Origin: Pseudomonadota bacterium
GTDB taxonomy: Bacteria > Campylobacterota > Campylobacteria > Campylobacterales > Sulfurimonadaceae
Length of the DNA stretch: 64,000 nt
Direction of reading: 5' to 3'
Assembly (NCBI GenBank): GCA_043797085.1
Contig: JAZDQA010000013.1
Coordinates: 32,001 to 96,000, forward strand
The stretch's first letter is position 1, and each line of letters begins with the position of its first letter. The position numbers were made by a program, and so were the translations under genes. Under the pieces are notes generated by a model. That model searched no databases and was not told the origin of the DNA. It worked only from the letters and a program-made list of their open reading frames with translations. Shown here in pieces: positions 1 through 64,000 of this stretch.

Positions 1-1541
1 ACGACTTTATTGCGATGATGAATCACGAAATTCGTGCCCCAATTAATGCGATCATGGGAATCAGTCATCTTATCTTAGAATCCAGACTCACCGTAAGCCA
101 ACGTTCTCAAATTACTAAAATAAAAGATGCAACTTCCATTTTACACACGTTGGTCAATGATATTCTGGATCACTCAAAGATAGAAGCGGGTAAAATAACC
201 ATCGAAAAAATTCCTTTTGATCTTAATACGATGCTGGATGATATTTCCAATATCATTGCCCACAAAGCAGATGAAAAGCAACTGGAATTAATCTTTGACA
301 TTGATCAAAGTGTCCCCAATAAACTCATCGGTGACCCTCTTAGACTGCTCCAAATATTAGTTAACCTACTCAATAATGCCATCAAATTTACCGATACCGG
401 AAGTGTTATCCTTCGCTTACGCGCTCAGCAAATTAGCCGTTTAAATCTAAAAATTCATTTTGAGATTATTGATACAGGAATTGGCATTGAAGCTGAAGCC
501 CTAAAAAAATTATTTGCTTCCTACGTTCAGGCCGATGAAACCATTTCACGAAAATATGGCGGTACGGGGCTAGGACTTGCAATTTGTAAAAATCTCATCT
601 CTTTAATGGGGGGAAGTATTCAAGTAGAAAGTCTTCCAAATCAAGGGAGTACTTTTTCATTTGATATTAAGCTTTATTCCGATTTTGAGTATGAAAAACG
701 TCGTTATCGTCTTCCAACAGCGGACTTAATGTCCAAAAATGGATTAATTTTAGATAGTAATACAACCAGTGCTGAAGTACTAAAAAGAGGATTAGAGTAT
801 TTTCATTATGAGGTAAAAACGGTCACTAACTCCGTTGATGCAGTAGAAGCACTAAAAAATCACTTTATTGATATAGTCTTTATCGATGCACGTATAGCAC
901 TCTCCGGAGAGTTTAAAAAAGAACTTCAAAATCGAATAAAAAATGACAATCTCAAGTTAATCTGGATGGGAGAAGATACTAAAAAAAGAGGAGGATTGAT
1001 CCTCTCTAAACCATACAATCAATTGAATATTTTTAATACTATTTTATTAGCATATGGTCACTTGGATCAAGAAAAGCAAGAGCTAAGCAACAGTAAAAAA
1101 CTCAAAGAAAATTTAAAAAAATTTGCGGGTGAAACTTTGCTATTAGCTGAAGACAACGAGATTAACCGTTCTATTATCAAAGGCTTGCTCTCGGGTACAA
1201 ATATCATCATAGTAACCGCTGAAAATGGAAAAGAAGCCGTTGAAATCGTTGAGCTCAATTCAGATATCAGTGTTATTTTAATGGACATACAAATGCCGAT
1301 TATGGATGGTTTTGAAGCTGCAAAGTTAATACGACAAGATCATGAAAAAGATTTTATTCCTATTATAGCCGTTACAGGGAATACGTTTGAAAGTGATATT
1401 CACAATATAAGCAGTTCAGGTATGAATGGTCATGTCAGCAAACCAATCGATGTTAATACTTTTTATACCACCTTATATTATGCCTTTGAAAAATCGAAAA
1501 ATCAATCCAAGAAAACACCTCATTTAGAACATATTGCCTAA
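1..1541 (+). CDS. Hybrid sensor histidine kinase (HisKA-HATPase-REC-REC), 5'-truncated by the window edge
   Basis: H-box NHEIRAPINAI, N-box NLLNNAIKFT, G-boxes DTGIGI and GGTGLGL, C-terminal receiver ILMDIQMP. The frame stays open back to the window start (DFIAMMNHE). Confidence 0.93.
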   Translation, partial: DFIAMMNHEIRAPINAIMGISHLILESRLTVSQRSQITKIKDATSILHTLVNDILDHSKIEAGKITIEKIPFDLNTMLDDISNIIAHKADEKQLELIFDIDQSVPNKLIGDPLRLLQILVNLLNNAIKFTDTGSVILRLRAQQISRLNLKIHFEIIDTGIGIEAEALKKLFASYVQADETISRKYGGTGLGLAICKNLISLMGGSIQVESLPNQGSTFSFDIKLYSDFEYEKRRYRLPTADLMSKNGLILDSNTTSAEVLKRGLEYFHYEVKTVTNSVDAVEALKNHFIDIVFIDARIALSGEFKKELQNRIKNDNLKLIWMGEDTKKRGGLILSKPYNQLNIFNTILLAYGHLDQEKQELSNSKKLKENLKKFAGETLLLAEDNEINRSIIKGLLSGTNIIIVTAENGKEAVEIVELNSDISVILMDIQMPIMDGFEAAKLIRQDHEKDFIPIIAVTGNTFESDIHNISSSGMNGHVSKPIDVNTFYTTLYYAFEKSKNQSKKTPHLEHIA

Positions 1542-1596
1542 GCATTTTTTTGGTACTATGGGCTTAACACTTTAGCTTAGATAACAGGAAACTCTT

Positions 1597-2175
1597 TTGG
1601 CATCACTCAAAACATTACTCCAAACTCAAAACATCAACGTTCCGGATGATTTTTTTGAAAAAATTGAAGTATATAAAACATTATTAATGCAATGGAATAA
1701 AATTCATAACCTCACTGGGGCAAAAAATATCGCCCAAATTGATGAATTTATCGTTGATGCGATTGTTCCTATTACTTTTTTACCTCCCATCAAAAATGCT
1801 ATGGATATCGGAACAGGGGCAGGATTTCCAGGAATGATTTTGGCTTTTGCACTGCCGCAAACTCATTTTACGCTCGTTGAACCTCTCGCAAAACGTGCTA
1901 GTTTTTTGCAATTTGTGAAAGCTGATTTGGGACTTACAAATGTAGATGTTAAAGCCCTCCGTGTTGAACAACTTCCCCCTGCATCGTATGATTTTATTAC
2001 CTCGCGCGCCGTGACCGACACCAAGATGCTTCTCAAACTTTCAGAACCTTTTCGCTCAAAGGGTACTCTTTTGCTCTTTTACAAAGGGGAAAAAGTGTAT
2101 GATGAAGTGGACGAATTGCTAAACTATCAAATCATCGAAAAACAAAATCGTCACTATCTTTTAATCGAGTCGTAA
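1597..2175 (+). CDS. rsmG: 16S rRNA m7G527 methyltransferase RsmG (GidB)
   Basis: [22 protein letters not shown] motif, ITSRAV. Confidence 0.95.
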
Positions 2176-2178
2176 ATT

Positions 2179-2397
2179 ATGTTATTAAAACTGCTTCTTT
2201 TTATCGGTGTTATCGCTACAATGTATTATGTTTTTTTTGCGAAAAAGAAAAGTCTTACTTCGCCTAAAAATGACAATTCAATGGATGAAGCAATGATTCC
2301 CTGTGCAACATGCGGTGTCTATATACAAGCCAAAGAAGCACTCATGAGCAGTGGGAAATATTACTGTTCACCTGAATGTATGGAGAAAAAACAATGA
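2179..2397 (+). CDS. Small membrane-anchored zinc-ribbon protein (PP0621-like)
   Basis: N-terminal TM helix, CATCGVY and YYCSPEC motifs. Confidence 0.8.
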   Translation: MLLKLLLFIGVIATMYYVFFAKKKSLTSPKNDNSMDEAMIPCATCGVYIQAKEALMSSGKYYCSPECMEKKQ

Positions 2398-2786
2398 TAC
2401 TTTTTGGCCATCCTCTTATCCCCTCGGAACGTTTTTATCATGTCTCTTCAATCGAAGCGATTAATAATACTCCCTCAAACTCTGTTATTGCTCTATTTTT
2501 TGAAGAGCAGAATCTTGATATTATTGCCCATCTACATCTTAATTCTATCCGATTTGCTCTGTACGTCAGCTCTAATATCCAAGCAGTTTTAGCGGAAAAT
2601 CTCCATGCTTCCTATCTCATTGTCAATCTCAAAAATGGTTCTGAAATTCAAAAAATTGCAGAGCACTATCTCTTTGATGCCAAAGTTTTGGGTCATTGCG
2701 AAGATGAAGAGAATCTCGAAGAAATCCTAGATATGAGACTTGACGGGGCTATTTTTGCAGAGGCAATTATTAAAATCACGTCATAG
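2394..2786 (+). CDS. Conserved hypothetical protein
   Basis: ATGA overlap with the upstream stop gives start MILFGHP at 2394; operon context. Confidence 0.7.
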   Translation: MILFGHPLIPSERFYHVSSIEAINNTPSNSVIALFFEEQNLDIIAHLHLNSIRFALYVSSNIQAVLAENLHASYLIVNLKNGSEIQKIAEHYLFDAKVLGHCEDEENLEEILDMRLDGAIFAEAIIKITS

Positions 2787-2791
2787 TTTAA

Positions 2792-2871
2792 ACGACAAAG
2801 GAATCCATCCCTTTGTCTACGCTAACGCTTGTGTTCTCTTCAACAGAGGGTTCACGTGCAGTAAACCGCAC
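2792..2871 (+). repeat. GTAG-tagged palindromic repeat, copy A
   Basis: GACAAAGG-aatccatc-CCTTTGTC hairpin, core CTACGCTAACGCT (2817-2829), two further hairpins. The same core occurs at 16826-16838 (reverse) and 54228-54240. Confidence 0.85.
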
Positions 2872-2877
2872 TTAGAA

Positions 2878-3894
2878 TTAATCAATCCATTCTCTCTTCA
2901 AATCTTTATCCAAACACGCCAATATTTCATATCCGATCGTTCCTACCGCTTTAGCGTACTCATTTGCATTATCAAAAATCAACAGTTCATCTGCATCACC
3001 AGCGAATGTAGCACAGTCCATGGAAATACGTCCCAGTAAAGCAATTTCATTCGGAGTCACATATCGATTGGATGCAAGCCTGTCAAGTCCATTGGCGTAT
3101 CCCAAATCGTATGTCGATACCACCTCATCAGATGATGCCTCATAAAGTCCGTTATAACCAACTCTCTCGCCTGCTCGCAAAATGCGTGTAGAAATCTTCT
3201 CTCCCCACAACGATAAAACCGGTTTTAACTGCGGCTGAGGCAAGGAGTCATCCATTTGTAAACATCCATACAAAGCAATCCCCACACGAACCATATCATC
3301 AGAACATTCGCTTGAGCGGAATGTTCCTGCTGAATTGGAGAGGTGAAATTGAAGGTTCCATTTATATTTTTCAGCGTGCTTTAACGCCTCTTTTTTGAGC
3401 GTATCAAACGCATATCGCTGCCAAAACCACTCAGAGCTGAGAGTGTCGGCACTCTTAAAATGACTCATAACTCCGACACACTCTAGCCCCTGAGCTGCAA
3501 TAGCATCAAAAGCTTTCTTGAGCTCATCCATTCTCACACCGTTACGGTGCATGCCTGTATCCATTTTAAGTTCTACTTTTGTCCCTTTTGGAAACTTTTT
3601 TAAATAGCTAAGAGAATTAATAACATAATGAAATTTTGAATTAACAACCGTAGGAAAATCTGAAAGAATTAAAATATCCTCAAAAAAATCGCTGATTTCT
3701 AACGCCTCACGCTCCAATCTCACAACCGCATGAGTAATCCCGTACTCATGCGCTGCCTGCGCAATTAACACAGCTCCATGACCATATGCGTTGTCTTTTA
3801 AAACCACTGCAATTTTATCTTTTCCACCGACTTGATGTGCAATAATGTCAAGATTATTTTTAAGTGCCTCGCGGCTTAGTTTTATCGTTCCCAT
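2878..3894 (-). CDS. alr: Alanine racemase
   Basis: AVVLKDNAYGHG PLP lysine motif, DTGMHRNG, GYANG, GRISMD. Confidence 0.96.
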   Translation of the reverse strand: MGTIKLSREALKNNLDIIAHQVGGKDKIAVVLKDNAYGHGAVLIAQAAHEYGITHAVVRLEREALEISDFFEDILILSDFPTVVNSKFHYVINSLSYLKKFPKGTKVELKMDTGMHRNGVRMDELKKAFDAIAAQGLECVGVMSHFKSADTLSSEWFWQRYAFDTLKKEALKHAEKYKWNLQFHLSNSAGTFRSSECSDDMVRVGIALYGCLQMDDSLPQPQLKPVLSLWGEKISTRILRAGERVGYNGLYEASSDEVVSTYDLGYANGLDRLASNRYVTPNEIALLGRISMDCATFAGDADELLIFDNANEYAKAVGTIGYEILACLDKDLKREWID

Positions 3895-3913
3895 GAGTGC
3901 CTCAATAAATTCT

Positions 3914-3982
3914 GCCTCGCCAGAGGCTAACTTTAGTAGCCCAAGTGGCTAACGTAGCCAAAGGGATGAATTCCTTTGGCGT
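3914..3982 (-). repeat. GTAG-tagged palindromic repeat, copy D (variant distal half)
   Basis: Plus strand reads cGTAGccaaagg-gatgaatt-cctttggcgt, nearly identical to the reverse complement of copy A with a compensatory stem change. Confidence 0.75.
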
Positions 3983-4006
3983 CTAATTATATTACAAGGT
4001 AAATTA

Positions 4007-5023
4007 ATGCGCTATTTCCCAGCCGAATTTGAACTCCAAAGTTTTGTTCAACTCATTTTTCCTCATCCCCAAAGTGATTGGGTAGATTATCTTGAAGAAG
4101 CACGTCAATGCTTTGTTGCTATTGCCTCGTCCATTGCTAAATATCAACCGTGTCTTATCATTTGTGATGATATTGATGCTGTCAAACACTATTTTTCTTC
4201 TCACGATAATCTCATTTTTGTTTCCTACCAAAGCGATGACACGTGGGCGCGCGATTGCAGTGCACTATGCGTTATTGACGAAAATGAGGATGAAGCTTTG
4301 CTACTGGATTTCTCCTTCACAGGCTGGGGCGGAAAATTTGATGCAACACGTGATAATGCCATGAGTGAAAGTATCAAAAATATTTACGGCGCGCGTATGG
4401 AAAAAATTAATCTTATTTTAGAAGGGGGAGGTGTCGAATCCAACGGTGTCGGAAGTTTGCTTACTACCGCAGAGTGTCTTTTAAATCCAAACAGAAATCC
4501 TCATCTCACGAAAATCCAAACCGAAGCTATTTTAAAAAAAGAGTTCGGTGTCGAGCAGATTTTATGGCTCAATCACGGTTATTTGGCAGGAGATGACACC
4601 GATAGCCACATCGATACCCTTGCACGTTTCATCGATACCGACACCATCATGTACGTGAAATGTGAGGATAAAGAGGATGAGCATTACAGCGAATTGAAAA
4701 AAATGGAAGAAGAACTCCAATCCTTACGTGATTTAGACGGTGAGCCGTTCCGTCTCATTGCATTACCAATGACACAACCTCATTTTTATGAGGGTGAGCG
4801 GCTTCCTGCTACCTATGCTAATTTTTTGATTATTAATGATGCCGTACTTTTACCTGTCTATAATGATCCTCATGATGCTGAGGCAATTGCTATTTGCAAA
4901 CGCGCATTTTACGGACGGAACATCATCCCTATCGACTGTTCTGTCCTCATTCGTCAACATGGATCACTTCATTGTGTTACGATGCAATTTCCCGAAGAAG
5001 TGGGGTTAAGACTTCCGTCTTAA
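4007..5023 (+). CDS. Agmatine deiminase / peptidylarginine deiminase family protein
   Basis: DTWARD, LEGGGVESNG, DTDSHID, ATYANF, GSLHC catalytic Cys. Confidence 0.92.
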   Translation: MRYFPAEFELQSFVQLIFPHPQSDWVDYLEEARQCFVAIASSIAKYQPCLIICDDIDAVKHYFSSHDNLIFVSYQSDDTWARDCSALCVIDENEDEALLLDFSFTGWGGKFDATRDNAMSESIKNIYGARMEKINLILEGGGVESNGVGSLLTTAECLLNPNRNPHLTKIQTEAILKKEFGVEQILWLNHGYLAGDDTDSHIDTLARFIDTDTIMYVKCEDKEDEHYSELKKMEEELQSLRDLDGEPFRLIALPMTQPHFYEGERLPATYANFLIINDAVLLPVYNDPHDAEAIAICKRAFYGRNIIPIDCSVLIRQHGSLHCVTMQFPEEVGLRLPS

Positions 5024-5038
5024 CACTAATGTAACACT
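5021..5038 (+). promoter_or_regulatory. Putative OmpR-family response-regulator site (TAACACT direct repeat, 11-bp period)
   Basis: TAACACT-aatg-TAACACT just upstream of a TATGAT -10-like box and the TonB receptor gene. Confidence 0.45.
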
Positions 5039-5081
5039 TTTTTTCTATTATATGATGTCAAATAATCTTTAAGGAAAAAGA

Positions 5082-7112
5082 ATGAAAAAAATCTCTCTAC
5101 TCTCATTGGCGGCAATTGCTGCACTTGCCTCTGAACCCGTTACAATTCAAAAAATCACTATTGAAGCTACTGCACCTAAAGCAGACAGTAAAAGTGTACA
5201 TTCAGACGAAATGGTTAAATTTTCACGTCAAAGCGATTTAGGAGAAATGCTCTCCAATACTCTTCCTGAAGTCACTATGGTACGTAACAGCGGTGTGGGC
5301 AACGATATTATCCTTCGCGGATTTCGTAAAGATAATATCAATGTAACGATAGATGATGCAAAAGTATGCGGTGCCTGTCCTAACCGTATGGATCCCCCTG
5401 CAATGCACGTCTCAAGTAGTCAAATCGCCAGCGTCGAAGTCCAAGAAGGTCCTTTTGATGTAACTCAGTTCGGAAGTCTAGGCGGAAAAATCAATGTCGT
5501 TACCAAAGATCCTGAAAAAGGAGTTCATGGAGAAGTTTCCGCAACACTCGGAAGTTTTGATTACCGTAAACTCTCTACAACTCTTGAAGGTGGAAATGAT
5601 ACTGTTCAAGCAGTTGTCGGATTTAGCCGTGAGACAAGCGGTCAATATAAAGACGGAGACGGTTTAACACTTGCAGAACAAACAGATGCACTTACTGCAA
5701 CAGCTAGTATGCAAAGATATGCAACTGCATACAAAGATATGGATGCTTATGATCGCAACAATTTTTGGGCAAAAATAGTAGGCAATATCAGCGATAATCA
5801 AAAACTGACATTGAGTTATTTCGGCGACCGTGCAGACAATGTCCTTTATCCACGCTATCCGATGGATGCCAAGATTGATGATACTGATATGTTGAAAGCA
5901 AAATATCAACTATTCAATCTCTCTAACTTCTCTGATGAGTTAAAAATTGAAGTATACAACTCAAAAGTTAAGCATGAAATGGGAACTTATTTCCGTACTC
6001 GAACCGGACCAACTTCTCCTATAATGATTGCACCGGTTGATGCTACTATCAAAGGGGCTTCAATCGAAAACACCCTTAGCCTTGCCGGAACAAAAGTATC
6101 CGTTGGTTTAGATACAAGTATCCGCAACTGGGACGGTAATCGTTATTCTACCAGCGCTCCGGCAACTAAAACAATCTTGTTACCGGATGTCGATACGAAA
6201 AATATCGCCTTCTATGCAAAAGCCACTAAAACTCTAGGTCAGTATGAAATTAATGGAGGAATACGTTACGATGACACCTCTATCGATGCTGATCAAACCA
6301 AAACTGGATATTCAACTGCTAAGGACAAAGATTATAACGATGTAAGTGCTAATATTATGGCTAAATACAATCTCTCTTCAACAACCAGTATTTTTACTGG
6401 AATGGGTCAATCTGTTCGTGTTCCTGATGCAAAAGAACTTTATTGGCAAAACGGTACACATAGTAATCTAAACGAAACAAAAAACCGTGAAATTGATGTT
6501 GGAGCGGAACATACATCGGGCAACTTTCACGTCAAAGGAACTGCATTTTATAGTGACTTGAAAGATTTTATTTATCAATACAAAAATAGTGCTACAACTT
6601 CTACTTGGGCGAATATCGATGCTAGAATCATCGGATTTGACTTGCAAGCTGATTACCTCTTAAGCAACGATTGGCATATCGAATCAGGAATGGCATACCA
6701 AAAAGGGTCTAAGAAAGATACCAATCAACTTGACAATCTAACAACACAAGTACAAACCGATAAAGACTTAGCCGAAATTCCACCAATGAAAGGGCGTATT
6801 GCACTGGTCATGGATACGGGAATTAATTATTTTATGACCGAATTGATCGCCGCAAAAGCTCAAACCATTGATTCAAATAATGGAGAAAAAGATATTTCTG
6901 GATACGGTATTTTAAACCTAAAATATGGACATGACTTCCAAAATGGTTTTTCTCTTAATACGGGAGTTAACAACTTTTTCAATCGTACTTATGCAGTTAA
7001 CAATGGCTATATTGGTAATGAGTTAATTACAGGTATTACAGGCGCAACAGATCCCCTCGTCCTCAACGAACCAGGACGTAGTCTCTACGCTACAGTAGCT
7101 TACAAATTCTAA
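5082..7112 (+). CDS. TonB-dependent receptor, OprC/NosA-like copper receptor
   Basis: Signal peptide, plug motif GACPNRMDPP (CxxxM as in OprC), C-terminal EPGRSLYATVAYKF. Confidence 0.88.
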   Translation: MKKISLLSLAAIAALASEPVTIQKITIEATAPKADSKSVHSDEMVKFSRQSDLGEMLSNTLPEVTMVRNSGVGNDIILRGFRKDNINVTIDDAKVCGACPNRMDPPAMHVSSSQIASVEVQEGPFDVTQFGSLGGKINVVTKDPEKGVHGEVSATLGSFDYRKLSTTLEGGNDTVQAVVGFSRETSGQYKDGDGLTLAEQTDALTATASMQRYATAYKDMDAYDRNNFWAKIVGNISDNQKLTLSYFGDRADNVLYPRYPMDAKIDDTDMLKAKYQLFNLSNFSDELKIEVYNSKVKHEMGTYFRTRTGPTSPIMIAPVDATIKGASIENTLSLAGTKVSVGLDTSIRNWDGNRYSTSAPATKTILLPDVDTKNIAFYAKATKTLGQYEINGGIRYDDTSIDADQTKTGYSTAKDKDYNDVSANIMAKYNLSSTTSIFTGMGQSVRVPDAKELYWQNGTHSNLNETKNREIDVGAEHTSGNFHVKGTAFYSDLKDFIYQYKNSATTSTWANIDARIIGFDLQADYLLSNDWHIESGMAYQKGSKKDTNQLDNLTTQVQTDKDLAEIPPMKGRIALVMDTGINYFMTELIAAKAQTIDSNNGEKDISGYGILNLKYGHDFQNGFSLNTGVNNFFNRTYAVNNGYIGNELITGITGATDPLVLNEPGRSLYATVAYKF

Positions 7113-7192
7113 TCCCCCTGCCCTTCGGGGTATCCTAACGTTTCGTCAAAACTTCAGGATTCTCTCTTCCCACTTCATTGGGAGATTCTCTC

Positions 7193-8386
7193 TTAAAACA
7201 CTTCAACTTTAAATGTATCTTTATCCACATAATAAGTATCTTGGAAATCATATCCCCTAGTGTTGAGAGGTTTGGTTCGGAGTTTTTCCTTAAAGATACG
7301 ATCCAATTTACTGCGAATTGCAACAAAGACTCTTTGTTCTTTACCGCTGAACCCTTCGGTTTTTTTCTTCATAACACTCAATGGATTAATCGGTGCAGTC
7401 CCATCATACATACCAAAATGCAAATGAGAACCCGATGAAAGTCCCGTTGAACCAACATAACCAATCACTTCACCCTGCTTCACTTTGGAACCTGAATGAA
7501 TCCCTTTTTTAAACCCTCGCTGATGCGCATAAAGACTGGTCAATCCATTGGAATGACGTATTTTAATCGTTTTTCCATATCCATTTGAATACCCGACAAA
7601 ACTTACGCGCCCCTCACCCGTTGCCAAAATTTGTGTCCCTGGACGAGCTCCGAAATCAACTCCGACATGGGCACGATAGCGATGTAAAACCGGATGATAC
7701 CGCCGCTTCGTAAACCCCGAAGTCATCCGTGCATTACGAATCGGAAGTCTAAAAATAAACTTCTCAATTTGTGCCCCTTTGGTATCATAAAAATGTCCGT
7801 CGCTATGCCGATAAAGGGTGTAGCGTGTCCCTCCGATTTCAATCATCGCACCCGAAACTTCAGGCATGGAAAAAAGTTTTCCTAAACGATATTTTTGCTC
7901 ATAAACAATGACGAGAGGGTCTCCCGCTTTGAGATCCTTTTTAAAATTCACCCGTCCTTTGAACATTTTTACAAATGTAGAAGCCAAATTTTTGGACCCT
8001 GTCGCATTAAGAATATCATCATAGGGAACACTGCTGATTTGCGTGTAAAGAACTTTTTTATAGGTTTCACTGATGATGGGAATAACCCGCATAGTATAAC
8101 GATTTTTGAGAGTTAAATAAATTTGGAGCTGCAGTTCATCATTGAGCGGAATAAGGATTTGTTTGATGGTATTTTTGGAGCTTACCAGCATCTGACAGTT
8201 GGCAGTATAGGGAATATCTTCGGTAAGTTTTTGATCCTCTTTGTCCATATTATAATACAGAGACAAAGGGAGTTTTTTATGTTCTAAAAAGGTGAGAAAA
8301 CTCTCCCCATTATTCCACTTAAACGGTTTTACTTGTGAAGCAAAAATAAAAATGGGCAACAATAAAAATAAAAATATTCGACCCAT
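7193..8386 (-). CDS. M23 family peptidoglycan DD-metalloendopeptidase (Csd3-like)
   Basis: HVGVDFG, YAHQ and HLHFG zinc motifs. Start moved to ATG 8386, which follows an AAGGA SD. Confidence 0.9.
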   Translation of the reverse strand: MGRIFLFLLLPIFIFASQVKPFKWNNGESFLTFLEHKKLPLSLYYNMDKEDQKLTEDIPYTANCQMLVSSKNTIKQILIPLNDELQLQIYLTLKNRYTMRVIPIISETYKKVLYTQISSVPYDDILNATGSKNLASTFVKMFKGRVNFKKDLKAGDPLVIVYEQKYRLGKLFSMPEVSGAMIEIGGTRYTLYRHSDGHFYDTKGAQIEKFIFRLPIRNARMTSGFTKRRYHPVLHRYRAHVGVDFGARPGTQILATGEGRVSFVGYSNGYGKTIKIRHSNGLTSLYAHQRGFKKGIHSGSKVKQGEVIGYVGSTGLSSGSHLHFGMYDGTAPINPLSVMKKKTEGFSGKEQRVFVAIRSKLDRIFKEKLRTKPLNTRGYDFQDTYYVDKDTFKVEVF

Positions 8387-8503
8387 CATCATCCTTAAAC
8401 GCTGTTTTTTTGCAAAAATAGTCTTAAATGATAGCAAAAAAACTGTTTACAAAGTCTCTATTGGCTATAATCTATCACATTTACCCTAACAAAGGTTACC
8501 CTA

Positions 8504-9298
8504 ATGCGCATTTTGTTTTTTTTACTCATCACGCTAGGAATGCTTGAAGCATCCTCTATTTCAACCCCGCTATTAGACGTGCAAGGGCAAAGAGGCTCTA
8601 TTGAAGCGCCTGAACTAAAAGTTGGGATGAGCGGTTTTGTCGTTCGACATTTTGATGCTACCCACAGTTCTATCATTTCAAATGCACGTGTCATACAGAT
8701 TAATCCTTCCTCCAATCGGGCACTCGTTGAGTTCTCTCCCTACGACGGACTGCGTCAAAATTCTCTTCCCAGCGGTACATGGACACCAAAAGCCGCAGAT
8801 GAAGTCGTCATTGCCTATGATTATGGTCGTGCTTTGCTTATTGCCCCCAATGATGATACCTATGCAGCAGTAACAGCAAGTATCCCTAATGTTGAATGGG
8901 TTCACCCTGACCTCTATGCTACGTATCTTTCCCACAAAGGACATCCAACACCTTTAGTGGAAGATTTTCGCCATTTTTGTACCTCAGCTTCTGTTGGTCT
9001 ACTCTTTATCCAAAGTGCTGAAACTCTCTTTACTCTCGACTGTAAAAATTTTGCACTGCTTCAAACTGTCGCATCCCACTCTACCGGTAAAAATTCCAAC
9101 ATCCCTTTTTACACTCGTGTACCTACAATCCGTGCCGCATGGTGGGGAGAGGGCAGCTCATATTTAGAGTCTTATGAACCTTATTATCTTCAAGAGATTG
9201 CTTTAAACAACCCAAAAAATAAAGAATTATATGAACTCTACAAAGGTAAATTTGGCGAGAAAAGTGCACTATTACGCAACTTTGATCTCAAGGATTAA
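8504..9298 (+). CDS. Exported protein, plasminogen-binding protein (PgbA N-terminal)-like
   Basis: Signal peptide; G.SG.V...F and LLIAPN motifs; typical Campylobacterota position upstream of a glcD-like gene. Confidence 0.7.
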   Translation: MRILFFLLITLGMLEASSISTPLLDVQGQRGSIEAPELKVGMSGFVVRHFDATHSSIISNARVIQINPSSNRALVEFSPYDGLRQNSLPSGTWTPKAADEVVIAYDYGRALLIAPNDDTYAAVTASIPNVEWVHPDLYATYLSHKGHPTPLVEDFRHFCTSASVGLLFIQSAETLFTLDCKNFALLQTVASHSTGKNSNIPFYTRVPTIRAAWWGEGSSYLESYEPYYLQEIALNNPKNKELYELYKGKFGEKSALLRNFDLKD

Positions 9299-9300
9299 TT

Positions 9301-10686
9301 ATGTTCCCAAAAGAAGCTCTCTCGTATTTTCAAACGCTTATCGGTCATGAAAATGTTTACAGTGATAAAGCGCACCTTATTGCCTATTCGTATGATGCAA
9401 CACGTGAAAAATTTGAACCCGATGCCGTACTTTTCCCTCGTCATGAACAAGATGTGAGCGATATATTAAAATATTGTAATGAACACCGGATCGTTATCGT
9501 ACCTCGCGGAGCAGGAAGCGGATTCACGGGTGGTGCTCTCCCCTCTTCGGGTGGAATTGTTTTGGCGTTTGAAAAACATATGAACAAAATTTTAGAAATT
9601 GATATGCAAAATATGGTTGCCATCGTTCAACCGGGTGTCGTCAATATGGAGCTGCAAAAAGCCGTAGAAGAAGTCGGTCTTTTCTATCCGCCTGATCCCG
9701 CAAGCCAAGAATACTCAACGATCGGCGGCAATGTCAACGAAAATGCAGGCGGAATGCGTGCTGCAAAATACGGTATTACCAAAGACTACGTCATGGCCAT
9801 CCGTGCCGTACTACCTAATGGTGATATTATAAAAGCCGGTAAACGTACCATCAAAGACGTCGCAGGATATAACATTGCAGGGATTTTAATCGCCTCCGAG
9901 GGGACACTTGCTGTCACTACCGAAGTCACGCTAAAACTCCTCTCTAAACCAAAAATGACCAAAACTGCTATGGGAATTTTTCCGGCGGTAAACGTTGCTA
10001 TGGAAGCCGTTTATAAAACTATGGCAAGCGGAGTCACCCCTGTTGCCATGGAGTTTTTGGACAATCTTACCATCCGAGCCGTAGAGCAAGTGTATCACAA
10101 AGGATTACCCATCGAAGCAGGTGCTATTTTAGTCACCGACGTAGATGGTAACCTCGAAGAAGATCTTGATTTTCAACTTGCTATCATCGAAAAAGTATTC
10201 CGCGAAAATGGATGCGGCGAATTTAAAATCGCTCAGAACAAACAAGAAGCAAGCGACTTGTGGTTTGCGCGACGTAATGCCAGTCAATCACTCTCAATCT
10301 ATGGCTCTAAAAAAATCAATGAAGATGTAACTGTTCCCCGCTCTGCATTACCTGAACTGTTGGAAAAATTTAATGCTATCGCTCTTAAATATAACATTAA
10401 TATCCCTTGCTTCGGTCATACGGGTGATGGAAACGTTCACACCAATGTCATGGTCGATGGCAAAGATCCTGAGCAAGTAAAAATCGGCTATGAAGCAATT
10501 CGAGAAGTCTTTCAAGCGACTATCGATTTGGGCGGAACACTCAGCGGAGAACACGGGATCGGTCTTGCTAAAGCTCCTTATATGTCCATGGCATTTACTC
10601 CTGAAGAAATGGCACTTTTTCAATCGATTAAAAATGCTTTTGATCCTAACAATATTTTAAACCCTGCTAAAATGGGACTGCACTAA
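9301..10686 (+). CDS. glcD: FAD-linked oxidase, glycolate oxidase GlcD-like
   Basis: PRGAGSGFTGG, YPPDPAS, GHTGDGNVH, SGEHGIG. Confidence 0.88.
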   Translation: MFPKEALSYFQTLIGHENVYSDKAHLIAYSYDATREKFEPDAVLFPRHEQDVSDILKYCNEHRIVIVPRGAGSGFTGGALPSSGGIVLAFEKHMNKILEIDMQNMVAIVQPGVVNMELQKAVEEVGLFYPPDPASQEYSTIGGNVNENAGGMRAAKYGITKDYVMAIRAVLPNGDIIKAGKRTIKDVAGYNIAGILIASEGTLAVTTEVTLKLLSKPKMTKTAMGIFPAVNVAMEAVYKTMASGVTPVAMEFLDNLTIRAVEQVYHKGLPIEAGAILVTDVDGNLEEDLDFQLAIIEKVFRENGCGEFKIAQNKQEASDLWFARRNASQSLSIYGSKKINEDVTVPRSALPELLEKFNAIALKYNINIPCFGHTGDGNVHTNVMVDGKDPEQVKIGYEAIREVFQATIDLGGTLSGEHGIGLAKAPYMSMAFTPEEMALFQSIKNAFDPNNILNPAKMGLH

Positions 10687-10688
10687 AA

Positions 10689-11495
10689 ATGAGATTCAAA
10701 GCGATGTTCAAACATCTAAAGACATTTTTCTTCTTGATGTTTGATCGTGATATTACGGTGTATGCGTCAAGTCTTAGTTTTTACACGATTTTTACCCTTG
10801 TTCCCTTGCTTATCATTTCCCTCAGCCTTATTGCTAATGTTCCTGTATTTAGTGCTCAATATGCATCAATACAGGTATTTTTATTCGATAACATTATGCC
10901 GGTTCAGACCGAAGCGATTGCCGGATACTTGGAATCATTCTTTAAAAACTCTGTGCAACTTGGAATTATTGGGTTTTCAACAATGATTATCTCTTCAATG
11001 CTCTTTTTTCAAAATTTCGAACACATTGTCGAGAAAATTTTTCACTCTCCGCAACGTGGTATTTGGGAAGCAATCACTACTTATTGGACCCTCATTACCC
11101 TCACTCCTATCGTTTTGATTGCTTCCATGAGTCTTAAAGCCTATTTGGAGGCGAACATCGCAGGCTTTGCCCTAAACGCTCTCTCTATTTTTCCTTTTTT
11201 ATTGCTCTGGGGAATTTTCTTTCTTATCTATAAAATAGCTGTTAATGCAGATATCTCACCAAAAGCTGCCGCCATCAGCTCTTTTATCGTCGCATTGGTT
11301 TGGGGATTAGCAAAAAACAGCTTTGTCCAATACGTTTTTTACAACAAAACCTATGCCACCATGTATGGCTCACTTTCCGCTCTTATCTTTTTCTTTTTAT
11401 GGATTTACGTTTCATGGATTATCGTCATTTACGGGATGAAGCTATGCTATTTGATAAATCGCAGCGCCAAGCGTTCCGATACCCAAAATACCTAA
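10689..11495 (+). CDS. YihY/BrkB family inner membrane protein
   Basis: ASSLSFYTIFTLVP, YGSL..L..F.LWIY.SW. Confidence 0.9.
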   Translation: MRFKAMFKHLKTFFFLMFDRDITVYASSLSFYTIFTLVPLLIISLSLIANVPVFSAQYASIQVFLFDNIMPVQTEAIAGYLESFFKNSVQLGIIGFSTMIISSMLFFQNFEHIVEKIFHSPQRGIWEAITTYWTLITLTPIVLIASMSLKAYLEANIAGFALNALSIFPFLLLWGIFFLIYKIAVNADISPKAAAISSFIVALVWGLAKNSFVQYVFYNKTYATMYGSLSALIFFFLWIYVSWIIVIYGMKLCYLINRSAKRSDTQNT

Positions 11496-12704
11496 CGCCA
11501 AAAATGCCGCCTTCTGGCGCATCGCTATTAACGCTATAAAAATACTCGCATACCCAATCCACACCGGAATCACTATTTTATGAACGTCCCCAGCACCAAA
11601 TAACGCTATCAAATACGGATCGAAAAAATCTCCCCATGGTGTAAGATGCAGTACTAAAACAGCAGGGTAATAGAGATTAAAAAGAAGCGCAAGCGGAATC
11701 GAACCCATATGCCACCATCCGAACGTCCCAAAAATCGCCAATGAAATGGGCAGCATTACCAGATAACACCAAATGTGTAATGCCAAAAAGATTTGCCATG
11801 GCTTCCACTCTTCGTAGTAGCGGACAAAAATAAAAATAGAGAGAACGCCGAAGCTTGAAAACCAAAAACCAAGTGAGAAAAAAAGTTTTGGAAAAAATGC
11901 CAGTAATATTCCTACGGTAATAAATAACGTCTGCATCGACACGATCTTCATCCCGCGATCATAAAGCCAATATCCCACAACAATCATCCCAAAAGATCGT
12001 ACCATCGGAGGAATAAACTCCAATGCCCACAAATAGTAAAATAACAATCCAAGCACCACAAGAAAAAGATCACGATTGCCGTGACGATAAGGAAAATAAC
12101 GATTATGAAGCCATCGATACGGCGGACGAAGGAGAAAATATGCGATAATACTCAAAATTCCAAAATGATACCCGCTAATCGAGAGAATGTGACTCAACCC
12201 CATTGCCCCAACCAAGGTCTGAAATTCTTGACTCATTGGAGTAGCCACAAACAACGCACCATAGAGTTCTTGCATCATTTTATCCGTATGCATAGCTGCA
12301 ATATGTCTATACCATTGCTCTTTGAGACTAAGCAGTGGATACACCTCAACGATGGATGCGCGGACATTAAAACGACTGAGGTAATCCAAAAAAGTAACAT
12401 TTTTAACTTGAAGCTCAACCAACACTTCACGCCCGCGTAAATCACGTAAATAAGGGCTCATAATGCATCGGCACAATGATCCATTCTCCAACTGTAACTT
12501 CATCGATGTTTTCGGTTGATCGGAAATTAGACGAACCTCTTGATCGATTACTTCTGCACGTATCAGAGGATCATCGAAATGTTTTAGTTGCGAGTAGTTG
12601 TGATATTCATACGTGAGGGAAAGTGAAGCAATAAAGAGGAGAAGAAGAACAAAAAGTGAACCGCTTTTAAGATCGAAAAGATCAATGCGTTCAAGTTTTG
12701 ACAT
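11442..12704 (-). CDS. comEC: ComEC/Rec2 competence channel protein (short form without the beta-lactamase-like domain)
   Basis: GLSHILSISGYH competence-domain motif, SLGFWFS, multiple TM helices. Confidence 0.9.
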   Translation of the reverse strand: MSKLERIDLFDLKSGSLFVLLLLFIASLSLTYEYHNYSQLKHFDDPLIRAEVIDQEVRLISDQPKTSMKLQLENGSLCRCIMSPYLRDLRGREVLVELQVKNVTFLDYLSRFNVRASIVEVYPLLSLKEQWYRHIAAMHTDKMMQELYGALFVATPMSQEFQTLVGAMGLSHILSISGYHFGILSIIAYFLLRPPYRWLHNRYFPYRHGNRDLFLVVLGLLFYYLWALEFIPPMVRSFGMIVVGYWLYDRGMKIVSMQTLFITVGILLAFFPKLFFSLGFWFSSFGVLSIFIFVRYYEEWKPWQIFLALHIWCYLVMLPISLAIFGTFGWWHMGSIPLALLFNLYYPAVLVLHLTPWGDFFDPYLIALFGAGDVHKIVIPVWIGYASIFIALIAMRQKAAFLALGILGIGTLGAAIYQIA

Positions 12705-14167
12705 TAGATTATCGGCATCGAAACATTTCCTGAGCTCATACTATCATCCATATTCATGTTGGCACTTTTCATATCAATACTTTCATACACTATTTGTGCT
12801 GCACCAAATGTCGGTTTATCCACAAAGCGGGTGAATTTTTTCTGAAAGACCAGTTTAATATGCCCCGTCGGACCATTACGCTGTTTCCCGATAATAATTT
12901 CTGCTTCCTCTTCTTCTTTTTCGGTGTATTTGGAAATAAATTCTTTCCCGGCAGAAATCGCCTCTTTTTCCCGCTCTTTTTCCTCTTTATAGAGATACAC
13001 ATCATTGCGATAAACGAAGAGAATGATGTCCGCATCCTGCTCAATAGAACCCGATTCACGAATATCACTGAGCATCGGACGTTTATCCGAACGCGATTCG
13101 AGACTACGGTTGAGCTGAGAAAGGGCGACAATAGGGATTTCAAGCTCACGGGCAAGCATCTTGAGTCCCCGTGAGATTTCACTGACCTCTAAGTGACGAT
13201 CTTTTCCCCCCGTACCGTTCATGATTTGGAGATAGTCGATGACGGCGAGTTCAATCTCTGGATGACGGCTTTTGAGCTTACGTAATTTCGAGCGAAGCTG
13301 ATGGATATTGACCGAACCATGATCGTCTACAAAAAGCTTAGAATGGCGCATCTTGTCCACCGCATCATTAAGACGTTTATACTCTTCAGGAGTCATATCT
13401 CCTACGCGGAGGCGTTGAAGCTGTATCGAGGTCTGCACACTCAAAAGTCTGAGCATCAACTGTTCAGCAGGCATTTCCAGAGAGAAAAATGCTACCCCTT
13501 TCCCTTTTTCGAGAAGATTTTGAACCATGTTAAGAGCGAAAGACGTTTTCCCCATCGCAGGACGCGCTGCAACGATGACCAAATCCCCTTTGCCAAATCC
13601 GGTTGTCATTTTGTTGAGTTCCGCATATCCGGTATCGACACCGACCAAAATCGCATCACCCCGCTCACGCATCTCTTCGATGTACGCCATCGTATCATCG
13701 GTAATTTTCGGAGCGTCTTTAAAATCAATGGATTGGGAATTTTGAGTAATTTCATAAAGCTTTTTTTCGACCAAATCAACAACATCATTGCCGTTTAGAT
13801 TCTCTTCGAGCGTTACCCGTTTGATTTCTGTGGTTAGGGTGAGAAGATGACGTTTAATCGCCTTATCTTTGATCTCTTGAACGTACGCCGTGGTATTGGA
13901 AATTGGATTGGCGGTGAGAATTTCCACCAACACCCGCTCATCAAATTTTTGCTTCCCACTGAGTTCTTTTTTAATAAACTCTTCATCGATAGGAAGATCA
14001 CGATGGGCAAGAGAGAGCATAGCGCGGTAAATCTCTTGGTGCGCCGCAAGATAAAAATCTTCAGCATTAAGCACCGCTTCAAACTCATCAAACTGGGCAG
14101 GATCAAAAATAATGGAACTTAAAACAGAGCGCTCGAAAGCTAAATTATATAATGATTCTTCCATCAA
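12704..14167 (-). CDS. dnaB: Replicative DNA helicase
   Basis: [37 protein letters not shown]; no intein. Confidence 0.98.
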
Positions 14168-15225
14168 TCTTCCTGTGCTTCCATTTTTTCTACTTCTTCG
14201 ATAAACCTATCGACAAGCTTTTCTTCATCCAACCGTGCGACGACTTCACCCTTGACCATTACCAGCCCTGAGCCTTTACCATACGCGATTGCAACATCAG
14301 CATGCTTGGCTTCTCCGATAGCATTAACGACACACCCCATCACCGAAATATCCAACGGTTTTTTGATGTGTTTCGTCCGCTCTTCGATTACTGCAACTGC
14401 GCTGACCAAATCCGCTTCAATCCGTCCGCACGTAGGACATGAGATGATATTAACACCTTCACGTGCCACACCGCTGTCTTTTAAAATCGCACGTCCCACC
14501 TTGATCTCTTCTTCAAGCTCACCCGTAATCGAAACGCGCATCGTGTCACCGATACCATCGAGGAGTAATGCCCCAAGCCCGATAGCACTTTTAATCGTCG
14601 CATGAAAAATCGTTCCAGCCTCCGTCACACCCAAATGAAACGGATAGTTGTTTTTCGGACGTAACAACCGATACGCTTCTACGGTACGCTGAACATCACT
14701 CGCTTTGAGTGAAACTTTGATGTCGGTAAAGCCTAAATCTTCGAGAAATTTGATGTTATATTCCGCCGAGGCTACCATCCCCTCTGCCGTTTGACCATAA
14801 CGCTGCTCGAACTCTTTTTCCAAACTCCCCGCATTTACACCGATGCGTATAGGAATATGACGCTCTCCACACGCTTTGACAATCTCACGAATACGCGATT
14901 TTTCACCGATATTTCCAGGATTAAAGCGGATACAATCAACGACTTCAGCTGCGATAAGTGCTAGTTTATAATTAAAATGGATATCGGCTACGAGAGGGAG
15001 AGAAATTTGTTCTTTTATCGCTTTAAGAGCACGTGCATCCTCTTCATCAGGAACCGCCACACGAACGATGTCACATCCGGCAAAATGAAGGCGATTGATC
15101 TGCTCAACCGTGCTTGCCACATCCGACGTACGCGAATAGGTCATTGATTGTACTGAAATCGGAGCATCACCACCGATGGCAACATTTCCGACGTAAATTT
15201 TTTTGGTAGGGTATCGTGTAATCAT
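14164..15225 (-). CDS. ispG: HMBPP synthase IspG
   Basis: [35 protein letters not shown]. Confidence 0.98.
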
Positions 15226-15256
15226 GGTGAAGATTGTAGCTTGTTGGATGTTAATT

Positions 15257-17158
15257 TTACGTAAACTCTATGGGGTCCATATCGATTTCACATAAGGGTG
15301 ATTTGATGAACTTAATCGAACGGATAAGCTCCGTGCTTTTATCACTGCGAAGCAAGATTTGAAATCGATATTTGTCCGCAATTTTTTCAATGGGAGAAGC
15401 CCCAAAACCTACAATCTCGATGGTGGGCACTGTTTTCAAAATCTCGACCACTTTTTCCATTTCACTTTTTGCTTTTATTCCATTTTTATGGGCGAACAAC
15501 AATCGTGCTAATTTCTTGTGCGGAGGATACCGCCCTTCTCGGATTTTAAGCTCATCTTTTAAAAACATCTCATAATCATCCAAATATTGAGAAAAAAATG
15601 ACTCGTTAAAACTTTGTACAATAACAGTAGAGTCATTCTTTCTCCCGCTGCGTCCTGCGATTTGGACAAGGAGTGACAATGCTTTTTCCCTCGAGCGATA
15701 ATCGGCTTGTCCCAACAAATTATCAATCCCCATTACAACTGCCAGTGCAATATCATGATAATCATGCCCTTTTGAGAGCATCTGCGTCCCTACGAGCAGA
15801 TCTATCTCACGATTATTAAACGCTTTGAGCACTTTGGTGAGTTTGTTTTGCGTTGTAATCACATCACGATCAAACTGCTGTATTTTCAGCTCACCCAAAT
15901 TTTTCTCAAAATGCTCCACCGCTTCCGCCGTCCCCAACCGTGTCGTACTTAAATGACCGCTTTGGCATTTTGGACATACTCGTGGCAATACTTCCGTATA
16001 GTTACAATAATGGCATTTCAAGGCACGTGCATTACGGTGCAAAGACATCCCGACACTGCAAAACGGACATTCGATCACATACCCGCAACCATCACACACC
16101 ATCGTTTTAAAATTCGCACGCGTAGGGATAAAAACAATCCCCTGATGACCTGCCGTAAAATTTGAAACAATATGTTCATCCAAAAATAGAGTCAATGCCT
16201 CGATGGAGGGCTCATAAACAAAAGAACGCTTGGAAGTATAATAACCACCGCGTAAACGATAAAAAGGATATTTAGCGTAACTGCCCAAACTCGGCGTTGC
16301 ACTCCCTAACACTACAGGAATTTTTAGATTTGACCCTATGTAAATCGCCATATCTCGTGCATTGTAACGGGGACGTGAGGAAGATTTATAACTCTCATCA
16401 TGCTCTTCATCCACCACGATCAATCCTAAATCAACAATAGGTAAAAACAAAGCTGACCGTGGACCTGCGATAATTTTAGCTGAACCGTCATGGATTTTTT
16501 CCAACGTCACCTTTTTTTGTTTTGGGGTCATTTTAGAGTGCCAAAGCACAAACGACTCTCCGAAATGGTGCTTAAAACGCAGTTCCATTTGAGGAGTGAG
16601 GGAGATTTCAGGGAGAAGTAATAAAGCTCTTTTTCCTTCATTTAACACTTCATCCATACGTTTCATATAGATTTCGCTTTTACCGGCACCTGTGTCACCG
16701 AAAAGTAGAGAGACAGGATGAGAACGGATGAAATTGAGGGCTTTAGTTTGCAATTCTGAGAGGGTGATGTTAACAAAATTATAAGAGCACGTAAGCGTGC
16801 GTGGGCACTCTGCCGAAGAGAACTCAGCGTTAGCGTAGGCGAGCAGGACTTGTTCTGTCGCCGTATTAATATAATGAAACGGCACAAACAAATTCAATGC
16901 CTCCCCAACCGAACACCCATAATACTCTGCCATAAACTGAGCCGTTTTGATTTGAGATTCAGAATAAACAAACGGTAAAATTTCCAAAATAGAATTGGTT
17001 TTAAACTCAGGTTTTTCTACTTCTGAAAGGACAACAGCTTCTGTTTCTCGATTGCTAAGAGTAAGAGAAACTTTCAGACCAATTGGGAGAGAAATATCAG
17101 AATGATAGGTAAGAGGTTCAAGAGGAGAGCCCAAAAGGGCTAAGGAATAATAATACAC
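15257..17158 (-). CDS. priA: Primosomal protein N' (PriA) carrying an in-frame palindromic insert
   Basis: [21 protein letters not shown], four CxxC pairs, [16 protein letters not shown]. Confidence 0.96.
16787..16864 (-). repeat. GTAG-tagged palindromic repeat, copy B (inside priA, in frame)
   Basis: Minus strand ACGGCGAcagaacaagtcctgcTCGCC-TACGCTAACGCT-gagttctcttcggcagag...GCACGcttaCGTGC; 78 bp = PriA residues 99-124. Confidence 0.85.
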
Positions 17159-17169
17159 TTTCTTTATAA

Positions 17170-17661
17170 TTAGTTAATCAATAATTTACATTGAGTCCCA
17201 TAAGTACCATCTGTAGTATCACATGTAAATCTACCAGTAGCAGGAGTATAGGTAAATGTAGTATTAACATTATTGATTTTATAGATATATGTCCAACCAG
17301 CTGTCGCACTACCCCCTACGGAGTTGTCCCATTTTCCATTTGTATCATCTTGGGTAGTAATACCATATTGTAACAACGTCCCATTCGTAGCATTAGTATC
17401 ATTATCATCAAATAGAACAGTGGTTGTACCACTAACATTTAATCGACTAATATAATTCGACTGACCTTGCATCAAACGCCCCTGACGCTCACTGATAATC
17501 GCTGCACGAATTGCTGAAATATCACTGCGGCCTTTGGCTATTTGCGCATCGTCACGAGTCGATGAAAGTTTTGGAATCGCTATTGCTGCTAGAATTCCTA
17601 ATACTACGATGACAAAGACAAGTTCGATCATTGTGAACGCTTTTCGTTTATAATACGACAT
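17170..17661 (-). CDS. Type IV pilin / pseudopilin-like protein (minor)
   Basis: Class III signal KRKA|FTMIELVFVIVVLGILAAIAIP; C-terminal Cys pair. Confidence 0.9.
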   Translation of the reverse strand: MSYYKRKAFTMIELVFVIVVLGILAAIAIPKLSSTRDDAQIAKGRSDISAIRAAIISERQGRLMQGQSNYISRLNVSGTTTVLFDDNDTNATNGTLLQYGITTQDDTNGKWDNSVGGSATAGWTYIYKINNVNTTFTYTPATGRFTCDTTDGTYGTQCKLLIN

Positions 17662-18106
17662 TTGTGCCTCTTAAAATCATAGGATAGATGGATGTATCAA
17701 TCAATTGCTGTAATTTTAAACACTCGCTATCACTACCAGCAGACCCTTGTGTAATAGTGAGGGTATCGGTACCGCCAACGGTCACTATTTGAATACTTAT
17801 ACAGCTCGAAATAGCCCCAAATGGAACGGTCACTTTATGCAAACTCGAATCATTGGTCGCACTTGCTGTCTCCACGAGTGCTTTCATACCATTCGACATT
17901 TGAGTCAAATCGCCGAGTACAGTTCCATTAGCCGTCGCATATGCCGCAATTTCACTCGCACCACTCGTAATATTTTGTGCTGTCCCACTAGCTACTGCAT
18001 CATCACGCGTTGCAGCCAATCTTGGTATTGCGACAGCAGCCAAAATACCTAAAATAACAATGACAAAAACCAACTCAATCATTGTAAAAGCAGTTCGTTT
18101 CATCAT
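17648..18106 (-). CDS. Type IV pilin / pseudopilin-like protein (minor)
   Basis: KRTA|FTMIELVFVIVILGILAAVAIP; Cys pair. Confidence 0.9.
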   Translation of the reverse strand: MMKRTAFTMIELVFVIVILGILAAVAIPRLAATRDDAVASGTAQNITSGASEIAAYATANGTVLGDLTQMSNGMKALVETASATNDSSLHKVTVPFGAISSCISIQIVTVGGTDTLTITQGSAGSDSECLKLQQLIDTSIYPMILRGTNVVL

Positions 18107-18176
18107 TTCATCCTATTGCGCTGAATTTTACGATTGAGCTACAATCACCAAAAATCAATTCAAGAGTTAACTATGC

Positions 18177-18196
18177 TCCCAAGCCAAAACTTGGGA
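18177..18196 (-). terminator. Hairpin downstream of the first pilin gene
   Basis: TCCCAAG-ccaaaa-CTTGGGA stem-loop about 20 bp after the pilin stop. Confidence 0.5.
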
Positions 18197-18216
18197 ACTC
18201 GTAAAATAACAATGAT

Positions 18217-18594
18217 TTAGTACGTTACGCCTGAGCCACCAAAGTTTTTATTTCCGATATTGCCAGCTTTAGACGCAATACTATGAGCTCCAGCACATGC
18301 AGGTACAGCTGTACTTGCAGTGGCAATAGTTACACCACTACCTGATGCTGTCATAGTGAAACAACCATCTGTAGCAAGAGTTACATTGGTTACAGATGCA
18401 GATGAATCAAGAATTCCTTTTGCTGTATAATAAGACCCTACATCACCAATAATTGTTGCCAAATCAGTCGCTGCTTTTGATGCTTTTGCATCATCACGCG
18501 TTGCTGCAAGTTTTGGAATAGCAACTGCCGCCAAAATACCTAGAATAACGATAACAAAGATCAATTCGATCATAGTAAAACCTGAACGTTTCAT
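18217..18594 (-). CDS. Type IV pilin (likely major pilin), Ser/Thr/Ala-rich
   Basis: MKRSG|FTMIELIFVIVILGILAAVAIP, strong AAGGAG SD, Cys pair, followed by a hairpin. Confidence 0.9.
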   Translation of the reverse strand: MKRSGFTMIELIFVIVILGILAAVAIPKLAATRDDAKASKAATDLATIIGDVGSYYTAKGILDSSASVTNVTLATDGCFTMTASGSGVTIATASTAVPACAGAHSIASKAGNIGNKNFGGSGVTY

Positions 18595-18676
18595 GGCTTA
18601 CTCCTTCATAGGTAGAAAAAAGTAGTTACACTCGTAACTCTAGTGATATTATTTATCATAATACATTAAGTATAGC

Positions 18677-20488
18677 TTAAGAATAAGTTTTATAAAGATA
18701 AATCGTCCAGTAACTCTCTTTTGATGTGAATATTTTAAGAAGGATCAAATGACTTTCTTTCTCATTCATAATTTTATATCCTGATAGTAAATATCTACCC
18801 CCCATCTGATAAAAAAGGGGCAAATCCATATAAAAATACTCTATCGCCTCATCTTGGTGGTATTCATCTGCATCGTAGTTTCCTCCTATGAGGTAACATT
18901 TACTTCCCCAATTTTGAATAAAGCGGCGACTATTAGGATTGTGGATAAAGTTTTCCCCTACCAACGCTTCAAACTGATGCTTATAGGAGAGTGGATAATT
19001 CGCGGCATATCCATCGAGGGTATACAATCCATTATACAGTGCCACGGCAGGGGGTATCCCGACACTGGCTACACGGTATGCCGTAGGATTCTCACCAATC
19101 ATCAGTTTAATCTCATCAAAAAGTTTTTCATCGTAAAAACTTTTGTAGGTCAGACCCTTGGGATTTTGAGTGAACTGTGCCGAATCAAAGGCAAAATTTA
19201 ATTGAGCGATGACAACAATGATGACAATCACGATTCCAAACCGTATTTTTTGGATAATAATAACCGATGAATAGGCTACTAAGGCATACCATACAGGGGT
19301 GAGCAACAATACAAATCGTGAAAAATCAAATGTTTGCAAGAGAGGAACATGTTGTGAAAAATTACACCACGGCTCATAATACCAAAAACCATACCATAAA
19401 GAGCTAATAAGTACAAATAGCCATACCCCATAAAGAATCCGATGCTCTTTGAATCGAAATAACAACCAAAGGATAATTCCAAAAGAGAAAGGAAAATAGT
19501 ATTTTGACATCAATACACTTTCCCATAGACCCGCAAAAAGTAATGCAGTATACAAAACGATACTAAAAACTGAAGCTTTCATTGCCAACCGTTGTCGCAG
19601 TAATGCTATGAAAAATCCCAAATGGATGATGGAGAGAAGATAAGGGAATTGAAGATTTAACGAATGAACTTGTCCGAATAAAAGAACATTATGGGCTCCG
19701 CGATATGCACCCCAAAAATCAACATATTGACGCTGAAACTCCGTTCGATGGGAAATAAAATCACTTCCAAAGAGCATTTCATTCACCAGTCGGTATTCAA
19801 TTCCTAAAAAAATGATCGTCATCAACCCCAGTGCCGTAAACAATCGATGATTAATCTTTTTTTGAAAAATCATCTCAGCTAAAAATAAAACCGTAACAGA
19901 GATGAGAAAGAAAAGATAGACCAATACAAAACTGCTAAAAAATGGTATCACGATCAGCATGAGCCAATCTCTCTTCGTGTCCGAATGCACTCGGATTTTC
20001 AACAGTACATAAAGAGATGACGGGAGTAATGCGACACCCAGTCCCGTAGCAGGAAAAAATGGGGTGAGGGCAAATAAAAGTGAGCTTAGATGGGTAATCA
20101 CCGGCTTAAAATCGACCTCTTTATCCCGCAAGAAGTATCGTAAAAAAAGCAGCATACTCACATAAGCAACACAATGGATCAATACTTCGTTCATGAGCAT
20201 GGCGGTAAAAGGTTTAAAAAAGACAAAAAGCCAAAGGAGATAATTGAACTCACTCCCATAAACCAATCGAGGTAAGCCCCCCATCATGTTGGGGATTATC
20301 TCCATCGAACCTGCGAAAATCATCCCACTGTGCGCTAAAATCTTCAAGGAGGGGACGGTAATATCCAGATTATCATGAATACGAATGTAAAGATTCTCGC
20401 CGTACAATAAAAGTGGCAAAAGATACAATACCAGTGTCGCAAAACTGATAAAAAACCAAAATCCGTTACGCTCTATAAGGGTTCTCAT
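18677..20488 (-). CDS. Polytopic membrane protein, DUF6044/YkoS-like putative GT-C glycosyltransferase (paralog 2)
   Basis: Many TM helices plus soluble C-terminal domain; HDNLD, PNMMGGLPRLVYGSEFN, YNGLYTLDGY...YPL.YK motifs shared with the neighbouring paralog. Family assigned from memory of motifs. Confidence 0.75.
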   Translation of the reverse strand: MRTLIERNGFWFFISFATLVLYLLPLLLYGENLYIRIHDNLDITVPSLKILAHSGMIFAGSMEIIPNMMGGLPRLVYGSEFNYLLWLFVFFKPFTAMLMNEVLIHCVAYVSMLLFLRYFLRDKEVDFKPVITHLSSLLFALTPFFPATGLGVALLPSSLYVLLKIRVHSDTKRDWLMLIVIPFFSSFVLVYLFFLISVTVLFLAEMIFQKKINHRLFTALGLMTIIFLGIEYRLVNEMLFGSDFISHRTEFQRQYVDFWGAYRGAHNVLLFGQVHSLNLQFPYLLSIIHLGFFIALLRQRLAMKASVFSIVLYTALLFAGLWESVLMSKYYFPFSFGIILWLLFRFKEHRILYGVWLFVLISSLWYGFWYYEPWCNFSQHVPLLQTFDFSRFVLLLTPVWYALVAYSSVIIIQKIRFGIVIVIIVVIAQLNFAFDSAQFTQNPKGLTYKSFYDEKLFDEIKLMIGENPTAYRVASVGIPPAVALYNGLYTLDGYAANYPLSYKHQFEALVGENFIHNPNSRRFIQNWGSKCYLIGGNYDADEYHQDEAIEYFYMDLPLFYQMGGRYLLSGYKIMNEKESHLILLKIFTSKESYWTIYLYKTYS

Positions 20489-22335
20489 TTTTTGGTAAGA
20501 TCAACCCGATACAAATACATCGTCCAAAAGGTATTCTTATCTCTAAACTCTTGTATAAAGACCAAATTCTTCAATTGAGACTCTTCAATCTTATGAGCTG
20601 AAATGAGATAACGTCCTCCCATTGCATAGTAGGCTTCCATGTTAAGGTTTAACTTTTTCACCTTCTCCTTGGAACGAAAATAAAGGCTGGATTCCCCTCC
20701 ATCAAAAAGATAACATTTACTTCCCCATCCTAAAAACAGGTCACGATTCCCTTTATCCGTAGCAAGCGTTTTTTCAATAATTTTGTAAAACTGATGCTTA
20801 TATTCGAGAGGATAACTCGTGATGTACCCGTCAATCGTATACAAACCGTTATAGACTGCAATGGATGGCTCAAACCCTATACATCCAACACGGTGGGAAG
20901 CATCAGAGGGGATCGTATGTTTGATCTTGGCAAAAAGATCTTCAGCAAAATAGGCTCTGTAAGTAAAGGGTGAATTGGGTGCTGAAAATTCCCTAGAATT
21001 CAAGCTCATATAAAGCTGTATTAGAATAACTCCCGCAAAAATCAATGGTGAAAATCGAATTTTTCGGGCAATAATCACCATCCCAAGAGCAGTAATAAGC
21101 ATCCAAATCACAGGCTGCAGTAAAGCAATGCGCGCGAAGTTAAATTCTCTTAAAATTGAAAAGGAGTGCGATAGCTCTCTTGTTCCTTCGTAAAACCACA
21201 ACGCATACCAATAAGCAAAAAATATTTGGAGTAAAATGGCTCCAAAAAAAAGCCTATACTGTTTTTTTAGTATCATTATTACAATCGTTATAATCGTTAG
21301 AAAAGGGATTGCATATTTGTTTCCAGTGATATATTGTACATAATCTGAAAAAGATACCCACACGAAAAATAGGCTAATAATAACTAAAGAGATAGACCAA
21401 GATAGACGTTTCTTTAAAAAAGTAGTACAGATAACTAAAAGCATAAAAGGAATAAGGATAACAGAAGCTCGCGTATCCATATCTATCGTCCCATTCAGAA
21501 AAACTTGATGTGCTGATCGGTACATTTCAAATAATGAACTATCCTGAAACATACTAAATTCTTTTCGATGGGAAACAAAGAGATGCTCAACAAAGGTATC
21601 ATAAAATAACCGATATTCGACAACGATAAATGCCAAAGACATAACGGTAAGAGATAATAAAAAATACCAATTAATTTGACGTTTTTTCAAAATATCCATA
21701 AGTAATAGAGCACTCATCACTAAAAGAAAAAAGAAATAAACGAGTATTAAACTGCTGTAAAATGGTATCAAAGCGATAATAAGCCAATCATACCATCTCC
21801 ATCCACCGCTGCGAATATTTAAAAAAGCGTACAGCGCCAAGGGAATAGAGGGGACACTCAACCCTGCCCCCGTATAAAATGGCAATAGGGCAAACATCAA
21901 AGAAGCACTGTGAATAATCAACAATCGGTATCGATGACGAGAAGGGACAAAATAACGACTTAGCAACACAAACATACTGAAAAAAGCCCCAAAGTGTATC
22001 AATGTTTCATTGATTGTAAAAGCGACGAAAGGGGTAAAGAAGTAAAATAACCAAACATATACATTGAATTCTGTTCCATAAACAAGTCTCGGCAGTCCCC
22101 CCATCATATTGGGAATAATCGTATCTGATGGTGCAAAGATGAATCCATTTGATGTCAATATTTTTAAACCAGGAAATACAATATCAAGATTGTCAAAAAT
22201 CTGAACCTGTGCCCCCTGTCCGTAAAAGTAGAGGGGAAAGAGATAAAGCTCAACCGCCAATATGGAAACTAAAAAAAGAAACCGTTGGTTGTTAAGTAAA
22301 TTTTTGTAGATATAGTCACTAACTCTCTTAATCAA
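20485..22335 (-). CDS. Polytopic membrane protein, DUF6044/YkoS-like putative GT-C glycosyltransferase (paralog 1)
   Basis: FDNLD, PNMMGGLPRLVYGTEFN, YNGLYTIDGY...YPLEYK, WGSKCY; probable TTG start at 22335 after a GAGG SD. Confidence 0.75.
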   Translation of the reverse strand: MIKRVSDYIYKNLLNNQRFLFLVSILAVELYLFPLYFYGQGAQVQIFDNLDIVFPGLKILTSNGFIFAPSDTIIPNMMGGLPRLVYGTEFNVYVWLFYFFTPFVAFTINETLIHFGAFFSMFVLLSRYFVPSRHRYRLLIIHSASLMFALLPFYTGAGLSVPSIPLALYAFLNIRSGGWRWYDWLIIALIPFYSSLILVYFFFLLVMSALLLMDILKKRQINWYFLLSLTVMSLAFIVVEYRLFYDTFVEHLFVSHRKEFSMFQDSSLFEMYRSAHQVFLNGTIDMDTRASVILIPFMLLVICTTFLKKRLSWSISLVIISLFFVWVSFSDYVQYITGNKYAIPFLTIITIVIMILKKQYRLFFGAILLQIFFAYWYALWFYEGTRELSHSFSILREFNFARIALLQPVIWMLITALGMVIIARKIRFSPLIFAGVILIQLYMSLNSREFSAPNSPFTYRAYFAEDLFAKIKHTIPSDASHRVGCIGFEPSIAVYNGLYTIDGYITSYPLEYKHQFYKIIEKTLATDKGNRDLFLGWGSKCYLFDGGESSLYFRSKEKVKKLNLNMEAYYAMGGRYLISAHKIEESQLKNLVFIQEFRDKNTFWTMYLYRVDLTKK

Positions 22336-23263
22336 AATTGATCCTCTCTTTTTCAAAAACTAATGGTCGGTTGAGCACCTGCGTATAAATCATCCCGATG
22401 TATTCCCCCAATATTCCGATAAAAAATAAGAGAACAGAAAACGCGAAAGTTGCCCCAATCAACAACGGAGCCACTCCCAATGACATTGAATCCCAATAGA
22501 TAAGCTTCATTATCAAATATCCACATCCTGTTATAATACTCAACACGGCAATAATTGCGCCCAAAAAAATGGCTAAACGAAGAGGAATCTTAGAATAATT
22601 CAAAATACCTAATACGCCAACATCGTACAGGGTATAAAAGTTGTTTTTTGTCACTCCCCTCAATCGTATCAGCTGATCGTACTGAATCGTATCAACCGAG
22701 TACCCCACTTCACTGATCATCCCTCGCAAAAAAGGGTAGGGATCATCAATCGATTTGAGTGCATTAACCACTTTGCGATCATATAACCCAAATCCAGTAA
22801 AGTTTTTATAGATTTTTACTTCGGATAGTTTTTGTAAAAGTGCATAGTACAACTCACGAATTTTATACATCACCTTGTGTTCTTGAGAACTTTTACGTAT
22901 TGCTAAAACCATGTCCGCCCCCGCTTCCCATTTATGAATAAGCTCAGAGATGAGTTCCGGCGGATCTTGCAAATCTGAAACCATAGAGATAACGGCATCA
23001 CCTGTGGCTTGAAAAAGTCCATAAGCAGGGGATTTTATATGACCGAAATTTCTGGAGTTCACAATGATTTTTATCCGCTTATCTTCTAGAGCAAGCTCTT
23101 TTAAAATAGCTACTGTATTGTCTGTCGAGGCATTGTCTATCAATAAATGCTCATATTCATAATGTGAAAACTGCCCATCCATCACTGCACGAATCCGTTC
23201 AATCAACTCGCGTACATTCCCTTCTTCGTTAAAGCACGGCGTCATAATGCTAATTTTTTTCAT
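22328..23263 (-). CDS. GT2 polyprenyl-phosphate glycosyltransferase (GtrB/ArnC-like)
   Basis: PCFNEE, DNASTD, SRNFGH, DLQDPP, two C-terminal TM helices, GILGEYIG..Y.QV..RP. Confidence 0.93.
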   Translation of the reverse strand: MKKISIMTPCFNEEGNVRELIERIRAVMDGQFSHYEYEHLLIDNASTDNTVAILKELALEDKRIKIIVNSRNFGHIKSPAYGLFQATGDAVISMVSDLQDPPELISELIHKWEAGADMVLAIRKSSQEHKVMYKIRELYYALLQKLSEVKIYKNFTGFGLYDRKVVNALKSIDDPYPFLRGMISEVGYSVDTIQYDQLIRLRGVTKNNFYTLYDVGVLGILNYSKIPLRLAIFLGAIIAVLSIITGCGYLIMKLIYWDSMSLGVAPLLIGATFAFSVLLFFIGILGEYIGMIYTQVLNRPLVFEKERINFD

Positions 23264-23265
23264 CT

Positions 23266-23646
23266 TTACCCTTTAAATACAAATCGTTTATTGAGTACAA
23301 AGGACACCAATGCCATTGGGATAATCAAGAGTGCCCCTGCAACATAAATATCGATTGAGATTTTTTCCAAAAGATACAATCCAATAATATTCAGCAGATA
23401 GATAATTCCATACACACCAAAAAATTTCCAAATCAAAGTGTTGTCATATGACCTAAAAACCAGCTTACCTGTCGTTTTGAAATTAAATAATACACCGATT
23501 ATTGTTCCAATAAAAACTGCCACGGTATAGTGTAGCCCTGTATAAATCAACACTGCAAACAGTGAATACCCAAAAAGTGTATTCAGTCCACCTACCAGTA
23601 AAAATTTAAAAATCTGTTTTTGCCACAATTTTTTTATTGTTTCCAT
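23266..23646 (-). CDS. GtrA family lipid-linked sugar flippase
   Basis: 126 aa, four TM helices, KFLLVGGLNT...FVLNKRFVF. Confidence 0.92.
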   Translation of the reverse strand: METIKKLWQKQIFKFLLVGGLNTLFGYSLFAVLIYTGLHYTVAVFIGTIIGVLFNFKTTGKLVFRSYDNTLIWKFFGVYGIIYLLNIIGLYLLEKISIDIYVAGALLIIPMALVSFVLNKRFVFKG

Positions 23647-24554
23647 ATTGTATCAATTGCGTGCAAATAAGGGTCGTTTTTAATCATTTCAACATCCAAA
23701 ATAGATAACTGTGATTGAAAATAGTGCCTCATTTTCCGTATTGCCTCAGCATGAGAGGTAAACTCAAAAGCTCCCATTTCGTTTACAATTTTTTGATTAT
23801 TAGCAGTATATTCATTATTCAATCCATCGTTAATGACTATAATCTCAGATTGGTAATCGCTGATACTATTGATATGGTGTGCCAACGTTATCAAATCTAT
23901 TTTTGTACCTTTTGATGTATTATAAATTTTTTCTTTCATCTCGTGATGTATGACATAGTTAATCATGTGCAACAAATCATTGATATAAATATAATCAAAA
24001 TAGACATTTTTATTAATCGTGATGGGTAAATGCAAGAGATTCTTCACAATGGCATTGGAAATAAATTTAAATCGATAATTCTCATACTTACCGTACGCTC
24101 CAAAAATCCTTAGCTGTACCATACGGTCTGATTTTTCTATAATATGAGACGTAATCGATTTGTAAAAACCATATTCATCTAATGGAAAAGAATTGAGATA
24201 GTCTTCTTCTCTAGCATCAACAATCGGCTTATGTTTTCCGTATTCTGCCCCGCTTCCAAAACTAATAATTTTTTGAACGTTTTTTTCGTACTTGGTAATA
24301 TTAAAAAAAACTCGTAAATTATATTCAGTACTATTTTTCATATCCATCGTATCGCGACCACCACCACGGTTGGCTGTATGGATAATAATATCAACCGTAT
24401 GATGCAACATATACTCATCCACAGCGCATTCATCAACCAAATCAAGCTCATTGTGTGAAGGAGTAAGCAAGATATACTGCGGGTATTCTTTTTGCAAATA
24501 TTCTTTTAAATGGGAGCCAATAAAACCATTAGCACCGGTAATAAAAATAGTCAT
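23634..24554 (-). CDS. NAD-dependent epimerase/reductase (extended SDR)
   Basis: TGANGFIG, GSGAEYG, YGFYK (YxxxK). Confidence 0.9.
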   Translation of the reverse strand: MTIFITGANGFIGSHLKEYLQKEYPQYILLTPSHNELDLVDECAVDEYMLHHTVDIIIHTANRGGGRDTMDMKNSTEYNLRVFFNITKYEKNVQKIISFGSGAEYGKHKPIVDAREEDYLNSFPLDEYGFYKSITSHIIEKSDRMVQLRIFGAYGKYENYRFKFISNAIVKNLLHLPITINKNVYFDYIYINDLLHMINYVIHHEMKEKIYNTSKGTKIDLITLAHHINSISDYQSEIIVINDGLNNEYTANNQKIVNEMGAFEFTSHAEAIRKMRHYFQSQLSILDVEMIKNDPYLHAIDTIWKQ

Positions 24555-25405
24555 TATTTTTTACGACACACAATTGCTTGTATCTGTTTCCCATTTCCAA
24601 CTTCTGTTTGAAATTTATCCACAATTACCAAATCATGTATGACTGCTAGACGTTCAAGAGCCATCGGTGAAAAAAAGTTGATATGTTCGTGCCACAGTCT
24701 CTTTTTAGTATAGAACTTCTCCATAGGATTAACCATCAATGTTTCTAACGGTATTTCTAGGTATATGAGAGTTCGCTTACCACTAAGGTCAACGAGCTGT
24801 TGTATAATCTGATGAGGGTCGCTCACATGTTCTAGTACTTGCATGCACGTCACCAAAGAGTATTCACATTGGTATTTTTTTATTTCATCAATAGTTACTG
24901 CAACAGCATTATGCAACGTTGTTTTACCTGAAATGTCAAAAATATGTACTGTATCTGCAGTATCAATAAAAGGGGTATTTGCCCCATCATCTCCCCCGAA
25001 ATCAAGAATACGCATGTCGCCCGACAGATGTGGTTGTAAAAACAGCTCTACTTGTCGCACATAATCCCAACGTTTTCCCTCGAGCACTTGATTGACTATC
25101 TCATAGCCACTTTCATACGACGATCGTAATTCGGTATAGTTCTCATCTCGATATCCACTATAAAGACGTCCCATCTCATCATCATCAAAGCGCATGTCCA
25201 AAAAAAGCATTTGACACTCACTGCAACAAAGCGTATTACACAATGCATAAGCATGACCAATTGGTATATCCCGAAAACCAAATGATTCATCAATATCCAT
25301 AGGCTTCCAGTCAAAGATACGATCTGCCAAAAAAGGGGCTAAAACAGCTGAAACTTTTACTAGGTTATGTGAGCCACATACAACACATTGACGAGCAACA
25401 GTCAT
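24554..25405 (-). CDS. Class I SAM-dependent methyltransferase with N-terminal Cys motifs
   Basis: CVVCG, CSEC, ILDFGGDDG, QVLEHVSDP, HEHINFF. Confidence 0.85.
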   Translation of the reverse strand: MTVARQCVVCGSHNLVKVSAVLAPFLADRIFDWKPMDIDESFGFRDIPIGHAYALCNTLCCSECQMLFLDMRFDDDEMGRLYSGYRDENYTELRSSYESGYEIVNQVLEGKRWDYVRQVELFLQPHLSGDMRILDFGGDDGANTPFIDTADTVHIFDISGKTTLHNAVAVTIDEIKKYQCEYSLVTCMQVLEHVSDPHQIIQQLVDLSGKRTLIYLEIPLETLMVNPMEKFYTKKRLWHEHINFFSPMALERLAVIHDLVIVDKFQTEVGNGKQIQAIVCRKK

Positions 25406-25408
25406 AAA

Positions 25409-26239
25409 TTAGTCTTCCAATACGGCAGTAGTAAACTCGTTGTATTTAATCAACTGCTGCACCAACGCTGTTTTAAGTTGAGTTAGCTCATACCCACCAT
25501 TAATACCAAACTTTTTAAGTACGTATTCCAGTGGAATATTACCGTCGTGCCATTTTCCCCCTAGTCCCAATAACGTTGCGTCAGTATACCGACACCCTTT
25601 AGCAAGTGCTACATCCAGTAGCATCTCACCTGTCCCATTTTTATCATGCAAGTGCATCCCAGCTTCAATTCCCTCAGCTCGAACGGCATCCATCGTGTTA
25701 CTGACATACTCTGGGGTGAACACACTCTCTGTATCCGCAAAATAAATTACATCAACGCCATGCGCCTTACTAAAACGGGCAAATTCGATATTTTTCTCAA
25801 TTGAATTGTATCCTGCACTGGTAAAATTAATAAACAGCTCATATCCTAGCTTTTGAACCTCTTCCACATGCCGTGCGAGTACATCTAAATCAGTTTCATG
25901 GGAACGGGTAATAAAACGGACCGCATCAATCACACTGTCACTTCGAGGTAATAAGGTTGATAGCGGTCGCTGTAAATCTTGCATTGCTGAGAGCTTTGTC
26001 CAGTTTTTAATCGGTGCAAACATTTTAATCAAATCATCATTTTGCTCACTACAATACCGAAATATTCCACGTTCAGGATCGGCTAACTGTGAGTGAAAAA
26101 AACCAAGCTCTAAATAATCAATACCTTTTCCATGAGCAAATTTATACATATCAACTGCAAATTTTTTATCAAAATGCCATCCTGTTTGATAACCTGCTTC
26201 TCGTAACGTGCAGTCAAAAAGTGTTACTTTATTTTGCAT
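25409..26239 (-). CDS. HMGL-like (DRE-TIM) aldolase, 4-hydroxy-2-oxovalerate aldolase-like
   Basis: DCTLREAGY, YLELGF, YFADT, GMHLHD, DATLLGLG. Confidence 0.8.
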   Translation of the reverse strand: MQNKVTLFDCTLREAGYQTGWHFDKKFAVDMYKFAHGKGIDYLELGFFHSQLADPERGIFRYCSEQNDDLIKMFAPIKNWTKLSAMQDLQRPLSTLLPRSDSVIDAVRFITRSHETDLDVLARHVEEVQKLGYELFINFTSAGYNSIEKNIEFARFSKAHGVDVIYFADTESVFTPEYVSNTMDAVRAEGIEAGMHLHDKNGTGEMLLDVALAKGCRYTDATLLGLGGKWHDGNIPLEYVLKKFGINGGYELTQLKTALVQQLIKYNEFTTAVLED

Positions 26240-26257
26240 AATATTCTCCTTTCATCT

Positions 26258-27289
26258 TTAGTTAAAACAATATAAAACCAAGTCAAAACCATAACGTCCA
26301 TGTTGACGTATGTATAATTTTGAATAGTATTGGGACAAATAAAGTGGTAATGTTATTATATCATCCGGCTTATGATAGAGTGAAATAGCAAGTGCGGGTT
26401 TATGTGTTTCAATGAGTCGTGTAGCACCTAAAAGGGCTTCTTGTTCAAACCCTTCTATATCCATTTTAATCCAATCTACCTCACCTACTATTACACTGTC
26501 CAAAGAGACTATTTTGATAAGCTCAGTTCCATTATCATCAAAATGGCTCGCCATCCCCTCACCCGAAGCAAATCTCAAATTCAGTTCCCGATCACCTACG
26601 CCTAATGGCATAATAATTGAGTTGATTTTTCTTTGACGAAGAGTATTGCTCAATATTTCTCTGTTACTAACATCTGGTTCAAATGCTATGTACTCACCAA
26701 GATCAATCGATTTATCTAACGCACTGTTAAGTAAATCTCCAAAACAAGCACCGCAATCAACAACTCGTAAAGATTTTTCAAGCGAATGAAGATGTTGGAC
26801 AAAAAAATCGGGAACATATTGGTCTTCTTGGCTCAAACAGCGATGCAAAAGAGTAATATCACCATCCGTTCTAAAGTCAATATGTGCTTGAAAAATATTT
26901 GTTGACAAATCATCAAACAATAGATTTGAAACCTGCACTATCTCTTCGCGTTTCTTATCAAAATTTCCAATATAAAAATAGTCAAACTCCAAATTAAATT
27001 GGTTAATTACTTGTTGAATATTAACTACTTCTTTGAACCCTAATGAAAGAATAAGCTTTGTTAGTTCATTCAATTCATTCTCTCTTAATTCTTGTTTAAA
27101 AGTACTTACAATAACAGTAGTTTCACTTCTAAAAGAATCTTCGATTTGTAAAGGAGTAATTATTTCTATCTCATCAAAAATTGTACCGTTTTTATGATTA
27201 TCCAGCAAAAAATCAACTTTAATGTTTTGTTTTTTGAGTTGAAAATAGAGTTTTTGTCCTAGTGCGCCTATCCCTAATAGTGCTACCAC
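26258..27289 (-). CDS. FkbM family methyltransferase
   Basis: VDCGACFGD, AFEPD, IKMDIEGFE, P.LAISLYH. Confidence 0.9.
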   Translation of the reverse strand: MVALLGIGALGQKLYFQLKKQNIKVDFLLDNHKNGTIFDEIEIITPLQIEDSFRSETTVIVSTFKQELRENELNELTKLILSLGFKEVVNIQQVINQFNLEFDYFYIGNFDKKREEIVQVSNLLFDDLSTNIFQAHIDFRTDGDITLLHRCLSQEDQYVPDFFVQHLHSLEKSLRVVDCGACFGDLLNSALDKSIDLGEYIAFEPDVSNREILSNTLRQRKINSIIMPLGVGDRELNLRFASGEGMASHFDDNGTELIKIVSLDSVIVGEVDWIKMDIEGFEQEALLGATRLIETHKPALAISLYHKPDDIITLPLYLSQYYSKLYIRQHGRYGFDLVLYCFN

Positions 27290-29089
27290 TTATTCCCCCA
27301 TCGGCTTAATAATCATATTACGCTTAAATACATCCCGCTCTAAAAAAGGATACATATCTTCCAGTGGTGCAGACATCATCGTTCCATCAGCTTTGATTTT
27401 AGAGGAGAGTTTTGGTTCCATTTTCTCTGTCGAATCAATCATAACCTCACAGATAAACTGCTCATTTTCATTATAGATTTTACTTATTGTATCCAATAAG
27501 TTATCTTGGTTTTCAATTTTGAACGTTTTAAATCCATACGCCATAGAGATTTTTCCAATATCAGGAAAGCTTACCCCGCTACCTATATCTGAACCCACTC
27601 TAAATCCATTAAAAAAATTATTTTGAGTATTACGTATTGACGAATAGCCATTATTATTCAGAACAAATAACTTGATTGGAAGATTATAATGGATGATTGT
27701 CTGAAGCTCTTGAAGATTCATCTGTAAACTTCCTTCCCCCGTTACACACACAATACTTTGACGATTATTTGCCAAACACGCACCAATAGCAGCGGGTAAA
27801 TCATACCCCATGGCTGCACATCCAGAATTTTCTATAATGCGCTGATTACCTTTGGTTACCAAGCTTTGATAAGATGATACACTAGCAGTAGCATTGGCAA
27901 AAACAAAAACCTCATTATTTTTAACAATATCTGAAAGAGTATGAAAGAAAAAATACGAATCCACAAAATCTTTTACATCTCGTCGCTCTGGTATAATCGT
28001 TGGAAAATCCTCTCGATATACTCGACATCGCTGCACCCAAGGCTCATACGATGGTAATGGATTTTGCTCAGTTGCTTTTTTCAAATCACTAATAAATATT
28101 TTAGCATCTGCATTGATTTTTACATCAATGGATAATGTATGTTTCTCAAGTTCAGCGGGGTCAATATCAACAACAATTTTTTGTGCTTCACGCCCAAAAT
28201 ATTCCCAATTGTAACTGATAGCGCGAATATTTAACCGTGCTCCGATAGCAATAATTAAATCACTGTTTTGGACAATAAAATTGGTTGAACGATGTCCTAT
28301 CGTACCAAATCGTCCAAAGCCAAAAGGATGATCGTCATTAACCATGTCATAACGTGCGAACGAAGATACGACAGGAATTTGTAATTTTTCTATCAGTTCC
28401 AAAAACTGCTCTCTCGCATTGGCCAATACAATCCCGTTTCCAGCAATGATAACAGGACGCTTAGCCGTATGCAACATAGCTACTACATCAGTAATTTTAG
28501 TATCATACACAGATTTTGGTGGAGAAATAAAACCAACCAAATCAGATTCCTCGATCATAGCGCTTTGAATATCGAGCGGAATATCGAGCCAAACAGGTCC
28601 TGGACGACCATGCTTTGCTTCATAAAGCGCTTTTTCCAGATGGAATCGAACGCTATTTTTATCCGTAATCATTACAGCGTACTTAGTAATAGGCTTTACC
28701 ATAGCAATAATATTACCCTCTTGATCACCCAGCTGTCGTAAATTTAACTCTAGTTGGGATGCTATGGTGGTTTGAAACTTCACTTGCCCCGAAATGGTAA
28801 GCGTTGGTATCGAATCAACCCATGCACTGTACACTCCGGTGATTGCATTCGTCCCTCCTGGGCCTGTTGTCACGTACGCAATACCAATCTTATTGGAAAG
28901 CCTTGCATATCCTTCAGTAGCGAAAGTACAGGCCTGCTCATGGTGATTACACACATACTCTAAACCATCGTGTTTTCCTAAAGCATCAATGAGATGCATA
29001 TTACCGCCACCTGAAACCATAAATACCGTTTTAGCCGTATCATTGTGTTGCGCCAAAGTATTGGCAATATAGTCTGCTACTCGAATCAT
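27290..29089 (-). CDS. ThDP-dependent enzyme of the acetolactate synthase-like family (YerE-like sugar-branching enzyme by context)
   Basis: HHEQA, TTGPGGTN, RPGPVWLDIPLD, GEGSLQMN...LNNNGY ThDP motif; directly follows rfbH. Confidence 0.85.
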   Translation of the reverse strand: MIRVADYIANTLAQHNDTAKTVFMVSGGGNMHLIDALGKHDGLEYVCNHHEQACTFATEGYARLSNKIGIAYVTTGPGGTNAITGVYSAWVDSIPTLTISGQVKFQTTIASQLELNLRQLGDQEGNIIAMVKPITKYAVMITDKNSVRFHLEKALYEAKHGRPGPVWLDIPLDIQSAMIEESDLVGFISPPKSVYDTKITDVVAMLHTAKRPVIIAGNGIVLANAREQFLELIEKLQIPVVSSFARYDMVNDDHPFGFGRFGTIGHRSTNFIVQNSDLIIAIGARLNIRAISYNWEYFGREAQKIVVDIDPAELEKHTLSIDVKINADAKIFISDLKKATEQNPLPSYEPWVQRCRVYREDFPTIIPERRDVKDFVDSYFFFHTLSDIVKNNEVFVFANATASVSSYQSLVTKGNQRIIENSGCAAMGYDLPAAIGACLANNRQSIVCVTGEGSLQMNLQELQTIIHYNLPIKLFVLNNNGYSSIRNTQNNFFNGFRVGSDIGSGVSFPDIGKISMAYGFKTFKIENQDNLLDTISKIYNENEQFICEVMIDSTEKMEPKLSSKIKADGTMMSAPLEDMYPFLERDVFKRNMIIKPMGE

Positions 29090-30414
29090 TTTTGAATAAA
29101 CCCTCTAATTTTTTCTATCATATACGCTATTGCATCATCGCCCATTCCCGGATAAAGTCCAATCCAAAAACTGTCATTCATAATCTTATCCGTATTTGCC
29201 AGTTCCCCGATAACACGGTAATCAGACTCACTCACCATACTGTCAAACATTGGATGGCGGAGCATATTTCCTGCGAACAGATTACGTGTTTGGATATTGG
29301 CATTTTCGAGATGTTCTACGAGTTCATTACGGGTGAATCTTACAGTATCTTTCAATGTAATCATAAACCCAAACCAGCTTGGATCACTGTTGGGTGTTGC
29401 AGTATTTAGAATCAGCTCATCCATCCCACTTAACCCATCGTAAAGTTTAGTAAAATTTTCTTTACGCTTTTCAACAAAAGTCGGAAATTTTTCAAGTTGT
29501 GCTACACCGATTGCCGCTTGCATATCGGAGACTTTGAGATTGAATCCGAAGTGACTGTAGACGTACTTGTGATCATACCCCTTTGGCAAAGTTCCAAAAC
29601 TTTGAGAGAATCGGCATCCGCAAGTGTTATCAATACCGCTTTCACACCAGCAGTCGCGTCCCCAGTCACGCATAGAGAGCATAATCTTTTTTAGGAGAGG
29701 ATTGTCCGTATAGGTCGCTCCCCCTTCTCCCATGGTCATATGGTGAGGAGGGTAAAAACTAGATGTTCCGATATCTCCCCATGTCCCTGTCGGTTTCCCC
29801 TCGTAGGTAGATCCTAACGCATCGCAGTTGTCCTCGATAAGCCAGAGGTTATGTTTGTCGCAAAACTCTTTGACCGCACGGAGGTTAAAAGGGTTACCCA
29901 GCGTATGGGCGATCATGACCACCTTGGTTTTTGGGCTAAGGGCCTTTTCGAGTTGTGTTACATCGATGTTAAAATGGGTCAGTTCCATATCAACAAAAAC
30001 CGGAACGGCGCCGTATTGCACGATCGGGGCAACTGTGGTCGGGAAACCTGCCGCAACGGTGATTACTTCATCTCCACGCTTGACTTGACGATCACCGTGC
30101 AATGGGGACGTAAGGGTATAAAATGCAAGGAGATTTGCAGAACTGCCACTATTAACGAGAAATGTCCATCGTACTCCAAGATAGTCGGCGAGTTTCTTTT
30201 CAAATGTTTTAGAATAGCTTCCGTAGGTGAGCCAAAAATCCAGAGAGCTGTCGACGAGGTTAATCATCTCTTTTTCATCAAATACGCGTCCTGCATAGTT
30301 GACACGGCTTTTACCCGCTACAAATACTGCTTCTTGCATCGGTTTATGTACGAGTTCATAATACTCTTTGGTCTTTTGCAGAATCTCATTTTTTAGTTGC
30401 TGGGCTGGTGTCAT
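29086..30414 (-). CDS. rfbH: CDP-4-keto-6-deoxy-D-glucose 3-dehydratase (RfbH/DdhC)
   Basis: NSGSSANL, EDNCDALG, SFYPPHHMTMGEGG (His in place of the PLP Lys), GRDCWC..G.DNTC Fe-S motif. Confidence 0.95.
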   Translation of the reverse strand: MTPAQQLKNEILQKTKEYYELVHKPMQEAVFVAGKSRVNYAGRVFDEKEMINLVDSSLDFWLTYGSYSKTFEKKLADYLGVRWTFLVNSGSSANLLAFYTLTSPLHGDRQVKRGDEVITVAAGFPTTVAPIVQYGAVPVFVDMELTHFNIDVTQLEKALSPKTKVVMIAHTLGNPFNLRAVKEFCDKHNLWLIEDNCDALGSTYEGKPTGTWGDIGTSSFYPPHHMTMGEGGATYTDNPLLKKIMLSMRDWGRDCWCESGIDNTCGCRFSQSFGTLPKGYDHKYVYSHFGFNLKVSDMQAAIGVAQLEKFPTFVEKRKENFTKLYDGLSGMDELILNTATPNSDPSWFGFMITLKDTVRFTRNELVEHLENANIQTRNLFAGNMLRHPMFDSMVSESDYRVIGELANTDKIMNDSFWIGLYPGMGDDAIAYMIEKIRGFIQK

Positions 30415-30416
30415 CT

Positions 30417-31517
30417 CTACCACTCTCTTGTCCATGATAGTTTTTTTTGTCGTGCATTTTGAACATAATCATCTAAATTTTGTACTGTTGTAGCAACATT
30501 ATTCTCATAAAAATATTTGTACCATAATAGCGTTTTTTCAAAAGCAGTTTCGCTATCCCAAACATCTTTCCATTTTAAACGAATATGGGCTTTTGAACAA
30601 TCGAGTTTTAATAAATTCGCTTCATGAAATTGATGAAGATCTCGATTGATCTCATAATCGATTTTATCCCAGTGTTTTTTTACATGATGTACGACCTCTT
30701 CAACAGTAATACTCCCCTCATCACTGGGACCAAAGTTCCATGCTTCTCCAAATTCAACTTTTTCTTCCAAAAGTTTTTGTCCGATAGCAAGATATCCACT
30801 GAGCGGTTCAAGAACATGCTGCCATGGACGAGTAGCATTGGGATTTCGGATACTGACTTTTTTTCCTTTTGAAACGGATAACATAATATCAGTCATCAGG
30901 CGCTCTTTTGCCCAGTCTCCACCACCGATCACGTTACCTGCGCGACACGATGCTAAAAGAGTATTATGCGATTTTTTGTAATCGACAGGATTGAAATATG
31001 AGTTTCGATAAGAATTAGCGAGTAAATCGGCACACCCTTTAGACGAGCTGTAAGGGTCATATCCTCCCATAGGATCGTTTTCACGATATCCCCATACCCA
31101 TTCGCGGTTTTCATAGGCTTTATCGCTTGTGATGTTAACGATGGCTTTGACATTGTGTGTACGGCACGCTTCAAAAACCTTCAGTGTCCCCATGACATTG
31201 GTTTCATAGGTTTCGATAGGGGCTTCATAGGAGAAGCGCACAAGCGATTGAGCGGCAAGATGAAATACTATGTCGGGCTTGTAGGTTGCAAAAGTAGTAT
31301 TTAATGCGTCCAAATCTCGAATATCTCCGATGATAGAGATAATATCAAGATCTAGAAGCAAAATATGGTTAGGCTCAGTGGGGGCAGGAAGTGAATATCC
31401 GATTACTTTGGCTCCCATTTGATGTAACCATAATGCAAGCCATGATCCTTTGAATCCTGTATGCCCCGTTAGTAAAACCGTTTTATCTTTGTAAACGCCA
31501 CCAAAAAGATTATCCAT
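30417..31517 (-). CDS. rfbG: CDP-glucose 4,6-dehydratase
   Basis: TGHTGFKGSWL, HLAAQSLV, YSSSKG, RAGNVIGGGDW, RPWQHVLEPL. Confidence 0.96.
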   Translation of the reverse strand: MDNLFGGVYKDKTVLLTGHTGFKGSWLALWLHQMGAKVIGYSLPAPTEPNHILLLDLDIISIIGDIRDLDALNTTFATYKPDIVFHLAAQSLVRFSYEAPIETYETNVMGTLKVFEACRTHNVKAIVNITSDKAYENREWVWGYRENDPMGGYDPYSSSKGCADLLANSYRNSYFNPVDYKKSHNTLLASCRAGNVIGGGDWAKERLMTDIMLSVSKGKKVSIRNPNATRPWQHVLEPLSGYLAIGQKLLEEKVEFGEAWNFGPSDEGSITVEEVVHHVKKHWDKIDYEINRDLHQFHEANLLKLDCSKAHIRLKWKDVWDSETAFEKTLLWYKYFYENNVATTVQNLDDYVQNARQKKLSWTREW

Positions 31518-32290
31518 TACCAGTTTTTCCATTTGGCTTTATTATCATGCCACAGTTGGTTCAGTTTTTGGTTATCTCGAAGCGTATCCATACACTGCCA
31601 AAAACCATGATGTTTATAAGCAAAAAGCTCACCCTCTTTTGCAATCGCTTGCAAGGCAGTTTGCTCAAAAACACATGCTTCATTTTCAGTTAAATACTTA
31701 AATATTGTTGATTCGCATACAAAAAATCCGCCATTAATCCAGCCACCCTCATCAAGCGGCTTTTCAACAAAACTTTTAATATTCATATCTTCAGAAATTT
31801 CCAAATTTCCAAATCGTGCTTCGGGTTGGACAGCGGTCATCGTTAATGTCTTGCCATTCTTTTTGTGAAAGGCTACCGTATCTGTAATATTAACATCACA
31901 AACTCCATCACCATAGGTAAGTAAAAAAGGCTCATTTCCAATATATTTTTCAGCTCTTTTGATCCGTCCACCTGTCATTGTATCACGTCCCGTATCGACT
32001 AAAGTAACCTTCCATGGCTCACTGGTATTATTATGAACTTCCATTTGACCCGTCTGAATATCAAAAGTAATATCACTTTGATGCAAAAAATAATTAGCAA
32101 AATATTCTTTGATGTAATAGCTTTTATATCCCAGCAAAATAACAAAATCATTAAAACCGTGTGCAGAATACATTTTCATAATATGCCAAAGAATCGGTTT
32201 TCCTCCAATTTCTACCATCGGCTTTGGTTTTAACTCTGTCTCTTCAGATATACGGGTTCCATATCCACCTGCTAAAATCACTACTTTCAT
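31517..32290 (-). CDS. rfbF: Glucose-1-phosphate cytidylyltransferase
   Basis: LAGGYGTRISEET..KPKPMVEIG, TMTGGRIK, GFWQCMDTLRD. Confidence 0.96.
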   Translation of the reverse strand: MKVVILAGGYGTRISEETELKPKPMVEIGGKPILWHIMKMYSAHGFNDFVILLGYKSYYIKEYFANYFLHQSDITFDIQTGQMEVHNNTSEPWKVTLVDTGRDTMTGGRIKRAEKYIGNEPFLLTYGDGVCDVNITDTVAFHKKNGKTLTMTAVQPEARFGNLEISEDMNIKSFVEKPLDEGGWINGGFFVCESTIFKYLTENEACVFEQTALQAIAKEGELFAYKHHGFWQCMDTLRDNQKLNQLWHDNKAKWKNW

Positions 32291-32462
32291 TCTGTCCATT
32301 CTTACATTATTTATAATAACTCAACACTTTTCTGGTTTTTATTATATCAATATTTTGTGTTAATCATCATACTTTCTCTCTTTAATTACGATTAAACATT
32401 GTAGGCGTATAATTCGCTTCATAATGTTGCTCGTTATTCGAGCTTAAAAGGCGAAATAGATC

Positions 32463-34049
32463 ATGGATACTGTAGAGATTGAGACATTAGGGATAAAAAA
32501 CACCCAAAATATTTTTCATAATTTAACTTTTGATGAATTAATAGAGCATGAACTTCGTAACGGTGAATGCACGATGACCAGCAGTGGTGCAACCACCGTC
32601 GATACTGGAATCTTTACCGGACGAAGTCCTAAAGACAAATATTTTGTCAACAGCGACCCTTCCAATCAATACATCGCATGGGGTGATGTCAATAAAAAAA
32701 TTGATAAAGCCGTTTTCGATGAGCTCTTGATCGTTGCACGTGAACAGCTTTCTAATAAAGACTTATATATTACCGATGTCTTTTGCGGTTCCAGTGCTTC
32801 GAGCAAACGTTCTATCCGTTTTGTTTCTGAAATCGCATGGCAGTCTCATTTCGTTAAAAACATGTTTATTCGCCCCCTCACCGAAGAGCTCAATGATTTT
32901 AAACCTCAATTTACCGTTCTTAATGCGTGTAAAGCGGTTAACAGCCAATGGGAAAATCACGGACTGAACTCGGAAGTGTTTGTCCTTTTTGATATCGAAG
33001 CCAATCTTTGTATTATCGGTGGTACGTGGTACGGCGGCGAAATGAAAAAAGGAATTTTTTCAATGATGAACTACTGGCTTCCACTTGAGGGGAAACTGGC
33101 TATGCATTGTTCCGCTAACGTGGGACCTGCCGGCGATACTTGTCTCTTTTTCGGTCTTAGCGGGACAGGTAAAACTACCCTTTCTACTGATCCTCAGCGT
33201 GCGCTCATCGGTGATGACGAACACGGATGGGACGATGAGGGTGTCTTTAATTTCGAGGGTGGATGTTACGCCAAAGTGATCAATCTCGATCCTAAAAGCG
33301 AACCTGAAATCTACGCTGCCATCCGCAAAGGTGCATTACTAGAAAATGTTGTCTATGATGAAGACGGCTTAGTGAATTATGAAGATGGCTCGAAAACTGA
33401 AAACACTCGCGTATCGTATCCAATCGAACACATCGACAATCATCAGCCTTCGCTTCAAGCTGCCCATCCTCAAAATATTATTTTTCTCTCTGCTGATGCT
33501 TTTGGTGTACTTCCTCCGGTTAGCAAACTCTCTAAAGAACAAGCGATGTACTATTTCCTCAGTGGTTATACCGCCAAAGTTGCGGGAACCGAACGCGGTA
33601 TTACCGAACCTGTTGCAACATTCAGTTCATGTTTCGGAGAAGCGTTCTTACCTCTTCACCCGACGGTTTATGCAAAACTTTTAGGTGAAAAAATCGATAT
33701 GCATCATGTTAATGTCTATCTCGTTAATACAGGATGGACAGGCGGTGCTTACGGTGTCGGAAAACGTATGAGTATCAAAGATACGCGTGCATGTATCAAT
33801 GCTATTTTAGACGGTTCAATCAATCAGTCTGAATTTGATACTACTAACACTTTTGGATTTCATATCCCAAAAACACTTGGATCGATCGATCCTGTAATCC
33901 TTAATCCTCGTAATGCTTGGGCGGATCGTGATGCGTATCTCGTTCAACGTGACAATTTAGCTAAACTCTTTATACAAAACTTCAAAAAATATACGGATGG
34001 AACAAGTGGATTTGATTATTCTGCTGCAGGTCCGAAAGTTATCGACTAA
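32463..34049 (+). CDS. pckA: Phosphoenolpyruvate carboxykinase (ATP)
   Basis: [45 protein letters not shown]. Confidence 0.98.
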
Positions 34050-34065
34050 ACCTCTTCCTCTCATT

Positions 34066-34085
34066 ATTCCTGCTTTTGCGGGAAT
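34066..34085. repeat. ATTCCY-N8-GGGAAT palindrome (dRS3/CGTC-REP-like), probable pckA terminator
   Basis: ATTCCT-gcttttgc-GGGAAT; relatives at 34259, 44940 and 53846. Confidence 0.55.
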
Positions 34086-34108
34086 CTACAATAGATCTTA
34101 CACTTATG

Positions 34109-34234
34109 TTTATCTAACACAATTTTCTTGTGAATTCAAAAATACACGTGCTTAATGAAGCAAAGTAAAAGCATGAATACAATTTAAGAAATACAGTTTA
34201 GAGTTGAATTCTCAAGAAAATTATTTTAGATAAA
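34109..34234. mobile_element. MITE-like element with 31-bp imperfect terminal inverted repeats
   Basis: 34109-34139 and 34204-34234 are reverse complements at 28/31 positions; 18 bp of the repeat recur exactly at 50793-50810. Confidence 0.55.
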
Positions 34235-34258
34235 TTTGATTAGTCAAAGGAGGTTACT

Positions 34259-34278
34259 ATTCCCGCATAAACGGGAAC
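34259..34278 (-). terminator. Hairpin downstream of glnA (ATTCCC-N8-GGGAAC)
   Basis: ATTCCCG-cataaa-CGGGAAC about 13 bp after the glnA stop. Confidence 0.55.
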
Positions 34279-34291
34279 AGTAGAAAAGATT

Positions 34292-35722
34292 TTAGCAAGA
34301 GTATGTAGTTTTAAACTCGTAAGCAGTTGGACGACCTTCATCTGGCCATACATCACGCTCGAAGCGGTAATGACGGTATGCTTCTAAGAACTCATCTGTA
34401 AATACAGGTTTCAAGAAGTCATTATCACGAACAAGTGACTCTAAAGAACCGCGAAGTGTGTGAGGCATTTGAGGGATACCTTTTTCACGAATTTCGTCTA
34501 AAGAGAGTTCATACAAATCTTCATCCATTGGACCGATTGGGATCTCTTTGTTGATAATACCGTCAAGTCCAGCCATCATCATCGTTGCAAATGCAAGATA
34601 TGGACATGCAGTGGAGTCTGGGAAACGCATCTCAATACGAGTCGCTTTTTCACCTGCACCATAAGGGATACGGCAAGATGCTGAACGGTTTTGTGAAGAG
34701 TATGTTAATACGCTTGGTGCTTCAAATCCTGGAAGTAATCTTTTGTATGAGTTGGTTGTTGGATTCGTAAATGCAGCAACCGAACGAGCATGTTTAAAGA
34801 TACCGCCAACATAGTTAAGACCCATTTCTGAGATATTTGCGTAGTTACCTTCTTTATAGAAAAGGTTTTTACCCTCTTTCCATAGTGATTGGTGAACGTG
34901 CATGCCGTTACCATTATCCCCAAACATTGGCTTAGGCATAAAGGTAGCCGTTTTACCATTAAGGTGTGCAACCATTTTTACAACGTATTTGTATTTTTGA
35001 ACGTTGTCCGCTGCACCGATGATATCAGAGAAAACGATACCGATTTCGTGCTGCCCTTGAGCAACTTCGTGGTGACCAAGAACTACTTCAAGACCAATTT
35101 GCTCCATTACTTGCATCATTTCAGCACGGATATCGACAGCAGAGTCTGTTGGTGCTACTGGGAAGTAACCGCCTTTAGTTCCTGGTCTGTGACCTGTATT
35201 ATAATTGTCCGGATATGCATTGTTTGAATTCCATCCACCCTCTTCGGTATCAACTTTATAACCAGCTTCATTGATGTTGTCAACAAAAGTTACAGAGTCA
35301 AACATAAAAAATTCATTTTCAGGACCAAAGTAAGCAGCATCAGCAATACCTAAAGACTCAGCATGTTTAAGTGCTGCTTTTGCGATTGAACGTGGGCATC
35401 TCTCATACGCTTGTTTTTTGTAAATGTCATAAACATCACAGAAAACGATAATGGTTGGATCAGCAGTAAAAGGATCCATGAATGCAGAACCAGCATCAGG
35501 GATAAGCAACATATCTGATTTATTAATTGGCTGCCATGCATCAATTGATGAACCATCAAATGGTAAACCGCCTTCGAATTGACCGGCATTAACTGCACTG
35601 TAACGGTAAGTAACGTGGTGCCAAGTCCCTTTAATATCAGTAAAACGGAAATCTACGAATTGAACATCGTTCTCTTTAGAAAAAGTAAAAAACTCTTCTA
35701 CACTGTTTACAAATTTACCCAT
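34292..35722 (-). CDS. glnA: Glutamine synthetase type I
   Basis: [56 protein letters not shown]; start MGKF after a GAGG SD. Confidence 0.98.
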
Positions 35723-35792
35723 ACATTTCACCTCAAAAATAAAATTGTAAACAGTATAGCAAATTAATATTAATTGTAAAAACGTAAAGTGC

Positions 35793-36572
35793 CTAAAATT
35801 TAATCATCGCTCTATCTCTGTTGCAATATGTGGCACACTCACTGTAGCCAAAAGATCGCGCTAATGCTTCGATTTCATCCGTAAACATCCCCACTTGATC
35901 GGGACGATGTGCATCAGAGCTAAACGTAATCGGTATATCTAACAAGGCTATGGATTCAAGTAATAATGGGGATGGATAGGCTTCAGCTACCGGCTTTCGA
36001 AGACCTGAGACATTAATTTCAATGACCATATTGGCTTTTTTAATCGCTTTTAGTGCATTTTTTGCCAAAATTCGGATGTCTGTTTTAGGGAAAAACTTGA
36101 AAACTTTGAGCAAATCCAAATGTCCGACGATGTCAAATTTTCCACTCAATGCCATTTCTTCTATCAGCTCAAAATATCGAGAATAAAGTACGTCCATATC
36201 CTTCCCCACATATTGATGAATGTACTCAGGATTATCAAATCCCCATTCGTCTATGAAATGGATACTTCCAATCAAATAATCACAAGGTCGCTTTAGAACC
36301 CTCTCATCCATATATCCCGGAAGATAATCAACTTCATAGCCTAGTAATACGCTAATCTTATCTTGGTAATTCTCTTTAGCCTCTTGAATCCATTGCTCAT
36401 ACAGGTGCATTTGTGAAAATTCCATTCGGTACTGTGGGTCATACTCCATCGGAGCATGATCTGAAAATCCGAAATACTTTGTCCCTTTCGCTATTGCAGC
36501 TTCTACATACTCGTTTACACTGCCCGTTGCGTGATTGCACAACACGGTATGATTGTGGATGTCAACTTTCAT
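35793..36572 (-). CDS. PHP-family histidinol-phosphatase (HisJ/HisK type)
   Basis: DIHNHT.LC.HA, SDHAP, GSIH, GHLD, SSDAH. Confidence 0.9.
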
Positions 36573-36637
36573 CGTATTTCCTATTGTAAATAATCATTTT
36601 AATGTTATTATAGTGCAATTTTTTATGAGGTACCATT

Positions 36638-37333
36638 ATGACACAAGAAGAACTTGATGCGCTTATGAATGAAGATTTAGAGATGGATGAAGTCGTCGAA
36701 TCTGAAGAAGCCGTTGCTGCCACAGAAGAGATAGATGAGCCATTAAATGACATTGAAAACCCCAATGCTTATCGTGTTTCAGCAATGCAAAGCTGGCCTC
36801 CGCCGCCACCGACGGATGATAATAAAATGGTTCATCAGCTCGATGATGTCACCAAAGAGAGTGAAGAAAAAGCATCTGAGATTTTTGATCTCATCGAAAT
36901 AATCAGTAACGATTTAGGGGATGGGGAAAAGCATATTAAGAATGTCAAAGCAATTATTGATTCCAATCTTGCTCTTTTTACAACATTACACGCTAAATTT
37001 CCTCACGTGGAAGCCTTTGAGACACAACTGACTCAAAATACGCAAGCTAAAGATAAACTCGATGCAGTGGAGCAGATCCTTCAAGATGGAGGCGATGCTA
37101 TTATGAACGTCATGGATATTATGCAATACCAAGACATTCACCGCCAAAAAATCGAGCGGGTAATCAATGTTATGCGCGCATTGTCTACATATATGAACCA
37201 TCTTTTTTCAGGAAAAATTGATGATTCTAAACGGGTTACCTCCGCTGTACATATCCATGGAGATATGGATACCGAAGATGTTGTGAGTAGTGATGACATT
37301 GAAGCATTACTTGCTTCGTTTGGGCAAAAGTAG
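36638..37333 (+). CDS. cheZ: Campylobacterota-type CheZ chemotaxis phosphatase
   Basis: MTQEELDALM N-terminus, MQYQDIHRQKIERV (DxxxQ), C-terminal DIEALLASFG. Confidence 0.8.
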   Translation: MTQEELDALMNEDLEMDEVVESEEAVAATEEIDEPLNDIENPNAYRVSAMQSWPPPPPTDDNKMVHQLDDVTKESEEKASEIFDLIEIISNDLGDGEKHIKNVKAIIDSNLALFTTLHAKFPHVEAFETQLTQNTQAKDKLDAVEQILQDGGDAIMNVMDIMQYQDIHRQKIERVINVMRALSTYMNHLFSGKIDDSKRVTSAVHIHGDMDTEDVVSSDDIEALLASFGQK

Positions 37334-37385
37334 AGGTTTTTTTCGCTAAAATTCTCTAAAATTTAGAAGAATCGAGCAACTGTCT

Positions 37386-38678
37386 TTGAAAAAAGTAGAA
37401 CTCCTCTCCCCTGCGGGAAATTTAGAAAAACTCAAAATCGCCATCGATTACGGCGCAGATGCTGTATATGGCGGGGTTAGCCACTTCTCACTTCGTATCC
37501 GTTCGGGTAAAGAGTTCGATTTAGAGAGCTTTAAAGAGGGGATTGATTATGCTCATGCGCGTGGACGAAAAGTCTATGTTACTATCAATGGTTTCCCTTT
37601 TAATTCTCAACTTAAACTGCTAAAAGAGCATATCCTAACCATGGCTTCGCTCGAACCTGACGCCTTTATCGTGGCTACACCCGGAGTTCTCAAACTCGCC
37701 CATCAGCTAGCGCCTCAAATTCCTCTGCATCTCTCAACTCAAGCCAATGTTATGAATGTTCTCGATGCGCAGGTTTATTATGACATGGGTGCTCGCCGTA
37801 TCATCGCCGCACGGGAAATTTCTCTTAAAGATTTAGTGCAGATTAAAGCCGAACTCCCTGATTTGGAAATCGAAGTGTTTGTTCATGGCTCTATGTGTTT
37901 TGCTTACAGTGGGCGCTGTCTCATCTCCACACTTCAAAGCGGTCGTGTCCCTAATCGTGGAAGCTGTGCCAATGATTGCCGTTTCCCATACGAAATGTAC
38001 GCTGCCAATCCTGAGACAGGGACACTATTCAAACTCGAAGAACATGAGGGAATCGGAACGTATATTATGAATTCCAAAGATCTTAATCTCGCGTCTCACA
38101 TGAGTGAAATTTTACAAAGCGGTGCGATCGATTCAGTCAAAGTAGAAGGACGTACCAAAGCTCCCTATTATGCTGCAATTACCGCTAAAACCTATCGACG
38201 TGCTATTGATGATTATTATGAGGGGAAATTTGATGATGAAGCGTATCAAAAAGAGTTAAACACGATGCAAAATCGCGGGTTTACCGATGCCTATCTCATC
38301 AATCGTCCTTTTGAGAAACATGATACGCAAAATCTCGACTTTACTATGATGATGGGAACCCATCAAGTAGCGGGAATCGTCGATGAATCAGGAGAATTTT
38401 TTGAATGCAAATACAAAACATTTCCCAATGATATCATGGAAATCGTCGCTCCATCCGATGCGTTAATCGAAGCGTGTGACAATGAAATCGGAACGGTCGA
38501 AAAACGAGATGGGCAATGGATTATTATCTTTAAACAGCTACTTGCTGAAAATGGAAAGGTGTGGGATCAGGTTCACAGCGGGAATCTGAACCGATTTAAA
38601 CTACCTTGTCCGCTGCCTCACTTTACCTTTTTTCGTATTCCTGCGACGGAAGATATGGGGATAGGGATAAGGGGCTAG
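37386..38678 (+). CDS. Peptidase U32 family protein (TrhP/YegQ-like tRNA hydroxylation)
   Basis: ELLSPAG, HLSTQAN, HGSMCFAYSGRC, NRGSCANDCR, KVEGR. Confidence 0.92.
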   Translation: MKKVELLSPAGNLEKLKIAIDYGADAVYGGVSHFSLRIRSGKEFDLESFKEGIDYAHARGRKVYVTINGFPFNSQLKLLKEHILTMASLEPDAFIVATPGVLKLAHQLAPQIPLHLSTQANVMNVLDAQVYYDMGARRIIAAREISLKDLVQIKAELPDLEIEVFVHGSMCFAYSGRCLISTLQSGRVPNRGSCANDCRFPYEMYAANPETGTLFKLEEHEGIGTYIMNSKDLNLASHMSEILQSGAIDSVKVEGRTKAPYYAAITAKTYRRAIDDYYEGKFDDEAYQKELNTMQNRGFTDAYLINRPFEKHDTQNLDFTMMMGTHQVAGIVDESGEFFECKYKTFPNDIMEIVAPSDALIEACDNEIGTVEKRDGQWIIIFKQLLAENGKVWDQVHSGNLNRFKLPCPLPHFTFFRIPATEDMGIGIRG

Positions 38679-38684
38679 TCATGC

Positions 38685-38743
38685 CGTTCGCCCTGAGCCT
38701 GTCGAAGGGTGAGATTCATGGTTCGACAAGCTCACCACGAACG
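38685..38743. repeat. REP-like palindrome of the widespread TGAGCyTGTCGAA / TTCGACArGCTCA type
   Basis: CGTTCG-ccc-TGAGCcTGTCGAA ... TTCGACAaGCTCA-cca-CGAACG inverted repeat in the intergenic gap. Confidence 0.75.
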
Positions 38744-38777
38744 AACAAGAAAATTTAAATAAACCCAAAGGAAAAAA

Positions 38778-39272
38778 ATGAAATTTGTATCTATTATAAT
38801 GGGGAGCAAAAGCGATTTTGATGTGATGAAATCGTGCTCACAAACGTTTGAAGAGTTCGGTGTTGCGTATGAACTTATCATCTCTTCGGCTCACCGAAGC
38901 CCTGAGCGTACCAAAGATTATATTATTGCAGCAGAAGCTAAAGGGGCGCAAGTCTTTATCGCAGCAGCTGGTATGGCTGCCCATTTAGCAGGTGTTCTTG
39001 CCTCTAAAACGATCAAACCTGTTATCGGTGTACCCATGAGCGCATCAGCACTTAGCGGTATCGATGCACTTCTCTCTACCGTTCAAATGCCAGCAGGAAT
39101 GCCTGTTGCAACCGTTGCTATCGGTAAAGCGGGAGCTATCAATTCAGCCTATCTTGCTATGCAGATTTTGGCACTCGAAAATGAAGAACTTCGAATGAAA
39201 CTTCAAGAAGACAGAATCTCCAAAGCTAAAAAAGTGGAAATGGATTCGATGGAAATTGAAACCATACTCTAA
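38778..39272 (+). CDS. purE: N5-CAIR mutase PurE
   Basis: IMGSKSD, SAHRSP, AGMAAHLAG, QMPAGMPVATV. Confidence 0.97.
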   Translation: MKFVSIIMGSKSDFDVMKSCSQTFEEFGVAYELIISSAHRSPERTKDYIIAAEAKGAQVFIAAAGMAAHLAGVLASKTIKPVIGVPMSASALSGIDALLSTVQMPAGMPVATVAIGKAGAINSAYLAMQILALENEELRMKLQEDRISKAKKVEMDSMEIETIL

Positions 39273-39280
39273 AAGGGGAC

Positions 39281-39760
39281 ATGATGCACGAACATTGGAT
39301 GAGTATTTATGAATATGCCGATTTAACCCAAATGGATCCAGAAGAAGTGGAAGCACTAATTGTACGCGGGAAACTGACAACCATCGTTGAAGAGGGAGTA
39401 GTTCTCATCGATCCGGCTCAGGGGATGGGCGGCATAGTTCCTGCATCTATCACCCAGCTAAGTGCTTCTCATGCTGATATTACCATTGGTGCAAGTTTTG
39501 TCGAAAAAACGATAGGGACGATCATCAATCTCCATGAAAAAGTGCTCGTTGCCAAAGAAGAGACCATCGAGTCGATTAAAAATGAAAATGCATTTCTTAA
39601 AGAAGCCCTTGGCTCTCTCCAAGAACTCTACGATGAAGATCGTAAAACCATCGCAATTTTGACTGAACAACTCAAACTTTCTGCCCAAGAGGTAGAATTT
39701 ATGCGTCGCAAATACAAACTCATGTGGGGAAAAGTAATCGACGAGCACGCGGCTCCATGA
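39281..39760 (+). CDS. Conserved coiled-coil protein (DUF3972-like)
   Basis: FVEKTIGTIINLHEKV...RKYKLMW, a Campylobacterota conserved protein found between purE and glyQ. Confidence 0.75.
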   Translation: MMHEHWMSIYEYADLTQMDPEEVEALIVRGKLTTIVEEGVVLIDPAQGMGGIVPASITQLSASHADITIGASFVEKTIGTIINLHEKVLVAKEETIESIKNENAFLKEALGSLQELYDEDRKTIAILTEQLKLSAQEVEFMRRKYKLMWGKVIDEHAAP

Positions 39761-40614
39761 CCATCCAAAATGAATGTATCGGGTGCATCGTTGCTCAAAG
39801 TCAACGGGTTTGTGATGCCATTGGAGCAGATGAAGCTTTAACTCAAAAGATTGTCTCTTTTGTTGAAACCTCTCTTTCTACTGCCGATTTCACCCTCTCT
39901 CCGCCTGTCATAGCCGCACCTTTATACGAACAAATGGCGCTTTTTGCCGAAAAAATCGATCTCTATGATGAACAAAAAACTCACGCAACCACACAAGCTC
40001 AACACTACATCCCATTTTTACGTGGGACGATAGAACAAAGCAATAATCCCTTTATGGCATTGCTCAAAACAGCAGTGGTGGGAAACGTTATCGATTTGGC
40101 GGCAGAAGTAGCGTTTGATTTACACGGTGCAATTACCTCTGTTTTTGATACGCCATTTGTTCATGATGACTCTGCAAAGCTCGCTGAGCAACTCCAAAAG
40201 TCAAAAACCCTGCTCTACATCGGTGACAATACGGGAGAACATCTTTTTGATGCATTAGCCATCGAACATCTAAAAAGACTCTACCCCCATTTAGAGATCA
40301 CCTACATGGTACGAGGCAATTTCATCATCAACGATATCACGATGAAAGAAGCACAAGAAGCCAAGATGGATCAAATTTGCACCCTTATGGATAGCGGTGT
40401 CAATACACCCGGTTTTGTCTATGAACGTGCATCCGAAGAATCCAAAAAGCTCTTTGATACTGCCGATGTTATCATTGCCAAAGGGATGGGAAATTACGAA
40501 TGTATGACTCCCTCCACACGCAAGAACATCTGTTTTTTACTCAAGATAAAATGTTCTGTCGTCTCACGCTCGCTAGGACACGAGATAGGCTCTATAATCT
40601 GTAAGTTGGACTGA
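39757..40614 (+). CDS. ARMT1-like / DUF89 damage-control phosphatase
   Basis: ECIGC, GNVID, GDNTGE, INDIT, AKGMGNYE, LLKIKC; ATGA overlap start. Confidence 0.9.
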   Translation: MTIQNECIGCIVAQSQRVCDAIGADEALTQKIVSFVETSLSTADFTLSPPVIAAPLYEQMALFAEKIDLYDEQKTHATTQAQHYIPFLRGTIEQSNNPFMALLKTAVVGNVIDLAAEVAFDLHGAITSVFDTPFVHDDSAKLAEQLQKSKTLLYIGDNTGEHLFDALAIEHLKRLYPHLEITYMVRGNFIINDITMKEAQEAKMDQICTLMDSGVNTPGFVYERASEESKKLFDTADVIIAKGMGNYECMTPSTRKNICFLLKIKCSVVSRSLGHEIGSIICKLD

Positions 40615-40649
40615 GTTATAATCCCATCACTATTTAACGGAGAATTTTT

Positions 40650-41531
40650 ATGATAACTTTTGGCGATATGCTGTTAAAACTTCAACAATTTTGGAATGAC
40701 CAAGGGTGCGCGATTGTCCAGCCCTATGATATACCTGCGGGTGCTGGGACGTTTCACCCTGCTACTTTTTTACGATCACTGGATTCTCAACCGTGGTCAG
40801 TAGCGTATGTCGCTCCAAGTCGCCGTCCGACTGATGGACGGTATGGCGAAAATCCAAACCGTCTGGGAAGCTACTATCAGTTTCAAGCTCTTATCAAACC
40901 AAGCCCTGAAAATATCCAAGAGCTTTATCTCAAGAGTCTCGAATATCTGGGGCTCAACCTCAAAGAACATGACATCCGTTTTGTCGAAGATAACTGGGAA
41001 TCTCCAACACTGGGTGCGTGGGGTCTGGGTTGGGAAGTGTGGCTTAACGGGATGGAAGTGACACAGTTTACCTATTTTCAGCAAGTAGGAGGGATCGCGT
41101 GCGATCCTGTCGCGGTTGAGATTACTTACGGAACCGAACGTCTGGCAATGTATCTCCAAGGGGTTGATACGGTGTTTGACATCGTTTGGAGCGAAAATCA
41201 GTATGGTAAAACTTTGTACCGTGACATCCACAAAGAGGGTGAAATCGAGTTTAGCAAATACAATTTTGAAATCGCCGATACCGCCATGCTTTTCGCTGAA
41301 TTTGAATCTAAATCAGCTGAATGTAAACGATGTCTCGATGCAGAACTTCCTCTCCCTGCCTATGATTTGTGCATGATGGCATCGCATACATTTAACACCC
41401 TCGATGCACGCAAAGCGATTTCTGTAACGGAGCGCGCTAACTACATTCTAAAAATTCGCGAACTTTCAAAGGGATGTGCCGAACTGTATAAATCTCAAGA
41501 AGAGGCAAGAATCGCACGAGTTAAAGCCTAA
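40650..41531 (+). CDS. glyQ: Glycine-tRNA ligase alpha subunit
   Basis: [42 protein letters not shown]. Confidence 0.98.
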
Positions 41532-41597
41532 AAGATTAAAAATATGTCTATGAGCCACATAAATTTATTATTTTTACAATAACGCTACAATCTTTCC

Positions 41598-43835
41598 ATG
41601 AAAACACTCATCGGTCAAATCGATAAAATCATCTACGAAAACGGCGGTTTTTTTATCGCTGCTCTCAAAAGCGGTGAAAAAATCAGTGCTCATTACCATG
41701 AGAGTGATGTAGAAAATCTCAAAGATGCCGCCATCACTCTCAAGGGTGAATGGGAAGTTCATAAAAACTACGGCAAAACCTTCAATGCGCAATCCCTCAC
41801 CGTCAATCAAAACGAACTCTTCTTTTTTCTCAACCGCGTTGTCAAAGGATTTACCAAAAAACTCACCGCCGAGCTGATCGAAAAATATGGTCAAGAGGGA
41901 CTGGTTGAGATTTTAGAAAATAATATTGAGCAGCTTTTGGAAATCAAAGGAATGAATGAAAAACGGCTGGAGCGGTTGGCAAACGGCTGGAAACAATTTC
42001 GCTCCATGCGCCTTTTGGGAGAGTTTTTAGCTCCATTTGGTGTTACACCAATCCTCCTGCGTCTCATAGCAACTGCTATGAAAGAAGTCAAAAATCCCAT
42101 CGAGGCCATCCAAAAAAATCCATACACTCTTATGCGAATACATGGTATCGGCTTTAAAAAAGCGGATGAGATTGCATTAAACATGAAACTCCATCATCAT
42201 GATCCCAGACGTATACAAGCGGCGATGGAATTTACCCTCAGCGAATATTGCGACCAAGAGGGAAACAGCTGTATCGAAAAAAATATCCTCTTTATGAAGC
42301 TCGACGGATTGCTCAATTTAGGAAATAATGGTGTCTATGAAGAGGCTTTACTGGACAGAATCAACGAGGGAAGTATCGTTGTTTTATCCAGTGGAAAACT
42401 CGCACTTGATCGCATTTATGAAGCAGAAAAATTTTTAGTGGATAATTTTAGGAAACGAACCAAAATATCAGACCAATGTCTCACCGGTGATTTGGAGTCT
42501 TTTTTAAGCGAACATTCTCTGACTTTGGGTGAGCAACAGAAAAGTGCTTTAGAACGGATCAATCTAGGATGCAAATTGCTGCTCCTCGTAGGCTATGCCG
42601 GAACGGGGAAAAGTACCACGGCTAAAGCTCTTTTAGATTTGTTGAACACGCGCTACACGAGAGAAACAATCATCACATGTGCTCTAAGCGGTATCGCATC
42701 TCAACGGATTAAAGAGCGAAGCGGATATGAGAGTGCCACCATCCAAAGTCTCTTGGTCAAATTTGAAAGTCAGGATAAGATGCCGTACAATGTTGTCCTT
42801 ATCGACGAAGCTTCCATGATTAACTCCCTTCTGTTTGCACGGCTTGTTTCTAAAATCGACTCTGATGCTACCATCATCATCGTGGGTGATGACGCACAAC
42901 TTCCCCCTATCGGTGCTGGAAGTCCATTGAGTGATTTTATTGCTCTGGGCATCGCTCCTACCGTTACCCTTACCCACATCTATCGCCAACGCTCCGACCA
43001 AGCTATCGCCCTCATCGCCAATGACGTACGTCAAGGAGTTATTCCTGCCTATGGCGATGTTTATGATGATTTTACTTTTACCCCTGTTGATATTTCCAAC
43101 CGATACGCTCTCAAACAAAACCTAAGCGGCAGCGAATTTGACGAAGTTGTACAGACCAATACTCAAAACATTTTAGCTTCCATCGCACAAGCTGCGCTCA
43201 CTCATCTAAGTGTTTCTCGCACCTATCTTGAAACCAAAAAAATCAAAGAATATCTCAACCATTTTCAAGTCATTTCTCCCATGAGAGGACATGCACTTGG
43301 TGTGGAGAATCTCAATATCCTACTACAAGAATATTTTAATCCCAATCCAAAAAAAAAGATAAAAACCCATAAAGGTGAATTTCGTCTCTTTGATAAAGTC
43401 GTTCATATCCGCAATGAAAATATGCCCACTCATACGACGGATGAGTTCAAAGAGCAAAGCGATCCTCTGGAGCGACGGATATTCAACGGCATGTGTGGAT
43501 TGCTTTTTAAAATCGATGAAGAAGAGGAAGTGTGCAGTGTTTATTACCCCAATGAAGAGCTGATTGTTCACTATACCTATGAAAAAGTACGTGATTTACT
43601 CAGTCTCTCGTATGCGCTAAGTGTCCATAAAGTTCAAGGGATGGAGTATGAAAATATCGTGATGGTAATGAGCTTCTCACACCTTATTATGCTGAATACC
43701 AAACTCCTCTATACGGCTATCACAAGGGCAAAAAAACACTGTACCATCATCGGTGAGTCTTCAGCATTTGAAGTTGCATGCAAACGGCTTGAAAACACCA
43801 AACGTCAAACAGTAATGCAAGAATTGGAACGATAA
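41598..43835 (+). CDS. RecD2-like SF1B DNA helicase
   Basis: N-terminal OB/HhH region (GIGFKKADEIA), GYAGTGKST, IDEASM, GDDAQLPPIG, HKVQGMEY, YTAITRAK. Confidence 0.92.
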   Translation: MKTLIGQIDKIIYENGGFFIAALKSGEKISAHYHESDVENLKDAAITLKGEWEVHKNYGKTFNAQSLTVNQNELFFFLNRVVKGFTKKLTAELIEKYGQEGLVEILENNIEQLLEIKGMNEKRLERLANGWKQFRSMRLLGEFLAPFGVTPILLRLIATAMKEVKNPIEAIQKNPYTLMRIHGIGFKKADEIALNMKLHHHDPRRIQAAMEFTLSEYCDQEGNSCIEKNILFMKLDGLLNLGNNGVYEEALLDRINEGSIVVLSSGKLALDRIYEAEKFLVDNFRKRTKISDQCLTGDLESFLSEHSLTLGEQQKSALERINLGCKLLLLVGYAGTGKSTTAKALLDLLNTRYTRETIITCALSGIASQRIKERSGYESATIQSLLVKFESQDKMPYNVVLIDEASMINSLLFARLVSKIDSDATIIIVGDDAQLPPIGAGSPLSDFIALGIAPTVTLTHIYRQRSDQAIALIANDVRQGVIPAYGDVYDDFTFTPVDISNRYALKQNLSGSEFDEVVQTNTQNILASIAQAALTHLSVSRTYLETKKIKEYLNHFQVISPMRGHALGVENLNILLQEYFNPNPKKKIKTHKGEFRLFDKVVHIRNENMPTHTTDEFKEQSDPLERRIFNGMCGLLFKIDEEEEVCSVYYPNEELIVHYTYEKVRDLLSLSYALSVHKVQGMEYENIVMVMSFSHLIMLNTKLLYTAITRAKKHCTIIGESSAFEVACKRLENTKRQTVMQELER

Positions 43836-43907
43836 TAGAGGAAAATAATTCTCCGTTAGTTAAACTATGCTACAATATATGATTATTTTAATTATAAGGA
43901 GAGTCTC

Positions 43908-44927
43908 ATGAAAATCTTATTACTTAGCGCTCTTGTAGCAACAGCGGTTATTGGTGCTTCATTAGCCGATGAAGCCAAAACAGCGGGGTTAAAACCAATC
44001 CCTTCTAATGCAAAAGCACTTGAAAAACTCACTTCTAATCCTAAAAATCCTACAACAGCAGCAAAAATTGAGCTAGGGAAAATGCTTTATTTTGAGCCTC
44101 GCCTCTCTAAAAGCGGTCTCATTAGCTGTAACACCTGTCATAACTTGGCCATCGGTGGTGTTGATGGTATGAGTGCCGCAATCGGACATAAATGGACGGC
44201 TAACCCGCATCATTTGAGCTCTCCTACTGTTTATAATGCAGTATTTTACAGCCAGCAATTTTGGGATGGACGAAGCCCTCACCTCGAAGACCAAGCACAG
44301 GGTCCTATGCAAGCAGGTCCTGAAATGGCAGCACCAAAAGACCATGTAGCAGGTGTTGTTACGTCTATGCCTCAATACGTTAGCATGTTCCAAAAAGCGT
44401 ATGGCAAAGATGTCAAAATTACCTTTGAAAAAATCGCGGACACTATCGCTGTATATGAGCGTACATTGGTCACTCCATCACGTTATGATGCGTTCTTAAG
44501 CGGTAACAAAAAAGCACTTACAGCTCCAGAACAAAAAGGGCTTAAAACGTTTATCGATAAAGGATGCGCAACGTGTCATAACGACATCGCATTGGGCGGA
44601 ACGATGAATGCATTCAACGTGACGGCTCAGTATAAACATATGAATGTCGGTGATTTCAAAGGCGATGCAAATGGAATGGTACGTGTACCAACATTGCGTA
44701 ACATTACCGAAACAGCACCTTACTTTCATAACGGTCAAATTGCAACCCTTAGCGAAGCGATAAAAGAAATGGGTCGTATTCAATTGGGTGCTGATCTAAA
44801 CGATAAAGAAACAGCTGAGATTGAAACTTTCCTCAAATCACTCGAAGGCAAAAAACCAGCCGTTATCTACCCAATGCTTCCAACATCTACGGCTAAAACT
44901 CCGAAAGTGGACGTTATTAACAACTAA
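43908..44927 (+). CDS. Di-heme cytochrome c peroxidase
   Basis: Signal peptide, CNTCH and CATCH heme sites, QFWDGR, VPTLRNI..TAPYFHNG. Confidence 0.95.
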   Translation: MKILLLSALVATAVIGASLADEAKTAGLKPIPSNAKALEKLTSNPKNPTTAAKIELGKMLYFEPRLSKSGLISCNTCHNLAIGGVDGMSAAIGHKWTANPHHLSSPTVYNAVFYSQQFWDGRSPHLEDQAQGPMQAGPEMAAPKDHVAGVVTSMPQYVSMFQKAYGKDVKITFEKIADTIAVYERTLVTPSRYDAFLSGNKKALTAPEQKGLKTFIDKGCATCHNDIALGGTMNAFNVTAQYKHMNVGDFKGDANGMVRVPTLRNITETAPYFHNGQIATLSEAIKEMGRIQLGADLNDKETAEIETFLKSLEGKKPAVIYPMLPTSTAKTPKVDVINN

Positions 44928-44939
44928 TCTACTACCTCT

Positions 44940-44968
44940 CGTCACTCCTCGCCTACGCGGGAGTGACG
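44940..44968. repeat. CGTC-tagged palindrome between convergent genes (probable bidirectional terminator)
   Basis: CGTCACTCC-tcgcctacgcg-GGAGTGACG. Confidence 0.6.
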
Positions 44969-44969
44969 G

Positions 44970-45647
44970 CTACTGACACTCTATCCCCGCAAACTCTTTT
45001 TGATATTCTTTGCAATCACTCTTTGGAATCTGTAACAGCTTCGGATTTTTAATCGGATCAAGCCAACGTAACATCTCTAAAAGCGGTTTTTCATCCATTG
45101 CGGTACATCCTGACGTTGGACGATAATCGAGACGATTTAGATGAAAAAAGATGCAAGAACCTCTCCCTTTTTCACCCAGTCGGTTATGCTCGATAACTGC
45201 ACCATAACGATAAAGCTCATCACTACGATGCATATTTTCAAAACTTTTTGGAGGATTTAATGGATTTAAAAGAGTCATCTTATTGTAAAAGCGATCATTA
45301 ACGTCGTCTACGCAAATTAAATTTTCATCCGCATACAAATAAGGCATTGAAGAATTGGTTTCGAGTCCATATCCGAATGTTGATCCTATCTCAAACACTC
45401 CGGCAGGACTGCGCCCGTCTCCTTCGTTTTTTTGCGGTTGACGCTCTTGCGCCCAACCCAGTCCATTACGCCCAAGAGTTACCCTAATCCCCTCGCCAAT
45501 CTTGCTCCAAGTGCCCTCTTTTTCATACCGCTGCAAGATGCCATGCGTTGAATTGAGTTCAGGTGAAACCACAACAACAAGCTGCTGTGATCCCCATATA
45601 GATGCCGTTATGATAAAAATAAAAATAAATGAAGTGAATTTAGACAT
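44970..45647 (-). CDS. L,D-transpeptidase (YkuD) family protein
   Basis: EGDGRSPAG, GSCIFFH...PTSGCTA. Confidence 0.88.
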   Translation of the reverse strand: MSKFTSFIFIFIITASIWGSQQLVVVVSPELNSTHGILQRYEKEGTWSKIGEGIRVTLGRNGLGWAQERQPQKNEGDGRSPAGVFEIGSTFGYGLETNSSMPYLYADENLICVDDVNDRFYNKMTLLNPLNPPKSFENMHRSDELYRYGAVIEHNRLGEKGRGSCIFFHLNRLDYRPTSGCTAMDEKPLLEMLRWLDPIKNPKLLQIPKSDCKEYQKEFAGIECQ

Positions 45648-45719
45648 ATTTCCAGCTCGAACTTAGTTTGTTTTAAAGTTAGGTAGTATAGCATAATGAA
45701 AATCATGGGGGTACAGGGA

Positions 45720-46343
45720 ATGAGCATAACCATTCGAAAAGCCGAAGAAGCGGACGCACCATTTATAGCTAAAGCTCTTTTGGAAAGTTCCCGTTCTGGA
45801 AAAAAAGTAGGAATATTCGATTATATTTTTAATACTAATGATGAAAAACAACTTTTAGAATTTCTTCAAAAATTTACATTGACTACTACCAAAAGCTATT
45901 GTCATTTTTCTAACTTTATGATCGCTGTAGTGAGAGGCAAAAGCGTTGGAACCATTTGCGGTTACGAACCGCGTATTGCAACCCATGATATTTTTGCACG
46001 TGCTCTTGAAGAAGTCGGTATTGATGAATCATATCATGAACGAATCGCGGGTTATTTACTGTGTGAACCCGAAATCGACAATAAAACTTGGGTATGTGAT
46101 TTTATGGTGATTGATCCTGAATATAAAAGTTTTGAAATTCTCAAAGAGTTGGTGGGTAAAAGCATGCTCACCGCACGACTCAAAGGATACCGAAAAGTAC
46201 AAACGATGATCGAGATAGGGTCGGCTGAAACAGAACTTATTTATAAAAAATTAGGCTTCAGTGTCATTGATGAAAAAAGAAGTGACTATTACGAAGAACA
46301 GTTTGGACGTGCAGGCTTAATGCGACTGCAAGTCATACTCTAA
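45720..46343 (+). CDS. GNAT family N-acetyltransferase
   Basis: ITIRKA...DA, IYKKLGF; start placed at ATG 45720 after a GGGGG/AGGG SD. Confidence 0.75.
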   Translation: MSITIRKAEEADAPFIAKALLESSRSGKKVGIFDYIFNTNDEKQLLEFLQKFTLTTTKSYCHFSNFMIAVVRGKSVGTICGYEPRIATHDIFARALEEVGIDESYHERIAGYLLCEPEIDNKTWVCDFMVIDPEYKSFEILKELVGKSMLTARLKGYRKVQTMIEIGSAETELIYKKLGFSVIDEKRSDYYEEQFGRAGLMRLQVIL

Positions 46344-46353
46344 GGACTTCCAA

Positions 46354-47727
46354 ATCGAATTTGGTCTTCTAGGGCTGCTCCCTCCTTTTATTGCTATTGT
46401 CCTTGCTCTCTTTAGTCGTTCAGTTTTCATAGCACTCATCGCCGCCATTCTCGTTGGAGAATTCATCATTGCCGGTTTTCATCCACTCCCGATACTCATC
46501 CATCTTTTTGAACGATTTTGGGGACTTTTGAGCGAGTTATGGGTACTTAAAACTTTAGCATTTGCTTTGATGGTAGGATCTGTTATGAGCCTTATCGAGC
46601 GTAGCGGGGGAGTTAATGGATTGGTTCATGAGCTCAGCACCAAACGCTCTCTTGTCAGTTCTAAACGCGGTGCCTTAATGCCCAGTTTTATCGCAGGGCT
46701 TATTATCTTTATAGAATCTTCCATTACCTCCCTTGTGGCAGGGGCTATCGGACGACCATTTTGCGATAAATATGGAATTAGTCGTGCGAAACTTGCATTT
46801 GTGTGTGACTCTACTTCAGCCCCCGTATGCTCCATCATTGCTATCAACGGTTGGGGAGCATTGCTTTTGGGACTCATCGGGGGTCAGATCACAGCAGGGC
46901 TTATCGCCGGAGAAGAGGCTGGCTGGCTTATCAGCGCTATCGGCTACAATTTTTACGCCTACATCGCCCTCATCGTCACCTTTTTTACCATCTGGTACAA
47001 CATCGATATTGGTCCCATGAAACACGCTGCCATCACTGAACCTTCCATAGAGTGTGATGATGAGCAAGGTTCCGTTGGTCTTTTCGTATGGCCGATGGTG
47101 TGGATGATTGGCGGAGTACTGATTTTTATGTTTATCACGGGAGATGGAAATTTACTCAAAGGGTCGGGATCAAGCTCTATTTTTTATACCCTTATAGTAA
47201 CGTTACTCATGATGTATGGCTATTATCGATTTAAAAATGCCATGAATACAACTGACTTTATCAGCTTTGCATTCCAAGGAGCCAAATCAATGGCACCGAT
47301 TGCTTCGATACTGCTTCTCGCATTTGCCATCGGCGGTGTAAGCTCAGACATGCAAGTGGGGCATTACCTCGCTAGCTTCATCGGGGATTATCTCCCCAGT
47401 GCCTATCTGCCTGCTGCGATTTTTGTCCTTAGTGCCATCATCGCCTTTGCTACGGGAACGAGTTGGGGAACATTTAGTATTATGCTCCCTATCGCTGTTC
47501 CTCTCGCCGTGGGTCTGGATGCTCCGGTGGCATTGGCTATGGGTGCGGTTATCTCAGGAGGCGTTTTTGGCGATCACTGTTCCCCTATTTCCGATACCAC
47601 TATCATTTCTGCCATGGCAAGCGGATGCAGTGTCCAAGAACATACGAAAACCCAACTTCCCTATGCACTTATCTCCGCAACGGTTGCACTACTTTTATTT
47701 ATCGTTGTCGGATTGATCCTTTCCTAA
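46354..47727 (+). CDS. Na+/H+ antiporter NhaC family protein (apparent ATC start)
   Basis: DSTSAPV, FATGTSWGTF, GGVFGDHCSPISDTT, H.KTQLPYA. The frame extends upstream of the called TTG to ATC 46354 (IEFGLLGLLPPFIAIVLAL) behind an AAGGA SD. Confidence 0.85.
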   Translation: MEFGLLGLLPPFIAIVLALFSRSVFIALIAAILVGEFIIAGFHPLPILIHLFERFWGLLSELWVLKTLAFALMVGSVMSLIERSGGVNGLVHELSTKRSLVSSKRGALMPSFIAGLIIFIESSITSLVAGAIGRPFCDKYGISRAKLAFVCDSTSAPVCSIIAINGWGALLLGLIGGQITAGLIAGEEAGWLISAIGYNFYAYIALIVTFFTIWYNIDIGPMKHAAITEPSIECDDEQGSVGLFVWPMVWMIGGVLIFMFITGDGNLLKGSGSSSIFYTLIVTLLMMYGYYRFKNAMNTTDFISFAFQGAKSMAPIASILLLAFAIGGVSSDMQVGHYLASFIGDYLPSAYLPAAIFVLSAIIAFATGTSWGTFSIMLPIAVPLAVGLDAPVALAMGAVISGGVFGDHCSPISDTTIISAMASGCSVQEHTKTQLPYALISATVALLLFIVVGLILS

Positions 47728-47791
47728 TGCGCTAATACTTCACTAACTCTTCTATATTAAAATTTTCCTATCTAAAAAATGGGAGCAAACC

Positions 47792-49042
47792 ATGAAATTT
47801 TCAAAAAAAATAGCGTCTCTGTCACTTGCAGTATCCGTTGCAGTTTTATTAGCAGGATGCGGCGAAGGTGATGACACGACCAGTACCGTCAAAGGAACCG
47901 ATACAACGACAACCCTAAGCGGAACAGTTGCGGATGGGTATCTTGTCGGAGCAAAAGTTTGTATCGATAAAAACTTCAATGATGTTTGTGACGCAGATGA
48001 ACCATTTGCGATTACAGATAATGGCGGACGCTATACATTAGCGCTTTCATCCATGGAAGCAACTGGCTTTCCAATAATCGTTGAAGCGGATGAAAACACC
48101 ATTGACTTGGATACGAATACTAGAATTGGTGAAAAATGGCACTTCAAAGCAGTAGCTGGGAATAGCAGCTTTATCTCTCCTTTGAGCACCTTGGTTGCAC
48201 AAGAGATGGAATTAAATACATCATTGACACTTGAACAAGCGATGCTTAATCTGCAAACCGAACTGGGCATTGATATTAATAGTACTGTAGACTATGTTGC
48301 TGCCAATAATACCAAAGCGCACAATGCGGCAAAAATTATTGCTAAATCATTAGCAAATACAGAAAAATTATTAACTGCAGCTACAACTATCACAGAATCT
48401 CCTATTCTCGCAGCATCCGCTACGGTCGCAACATCTACTTCGAATACACGTACCATTCGTTTGCTTGCTGCTCGACAAGTACGTTCTCAAACAGCTGCGA
48501 TAAAAGTGGCTGCTGAAGCCAATGATACTGCCTTTCTTACCGACGTCAATACTGCAGATGTAACTGCACAAGTTAGTGAATTGAGCGCATCACTGGAATC
48601 CTCATTAGCGCAAGAGATTAAAGAGGGTCTTCTTTTTATGTATCAAGAAGAAAAAGTAGCCCGTGATGTTTACAACGTATTAGGTCAAAAGTACCCGTCA
48701 GCAAAAACGTTTGCCAATATTCAGCTTTCAGAACAAAAGCATATTGATGCCGTTGAAAATTTATGTATAAAATATGGTGTTGATATTTCAAACGTCAATG
48801 AAACTGCCGTCGGTGAATTTATTTTGCCAGAGTTGCAAACGTTATACAATACCCTCATTCAACAAGGCAATATCTCGCTCACCCAAGCTTATAAAGTAGG
48901 ACAGGCTATCGAGATCAAAGACATTGAAGATATAGATGTGCGTTTAAGCGCCACAAATTTGCCCTCAGACATCCGAACGGTCTATGAAAGTTTACGTGCT
49001 GGCAGTGAAAGTCATCTTACGGCGTTTAACAAGCAACTCTAA
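47792..49042 (+). CDS. Lipoprotein with C-terminal DUF2202 ferritin-like domain
   Basis: Lipobox LLAGC; GTVADGYLVGAKVCID.N.N..CD; C-terminal EEKVARDVY, SEQKH, E..DI.D, GSESH. Confidence 0.8.
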   Translation: MKFSKKIASLSLAVSVAVLLAGCGEGDDTTSTVKGTDTTTTLSGTVADGYLVGAKVCIDKNFNDVCDADEPFAITDNGGRYTLALSSMEATGFPIIVEADENTIDLDTNTRIGEKWHFKAVAGNSSFISPLSTLVAQEMELNTSLTLEQAMLNLQTELGIDINSTVDYVAANNTKAHNAAKIIAKSLANTEKLLTAATTITESPILAASATVATSTSNTRTIRLLAARQVRSQTAAIKVAAEANDTAFLTDVNTADVTAQVSELSASLESSLAQEIKEGLLFMYQEEKVARDVYNVLGQKYPSAKTFANIQLSEQKHIDAVENLCIKYGVDISNVNETAVGEFILPELQTLYNTLIQQGNISLTQAYKVGQAIEIKDIEDIDVRLSATNLPSDIRTVYESLRAGSESHLTAFNKQL

Positions 49043-49083
49043 AAATATTAACTATAATATAACGTAACGCGAAGGAGGAAGTT

Positions 49084-49716
49084 TTGAAGATTTTATTGCT
49101 TGAAGATGATATCCTCCTTGGTGAAACACTTGAAGAGATGCTTACAGAGGCTCATTACGGTGTCCATTGGGTCAAAGATGGTGAAGAGGCTGCTGCGGCG
49201 ACCTTCGATACGGTTTATGATCTTTATATTTTGGACATCAACGTTCCAAAGATCAATGGATTTCAGCTGCTTGAAGAGCTTCGTGCAGCAGGTGATAATA
49301 CCCGCGTCATTTTTATCAGTGCGATGAGTGATATGGCGTCGATTTCCAAAGGGTTTCGTTTGGGTGCAGACGATTATCTCAAAAAACCGTTTTTTCCTGA
49401 AGAATTACTCGTACGCATTGATGCGAAATTTACTCAATTTCAAAAAGTTATTCAACATGGAGAGATTAGCTTTAATCCTCAGAATAATGAAGTACATAAA
49501 GAAGGGCGTCTTATCACGCTTGGAGATGTTCAGCTTCCAATGTTGCGAATTTTTATCCAAAATATCGGCAGAACGCTCACAAAAGAGACGCTGTTTGATT
49601 TAATGGAACACCCAAGCGACAGTGCACTGCGTGTCGCTATTAATAAGCTTAAAACTACGACAAATTGGGAAATTCAAAACATACGTGCAGTGGGGTATCG
49701 CCTTGAAACACGCTGA
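49084..49716 (+). CDS. OmpR-family response regulator
   Basis: LLLEDD, ILDINVP, GADDYLKKPF, wHTH ending in GYRL. Confidence 0.93.
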   Translation: MKILLLEDDILLGETLEEMLTEAHYGVHWVKDGEEAAAATFDTVYDLYILDINVPKINGFQLLEELRAAGDNTRVIFISAMSDMASISKGFRLGADDYLKKPFFPEELLVRIDAKFTQFQKVIQHGEISFNPQNNEVHKEGRLITLGDVQLPMLRIFIQNIGRTLTKETLFDLMEHPSDSALRVAINKLKTTTNWEIQNIRAVGYRLETR

Positions 49717-50755
49717 AACAGAGTCGTTTATCAAAAGTTTTTTGGTTTTTTTCATCTCCTTGTCTCTCTTGAGCGGCTTGCTTTTTTGGTTTGAATATAC
49801 CCAAAAGCGTCATGCGCTCAAAGAGGCTGTTTTCAATGAGATGAAAGTGTGCAGTTTTGATCTCAAGTGTCAACAATTCACGTTTGATTTTGCACCTTTA
49901 CAGACGGCAACACTTTATGTACTCACTCAAGACAAGAGCGGATACTATGCCCTTTTTTCTATTCCCAGCAGTAAATATGCGTTAAAACTGCATCTTTCTC
50001 AGGAATATTTCGATGCACGGCTGCATCAAACACAAAACTCGTTGCTTCAAGCTTTTTTGATGACCCTTTTGATTTTAGCAATTATCTCTGCTCTCTTTTC
50101 ATTTTATACCCTCCATCCATTGAGAAAGGCATTGCGTTTAACTCAAGAGTTTAGCCGTGATATTCTTCATGATTTTAATACGCCCCTTTCAAGTCTAAGA
50201 CTAAATGTCAGCCTCTTAAATGTCTCCGAAAGTGAAAGCAAAAAAATCCGGCGTATCGAGCGAAGTATTCAGACGATGATTTCACTGGGGGACAATTTAC
50301 GCAGTTATCTCGAAGGTCACTCCTTGCAAAAAAAGAGTATCGATTTACGTACGTTAGTCGAAGATCGTGTAACAGCGATTCAAAAGCTTTATCCCTCTGT
50401 CTCTTTTATTCTTGATCCTTCCACCCTCTCAATCAACACAAATCCGGATGCTATCACTCGAATATTGGACAACCTTTTGAGTAATGCGTGCAAATACAAC
50501 AAAGAAAACGGCTCCGTATGGATATCCATCCATTCTGCTACAAAAACACTTCATATTGATGATAACGGCAAAGGGATTGAAAATCCTGAAAAAATATTCG
50601 ACCGTTTTTACAAAGAGCATGAAAGAGGTTTGGGACTTGGATTGCACATCGTTAAAAAACTGTGTGACGAACTCAAAATTCCCATTTATGTTAAAAGTAT
50701 TTTACATCAAGGGACAAAGTTTACCCTCGATTTACACACAATAGTACATCAGTAA
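49703..50755 (+). CDS. Sensor histidine kinase
   Basis: Two TM helices, LHDFNTPL, NLLSNACKY, DNGKGI, GLGLGL; TTG start overlapping the regulator stop. Confidence 0.92.
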   Translation: MKHAETESFIKSFLVFFISLSLLSGLLFWFEYTQKRHALKEAVFNEMKVCSFDLKCQQFTFDFAPLQTATLYVLTQDKSGYYALFSIPSSKYALKLHLSQEYFDARLHQTQNSLLQAFLMTLLILAIISALFSFYTLHPLRKALRLTQEFSRDILHDFNTPLSSLRLNVSLLNVSESESKKIRRIERSIQTMISLGDNLRSYLEGHSLQKKSIDLRTLVEDRVTAIQKLYPSVSFILDPSTLSINTNPDAITRILDNLLSNACKYNKENGSVWISIHSATKTLHIDDNGKGIENPEKIFDRFYKEHERGLGLGLHIVKKLCDELKIPIYVKSILHQGTKFTLDLHTIVHQ

Positions 50756-50781
50756 TTTTTCTAGGGTATCATAATACTTAA

Positions 50782-50828
50782 TATTATGCATTTTGAATTC
50801 TCAAGAAAATCATTCAAAATGCGTAATA
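50782..50828. repeat. Long AT-rich palindrome containing an 18-bp copy of the 34.1-kb element end
   Basis: TATTATGCATTTTGAAT...ATTCAAAATGCGTAATA (16/17 inverted); TTGAATTCTCAAGAAAAT at 50793-50810 equals 34204-34221. Confidence 0.55.
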
Positions 50829-50860
50829 CTAGATAATAATTTAAATACAAAGGAGTGTCT

Positions 50861-51193
50861 ATGAAATTTTTACCTTTTTTAACTACGCTGATGCTTTTAG
50901 TATCAGTTGCCCAATGTGAGAGTATTATCGATACCCAAATTGATCAAATCATGAAAGCACCTGCGAATGAGCGATATGAGCTGATGAATCAACTCAAAAC
51001 AAAGATTGCAACGATGAATGAAACCGAAAGAAATGAAGCTTTGCAAAAGCTCCAAGGCGGTATGGGCAAGGGTATGAGTAAAGGTTCACAAAATAATTTC
51101 TCCGGTATACCGATGCAACAGATGAATCGAAACGGCTCAGCACAGCGTCAAATGAATACCAATACGCAGCAAAATTTTCAAAATCGACGCTAA
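50861..51193 (+). CDS. Small exported Met/Gln-rich protein
   Basis: AAGGAG SD, signal peptide, helical core ERYELMNQLK, low-complexity tail. Confidence 0.7.
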   Translation: MKFLPFLTTLMLLVSVAQCESIIDTQIDQIMKAPANERYELMNQLKTKIATMNETERNEALQKLQGGMGKGMSKGSQNNFSGIPMQQMNRNGSAQRQMNTNTQQNFQNRR

Positions 51194-51195
51194 AA

Positions 51196-52017
51196 ATGAA
51201 AAACAGTAAAGCATTTTTCTACTTCTTGTTATTGATTTCTCTTCCCATATATGCTGCAAATGATGCTGATCTTGATGGAGTGGATGACGCAATAGATAAG
51301 TGTCCTAATACCCCTTTTAGTGATCTCGCTGATGCGTATGGGTGTACAACCTCATCGCTTTACACCCAAACCTCTTACGATATCATCATGGGACTTAACC
51401 TCTCTAGCATAAATGCAAACACCCTGGAAAATACGAAAACTTACAACACTACTATACAAGCGGATATCTACCATGGCAATTTTTCAGCTCAATTGCTTGC
51501 TTCTTATTTCAAATCAAAAGACAGCACTTACAGCGATAAAGGATGGAATGACACCCAGGTAAACCTCTTTTATCTTTTTAACCCAACCAAAGAATTGATG
51601 ATTCAAACGGGGATAGGTGTTAGTTTATCTACCTATTCTACACTTTACAACAATGAAGCAGCCGATTATATGGCTTCCCTTTCTCTTCAATACTCACTTG
51701 ATAAAAACATTAATCTCTTTGGCGGCTATAGCTATACAATGGTGAATGATGACGATGTTGGTAATCTTCTAAACTACCAAAATACCAATGCATTTTACGC
51801 CGGAATCCGGTATCTGGACAATAAGAATAAATCACTCAGTGCATCTTATACAAATACCCAAAGCATCTATTCAAGCGTTGATCCCATTGAAACACTTTCA
51901 TTTGGAGTCATGATTCCTCTCGACTTGCATTGGTTTGTTTTGGGAGATTATCGGTACGGACTAAGCGCCAGCGCCAGCGATCACGAAGCGGCATTGCGCA
52001 TAGGTTATACTTTTTAG
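51196..52017 (+). CDS. Outer-membrane beta-barrel protein with N-terminal thrombospondin type 3-like repeat
   Basis: Signal peptide, DADLDGVDDAIDKCPNTP, alternating beta-strand pattern, C-terminal LRIGYTF. Confidence 0.75.
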   Translation: MKNSKAFFYFLLLISLPIYAANDADLDGVDDAIDKCPNTPFSDLADAYGCTTSSLYTQTSYDIIMGLNLSSINANTLENTKTYNTTIQADIYHGNFSAQLLASYFKSKDSTYSDKGWNDTQVNLFYLFNPTKELMIQTGIGVSLSTYSTLYNNEAADYMASLSLQYSLDKNINLFGGYSYTMVNDDDVGNLLNYQNTNAFYAGIRYLDNKNKSLSASYTNTQSIYSSVDPIETLSFGVMIPLDLHWFVLGDYRYGLSASASDHEAALRIGYTF

Positions 52018-52031
52018 GGTAAACTATCATT

Positions 52032-52700
52032 ATGACAAAAGCCAAACTCCTCCTTCTCGAAGACGACCCAAATCTCTCTGAAAGTGTGAGCGAATATTTA
52101 AATGAACAGGGGTACGATGTCGTTTGCGTCTATGATGCCTCCTGCGCTGAGGATATCTTGTATGAACAAAAATTCGATCTTCTCCTTTTGGATGTCAATG
52201 TTCCCAATGGGAATGGTTTTTCCCTGCTCAAAAACTCTCGTCATGAGGGCAATCATACCCCTGCCATTTTTCTCACCTCACGCAACGCTATGGACGATGT
52301 TGAAGAGGGATTTGCAAGTGGGGCAGATGATTATCTGCGCAAACCTTTTGCACTTAAAGAGCTGTTATTACGCATCCAAACCATTTTAAAACGCAGTTTT
52401 TATCATCCTATCAGTGAATCCATCGATTTAGGGGAAGGTATCACTTATGATACGCACAATCAAGTGTTAAAAATAAATGGCGTGGAACAAAATCTTCAAC
52501 TCAAAGAGCACAAACTTCTTAAACTCTTTTTACAGCATAAAGGAGAGCTTCTGATTCACGAAGTAATCATGGAACACCTATGGGATTTTGATGAGACCCC
52601 AAGTGACGGAAGCCTACGTACCTACATCAAAACCCTTCGTAAATTATTAGGAGGTGAGCGTATTGTCAGCCACAAACGCCTCGGGTATCAGTTCCGCTAA
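52032..52700 (+). CDS. OmpR-family response regulator
   Basis: LLLEDD, LLDVNVP, GADDYLRKPF, LRTYIKTLRK, GYQF. Confidence 0.94.
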   Translation: MTKAKLLLLEDDPNLSESVSEYLNEQGYDVVCVYDASCAEDILYEQKFDLLLLDVNVPNGNGFSLLKNSRHEGNHTPAIFLTSRNAMDDVEEGFASGADDYLRKPFALKELLLRIQTILKRSFYHPISESIDLGEGITYDTHNQVLKINGVEQNLQLKEHKLLKLFLQHKGELLIHEVIMEHLWDFDETPSDGSLRTYIKTLRKLLGGERIVSHKRLGYQFR

Positions 52701-53856
52701 ATACCGTACACTAAAACGCTTTTTAGCACTGTATGGAGTGATGAGCATCTTGATCTTAGCCCTTATCGGTACACTCTATTACCAGTTTCAACGCTCTCAA
52801 ATGCTCTCATCTCACCGCCTCGCAATGCAGCTTCAAAGCGAAACCTATATGCCAAAAGTGAAAAAATGGCTTGAAAATGGGCATGATTTAAAAACTTTTC
52901 CTAGTGATTTAGCGTATAAAACGGCATTATATGGCTACGATAAAGACCTTCTCGTTGGAAATACACTCAAGCGTTCCATAGATTTTAATGAAAATATCTA
53001 TCTTGATTCACGATACATTCACCTCGTTTTGCCCCTCGCACCCTATGGCTTGGGAGAATACTATCTCGTCTTTGAAACGCCGGATGATGAACTGTGGAAA
53101 ACTCAAACCATACAATATTTTCTCATTTTCGGCTCACTTCTTTTTCTGATTCTTGCTCTCATTGGCTTTGGACTTTCACGCCTTCTTTTACGCCCCATGA
53201 ACGAAGCTATCGCATTACTCGATGATTTTATCAAAGACACTACCCATGAGCTCAATACTCCCGTCAGTGCCATCCTCACCAACATCGAAACGCTCAAAGA
53301 AGAAGCTCTTTCCCCATCCGTGCTCAAAAAACTAAACCGCATCGAAATCGCCTCGCGCACCATCTCCACCCTCTATGATGATCTCACCTACCTCATCCTC
53401 AATCATGATCTTGCAACACTCAACGTAACACTCAATATGAGCGATTTACTGCATGAACGCCTTGAATATTTTCGTCATCGAATCGAGCAAAAGAAGATTC
53501 ATCTTGATTTGCATATCTCTCCCGATATTCTCATCATAATCGATCAAACCAAAGCCATTCGCGTCATCGACAATCTCCTCTCTAATGCGATCAAATACAA
53601 CCGCATGGGAGGAAAAATCACCATACATCTGGATGAATACCAACTATGTATCGAAGATAACGGCATTGGAATTTCTCAAGATATGATAGAGCGTGTATTT
53701 GAACGCTACACCCGCGCCGATAAAAGCGTGGGTGGATTCGGGATAGGATTGCACATTGTTGCCATGATCGCCAAAGAGTATGATTTTGATATTACTATTG
53801 AATCGGAAGAGAAGATGGGGACCAAAATTTGTGTGAGATGGGAATATTCCCACTAA
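52654..53856 (+). CDS. Sensor histidine kinase
   Basis: Two TM helices, THELNTPV, NLLSNAIKYN, DNGIGI, GFGIGL. Confidence 0.93.
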   Translation: MSVLSATNASGISSAKYRTLKRFLALYGVMSILILALIGTLYYQFQRSQMLSSHRLAMQLQSETYMPKVKKWLENGHDLKTFPSDLAYKTALYGYDKDLLVGNTLKRSIDFNENIYLDSRYIHLVLPLAPYGLGEYYLVFETPDDELWKTQTIQYFLIFGSLLFLILALIGFGLSRLLLRPMNEAIALLDDFIKDTTHELNTPVSAILTNIETLKEEALSPSVLKKLNRIEIASRTISTLYDDLTYLILNHDLATLNVTLNMSDLLHERLEYFRHRIEQKKIHLDLHISPDILIIIDQTKAIRVIDNLLSNAIKYNRMGGKITIHLDEYQLCIEDNGIGISQDMIERVFERYTRADKSVGGFGIGLHIVAMIAKEYDFDITIESEEKMGTKICVRWEYSH

Positions 53857-53869
53857 AGTGGGAATGACG
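53846..53869. repeat. ATTCCC-N8-GGGAAT-GACG palindrome overlapping the kinase stop codon
   Basis: ATTCCC-actaaagt-GGGAAT-GACG; the TAA at 53854-53856 lies in the loop. Confidence 0.6.
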
Positions 53870-53878
53870 AGAAGAAAA

Positions 53879-54175
53879 TTACTTTTTCAACGTTGCAATG
53901 TACTCTGAAAGAACTTTCATATCCGCATCACTGAGTGCTGCCATTTGCCCTTTCATCAGCGCACCCATACCTTTGGTATTACGCGTTCCAGCTTTATAGC
54001 CTTTAAGTGCGTCAAGAGTTTTATCGCTTTTCCATCCAGCAATTATTTCAGATTTTCCAAGAGCTGCTTTTTCACCTTTTTGACCGTGACATGCGGCACA
54101 TTTTTGAAACACTGCAGAACCGTCCGCAGCGTTTAACATAAGAGTAAGACCTAATAGTGCAAATAATGTTTTCAT
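53879..54175 (-). CDS. Cytochrome c553-like monoheme cytochrome c
   Basis: Signal peptide, CAACHG, distal Met (MGALMKGQ). Confidence 0.93.
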   Translation of the reverse strand: MKTLFALLGLTLMLNAADGSAVFQKCAACHGQKGEKAALGKSEIIAGWKSDKTLDALKGYKAGTRNTKGMGALMKGQMAALSDADMKVLSEYIATLKK

Positions 54176-54200
54176 AATTGAATCCTTTTTATTATTTTAT

Positions 54201-54298
54201 ACGCCGAAGGAACAAAGTCCCTTTCGGCTACGCTAACGCTTAGTTTTACCCACAAGGGGCACAATGCCTTCGGCAGGAAGCCCAGCGCACATCTGTGC
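54201..54298 (+). repeat. GTAG-tagged palindromic repeat, copy C
   Basis: ACGCCGAAGG-aacaaagtc-CCTTTCGGC-TACGCTAACGCT ... GCAC-atct-GTGC. Confidence 0.85.
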
Positions 54299-54320
54299 TT
54301 ATTTTTTCAATGTATTTTCA

Positions 54321-54650
54321 TTAACCGCAACTCGGCACATTTCCCGAATCACTGCCGTATTCTTTAGCAAAATCACCGACATCTTGCAATTTCTCTTTCA
54401 TGTCAGGATTAGTAAGTATCGGTAACGCTCTTGGGAATCTTTCTCCATACTCTTTGATAAATCCTTTTGCACCATCAGCAAAAAGTTCTTCCCATTCGGC
54501 TACGGTATGATCCGCCGCAAACTTCGTCCCATTCATCCCAAACGATGCTTTAAACGATTTTAGATAGGTTTTTTGACCTGTCTTAGCATCCGCATGCGCC
54601 ATTGACGCAACCAAAGCCATAGAGGCAACTAAAAGTAAAAACTTGTTCAT
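54321..54650 (-). CDS. Exported cytochrome c-like protein lacking a CxxCH motif
   Basis: Signal peptide, GQKTYLK..., FAADHT..EW, C-terminal YGSDSGNVPSCG. Confidence 0.7.
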   Translation of the reverse strand: MNKFLLLVASMALVASMAHADAKTGQKTYLKSFKASFGMNGTKFAADHTVAEWEELFADGAKGFIKEYGERFPRALPILTNPDMKEKLQDVGDFAKEYGSDSGNVPSCG

Positions 54651-54717
54651 TGATAACTCCTGTTTTTAAAAGAACCTCTTAAAGAGATTCTTTTTAGATA
54701 TCAGCAGTATAAAAAAA

Positions 54718-54738
54718 GATTGTGGAGGGATTGTGAAG
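54718..54738 (-). promoter_or_regulatory. Putative response-regulator direct repeat upstream of 54650
   Basis: Minus strand CTTCACAATC-c-CTCCACAATC (11-bp period) upstream of a TATACT -10 box. Confidence 0.45.
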
Positions 54739-54742
54739 AGGA

Positions 54743-54958
54743 TTAAAGGTTTTTAAATTTATCAATCAAAACAGAAATTTGTTTCTCTTGCTCATAAAGA
54801 GCAAAACTTTTTCGAACATAAGCATGAAGAAGTGTTTTGAGATCATTGTTCCCCTCAATGTGAAAATCTTCGCTCATTTGTTTGGTGAGGAACTTTGCAA
54901 AGTCCTCTTCAACGTCGATGTCATAACGTTTGGCATTGAGAGTGAGCGCAACGTTCAC
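54743..54958 (-). CDS. Small protein, ZapA-like
   Basis: N-terminal beta pair (VALTLNAKRYDIDV) followed by helices; downstream of a coiled-coil gene. Confidence 0.55.
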   Translation of the reverse strand: MNVALTLNAKRYDIDVEEDFAKFLTKQMSEDFHIEGNNDLKTLLHAYVRKSFALYEQEKQISVLIDKFKNL

Positions 54959-54960
54959 AA

Positions 54961-55191
54961 TTATCCCAATAAGCTTTCGATTTTAGAAACGATGGCTTCG
55001 ATCTCAATATCTTTTTCAAGTAATTCGTTCTCAAGCTTAGCAAGCTCATCATCTTTACCCTTGAGACTTGCTTGAAGCATTGCGATTTCTTCTTGGAGAA
55101 CCTTAAGCTCATCATTTTCAGCCGCGTGTTTTTCAATCAATTGAGTTGTAAGAGCAGTAAGACGTTCTATCGGAGTGGGATTAAAAAGCAT
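54961..55191 (-). CDS. Small coiled-coil protein, ZapB-like
   Basis: Continuous heptad pattern, AAGG SD. Confidence 0.6.
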   Translation of the reverse strand: MLFNPTPIERLTALTTQLIEKHAAENDELKVLQEEIAMLQASLKGKDDELAKLENELLEKDIEIEAIVSKIESLLG

Positions 55192-55256
55192 GATTAACCT
55201 TGCGTATGGATGTGTTGACTATAATTCTATCATATTTTACACTAGGTTAACACTCT

Positions 55257-55288
55257 TTGCCAATTTTTAAAGTCTATACCTTGTATCA
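55257..55288 (+). repeat. Duplicated 5' end of uvrB (28/32 identical to 55689-55720)
   Basis: TTGCCAATTTTTAAAGTCTATACCTTGTATCA vs TTGCCAATATTTAAAGTCCATACCCCGTATCA. Confidence 0.85.
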
Positions 55289-55324
55289 TATTTGGCGAAT
55301 TCGCGCAGTTGAGAAAACTATTGA

Positions 55325-55354
55325 TTGAGCCTTTTTAAGTATAAGTCGTATACT
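55325..55354 (+). promoter_or_regulatory. Putative sigma70 promoter of the small ORF
   Basis: TTGAGC-N18-TATACT. Confidence 0.45.
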
Positions 55355-55401
55355 ATGTGTGAACGATTATGTGATTAACAAATCCAACGAAAGGGGATAT
55401 T

Positions 55402-55497
55402 ATGGCAAAAGGTCAAGATTCAAAAAAAGCAGTTAAAAAAGCACCGACAAAAACATTAAAAGAAAAACGCAACGACAAAAATTCGAAAAAAAGTTAG
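55402..55497 (+). CDS. Small lysine-rich protein, 31 aa (MAKGQDSKKAVKKAPTKTLKEKRNDKNSKKS), absent from the ORF track
   Basis: AAGGGG SD 5 nt upstream of ATG, upstream promoter-like boxes, downstream hairpin. Confidence 0.75.
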   Translation: MAKGQDSKKAVKKAPTKTLKEKRNDKNSKKS

Positions 55498-55512
55498 ATA
55501 TTAGGTATCATT

Positions 55513-55542
55513 AAAAAACGATGATTCAGCCTCTCGTTTTTT
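55513..55542 (+). terminator. Putative intrinsic terminator after the small ORF
   Basis: AAAAAACGA-N12-TCGTTTTTT. Confidence 0.5.
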
Positions 55543-55688
55543 CATTACCAAATAAAACACCTTTTCCTCAAAAACTTCATCTAAAAACTCACCTTAATCA
55601 AGCAGCCTATAGGCAGTCATCCTCCTTAGAAAACAGCATTTGCGCTATAATTCGACCACTATAAACCAAATTAATTCAGGGTAGTATT

Positions 55689-57662
55689 TTGCCAATATTT
55701 AAAGTCCATACCCCGTATCAAGCTGCCGGTGATCAGCCTGTTGCTATTGAAGCACTAAGCTCCAGTATTAAAGATGGTCAACGCTATGTCACACTAGAAG
55801 GTGTAACAGGTAGCGGTAAAACGTATACTATGGCGAAGGTTATCGAGAGCGTTCAGCTGCCGACCATCATCATGACGCATAACAAAACTCTTGCAGCACA
55901 ACTGTACAGTGAATTCCGCAGTTTCTTTCCGGATAATCATGTTGAGTATTTTGTATCGTATTATGATTACTATCAGCCGGAAGCGTACATCCCGCGTCAA
56001 GATTTGTTCATCGAAAAAGACAGCTCCATCAACGATGAACTGGAGCGTTTACGTCTCTCCGCTTCTGCCAATCTCCTCAGCTACGATGATGTTATCGTTG
56101 TGGCATCTGTCTCTGCCAACTACGGACTGGGTGATCCTGAAGAGTATGAGAAAATGGTGCAGATTGTTGCTGTTGGGGATGAGATCAATCAGAAAAAACT
56201 TTTGCTTCGTCTTGTTGAGATGGGATACTCTCGTAATGATGCGTATTTCGATGGCGGAGATTTCAGGGTTAATGGAGAAGTGATCGATATCTATCCCCCG
56301 TATTGGCAGGATCAGGCGGTGCGTATCGAATTTTTCGGGGATGAAGTGGAGCAGATACGTTTTTTTGAACCTCTGAGCAATACGATGACCGAGAAACAAG
56401 AGACCGTCACTATCTTTGCGACCAGCCAGTTTGCTGTTGGAGCTGAGAAACTCTCACGTGCCATCAAACGTATCGAAGATGAGCTGGGAGAACGTCTTCA
56501 AGAGCTTGAAGCTCAAGGCAAAATTGTCGAGGCGCAACGGCTTCGTCAACGATGTGAGTTTGATCTGGAAATGTTGCAAGCTACTGGGATGTGTAAGGGG
56601 ATCGAAAACTATTCACGTCTTTTAACCGATAAAAAAGCAGGAGAAGCACCGTATACCTTGCTGGATTATTTCACACTTCATCATGATAAGTTTCTCATCA
56701 TTGTTGACGAATCACACGTGAGTTTGCCTCAGTTTCGGGGGATGTTTGCTGCGGATAGAAGTCGAAAAGAGGTTCTCGTCGATTATGGATTCCGTCTTCC
56801 AAGCGCACTGGATAACCGTCCCCTTATGATCGGAGAGTACCTCGATAAATCTCCTCACTATCTTTTCGTTTCTGCAACACCATCAGCTCAAGAATTGGAA
56901 TTAAGTTCCACAGTAGCGCATCAAATCATCCGACCGACAGGATTACTTGATCCCCCCATCACCATCAAACCATCTACCAACCAAGTCGAAGACTTACACG
57001 ATGAGATCAAAAAAACGGTTGCCCTTGGGGATCGTGTTCTTGTAACCGTATTGACCAAAAAAATGGCAGAAGCTCTCGCTAAATATCTGGCTGATTTGGG
57101 AATCAAAGTCCAATACATGCACTCAGAGATTGATACCATCGAGCGCAATCAGATTATTCGCGGTCTTCGTGTGGGGGATTTTGATGTCCTTATCGGAATC
57201 AATCTTCTTCGGGAGGGATTGGATTTGCCGGAGGTCAGTTTGGTCGCGATTTTAGATGCGGATAAAGAGGGTTTTTTACGTTCAGAAACGGCTCTTATCC
57301 AAACCATCGGACGTGCTGCACGTAATGAGCACGGCCGTGTTATTCTGTACGCTCAAAGAATCACCGGCTCCATGGAACGTGCCATCAAAAAAACCAATGA
57401 CCGACGCGCAATCCAAGAAGCCCATAATATCCTTCATGGAATCGTCCCAACTACTACTATGCGCTCACTGGATGAAAATCTCAAACTCGAAGATGTGGGT
57501 GATTTATACAACCGTTCCAAAAAAGCCAAAACGCTTCCTGCAGCGGAACGAAAGAAACTCATTGATGAACTCAGTCTCAAAATGAAAGAAGCAGCAAAAA
57601 AACTCGAATTCGAAGAAGCGGCACGTCTGCGCGATGAAATTGCAAAAATAAGGAAATTATAA
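55689..57662 (+). CDS. uvrB: Excinuclease ABC subunit B
   Basis: [46 protein letters not shown]-terminal UVR domain. Confidence 0.98.
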
Positions 57663-57665
57663 ATC

Positions 57666-58226
57666 ATGGATGACATGCTCAACAACCTCTCAACGTACGG
57701 CTATGCTATTTTATTTTTATACTCATTAGGCGGTGGTTTTCTCGCTCTCTTAGGTGCAGGGGTACTGAGTTTCATGGGTAAAATGGACATTACCCTCTCC
57801 ATTACCATCGCATTTATCGCCAATTTTATCGGTGATGGATTGCTTTTTTACATGGCGCGTTATCATAAACGGGAGATGATGGAATATCTAAGCAAACACA
57901 AACGAAAACTTGCTTTTTCACATCTCCTCCTCAAACGTCGCGGCTCATGGATTATCGTTATCAAAAAGTTTATTTATGGTCTCAAAACACTGATTCCCCT
58001 TGCGATTGGTTTGAGTAAATACAGTTTTTTGAAATTCAGTCTCTACAATGCAATCGGAGCTTTTATCTGGGCTGTAGTCGTTGGGGGATTAAGTTATCTT
58101 TTTGGAGGAGCACTCATCGAGGGGTATAAAATGGTTTCTGATAAACCGTATTTAGCCCCTGTCATGCTGCTTCTTGTTGGTGGAAGCTTGTGGTTTTACC
58201 TAACTCAAGCAACGAAGAGAAAGTAA
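57666..58226 (+). CDS. DedA family membrane protein
   Basis: GY.ILF, G...G....F..AR, KFIYGLKT.IP..IG. Confidence 0.88.
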   Translation: MDDMLNNLSTYGYAILFLYSLGGGFLALLGAGVLSFMGKMDITLSITIAFIANFIGDGLLFYMARYHKREMMEYLSKHKRKLAFSHLLLKRRGSWIIVIKKFIYGLKTLIPLAIGLSKYSFLKFSLYNAIGAFIWAVVVGGLSYLFGGALIEGYKMVSDKPYLAPVMLLLVGGSLWFYLTQATKRK

Positions 58227-58227
58227 G

Positions 58228-60195
58228 TTAAAAAACCAGTTTTTCTTCTGTTGTCGGGGCCTGATCGTCTTCTACACCAGGTGTTTGTGATACATCGGTA
58301 AAGTTTTCCGTCTCATTGCCGTCTGTGCTTTTATTTTCCGTATAGACGCCTGCGGGACGATCAAAATAGCGCTTAGTATTGGGATAGATACGGAACATAT
58401 CCTCGTAATAATAACGAAATACCTGCCCTGCCGCTCGTCCACCGGTTTCACTGCGTCGCATCGGGGTATTGTTATCATGCCCATACCAAACAACCGTCTC
58501 TACCGTAGGTGAATAACCGATAAACCATGCATCGACATTTTTATTGGTCGTTCCTGTTTTTCCGGCGATTTCGACTCCTCCTACACGCGCTGCCGTACCG
58601 GTTCCAAATGAAACAACATCTTGTAAAATCGATGTCATTAGGTAGGTTTGTTCTCGCGTATTGACTTGACGCCGTTTATTTTCATATCGGAACGTTTCTC
58701 CTTTAGGAGTAATGACGTGACGAATTAATATAGGGTTGGTCTGAACTCCGCCACTTGCAAACATCGTATAATATTTTGCTAAATCATGCGGTGAAATTGC
58801 AATTGTCCCTAAAGCAATCGAAAGATCAGGGGGGAAATTTTCAACAATCCCATAGCGATGCAGTCCCTCTACTACTTTTCCAAAACCCATATCGCTCACC
58901 ATATTAATGGTTGCAAGGTTACGTGAATAGGTGAGCGCATTGCGGATAGTGACCATCCCTTTGTACTCATTTTTATAGTTTTTTGGTTTCCACTCTTTCT
59001 CTTCCCCGTCATCCCCTTTATAGGTATACGTACGGGCAATATCTGGAACAAGGGTTGCCGGAGTCATTCCGCTATCAAGTGCAACTTGGTAAATAAACGG
59101 TTTGAATGCAGAACCCGGTTGACGCTTGGCTTGGGTAACACGATTATAAGAACTAACGGAGTAATCATATCCGCCAACCATTGCCAAAACTTCCCCCGTA
59201 TTAGGGTCCATGCTCATCAATGCCCCATTAAGCTGAGTTTGCATATTTTCATCCAGCTCACCCGCTTCTTCGGCACGTTTCAAAATCTCATTTCGTCCGG
59301 ATTGGAGTGCTTTATAACCCGCTTCTTGAAGTCTCATATCGATGGTGGTGTAAATCTTGTATCCGCCGCTGCGAATATCGGGAAACGCATCACCAAGCTG
59401 TCGCATAACCTCATCAATAACATATGGACCTGAATTTTTACTCAACGTATCATTGAATACTTTTGGTCGCTCTTGCGTCGCTTTATCGTACGTATCTTGA
59501 TCAATCCATCCAAGCGTTAACATTCGCTCGATTATACGGTTGGCACGCCCAAGATTTAGCTCATAGTTTTTCGTCGGTGCATAAAAGTTCGGTCCTTTTG
59601 GAAGGGCAACCAGCATTGCCATCTCTTTAAGGGTCAGCTCTTTAAGCTGTTTATGAAAATACCCATCGGACGCCGTTTTAATACCATAATAACCGTGACC
59701 CAAATAAATTTCATTAAGATAACGCTCCATAATTTGCTCTTTACTGAGCTCTTGTTCGATACGAATGGCGTACAATACCTCTTTAAACTTACGGGTAAAA
59801 TTCTTATCGCGCGTCAAAAGGGCATTTTTAACGAGCTGCTGCGTGATCGTACTTGCTCCCTCTTTGAGCTTTCCTGCCGATACGTCTTTGACAATAGCGC
59901 GCATAATTGCATCCGGATTAACCCCATGATGTTCAAAAAAATCGGTATCTTCGATCGCCACCAATGCTTCGATAAGTTGAGTAGGAATGTTTTCAAAAGA
60001 GACATAATAGCGGTGTTCATCGCTAAATAAATTGGCAATTTTTTCACCGTTTCGATCATATACTTCGGTCGTTAGGCGAGGCTTATAATTGATAAGCTTT
60101 TGGGTTTCGTACTCAAAATTGTAAATTATGTATCCCAAATAGCCTACTGGAATCATAATAAGAATTCCCAGTGTAATCCATAAATTTTTATTCAT
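58228..60195 (-). CDS. Class A penicillin-binding protein (PBP1A family)
   Basis: EDTDFFEHHG, GASTITQQL, RKFKE, SAFK (SxxK), SRN, KTG. Confidence 0.95.
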   Translation of the reverse strand: MNKNLWITLGILIMIPVGYLGYIIYNFEYETQKLINYKPRLTTEVYDRNGEKIANLFSDEHRYYVSFENIPTQLIEALVAIEDTDFFEHHGVNPDAIMRAIVKDVSAGKLKEGASTITQQLVKNALLTRDKNFTRKFKEVLYAIRIEQELSKEQIMERYLNEIYLGHGYYGIKTASDGYFHKQLKELTLKEMAMLVALPKGPNFYAPTKNYELNLGRANRIIERMLTLGWIDQDTYDKATQERPKVFNDTLSKNSGPYVIDEVMRQLGDAFPDIRSGGYKIYTTIDMRLQEAGYKALQSGRNEILKRAEEAGELDENMQTQLNGALMSMDPNTGEVLAMVGGYDYSVSSYNRVTQAKRQPGSAFKPFIYQVALDSGMTPATLVPDIARTYTYKGDDGEEKEWKPKNYKNEYKGMVTIRNALTYSRNLATINMVSDMGFGKVVEGLHRYGIVENFPPDLSIALGTIAISPHDLAKYYTMFASGGVQTNPILIRHVITPKGETFRYENKRRQVNTREQTYLMTSILQDVVSFGTGTAARVGGVEIAGKTGTTNKNVDAWFIGYSPTVETVVWYGHDNNTPMRRSETGGRAAGQVFRYYYEDMFRIYPNTKRYFDRPAGVYTENKSTDGNETENFTDVSQTPGVEDDQAPTTEEKLVF

Positions 60196-60208
60196 TCTCT
60201 GTCCTGTG

Positions 60209-60907
60209 TTAAACTCTAAATTCTCGTGTTTTAAAATCTGCTTCGATAAGAGTGCGTGTATAGTCCTCTTGAGGATTTTGCAAAACGTTTTTCATAGTGC
60301 CCTCTTCGATGATTTTACCCTCTTTAAGAACGCAAATATCCTCGCATAAATCCGATGCGACACCCATATCGTGCGTTACAAAAAGAGTTGAAAATCCCAA
60401 CTTCTCTTGCAATGATTTGAGTAAGGCGCTCATCACTTTTTTTGCTTCAGGATCCAATGCCGTCGTTGGTTCATCCAATAAAAGCAGTGATGGCTCGCTC
60501 ATGAGTGCCATTGCTACAACTACCCGCTGCAATTGACCCCCTGAAAGCTCACTGGGATAACGGTTTTGTAATTCAAGATCCAACTCAAGCCACCCAAAAA
60601 TCTCTACCACCCGTTCACGCGGATAAAACATCTGGTCTTTTATTTTTGTGAGCGGTGAAAGTGCCGTAAATGGATTTTGCGGGACTAAAGAGACACTTTT
60701 CCCTCTGACCCACTCGAAGTCAGAACGTTTTTGCATTCGAACATCCAAGGCACTGTCCGACATTCCCAAAAGTGCTTTCAGGATCAACGATTTACCGCTG
60801 CCGCTTTGCCCTACTAATGCGAGTGAAGTACGAATTTCAAAAGAACACTCAACAAGCGTTAATTCTCCATAGCGAATAATCAACTCATCGATATTAATAG
60901 ACTTCAT
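60209..60907 (-). CDS. ABC transporter ATP-binding protein (Opp/Dpp-like)
   Basis: GQSGSGKS, LSGGQLQR, LLDEPT, VTHD. Confidence 0.92.
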   Translation of the reverse strand: MKSINIDELIIRYGELTLVECSFEIRTSLALVGQSGSGKSLILKALLGMSDSALDVRMQKRSDFEWVRGKSVSLVPQNPFTALSPLTKIKDQMFYPRERVVEIFGWLELDLELQNRYPSELSGGQLQRVVVAMALMSEPSLLLLDEPTTALDPEAKKVMSALLKSLQEKLGFSTLFVTHDMGVASDLCEDICVLKEGKIIEEGTMKNVLQNPQEDYTRTLIEADFKTREFRV

Positions 60908-60911
60908 CGCG

Positions 60912-62021
60912 CTATTTTATCCAATTGTGACTAAAACGCTCACACACCTGTTTTAAAGTTTCCTCTGAAATATCTATACGTGCAATCAGACGAATAATTG
61001 AGCGCTTAACCGTCGGCTGACGAATGGCACCCACACTGATTCCAAACTTCTCTTTGAGGGAGGCTTGAATCTCCATCACGATATGATTATCCCCGATTTC
61101 AACAGGAAGAATCAACCCCTGAATCTCAATACCAAGAATCTCTTTGATAATACGCTGGCGCTGTTTTATTTTTTCTTTTAAGTCACGAATATTTTCTTGA
61201 ATGTAATTTAATGCATGATGAGCCAATGCCGTATCGTATAAAGAGGGTGCGGTTGCATAAATAACATTTTTGGCACGATTTATGAGATATTCGCTGATAT
61301 GAGCGGATGAAAGAACGTAGGCTCCAAAACTCCCATACGCTTTCCCCAGTGTCCCCATTTTTATCATCTTGTTCGTGGGAGAAATCTCATAAAAATCGAG
61401 AATCCCCATTAGATGTTCCCCAATCACCCCGCTGCTGTGTGCCTCATCGAGAATCACCAAAACATTATGGCGTTCACACACTTCTAAAACAGCTCGCGAG
61501 AGAAGATCTCCCCCCATCGAGTAAATCCCCTCAACGGCGACGATAATTCGTTTCTCGTGCGCTTTAGCAATCGCGTTTTCCAATGCACTCGCATCATTAT
61601 GGGCAAAAAATTCGACCCGTCCCTCACACATCTTGGCTCCCATTACACCGCTGGCATGATACTCTTCATCCATCAACAGCACATCGCCTTTGCGTACCAA
61701 CGCTTCCATAAGACCGATGTTGGCGTTAAATCCGCTCCCCATCACAATTCCCGCTTCAAAACCGTTCGCTTCATAAAGTGCCATTTCAAAATTTTGATGA
61801 ATAGGGTGATAGCCGTTGACAAGCATTGAGGATTTTGGGGAGTGATAAGCGTAGTGTGAAAGAGTTTTACACGCTTTATCGTGCAATTCTTGATGATGCG
61901 CCAAACCTAAGTAATCATTGGATGCCATATCGATTAAAGCCGCATCCACCACATGACGTTCGCGATAGCGTCCGGAGCGTTTTAGAGCTTTGAGTTCGTT
62001 GGCGTAAAGGTTGTTCATCAT
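60912..62021 (-). CDS. bioF: 8-amino-7-oxononanoate synthase (class II PLP enzyme)
   Basis: SNDYLGL, SGFNAN, HASG, EGIYSMGGD, DEAH, GTLGKAYG. Confidence 0.88.
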   Translation of the reverse strand: MMNNLYANELKALKRSGRYRERHVVDAALIDMASNDYLGLAHHQELHDKACKTLSHYAYHSPKSSMLVNGYHPIHQNFEMALYEANGFEAGIVMGSGFNANIGLMEALVRKGDVLLMDEEYHASGVMGAKMCEGRVEFFAHNDASALENAIAKAHEKRIIVAVEGIYSMGGDLLSRAVLEVCERHNVLVILDEAHSSGVIGEHLMGILDFYEISPTNKMIKMGTLGKAYGSFGAYVLSSAHISEYLINRAKNVIYATAPSLYDTALAHHALNYIQENIRDLKEKIKQRQRIIKEILGIEIQGLILPVEIGDNHIVMEIQASLKEKFGISVGAIRQPTVKRSIIRLIARIDISEETLKQVCERFSHNWIK

Positions 62022-62563
62022 AGAAAAGGCTTAAGCACTTCAATGCAAAGCCCCATAGCGGTACTTTCATATCCTCTAGTCTCACGAATATACGGTTTAC
62101 AAAATCCCTCAACCATACACGCACCCGCTTTGCCACGCCACTCACCGCTTGCGATGTAGCGATCAATATCATCGGGATCAAAAGGATTGAAAAAATAGTG
62201 GGTAGAGGAAATATCGAGCAGTTCCAAACGAGGGGTTTTGTAAATCATACAGGTGAGAATAGCAACTTCACAACCGCTTTGCGTCGCTAAAATAGCACGT
62301 GCATCTGCTTCGTCTTTAGCTTTTCGAAGAATTTTACCCTGAGCGGTCACAACCGTATCCGCTACAAGCAAAGGAAAATCATTGCATCCGAATTTTTCAT
62401 AGTTGACGCGATATTTTCCCAGTGTTGCTTGGTAGACAAAATTTTTAGGGCAAGAAGAGATAATCGAGTCTTCATCAAAATCGATGGACTCTTGGAAAAA
62501 GGGGATACTAGCCGAGCAAAGAAGTTCGGCTCGAGTGATGGAAGAAGAACAAAGACGGAGCAT
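62018..62563 (-). CDS. maf: Maf-like nucleotide pyrophosphatase
   Basis: SSSITRAELL, ADTVV, GKAGA, GL. Confidence 0.9.
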   Translation of the reverse strand: MLRLCSSSITRAELLCSASIPFFQESIDFDEDSIISSCPKNFVYQATLGKYRVNYEKFGCNDFPLLVADTVVTAQGKILRKAKDEADARAILATQSGCEVAILTCMIYKTPRLELLDISSTHYFFNPFDPDDIDRYIASGEWRGKAGACMVEGFCKPYIRETRGYESTAMGLCIEVLKPFL

Positions 62564-62567
62564 TTAA

Positions 62568-63104
62568 TTAATAAGCATTTCGTAAAACTACACCGATAAA
62601 GATGGCAATAACACCCAATATAATATTTACCGGAACCATATATTGAGCAATCGGAGTCAACATTGCTTTTGCACGCCCTAGATCATTGTTGACAAGTGCT
62701 TTTTGTGCTTGATTGCGTCGATAAATCATAACGCCCAAATTAATCGCCATAATCATCCATATCGCCTCTTTGATATGAACGGTTTGATACAAACTCATCG
62801 CATAATCATCGATTACATTTCCCATCGCATCCATGGCCGCAGCACGAAAACCTAGTCCTACTGCCATGATGACCGCTGTAATAATCAAAATAACTGCAAA
62901 CGGCGTTACAATAGTAAAAAGGCGTTTAAGGGTATGCGCCGCACGCTCCATTTTAATTTTTGGATCGGTAATCATCGCACACGATTGATGAACGGCAAAA
63001 CGGATGGCAATCATCCCTCCGACCCAAATAACCGCACTGATAACGTGTAAAAAGATAATCGTTAGACGATAATCGGCAAACAGTTGGACTAAAAATTCTT
63101 TCAC
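62568..63104 (-). CDS. Membrane protein (CopD/DUF4149-like four-helix type)
   Basis: FLHVISAVIWVGG motif, four TM helices. Confidence 0.7.
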   Translation of the reverse strand: MKEFLVQLFADYRLTIIFLHVISAVIWVGGMIAIRFAVHQSCAMITDPKIKMERAAHTLKRLFTIVTPFAVILIITAVIMAVGLGFRAAAMDAMGNVIDDYAMSLYQTVHIKEAIWMIMAINLGVMIYRRNQAQKALVNNDLGRAKAMLTPIAQYMVPVNIILGVIAIFIGVVLRNAY

Positions 63105-64000
63105 GCAAGTTCCTTGGTAATATATGCCAATGCAGCTTCAAGTGCTTCATTTATCTTCGAAGGATCTTTTCCGCCCGCTTGAGCGAAATCCGGACGTCCT
63201 CCGCCACCGCCGCCAACGATCGGTGCGATAGCTTTGACCCAGTCTCCCGCTTTTACGGAGGAATTTTTGACCCCGCTGGCAAGTAGAACTTTATCGTCTT
63301 TGACTTGGAACAACATTACACAAATCGACTCGTGTCCATTCTTAAGCTCATCGATACGCTCTTTGATATCGCCTAATCCAAGTTCCGCCACAACAACCGC
63401 CGTAGTCCCCATCATCGTGACCGTGATCTCCTCTTTCGAAGAAGAAGCCAATGCGGTAATTTCGGTTTTAAGGCTTTTTACTTGCTCTTTAAGGCGCTCT
63501 ATTCCTGCCAATATATCTCGATTTTTTACGGATGCTTCCAGCTCTTCGAGAAGATGGCGATTGGCTTTAAAAACATTGTACGCCGCATTTCCGCAAACTG
63601 CTTCGATACGTCGCACACCCGCACTTACGCCGCTTTCTTTGGTGATGATAAATGTTCCGATGGTTGCCGTGTTATCGACATGGATACCTCCACAAAACTC
63701 TACCGATGCCGTCCCAAAATTGACAACACGAACGGTATCGCCGTATTTTTCACCAAATTGCGCTTTTGCACCGCTTTTTTTGGCTTCATCGATGCTCATC
63801 TCTTTCGTCACACCCTCTAGGGCATGGAAAATATGATAATTAACTTTCTCTTCAATTGCTCTAATCTCTTCATGACTCATTGCTTTTGGATGAGAGAAAT
63901 CAAAACGCAATCGGTTATGCTCAACCAAAGAGCCCGCTTGTGAAATATGTTCCCCTAACAACTCGTACAACGCCGCATGAAGAAGATGCGTTGCGGAGTG
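63101..64000 (-). CDS. alaS: Alanine-tRNA ligase, C-terminal part (truncated by the window edge)
   Basis: HSATHLLH and CGGIH editing motifs, GVRRIEA, GGGGGRPDFAQAGG. Confidence 0.97.
   Translation of the reverse strand, partial: HSATHLLHAALYELLGEHISQAGSLVEHNRLRFDFSHPKAMSHEEIRAIEEKVNYHIFHALEGVTKEMSIDEAKKSGAKAQFGEKYGDTVRVVNFGTASVEFCGGIHVDNTATIGTFIITKESGVSAGVRRIEAVCGNAAYNVFKANRHLLEELEASVKNRDILAGIERLKEQVKSLKTEITALASSSKEEITVTMMGTTAVVVAELGLGDIKERIDELKNGHESICVMLFQVKDDKVLLASGVKNSSVKAGDWVKAIAPIVGGGGGGRPDFAQAGGKDPSKINEALEAALAYITKELA

Follow-up and report, generated by a model that had tools for sequence, protein, structure and literature searches.

Which molecule receives the unusual sugar that appears to be made next to the type IV pilin genes of this bacterium? 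In the window (the whole stretch of 64,000 nucleotides that was analysed), twelve genes on the minus strand run in the order rfbF, rfbG, rfbH, ThDP enzyme, FkbM methyltransferase, HMGL-like aldolase, Methyltransf_23, SDR, GtrA, GtrB-like GT2 and two DUF6044 genes. Seven of the eleven junctions overlap, and the remaining four measure 0-18 bp. Three prepilin genes (PF07963) lie downstream, followed by priA (Table 1).

An earlier, sequence-only reading had described this run, which is real and ordered as stated, and a gap of 82 bp between the last transferase gene and the first pilin gene, which was measured again at the same length. Most of its coordinates stand, except that rfbF starts at 32299 and the longer DUF6044 ORF may start at 22356. 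Its overall interpretation, pilin glycosylation, is supported with two amendments, which concern self-containment and the target pilin. The DUF6044 pair, members of the GtlB family, probably O-glycosylates the adjacent likely major pilin (pil1) in the periplasm with a predicted lipid-linked, acyl-branched 3,6-dideoxysugar; together with its pilin allele it would take the place of an allele that PglB likely N-glycosylates.

Table 1. Features of the glycosylation block and the neighbouring pilin genes, in window coordinates.
Feature	Position	Strand	Evidence or remark
rfbF/ddhA, glucose-1-phosphate cytidylyltransferase	31517..32299	-	TIGR02623 401 bits, cut-off 300; only close copy in genome
rfbG/ddhB, CDP-glucose 4,6-dehydratase	30417..31532	-	TIGR02622 476 bits, cut-off 278
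rfbH/ddhC, E1 C-3 dehydrase	29086..30435	-	NF011936 720 bits, cut-off 423; C-X57-C-X1-C-X7-C spacing
ThDP-dependent enzyme, predicted YerE/ErwE-like carboligase (C-4 acyl branch)	27290..29089	-	three TPP domains
FkbM-family methyltransferase, predicted sugar O-methylation	26258..27289	-	PF05050; TIGR01444 over cut-off
HMGL-like aldolase, predicted maker of longer 2-oxo-acid donor	25409..26239	-	PF00682
SAM-dependent methyltransferase (Methyltransf_23)	24554..25405	-	PF13489
Extended SDR, predicted YerF-like reductase	23634..24554	-	PF01370; predicted role after the description in PMC9306805
GtrA-family flippase	23266..23646	-	PF04138 62.5 bits; sole copy found in genome
GtrB-like polyprenyl-phosphate glycosyltransferase (GT2)	22328..23263	-	PF00535; only close copy in genome
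DUF6044a, GtlB/YkoS-family GT-C, D55-N-L-D58	20485..22356	-	PF19510 487 bits
DUF6044b, GtlB/YkoS-family GT-C, D39-N-L-D42 at 20374-20363	18677..20488	-	PF19510 494 bits
Short inverted repeat just upstream of pil1 ribosome-binding site	18622..18640	-	conserved across relatives
pil1, likely major type IV pilin, 120 aa mature	18217..18594	-	prepilin motif PF07963
pil2, second prepilin; in some relatives only	17648..18106	-	no extended sequon
pil3, priA-adjacent prepilin	17170..17661	-	two PglB sequons (DDNDT, DTNAT)

The predicted donor sugar

Judged by their gene families, RfbF, RfbG and RfbH would yield CDP-4-keto-3,6-dideoxyglucose. The cysteine spacing of RfbH is one that we take to be the motif of the E1 C-3 dehydrase. 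These three genes (ddhA, ddhB and ddhC) are clustered here with a ThDP enzyme and a reductase, as in the YerE/ErwE pathway for acyl-branched sugars. Among NCBIfam profiles, the ThDP enzyme scores under every AHAS cut-off shown, and its best PDB match is 8rph (E 4e-136, against 3e-72 for AHAS); the aldolase is nearest to 4-hydroxy-2-oxovalerate aldolase, far under the cut-off. By analogy with erwiniose and caryophyllose, the aldolase would provide a 2-oxo acid, from which the ThDP enzyme would add an acyl group at C-4; the SDR would then reduce the branched sugar and the two methyltransferases would O-methylate it.

Clusters of ddhA/B/C, ThDP enzyme, aldolase, NAD(P)H reductase and methyltransferase have been described for yersiniose (YerE/YerF), erwiniose (ErwE/ErwI) and caryophyllose (MMAR_2332) (PMC9306805, PMC12247030). 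The cases described in these sources end in LPS or LOS, whereas transfer from Und-P to protein is proposed here; unlike them, the block is without E3 and acetaldehyde dehydrogenase and has two methyltransferases. The E3 reductase (ddhD/rfbI) was not found by motif in the block or in the genome, whose assembly is 96% complete, and PF00970 was found in 0 of 5 genomes; another electron donor is therefore assumed.

Proteins of the GtrB family load one sugar on undecaprenyl-P, and those of the GtrA family flip the loaded lipid. The GtrB and GtrA of this block would do the same with the branched sugar. The nearest NCBIfam profiles of the GtrB-like GT2 are PgfS and ArnC, both under cut-off. It lies beside the GtrA flippase and the GT-C genes, so that all three components of a Gtr-type system are adjacent (18677-23646). 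The profile search of the block bears out the earlier statement that Wzx/Wzy, an ABC exporter and an initiating transferase are missing, and it matched no further glycosyltransferase family. An O-antigen or capsule locus of the Wzx/Wzy or ABC type was rejected, since flippase, polymerase, wzm/wzt and initiating transferase are absent from the block. Elsewhere in the genome such a locus is present (G000:C5, about 111-137 kb).

The system had been called self-contained. This applies to the present genome apart from the E3 that was not found, but five relatives (G002, G033, G023, G005, G035) keep the same sugar genes in an LPS-core locus, three of them together with gtrA/gtrB and another 13-TM protein. 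In seven genomes gtrB occurs without DUF6044. From these two observations it follows that the donor has a use other than pilin. Even when unlinked, rfbH and gtrB accompany the transferase: each is found in 7/8 genomes with it, compared with 15/58 (rfbH) and 7/58 (gtrB) of the others.

The DUF6044 transferases

The earlier reading had pointed to DUF6044 and a GT-C fold for the two membrane proteins. Both match PF19510 over its cut-off, which places them in DUF6044, the family of Listeria GtlB, and a GT-C fold is predicted for DUF6044b. They are 37% identical to each other; the structure model was made of DUF6044b only (pLDDT 94.6). In a wide structure search with this model, ranks 1-11 are all GT-C (Z 9.0-13.9, rmsd 4.5-6.2, 346-463 aligned), and all eight Foldseek matches at E<=0.001 are STT3/AglB (STT3 E 3e-5).

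Two acidic residues of the first external loop, D39 and D42 in DUF6044b numbering, are invariant in 104/104 sequences. DUF6044b aligns over its full length with a Listeria monocytogenes member (31% identity, E 2e-82), D39-N-L-D42 falling on D35-N-L-D38. This record is labelled DUF6044; we infer that it is GtlB, as its D35, D38 and S39 agree with PMC5836110. According to that source, GtlB (Lmo0626) needs D35/D38 to function and adds galactose to the lipoteichoic acid of a monoderm; YkoS of Bacillus subtilis belongs to the same family, with a target that is not known. The essential DxxD is retained in both paralogues. As with GtlB and YkoS, a GtrB-like GT2 partner is usual (67/79 loci); unlike them, the pilin-linked clade is lengthened by an insertion of roughly 45 residues (median 621 vs 564 aa) and adjoins pilins. 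Lipoteichoic acid is an unlikely acceptor in this diderm lineage.

Two known types of pilin transferase were rejected. Neither DUF6044 protein matched Wzy_C (PF04932) at E<=0.01, which excludes a TfpO/PglL O-oligosaccharyltransferase; these are Wzy_C-family rather than DUF6044 proteins and, as described, move Und-PP oligosaccharides with no GtrB step (PMC4569582; bioRxiv 10.1101/2020.04.19.049825). Orthology to TfpW of Pseudomonas aeruginosa group IV was set aside by family and motif: TfpW is described with a DDX motif and a TPR region (bioRxiv 10.1101/2020.04.19.049825), whereas DUF6044 has DxxD. A profile search of the block matched no TPR or DprE family.

The adjacent pilin and its missing sequon

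From its conserved leader and upstream signals, pil1 is likely to be the major pilin. It has the features of a type IVa pilin (prepilin motif, long N-terminal helix, disulfide head), and the genome carries secretin, PilB, PilC and PilT-like genes (assembly and retraction ATPases). A fold search gave weak results, with gonococcal pilin as the top match (E 0.11). The inverted repeat upstream of pil1 occurs, with variants, in 12/12 upstream regions examined; it folds no better than shuffles (z -0.32).

Beside the cassette, the major pilin is a short protein without the PglB sequon, although pglB is kept (14/14 genomes tested), and in most cases its C-terminus bears a Ser/Thr motif. In pil1 there is no D/E-x-N-x-S/T, and a Ser-rich turn (79-82) stands where relatives show DGN[LVI]T. 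The adjacent major pilin has the sequon in 0/16 cassette genomes and in 77/93 without the cassette, a comparison in which kin are not independent and in which no more than 3 independent contrasts are supported on the host tree, or 4 on the pilin tree; none is opposed, but they are too few for significance. Taken alone, absence of the sequon is not below chance (0 observed vs 2.6 expected of 37), and even without the cassette short pilins are more often sequon-less (12/21 cassette-less pilins of <=126 aa). The 16/93 cassette-less genomes that are likewise sequon-less include seven whose regions were examined more broadly, and five of these have no transferase beside the pilin. The C-terminal Ser/Thr motif is found in 33/37 adjacent pilins vs 20/96 others.

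This contrast suggests pil1 as the acceptor. DUF6044a would transfer the sugar to Ser or Thr of pil1 while this is anchored in the membrane; the probable sites lie close to the C-terminus (Ser116, 18234-18232; Thr119, 18225-18223) or in the Ser-rich turn. DUF6044b might add a second site or sugar. The adjacent pilins had all been proposed as targets. That is likely for pil1, but hardly for all three, because pil3 keeps its PglB sequons (7/7).

It is very improbable that the sugar goes to a minor pilin, or to a site other than a hydroxyl, such as an Asn that is not part of a PglB sequon. The nearest solved folds do include the N-transferases STT3/PglB/AglB, and pil1 contains one N-x-T, but the O-transferases (Pmt) score equal to STT3 in the structure search and several DUF6044-adjacent major pilins have no N-x-S/T whatsoever. 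Adjacent pilins are also poorer in Asn (4.4% vs 6.3%) and richer in Ser (13.1% vs 7.9%).

Pilin sequence is likewise matched to O-glycosylation in TfpO/PglL systems and Neisseria class II pilins, the latter described as masked by glycans at several sites (PMC4569582). The Ser that TfpO modifies is C-terminal (bioRxiv 10.1101/2020.04.19.049825), much as the Ser/Thr of the pilins here is penultimate. The Pgl N-glycosylation described from Campylobacterota (PMC6025236) is present in this genome, and its D/E-X-N-X-S/T sequon is on most cassette-less major pilins, unlike on pil1; cassette and pgl locus have no gene in common.

Spread of the cassette

The GT-C gene adjoins the major pilin and follows its allele, as in TfpW-type glycosylation (bioRxiv 10.1101/2020.04.19.049825). 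TfpW further shares a lipid-monophosphate donor from a separate cluster with a GtrA-like flippase, and a Ser/Thr O-linkage, both predicted here. The donor described for TfpW is D-arabinofuranose made on lipid (DprE1/DprE2), whereas a CDP-derived branched deoxysugar loaded by GtrB is predicted here, with one to five transferase paralogues and an alternative pilin allele that carries the PglB sequon.

The synteny that the sequence-only reading proposed to survey extends across two families with variable sugar genes: CDP/ThDP, or aminotransferase with an EamA-type flippase. DUF6044 lies <=2.2 kb from a pilin gene in 18/23 Campylobacterota genomes that have it (of the other five, two are at contig edges and three have it away from pilins) and in 24/75 metagenome loci, against 0/77 loci of other phyla. 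Pilin-linked DUF6044 fall in one clade (SH-like 96). In the genus, DUF6044a is present in 8/8 pilin-slot genomes and DUF6044b in 6/8. Four genomes have the transferase pair alone in the slot. The hosts are not a clade (5 changes; AU p 1e-65), whereas their pil1 alleles are (support 98). Transferase and short sequon-less allele would travel together between lineages and supplant a longer allele likely N-glycosylated by PglB. As the adjacent pilin lacks a signal common in relatives, the cassette likely exchanges one type of glycan on the pilus for a different one; the likely benefit would be a pilus masked from phages.

The GT-C pair might instead place the branched sugar on the core, lipid A or O-antigen of LPS; the pilin locus would then be no more than an insertion hotspot, with the pilin allele hitch-hiking. 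The one member of the family to have been characterised, GtlB, has a polymer as its acceptor (PMC5836110), LPS and LOS are described as carriers of acyl-branched sugars (PMC9306805), and the five relatives named above have the donor genes in an LPS-core locus. Yet the transferases remain at the pilin while donor genes relocate, and in both families the adjacency persists where genes are reordered or inverted and where the sugar cassette differs. DUF6044 of G061 and G353 does sit in polysaccharide clusters, but belongs to another clade, not pilin-linked. Hitch-hiking would leave unexplained why divergent pilins of several genera lost the sequon and gained a C-terminal Ser/Thr, which makes transfer to LPS unlikely.

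It is quite unlikely that the donor is shared and that, besides pilin, a second acceptor in the envelope is served (the core of LPS, or an N-glycan on pil3 or other PglB substrates), for instance with one paralogue for each. The low identity of the paralogues, the five copies in G375 and the sequons of pil3 would fit it. So would the cassette of G029, which holds an unrelated 791-aa 13-TM protein with homologues in LPS-core loci; a search of the present genome found no homologue, so a DUF6044 paralogue could take that role. Both paralogues are, however, sister groups within the pilin-linked clade, and many loci carry a single copy beside the pilin.

If O-glycosylation of pil1 is correct, the DUF6044/GtlB family gains a protein acceptor, a polymer-to-protein switch inside one GT-C family, and an LPS-type branched sugar is placed on protein. 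From the sequon pattern, PglB is predicted to N-glycosylate a major pilin in bacteria, of which a literature search found no report. A broader picture is offered tentatively, at somewhat less than even chances. In most Sulfurimonadaceae and Sulfurovaceae, PglB would N-glycosylate the major type IV pilin at a D-G-N-x-T turn that is under selection. A mobile cassette (pilin-specific GtlB clade with short sequon-less allele) would switch the pilus to O-glycosylation with single sugars that can be exchanged for one another; in this genome the sugar would be an acyl-branched, methylated dideoxysugar, which has been described so far from LPS/LOS. The locus would then resemble a serotype slot, open to at least four interchangeable modes of glycosylation (PglB, DUF6044, Wzy_C-type and dedicated STT3-type). 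Phage evasion through such an allelic switch would account for the diversity of pilins among bacteria that abound in groundwater and at vents, and a compact Ser/Thr tag with a transferase for single Und-P sugars could serve glycoengineering. The slot is empty in 32/40 cassette-less genomes of the genus, and two others carry a Wzy_C-type or STT3-type transferase in the pilin cluster instead.

The cassette and its genome

The cassette lies between pckA and the pilin genes. The stretch from pckA to priA holds 12 co-oriented genes and three prepilin genes, in the order described in the sequence-only reading, and 82 bp separate the end of the cassette from pil1, the likely major type IV pilin gene. 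Seven of the 11 cassette junctions overlap, and the other four are 0-18 bp apart. Homologues at 60-63% identity carry the name Sulfuricurvum, which points to Sulfuricurvum as the host genus.

Family profile searches matched no O-antigen or capsule assembly family inside the block, in agreement with the earlier view that this is not a normal locus of either kind. Wzx/Wzy, Maf-type flagellin and pgl loci are all found elsewhere in the host genome (G000), separate from the cassette. The genome carries one rfbF/rfbG/rfbH set and one gtrA/gtrB. Its pilus machinery includes secretin, PilB-like ATPase and PilC-like genes at each of two loci, one gspG-linked locus and two PilT-like ATPases of shorter length.

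In one RNA run (X1), contigs identical to the window cover all three pilins and parts of the cassette; such contigs cannot prove transcription or rank genes and are given no weight here. A second run (X2), from the same single study, gave unrelated short pieces only. A scan for promoters and terminators was uninformative: it gave 57 and 8 sites respectively, where shuffled sequence gave 56.0 and 10.3. No phage or plasmid match reached 60% identity, and by organism tallies none came from Campylobacterota. A short inverted repeat upstream of the major pilin recurs in 12/12 genomes viewed, one of which shows covariation between the arms; it may be a 5' UTR hairpin or a regulator site.

Features in the window and in compared genomes (G, genome; L, locus)
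Feature	Locus	Position	Content
DUF6044a	window	20485..22356	candidate transferase
DUF6044b	window	18677..20488	candidate transferase
pil1	window	18217..18594	likely major type IV pilin
pil2	window	17648..18106	prepilin
pil3	window	17170..17661	prepilin, priA-adjacent
Inverted repeat	window	18622-18640 (-)	GTTAC-N4-GTAAC type
G434 fusion	L168	12711-15917	GT87-like membrane protein with DUF6044 fused behind, 1068 aa
G375 cluster	L159-L160	G375:C1:575000-593000	five DUF6044 copies, sulfotransferase and sialate-esterase-like gene ahead of four pilins
G916 inter-pilin genes	L364 (G916:C1:494000-513000)	3484-15779	initiating transferase, UDP-galactopyranose mutase, galactofuranosyltransferase-like GTs, ABC exporter, Wzy_C
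G829 insert among pilin genes	L365 (G829:C22)	2869-7308	divergent 719-aa STT3/PglB-like protein, Wzy_C protein
130-aa ORF	L024 and equivalents	12769-13164 (L024)	no Pfam match
GGDEF protein	L158; L161; L364	358-1347; 18142-19110; 16399-17382	two predicted TM segments
Multi-TM family beside gtrA/gtrB	L180; L183; L187; L035	15672-17987; 4221-6716; 16761-19079; 4643-7018	771-831 aa, 11-13 TM; LPS-core loci, once pilin cassette

Fold and neighbourhood of the DUF6044 proteins

The last two cassette genes encode membrane proteins that are 37% identical, both DUF6044 by domain. A GT-C fold had been suspected, and the confident model of DUF6044b (pLDDT 94.6) bears this out. Foldseek gave eight matches at E<=0.001, every one STT3/AglB, and ranks 1-11 of a wide structure search are GT-C enzymes (Pmt, STT3, PglB, AftD, AftA, ALG12 and ArnT). 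These have rmsd of 4.5-6.2 and Z of 9.0-13.9, a middling score for a helical protein, though most of the chain is covered.

Residues D39 and D42 are invariant among 104 aligned homologues. A DUF6044 protein from Listeria monocytogenes can be aligned along its full length at 31% identity, and its numbering, D35-N-L-D38-S39, agrees with GtlB. PMC5836110 states that both aspartates of GtlB are required for lipoteichoic acid galactosylation, that GtlB bears some similarity to TfpW, and that the target of YkoS is not known. The cassette would work as TfpW does, yet the DUF6044 proteins are not TfpW members; they are GtlB-family members, in a role that would be new. In literature searches that mostly excluded subscription papers, DUF6044 by name gave nothing, GtlB with pilin and GT-C gave PMC5836110 only, and no relevant title came up on pilin glycosylation in Campylobacterota or Sulfuricurvum. 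The ESM Atlas ranks DUF6044 clusters first, with no named function. A complex prediction of DUF6044b with pil1 scored 0.00, which weighs neither way.

The search for DUF6044 covered three overlapping sets: the family (353 genomes), the phylum (401) and a second family, f6 (250). Across these, 23 genomes exceed the cut-off; weaker matches in G778, G843 and G580 were excluded. In 18/23 genomes and at 24/75 metagenome loci, DUF6044 has a pilin gene no more than 2.2 kb away, and the expectation of a conserved pilin adjacency with variable sugar genes thereby held. The loci of G023 and G831 stop at contig edges, and those of G061, G353 and G157 have no pilin beside DUF6044. Among 79 named-genome loci listed, pilins are present at two, both Sulfuricurvum, and at none of the other 77, mostly Bacillota; a GtrB-like gene stands nearby at 67 of the 79.

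A FastTree tree of 120 DUF6044 proteins, omitting those under 400 aa, has two sides. One (63 rows, support 96) holds every pilin-adjacent protein and the contig-edge cases; the other (57 rows) holds no pilin-adjacent protein and includes G061 and G353. The G157 protein is fragmentary and lies outside the tree. Proteins of the pilin-linked clade are longer by about 55 residues.

Pilin adjacency survives altered orientation, gene order and sugar genes. CDP/ThDP sugar genes occur at the pilin-adjacent loci of G000, G029, G434 and G700, the last an f6 genome with the same sugar gene set. An aminotransferase and an EamA-type flippase are found instead in G090, G375, G638, G583, G771, G878, G879 and G738, and the pckA-to-pilin slot holds the transferase pair alone in G002, G012, G033 and G023. 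In G434 the DUF6044 is fused behind a GT87-like membrane protein and lies about 1.9 kb from the pilin, with an IS transposase between; G375 has five DUF6044 copies (see table). One-to-one pairing of transferase paralogues with pilins was rejected, with one transferase for three pilins in G035 and G029 and two for three in G000 and G005.

Slots without the cassette were viewed in 40 of about 53 genus genomes with priA, chosen for most sequence. In 32/40, pckA lies directly ahead of the pilins, sometimes with one small gene; 4/40 end early and 4/40 contain other genes. A 130-aa ORF lies between pckA and the slot in many genus genomes and is absent from the window. In other genera, a GGDEF protein recurs beside the pilin cluster.

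Pilin alleles and the sequon

The eight carrier genomes of the genus are not monophyletic on pckA (5 changes, AU p 1e-65), a gene that adjoins the slot and could itself recombine. Their 10 pil1 copies form one clade (support 98), with lengths of 119-123 aa versus 108-169.

The extended PglB sequon is D/E-X-N-X-S/T, according to PMC6025236. The major pilin has it in 77/93 cassette-less genomes and 0/16 carriers. The counts are 32/36 versus 0/7 within the genus and 21/26 versus 0/6 within f6, where the comparison set, like that of g45, was picked as the 30 loci with the greatest likeness to a short pilin rather than drawn at random. Carrier metagenome contigs give 0/18. The frequency in cassette-less pilins is far above chance (79/96, 12.3 expected), and that in carriers is not below it (0/37, 2.6 expected). 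Independent contrasts on supported trees number 3 or 4, none opposed, and are not significant. Among short cassette-less pilins (<=126 aa), 12/21 also lack the sequon.

Half of the sequon-bearing cassette-less pilins have it at one turn, as DGN[LVI]T, where pil1 has Ser-Gly-Ser-Gly. All 14 carriers tested retain pglB, which rules out its loss as the cause of sequon loss, and pil3 sequons are retained in 7/7. Carrier pilins are enriched in Ser. A C-terminal G-[ST]-x-[VI]-[ST]-[YFILW] motif, defined post hoc from the same data, is present in 33/37 of them versus 20/96, and mature position 119 is Ser/Thr in 95% versus 32%. A fold search with the pil1 model gave nothing at E<=0.001.

The acceptor of the DUF6044 transferases is quite probably the pilin, pil1. 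It would be modified by O-linkage at Ser/Thr sites, and the alternative pilin allele would be N-glycosylated.

Different transferases are found in the pilin clusters of two f6 genomes. G916 has a Wzy_C protein and galactofuranose genes, and the adjoining pilin (117 aa) is without a sequon; the locus is a candidate for galactan O-glycosylation of pilin. In G829, the major pilin beside the STT3-type/Wzy_C insert has no extended sequon. Major pilins that are short and lack the sequon, with no transferase seen alongside, occur at L149/L150 (G082, G064), L366, L368, L369, L370, L371 and L372; G843, with such a pilin, also has no pglB match. Such pilins may be served by an O-transferase encoded elsewhere or may carry no glycan. 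In several genus genomes, two further prepilin genes (FTLVEL type), most with extended sequons, lie beyond pckA/glnA, at L126, L130, L141, L144, L145, L151 and L152.

Donor sugar and proposed route

In these families, GtrB loads the sugar, GtrA flips it and transfer occurs in the periplasm; pilin glycosylation can also mask pili from phages, as the glycan may do here. DUF6044a and DUF6044b, found in 8/8 and 6/8 carriers, may split the work.

RfbF, RfbG and RfbH each exceed their curated cut-offs. The ThDP enzyme falls far under the AHAS cut-offs, and PDB 8rph, which we take to be the YerE-like JanthE, is a much better match to it than AHAS is. The gene families predict an acyl-branched 3,6-dideoxysugar. 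PMC9306805 shows that long acyl-branched sugars, erwiniose and caryophyllose among them, are made where ddh genes are combined with genes for a ThDP enzyme, an aldolase, a reductase and a methyltransferase.

The module had been called self-contained. This holds for the host insofar as the cassette includes sugar genes and gtrA/gtrB; against it, motif and family searches found no E3, the ddhD-type reductase, and donor genes lie at the LPS core in five relatives. CDP-sugar genes stand among LPS-core genes in G002, G033, G023, G005 and G035, and the donor has a second use, probably in LPS. Among 66 genus genomes, rfbH occurs in 7/8 carriers versus 15/58 non-carriers and gtrB in 7/8 versus 7/58; this co-occurrence indicates that the transferase depends on an rfbH/gtrB-type donor. 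The exception is G012, which is 81% complete.

In G002, G033 and G023, gtrA/gtrB also lie among LPS-core genes, with an unrelated 13-TM protein of 771-831 aa; the G023 region examined holds gtrA/gtrB and the SDR, and rfbH is on a different contig. A genome search found no homologue of the 13-TM protein in G000. Its family has no Pfam match, and the Atlas lead is PMT_2-like.
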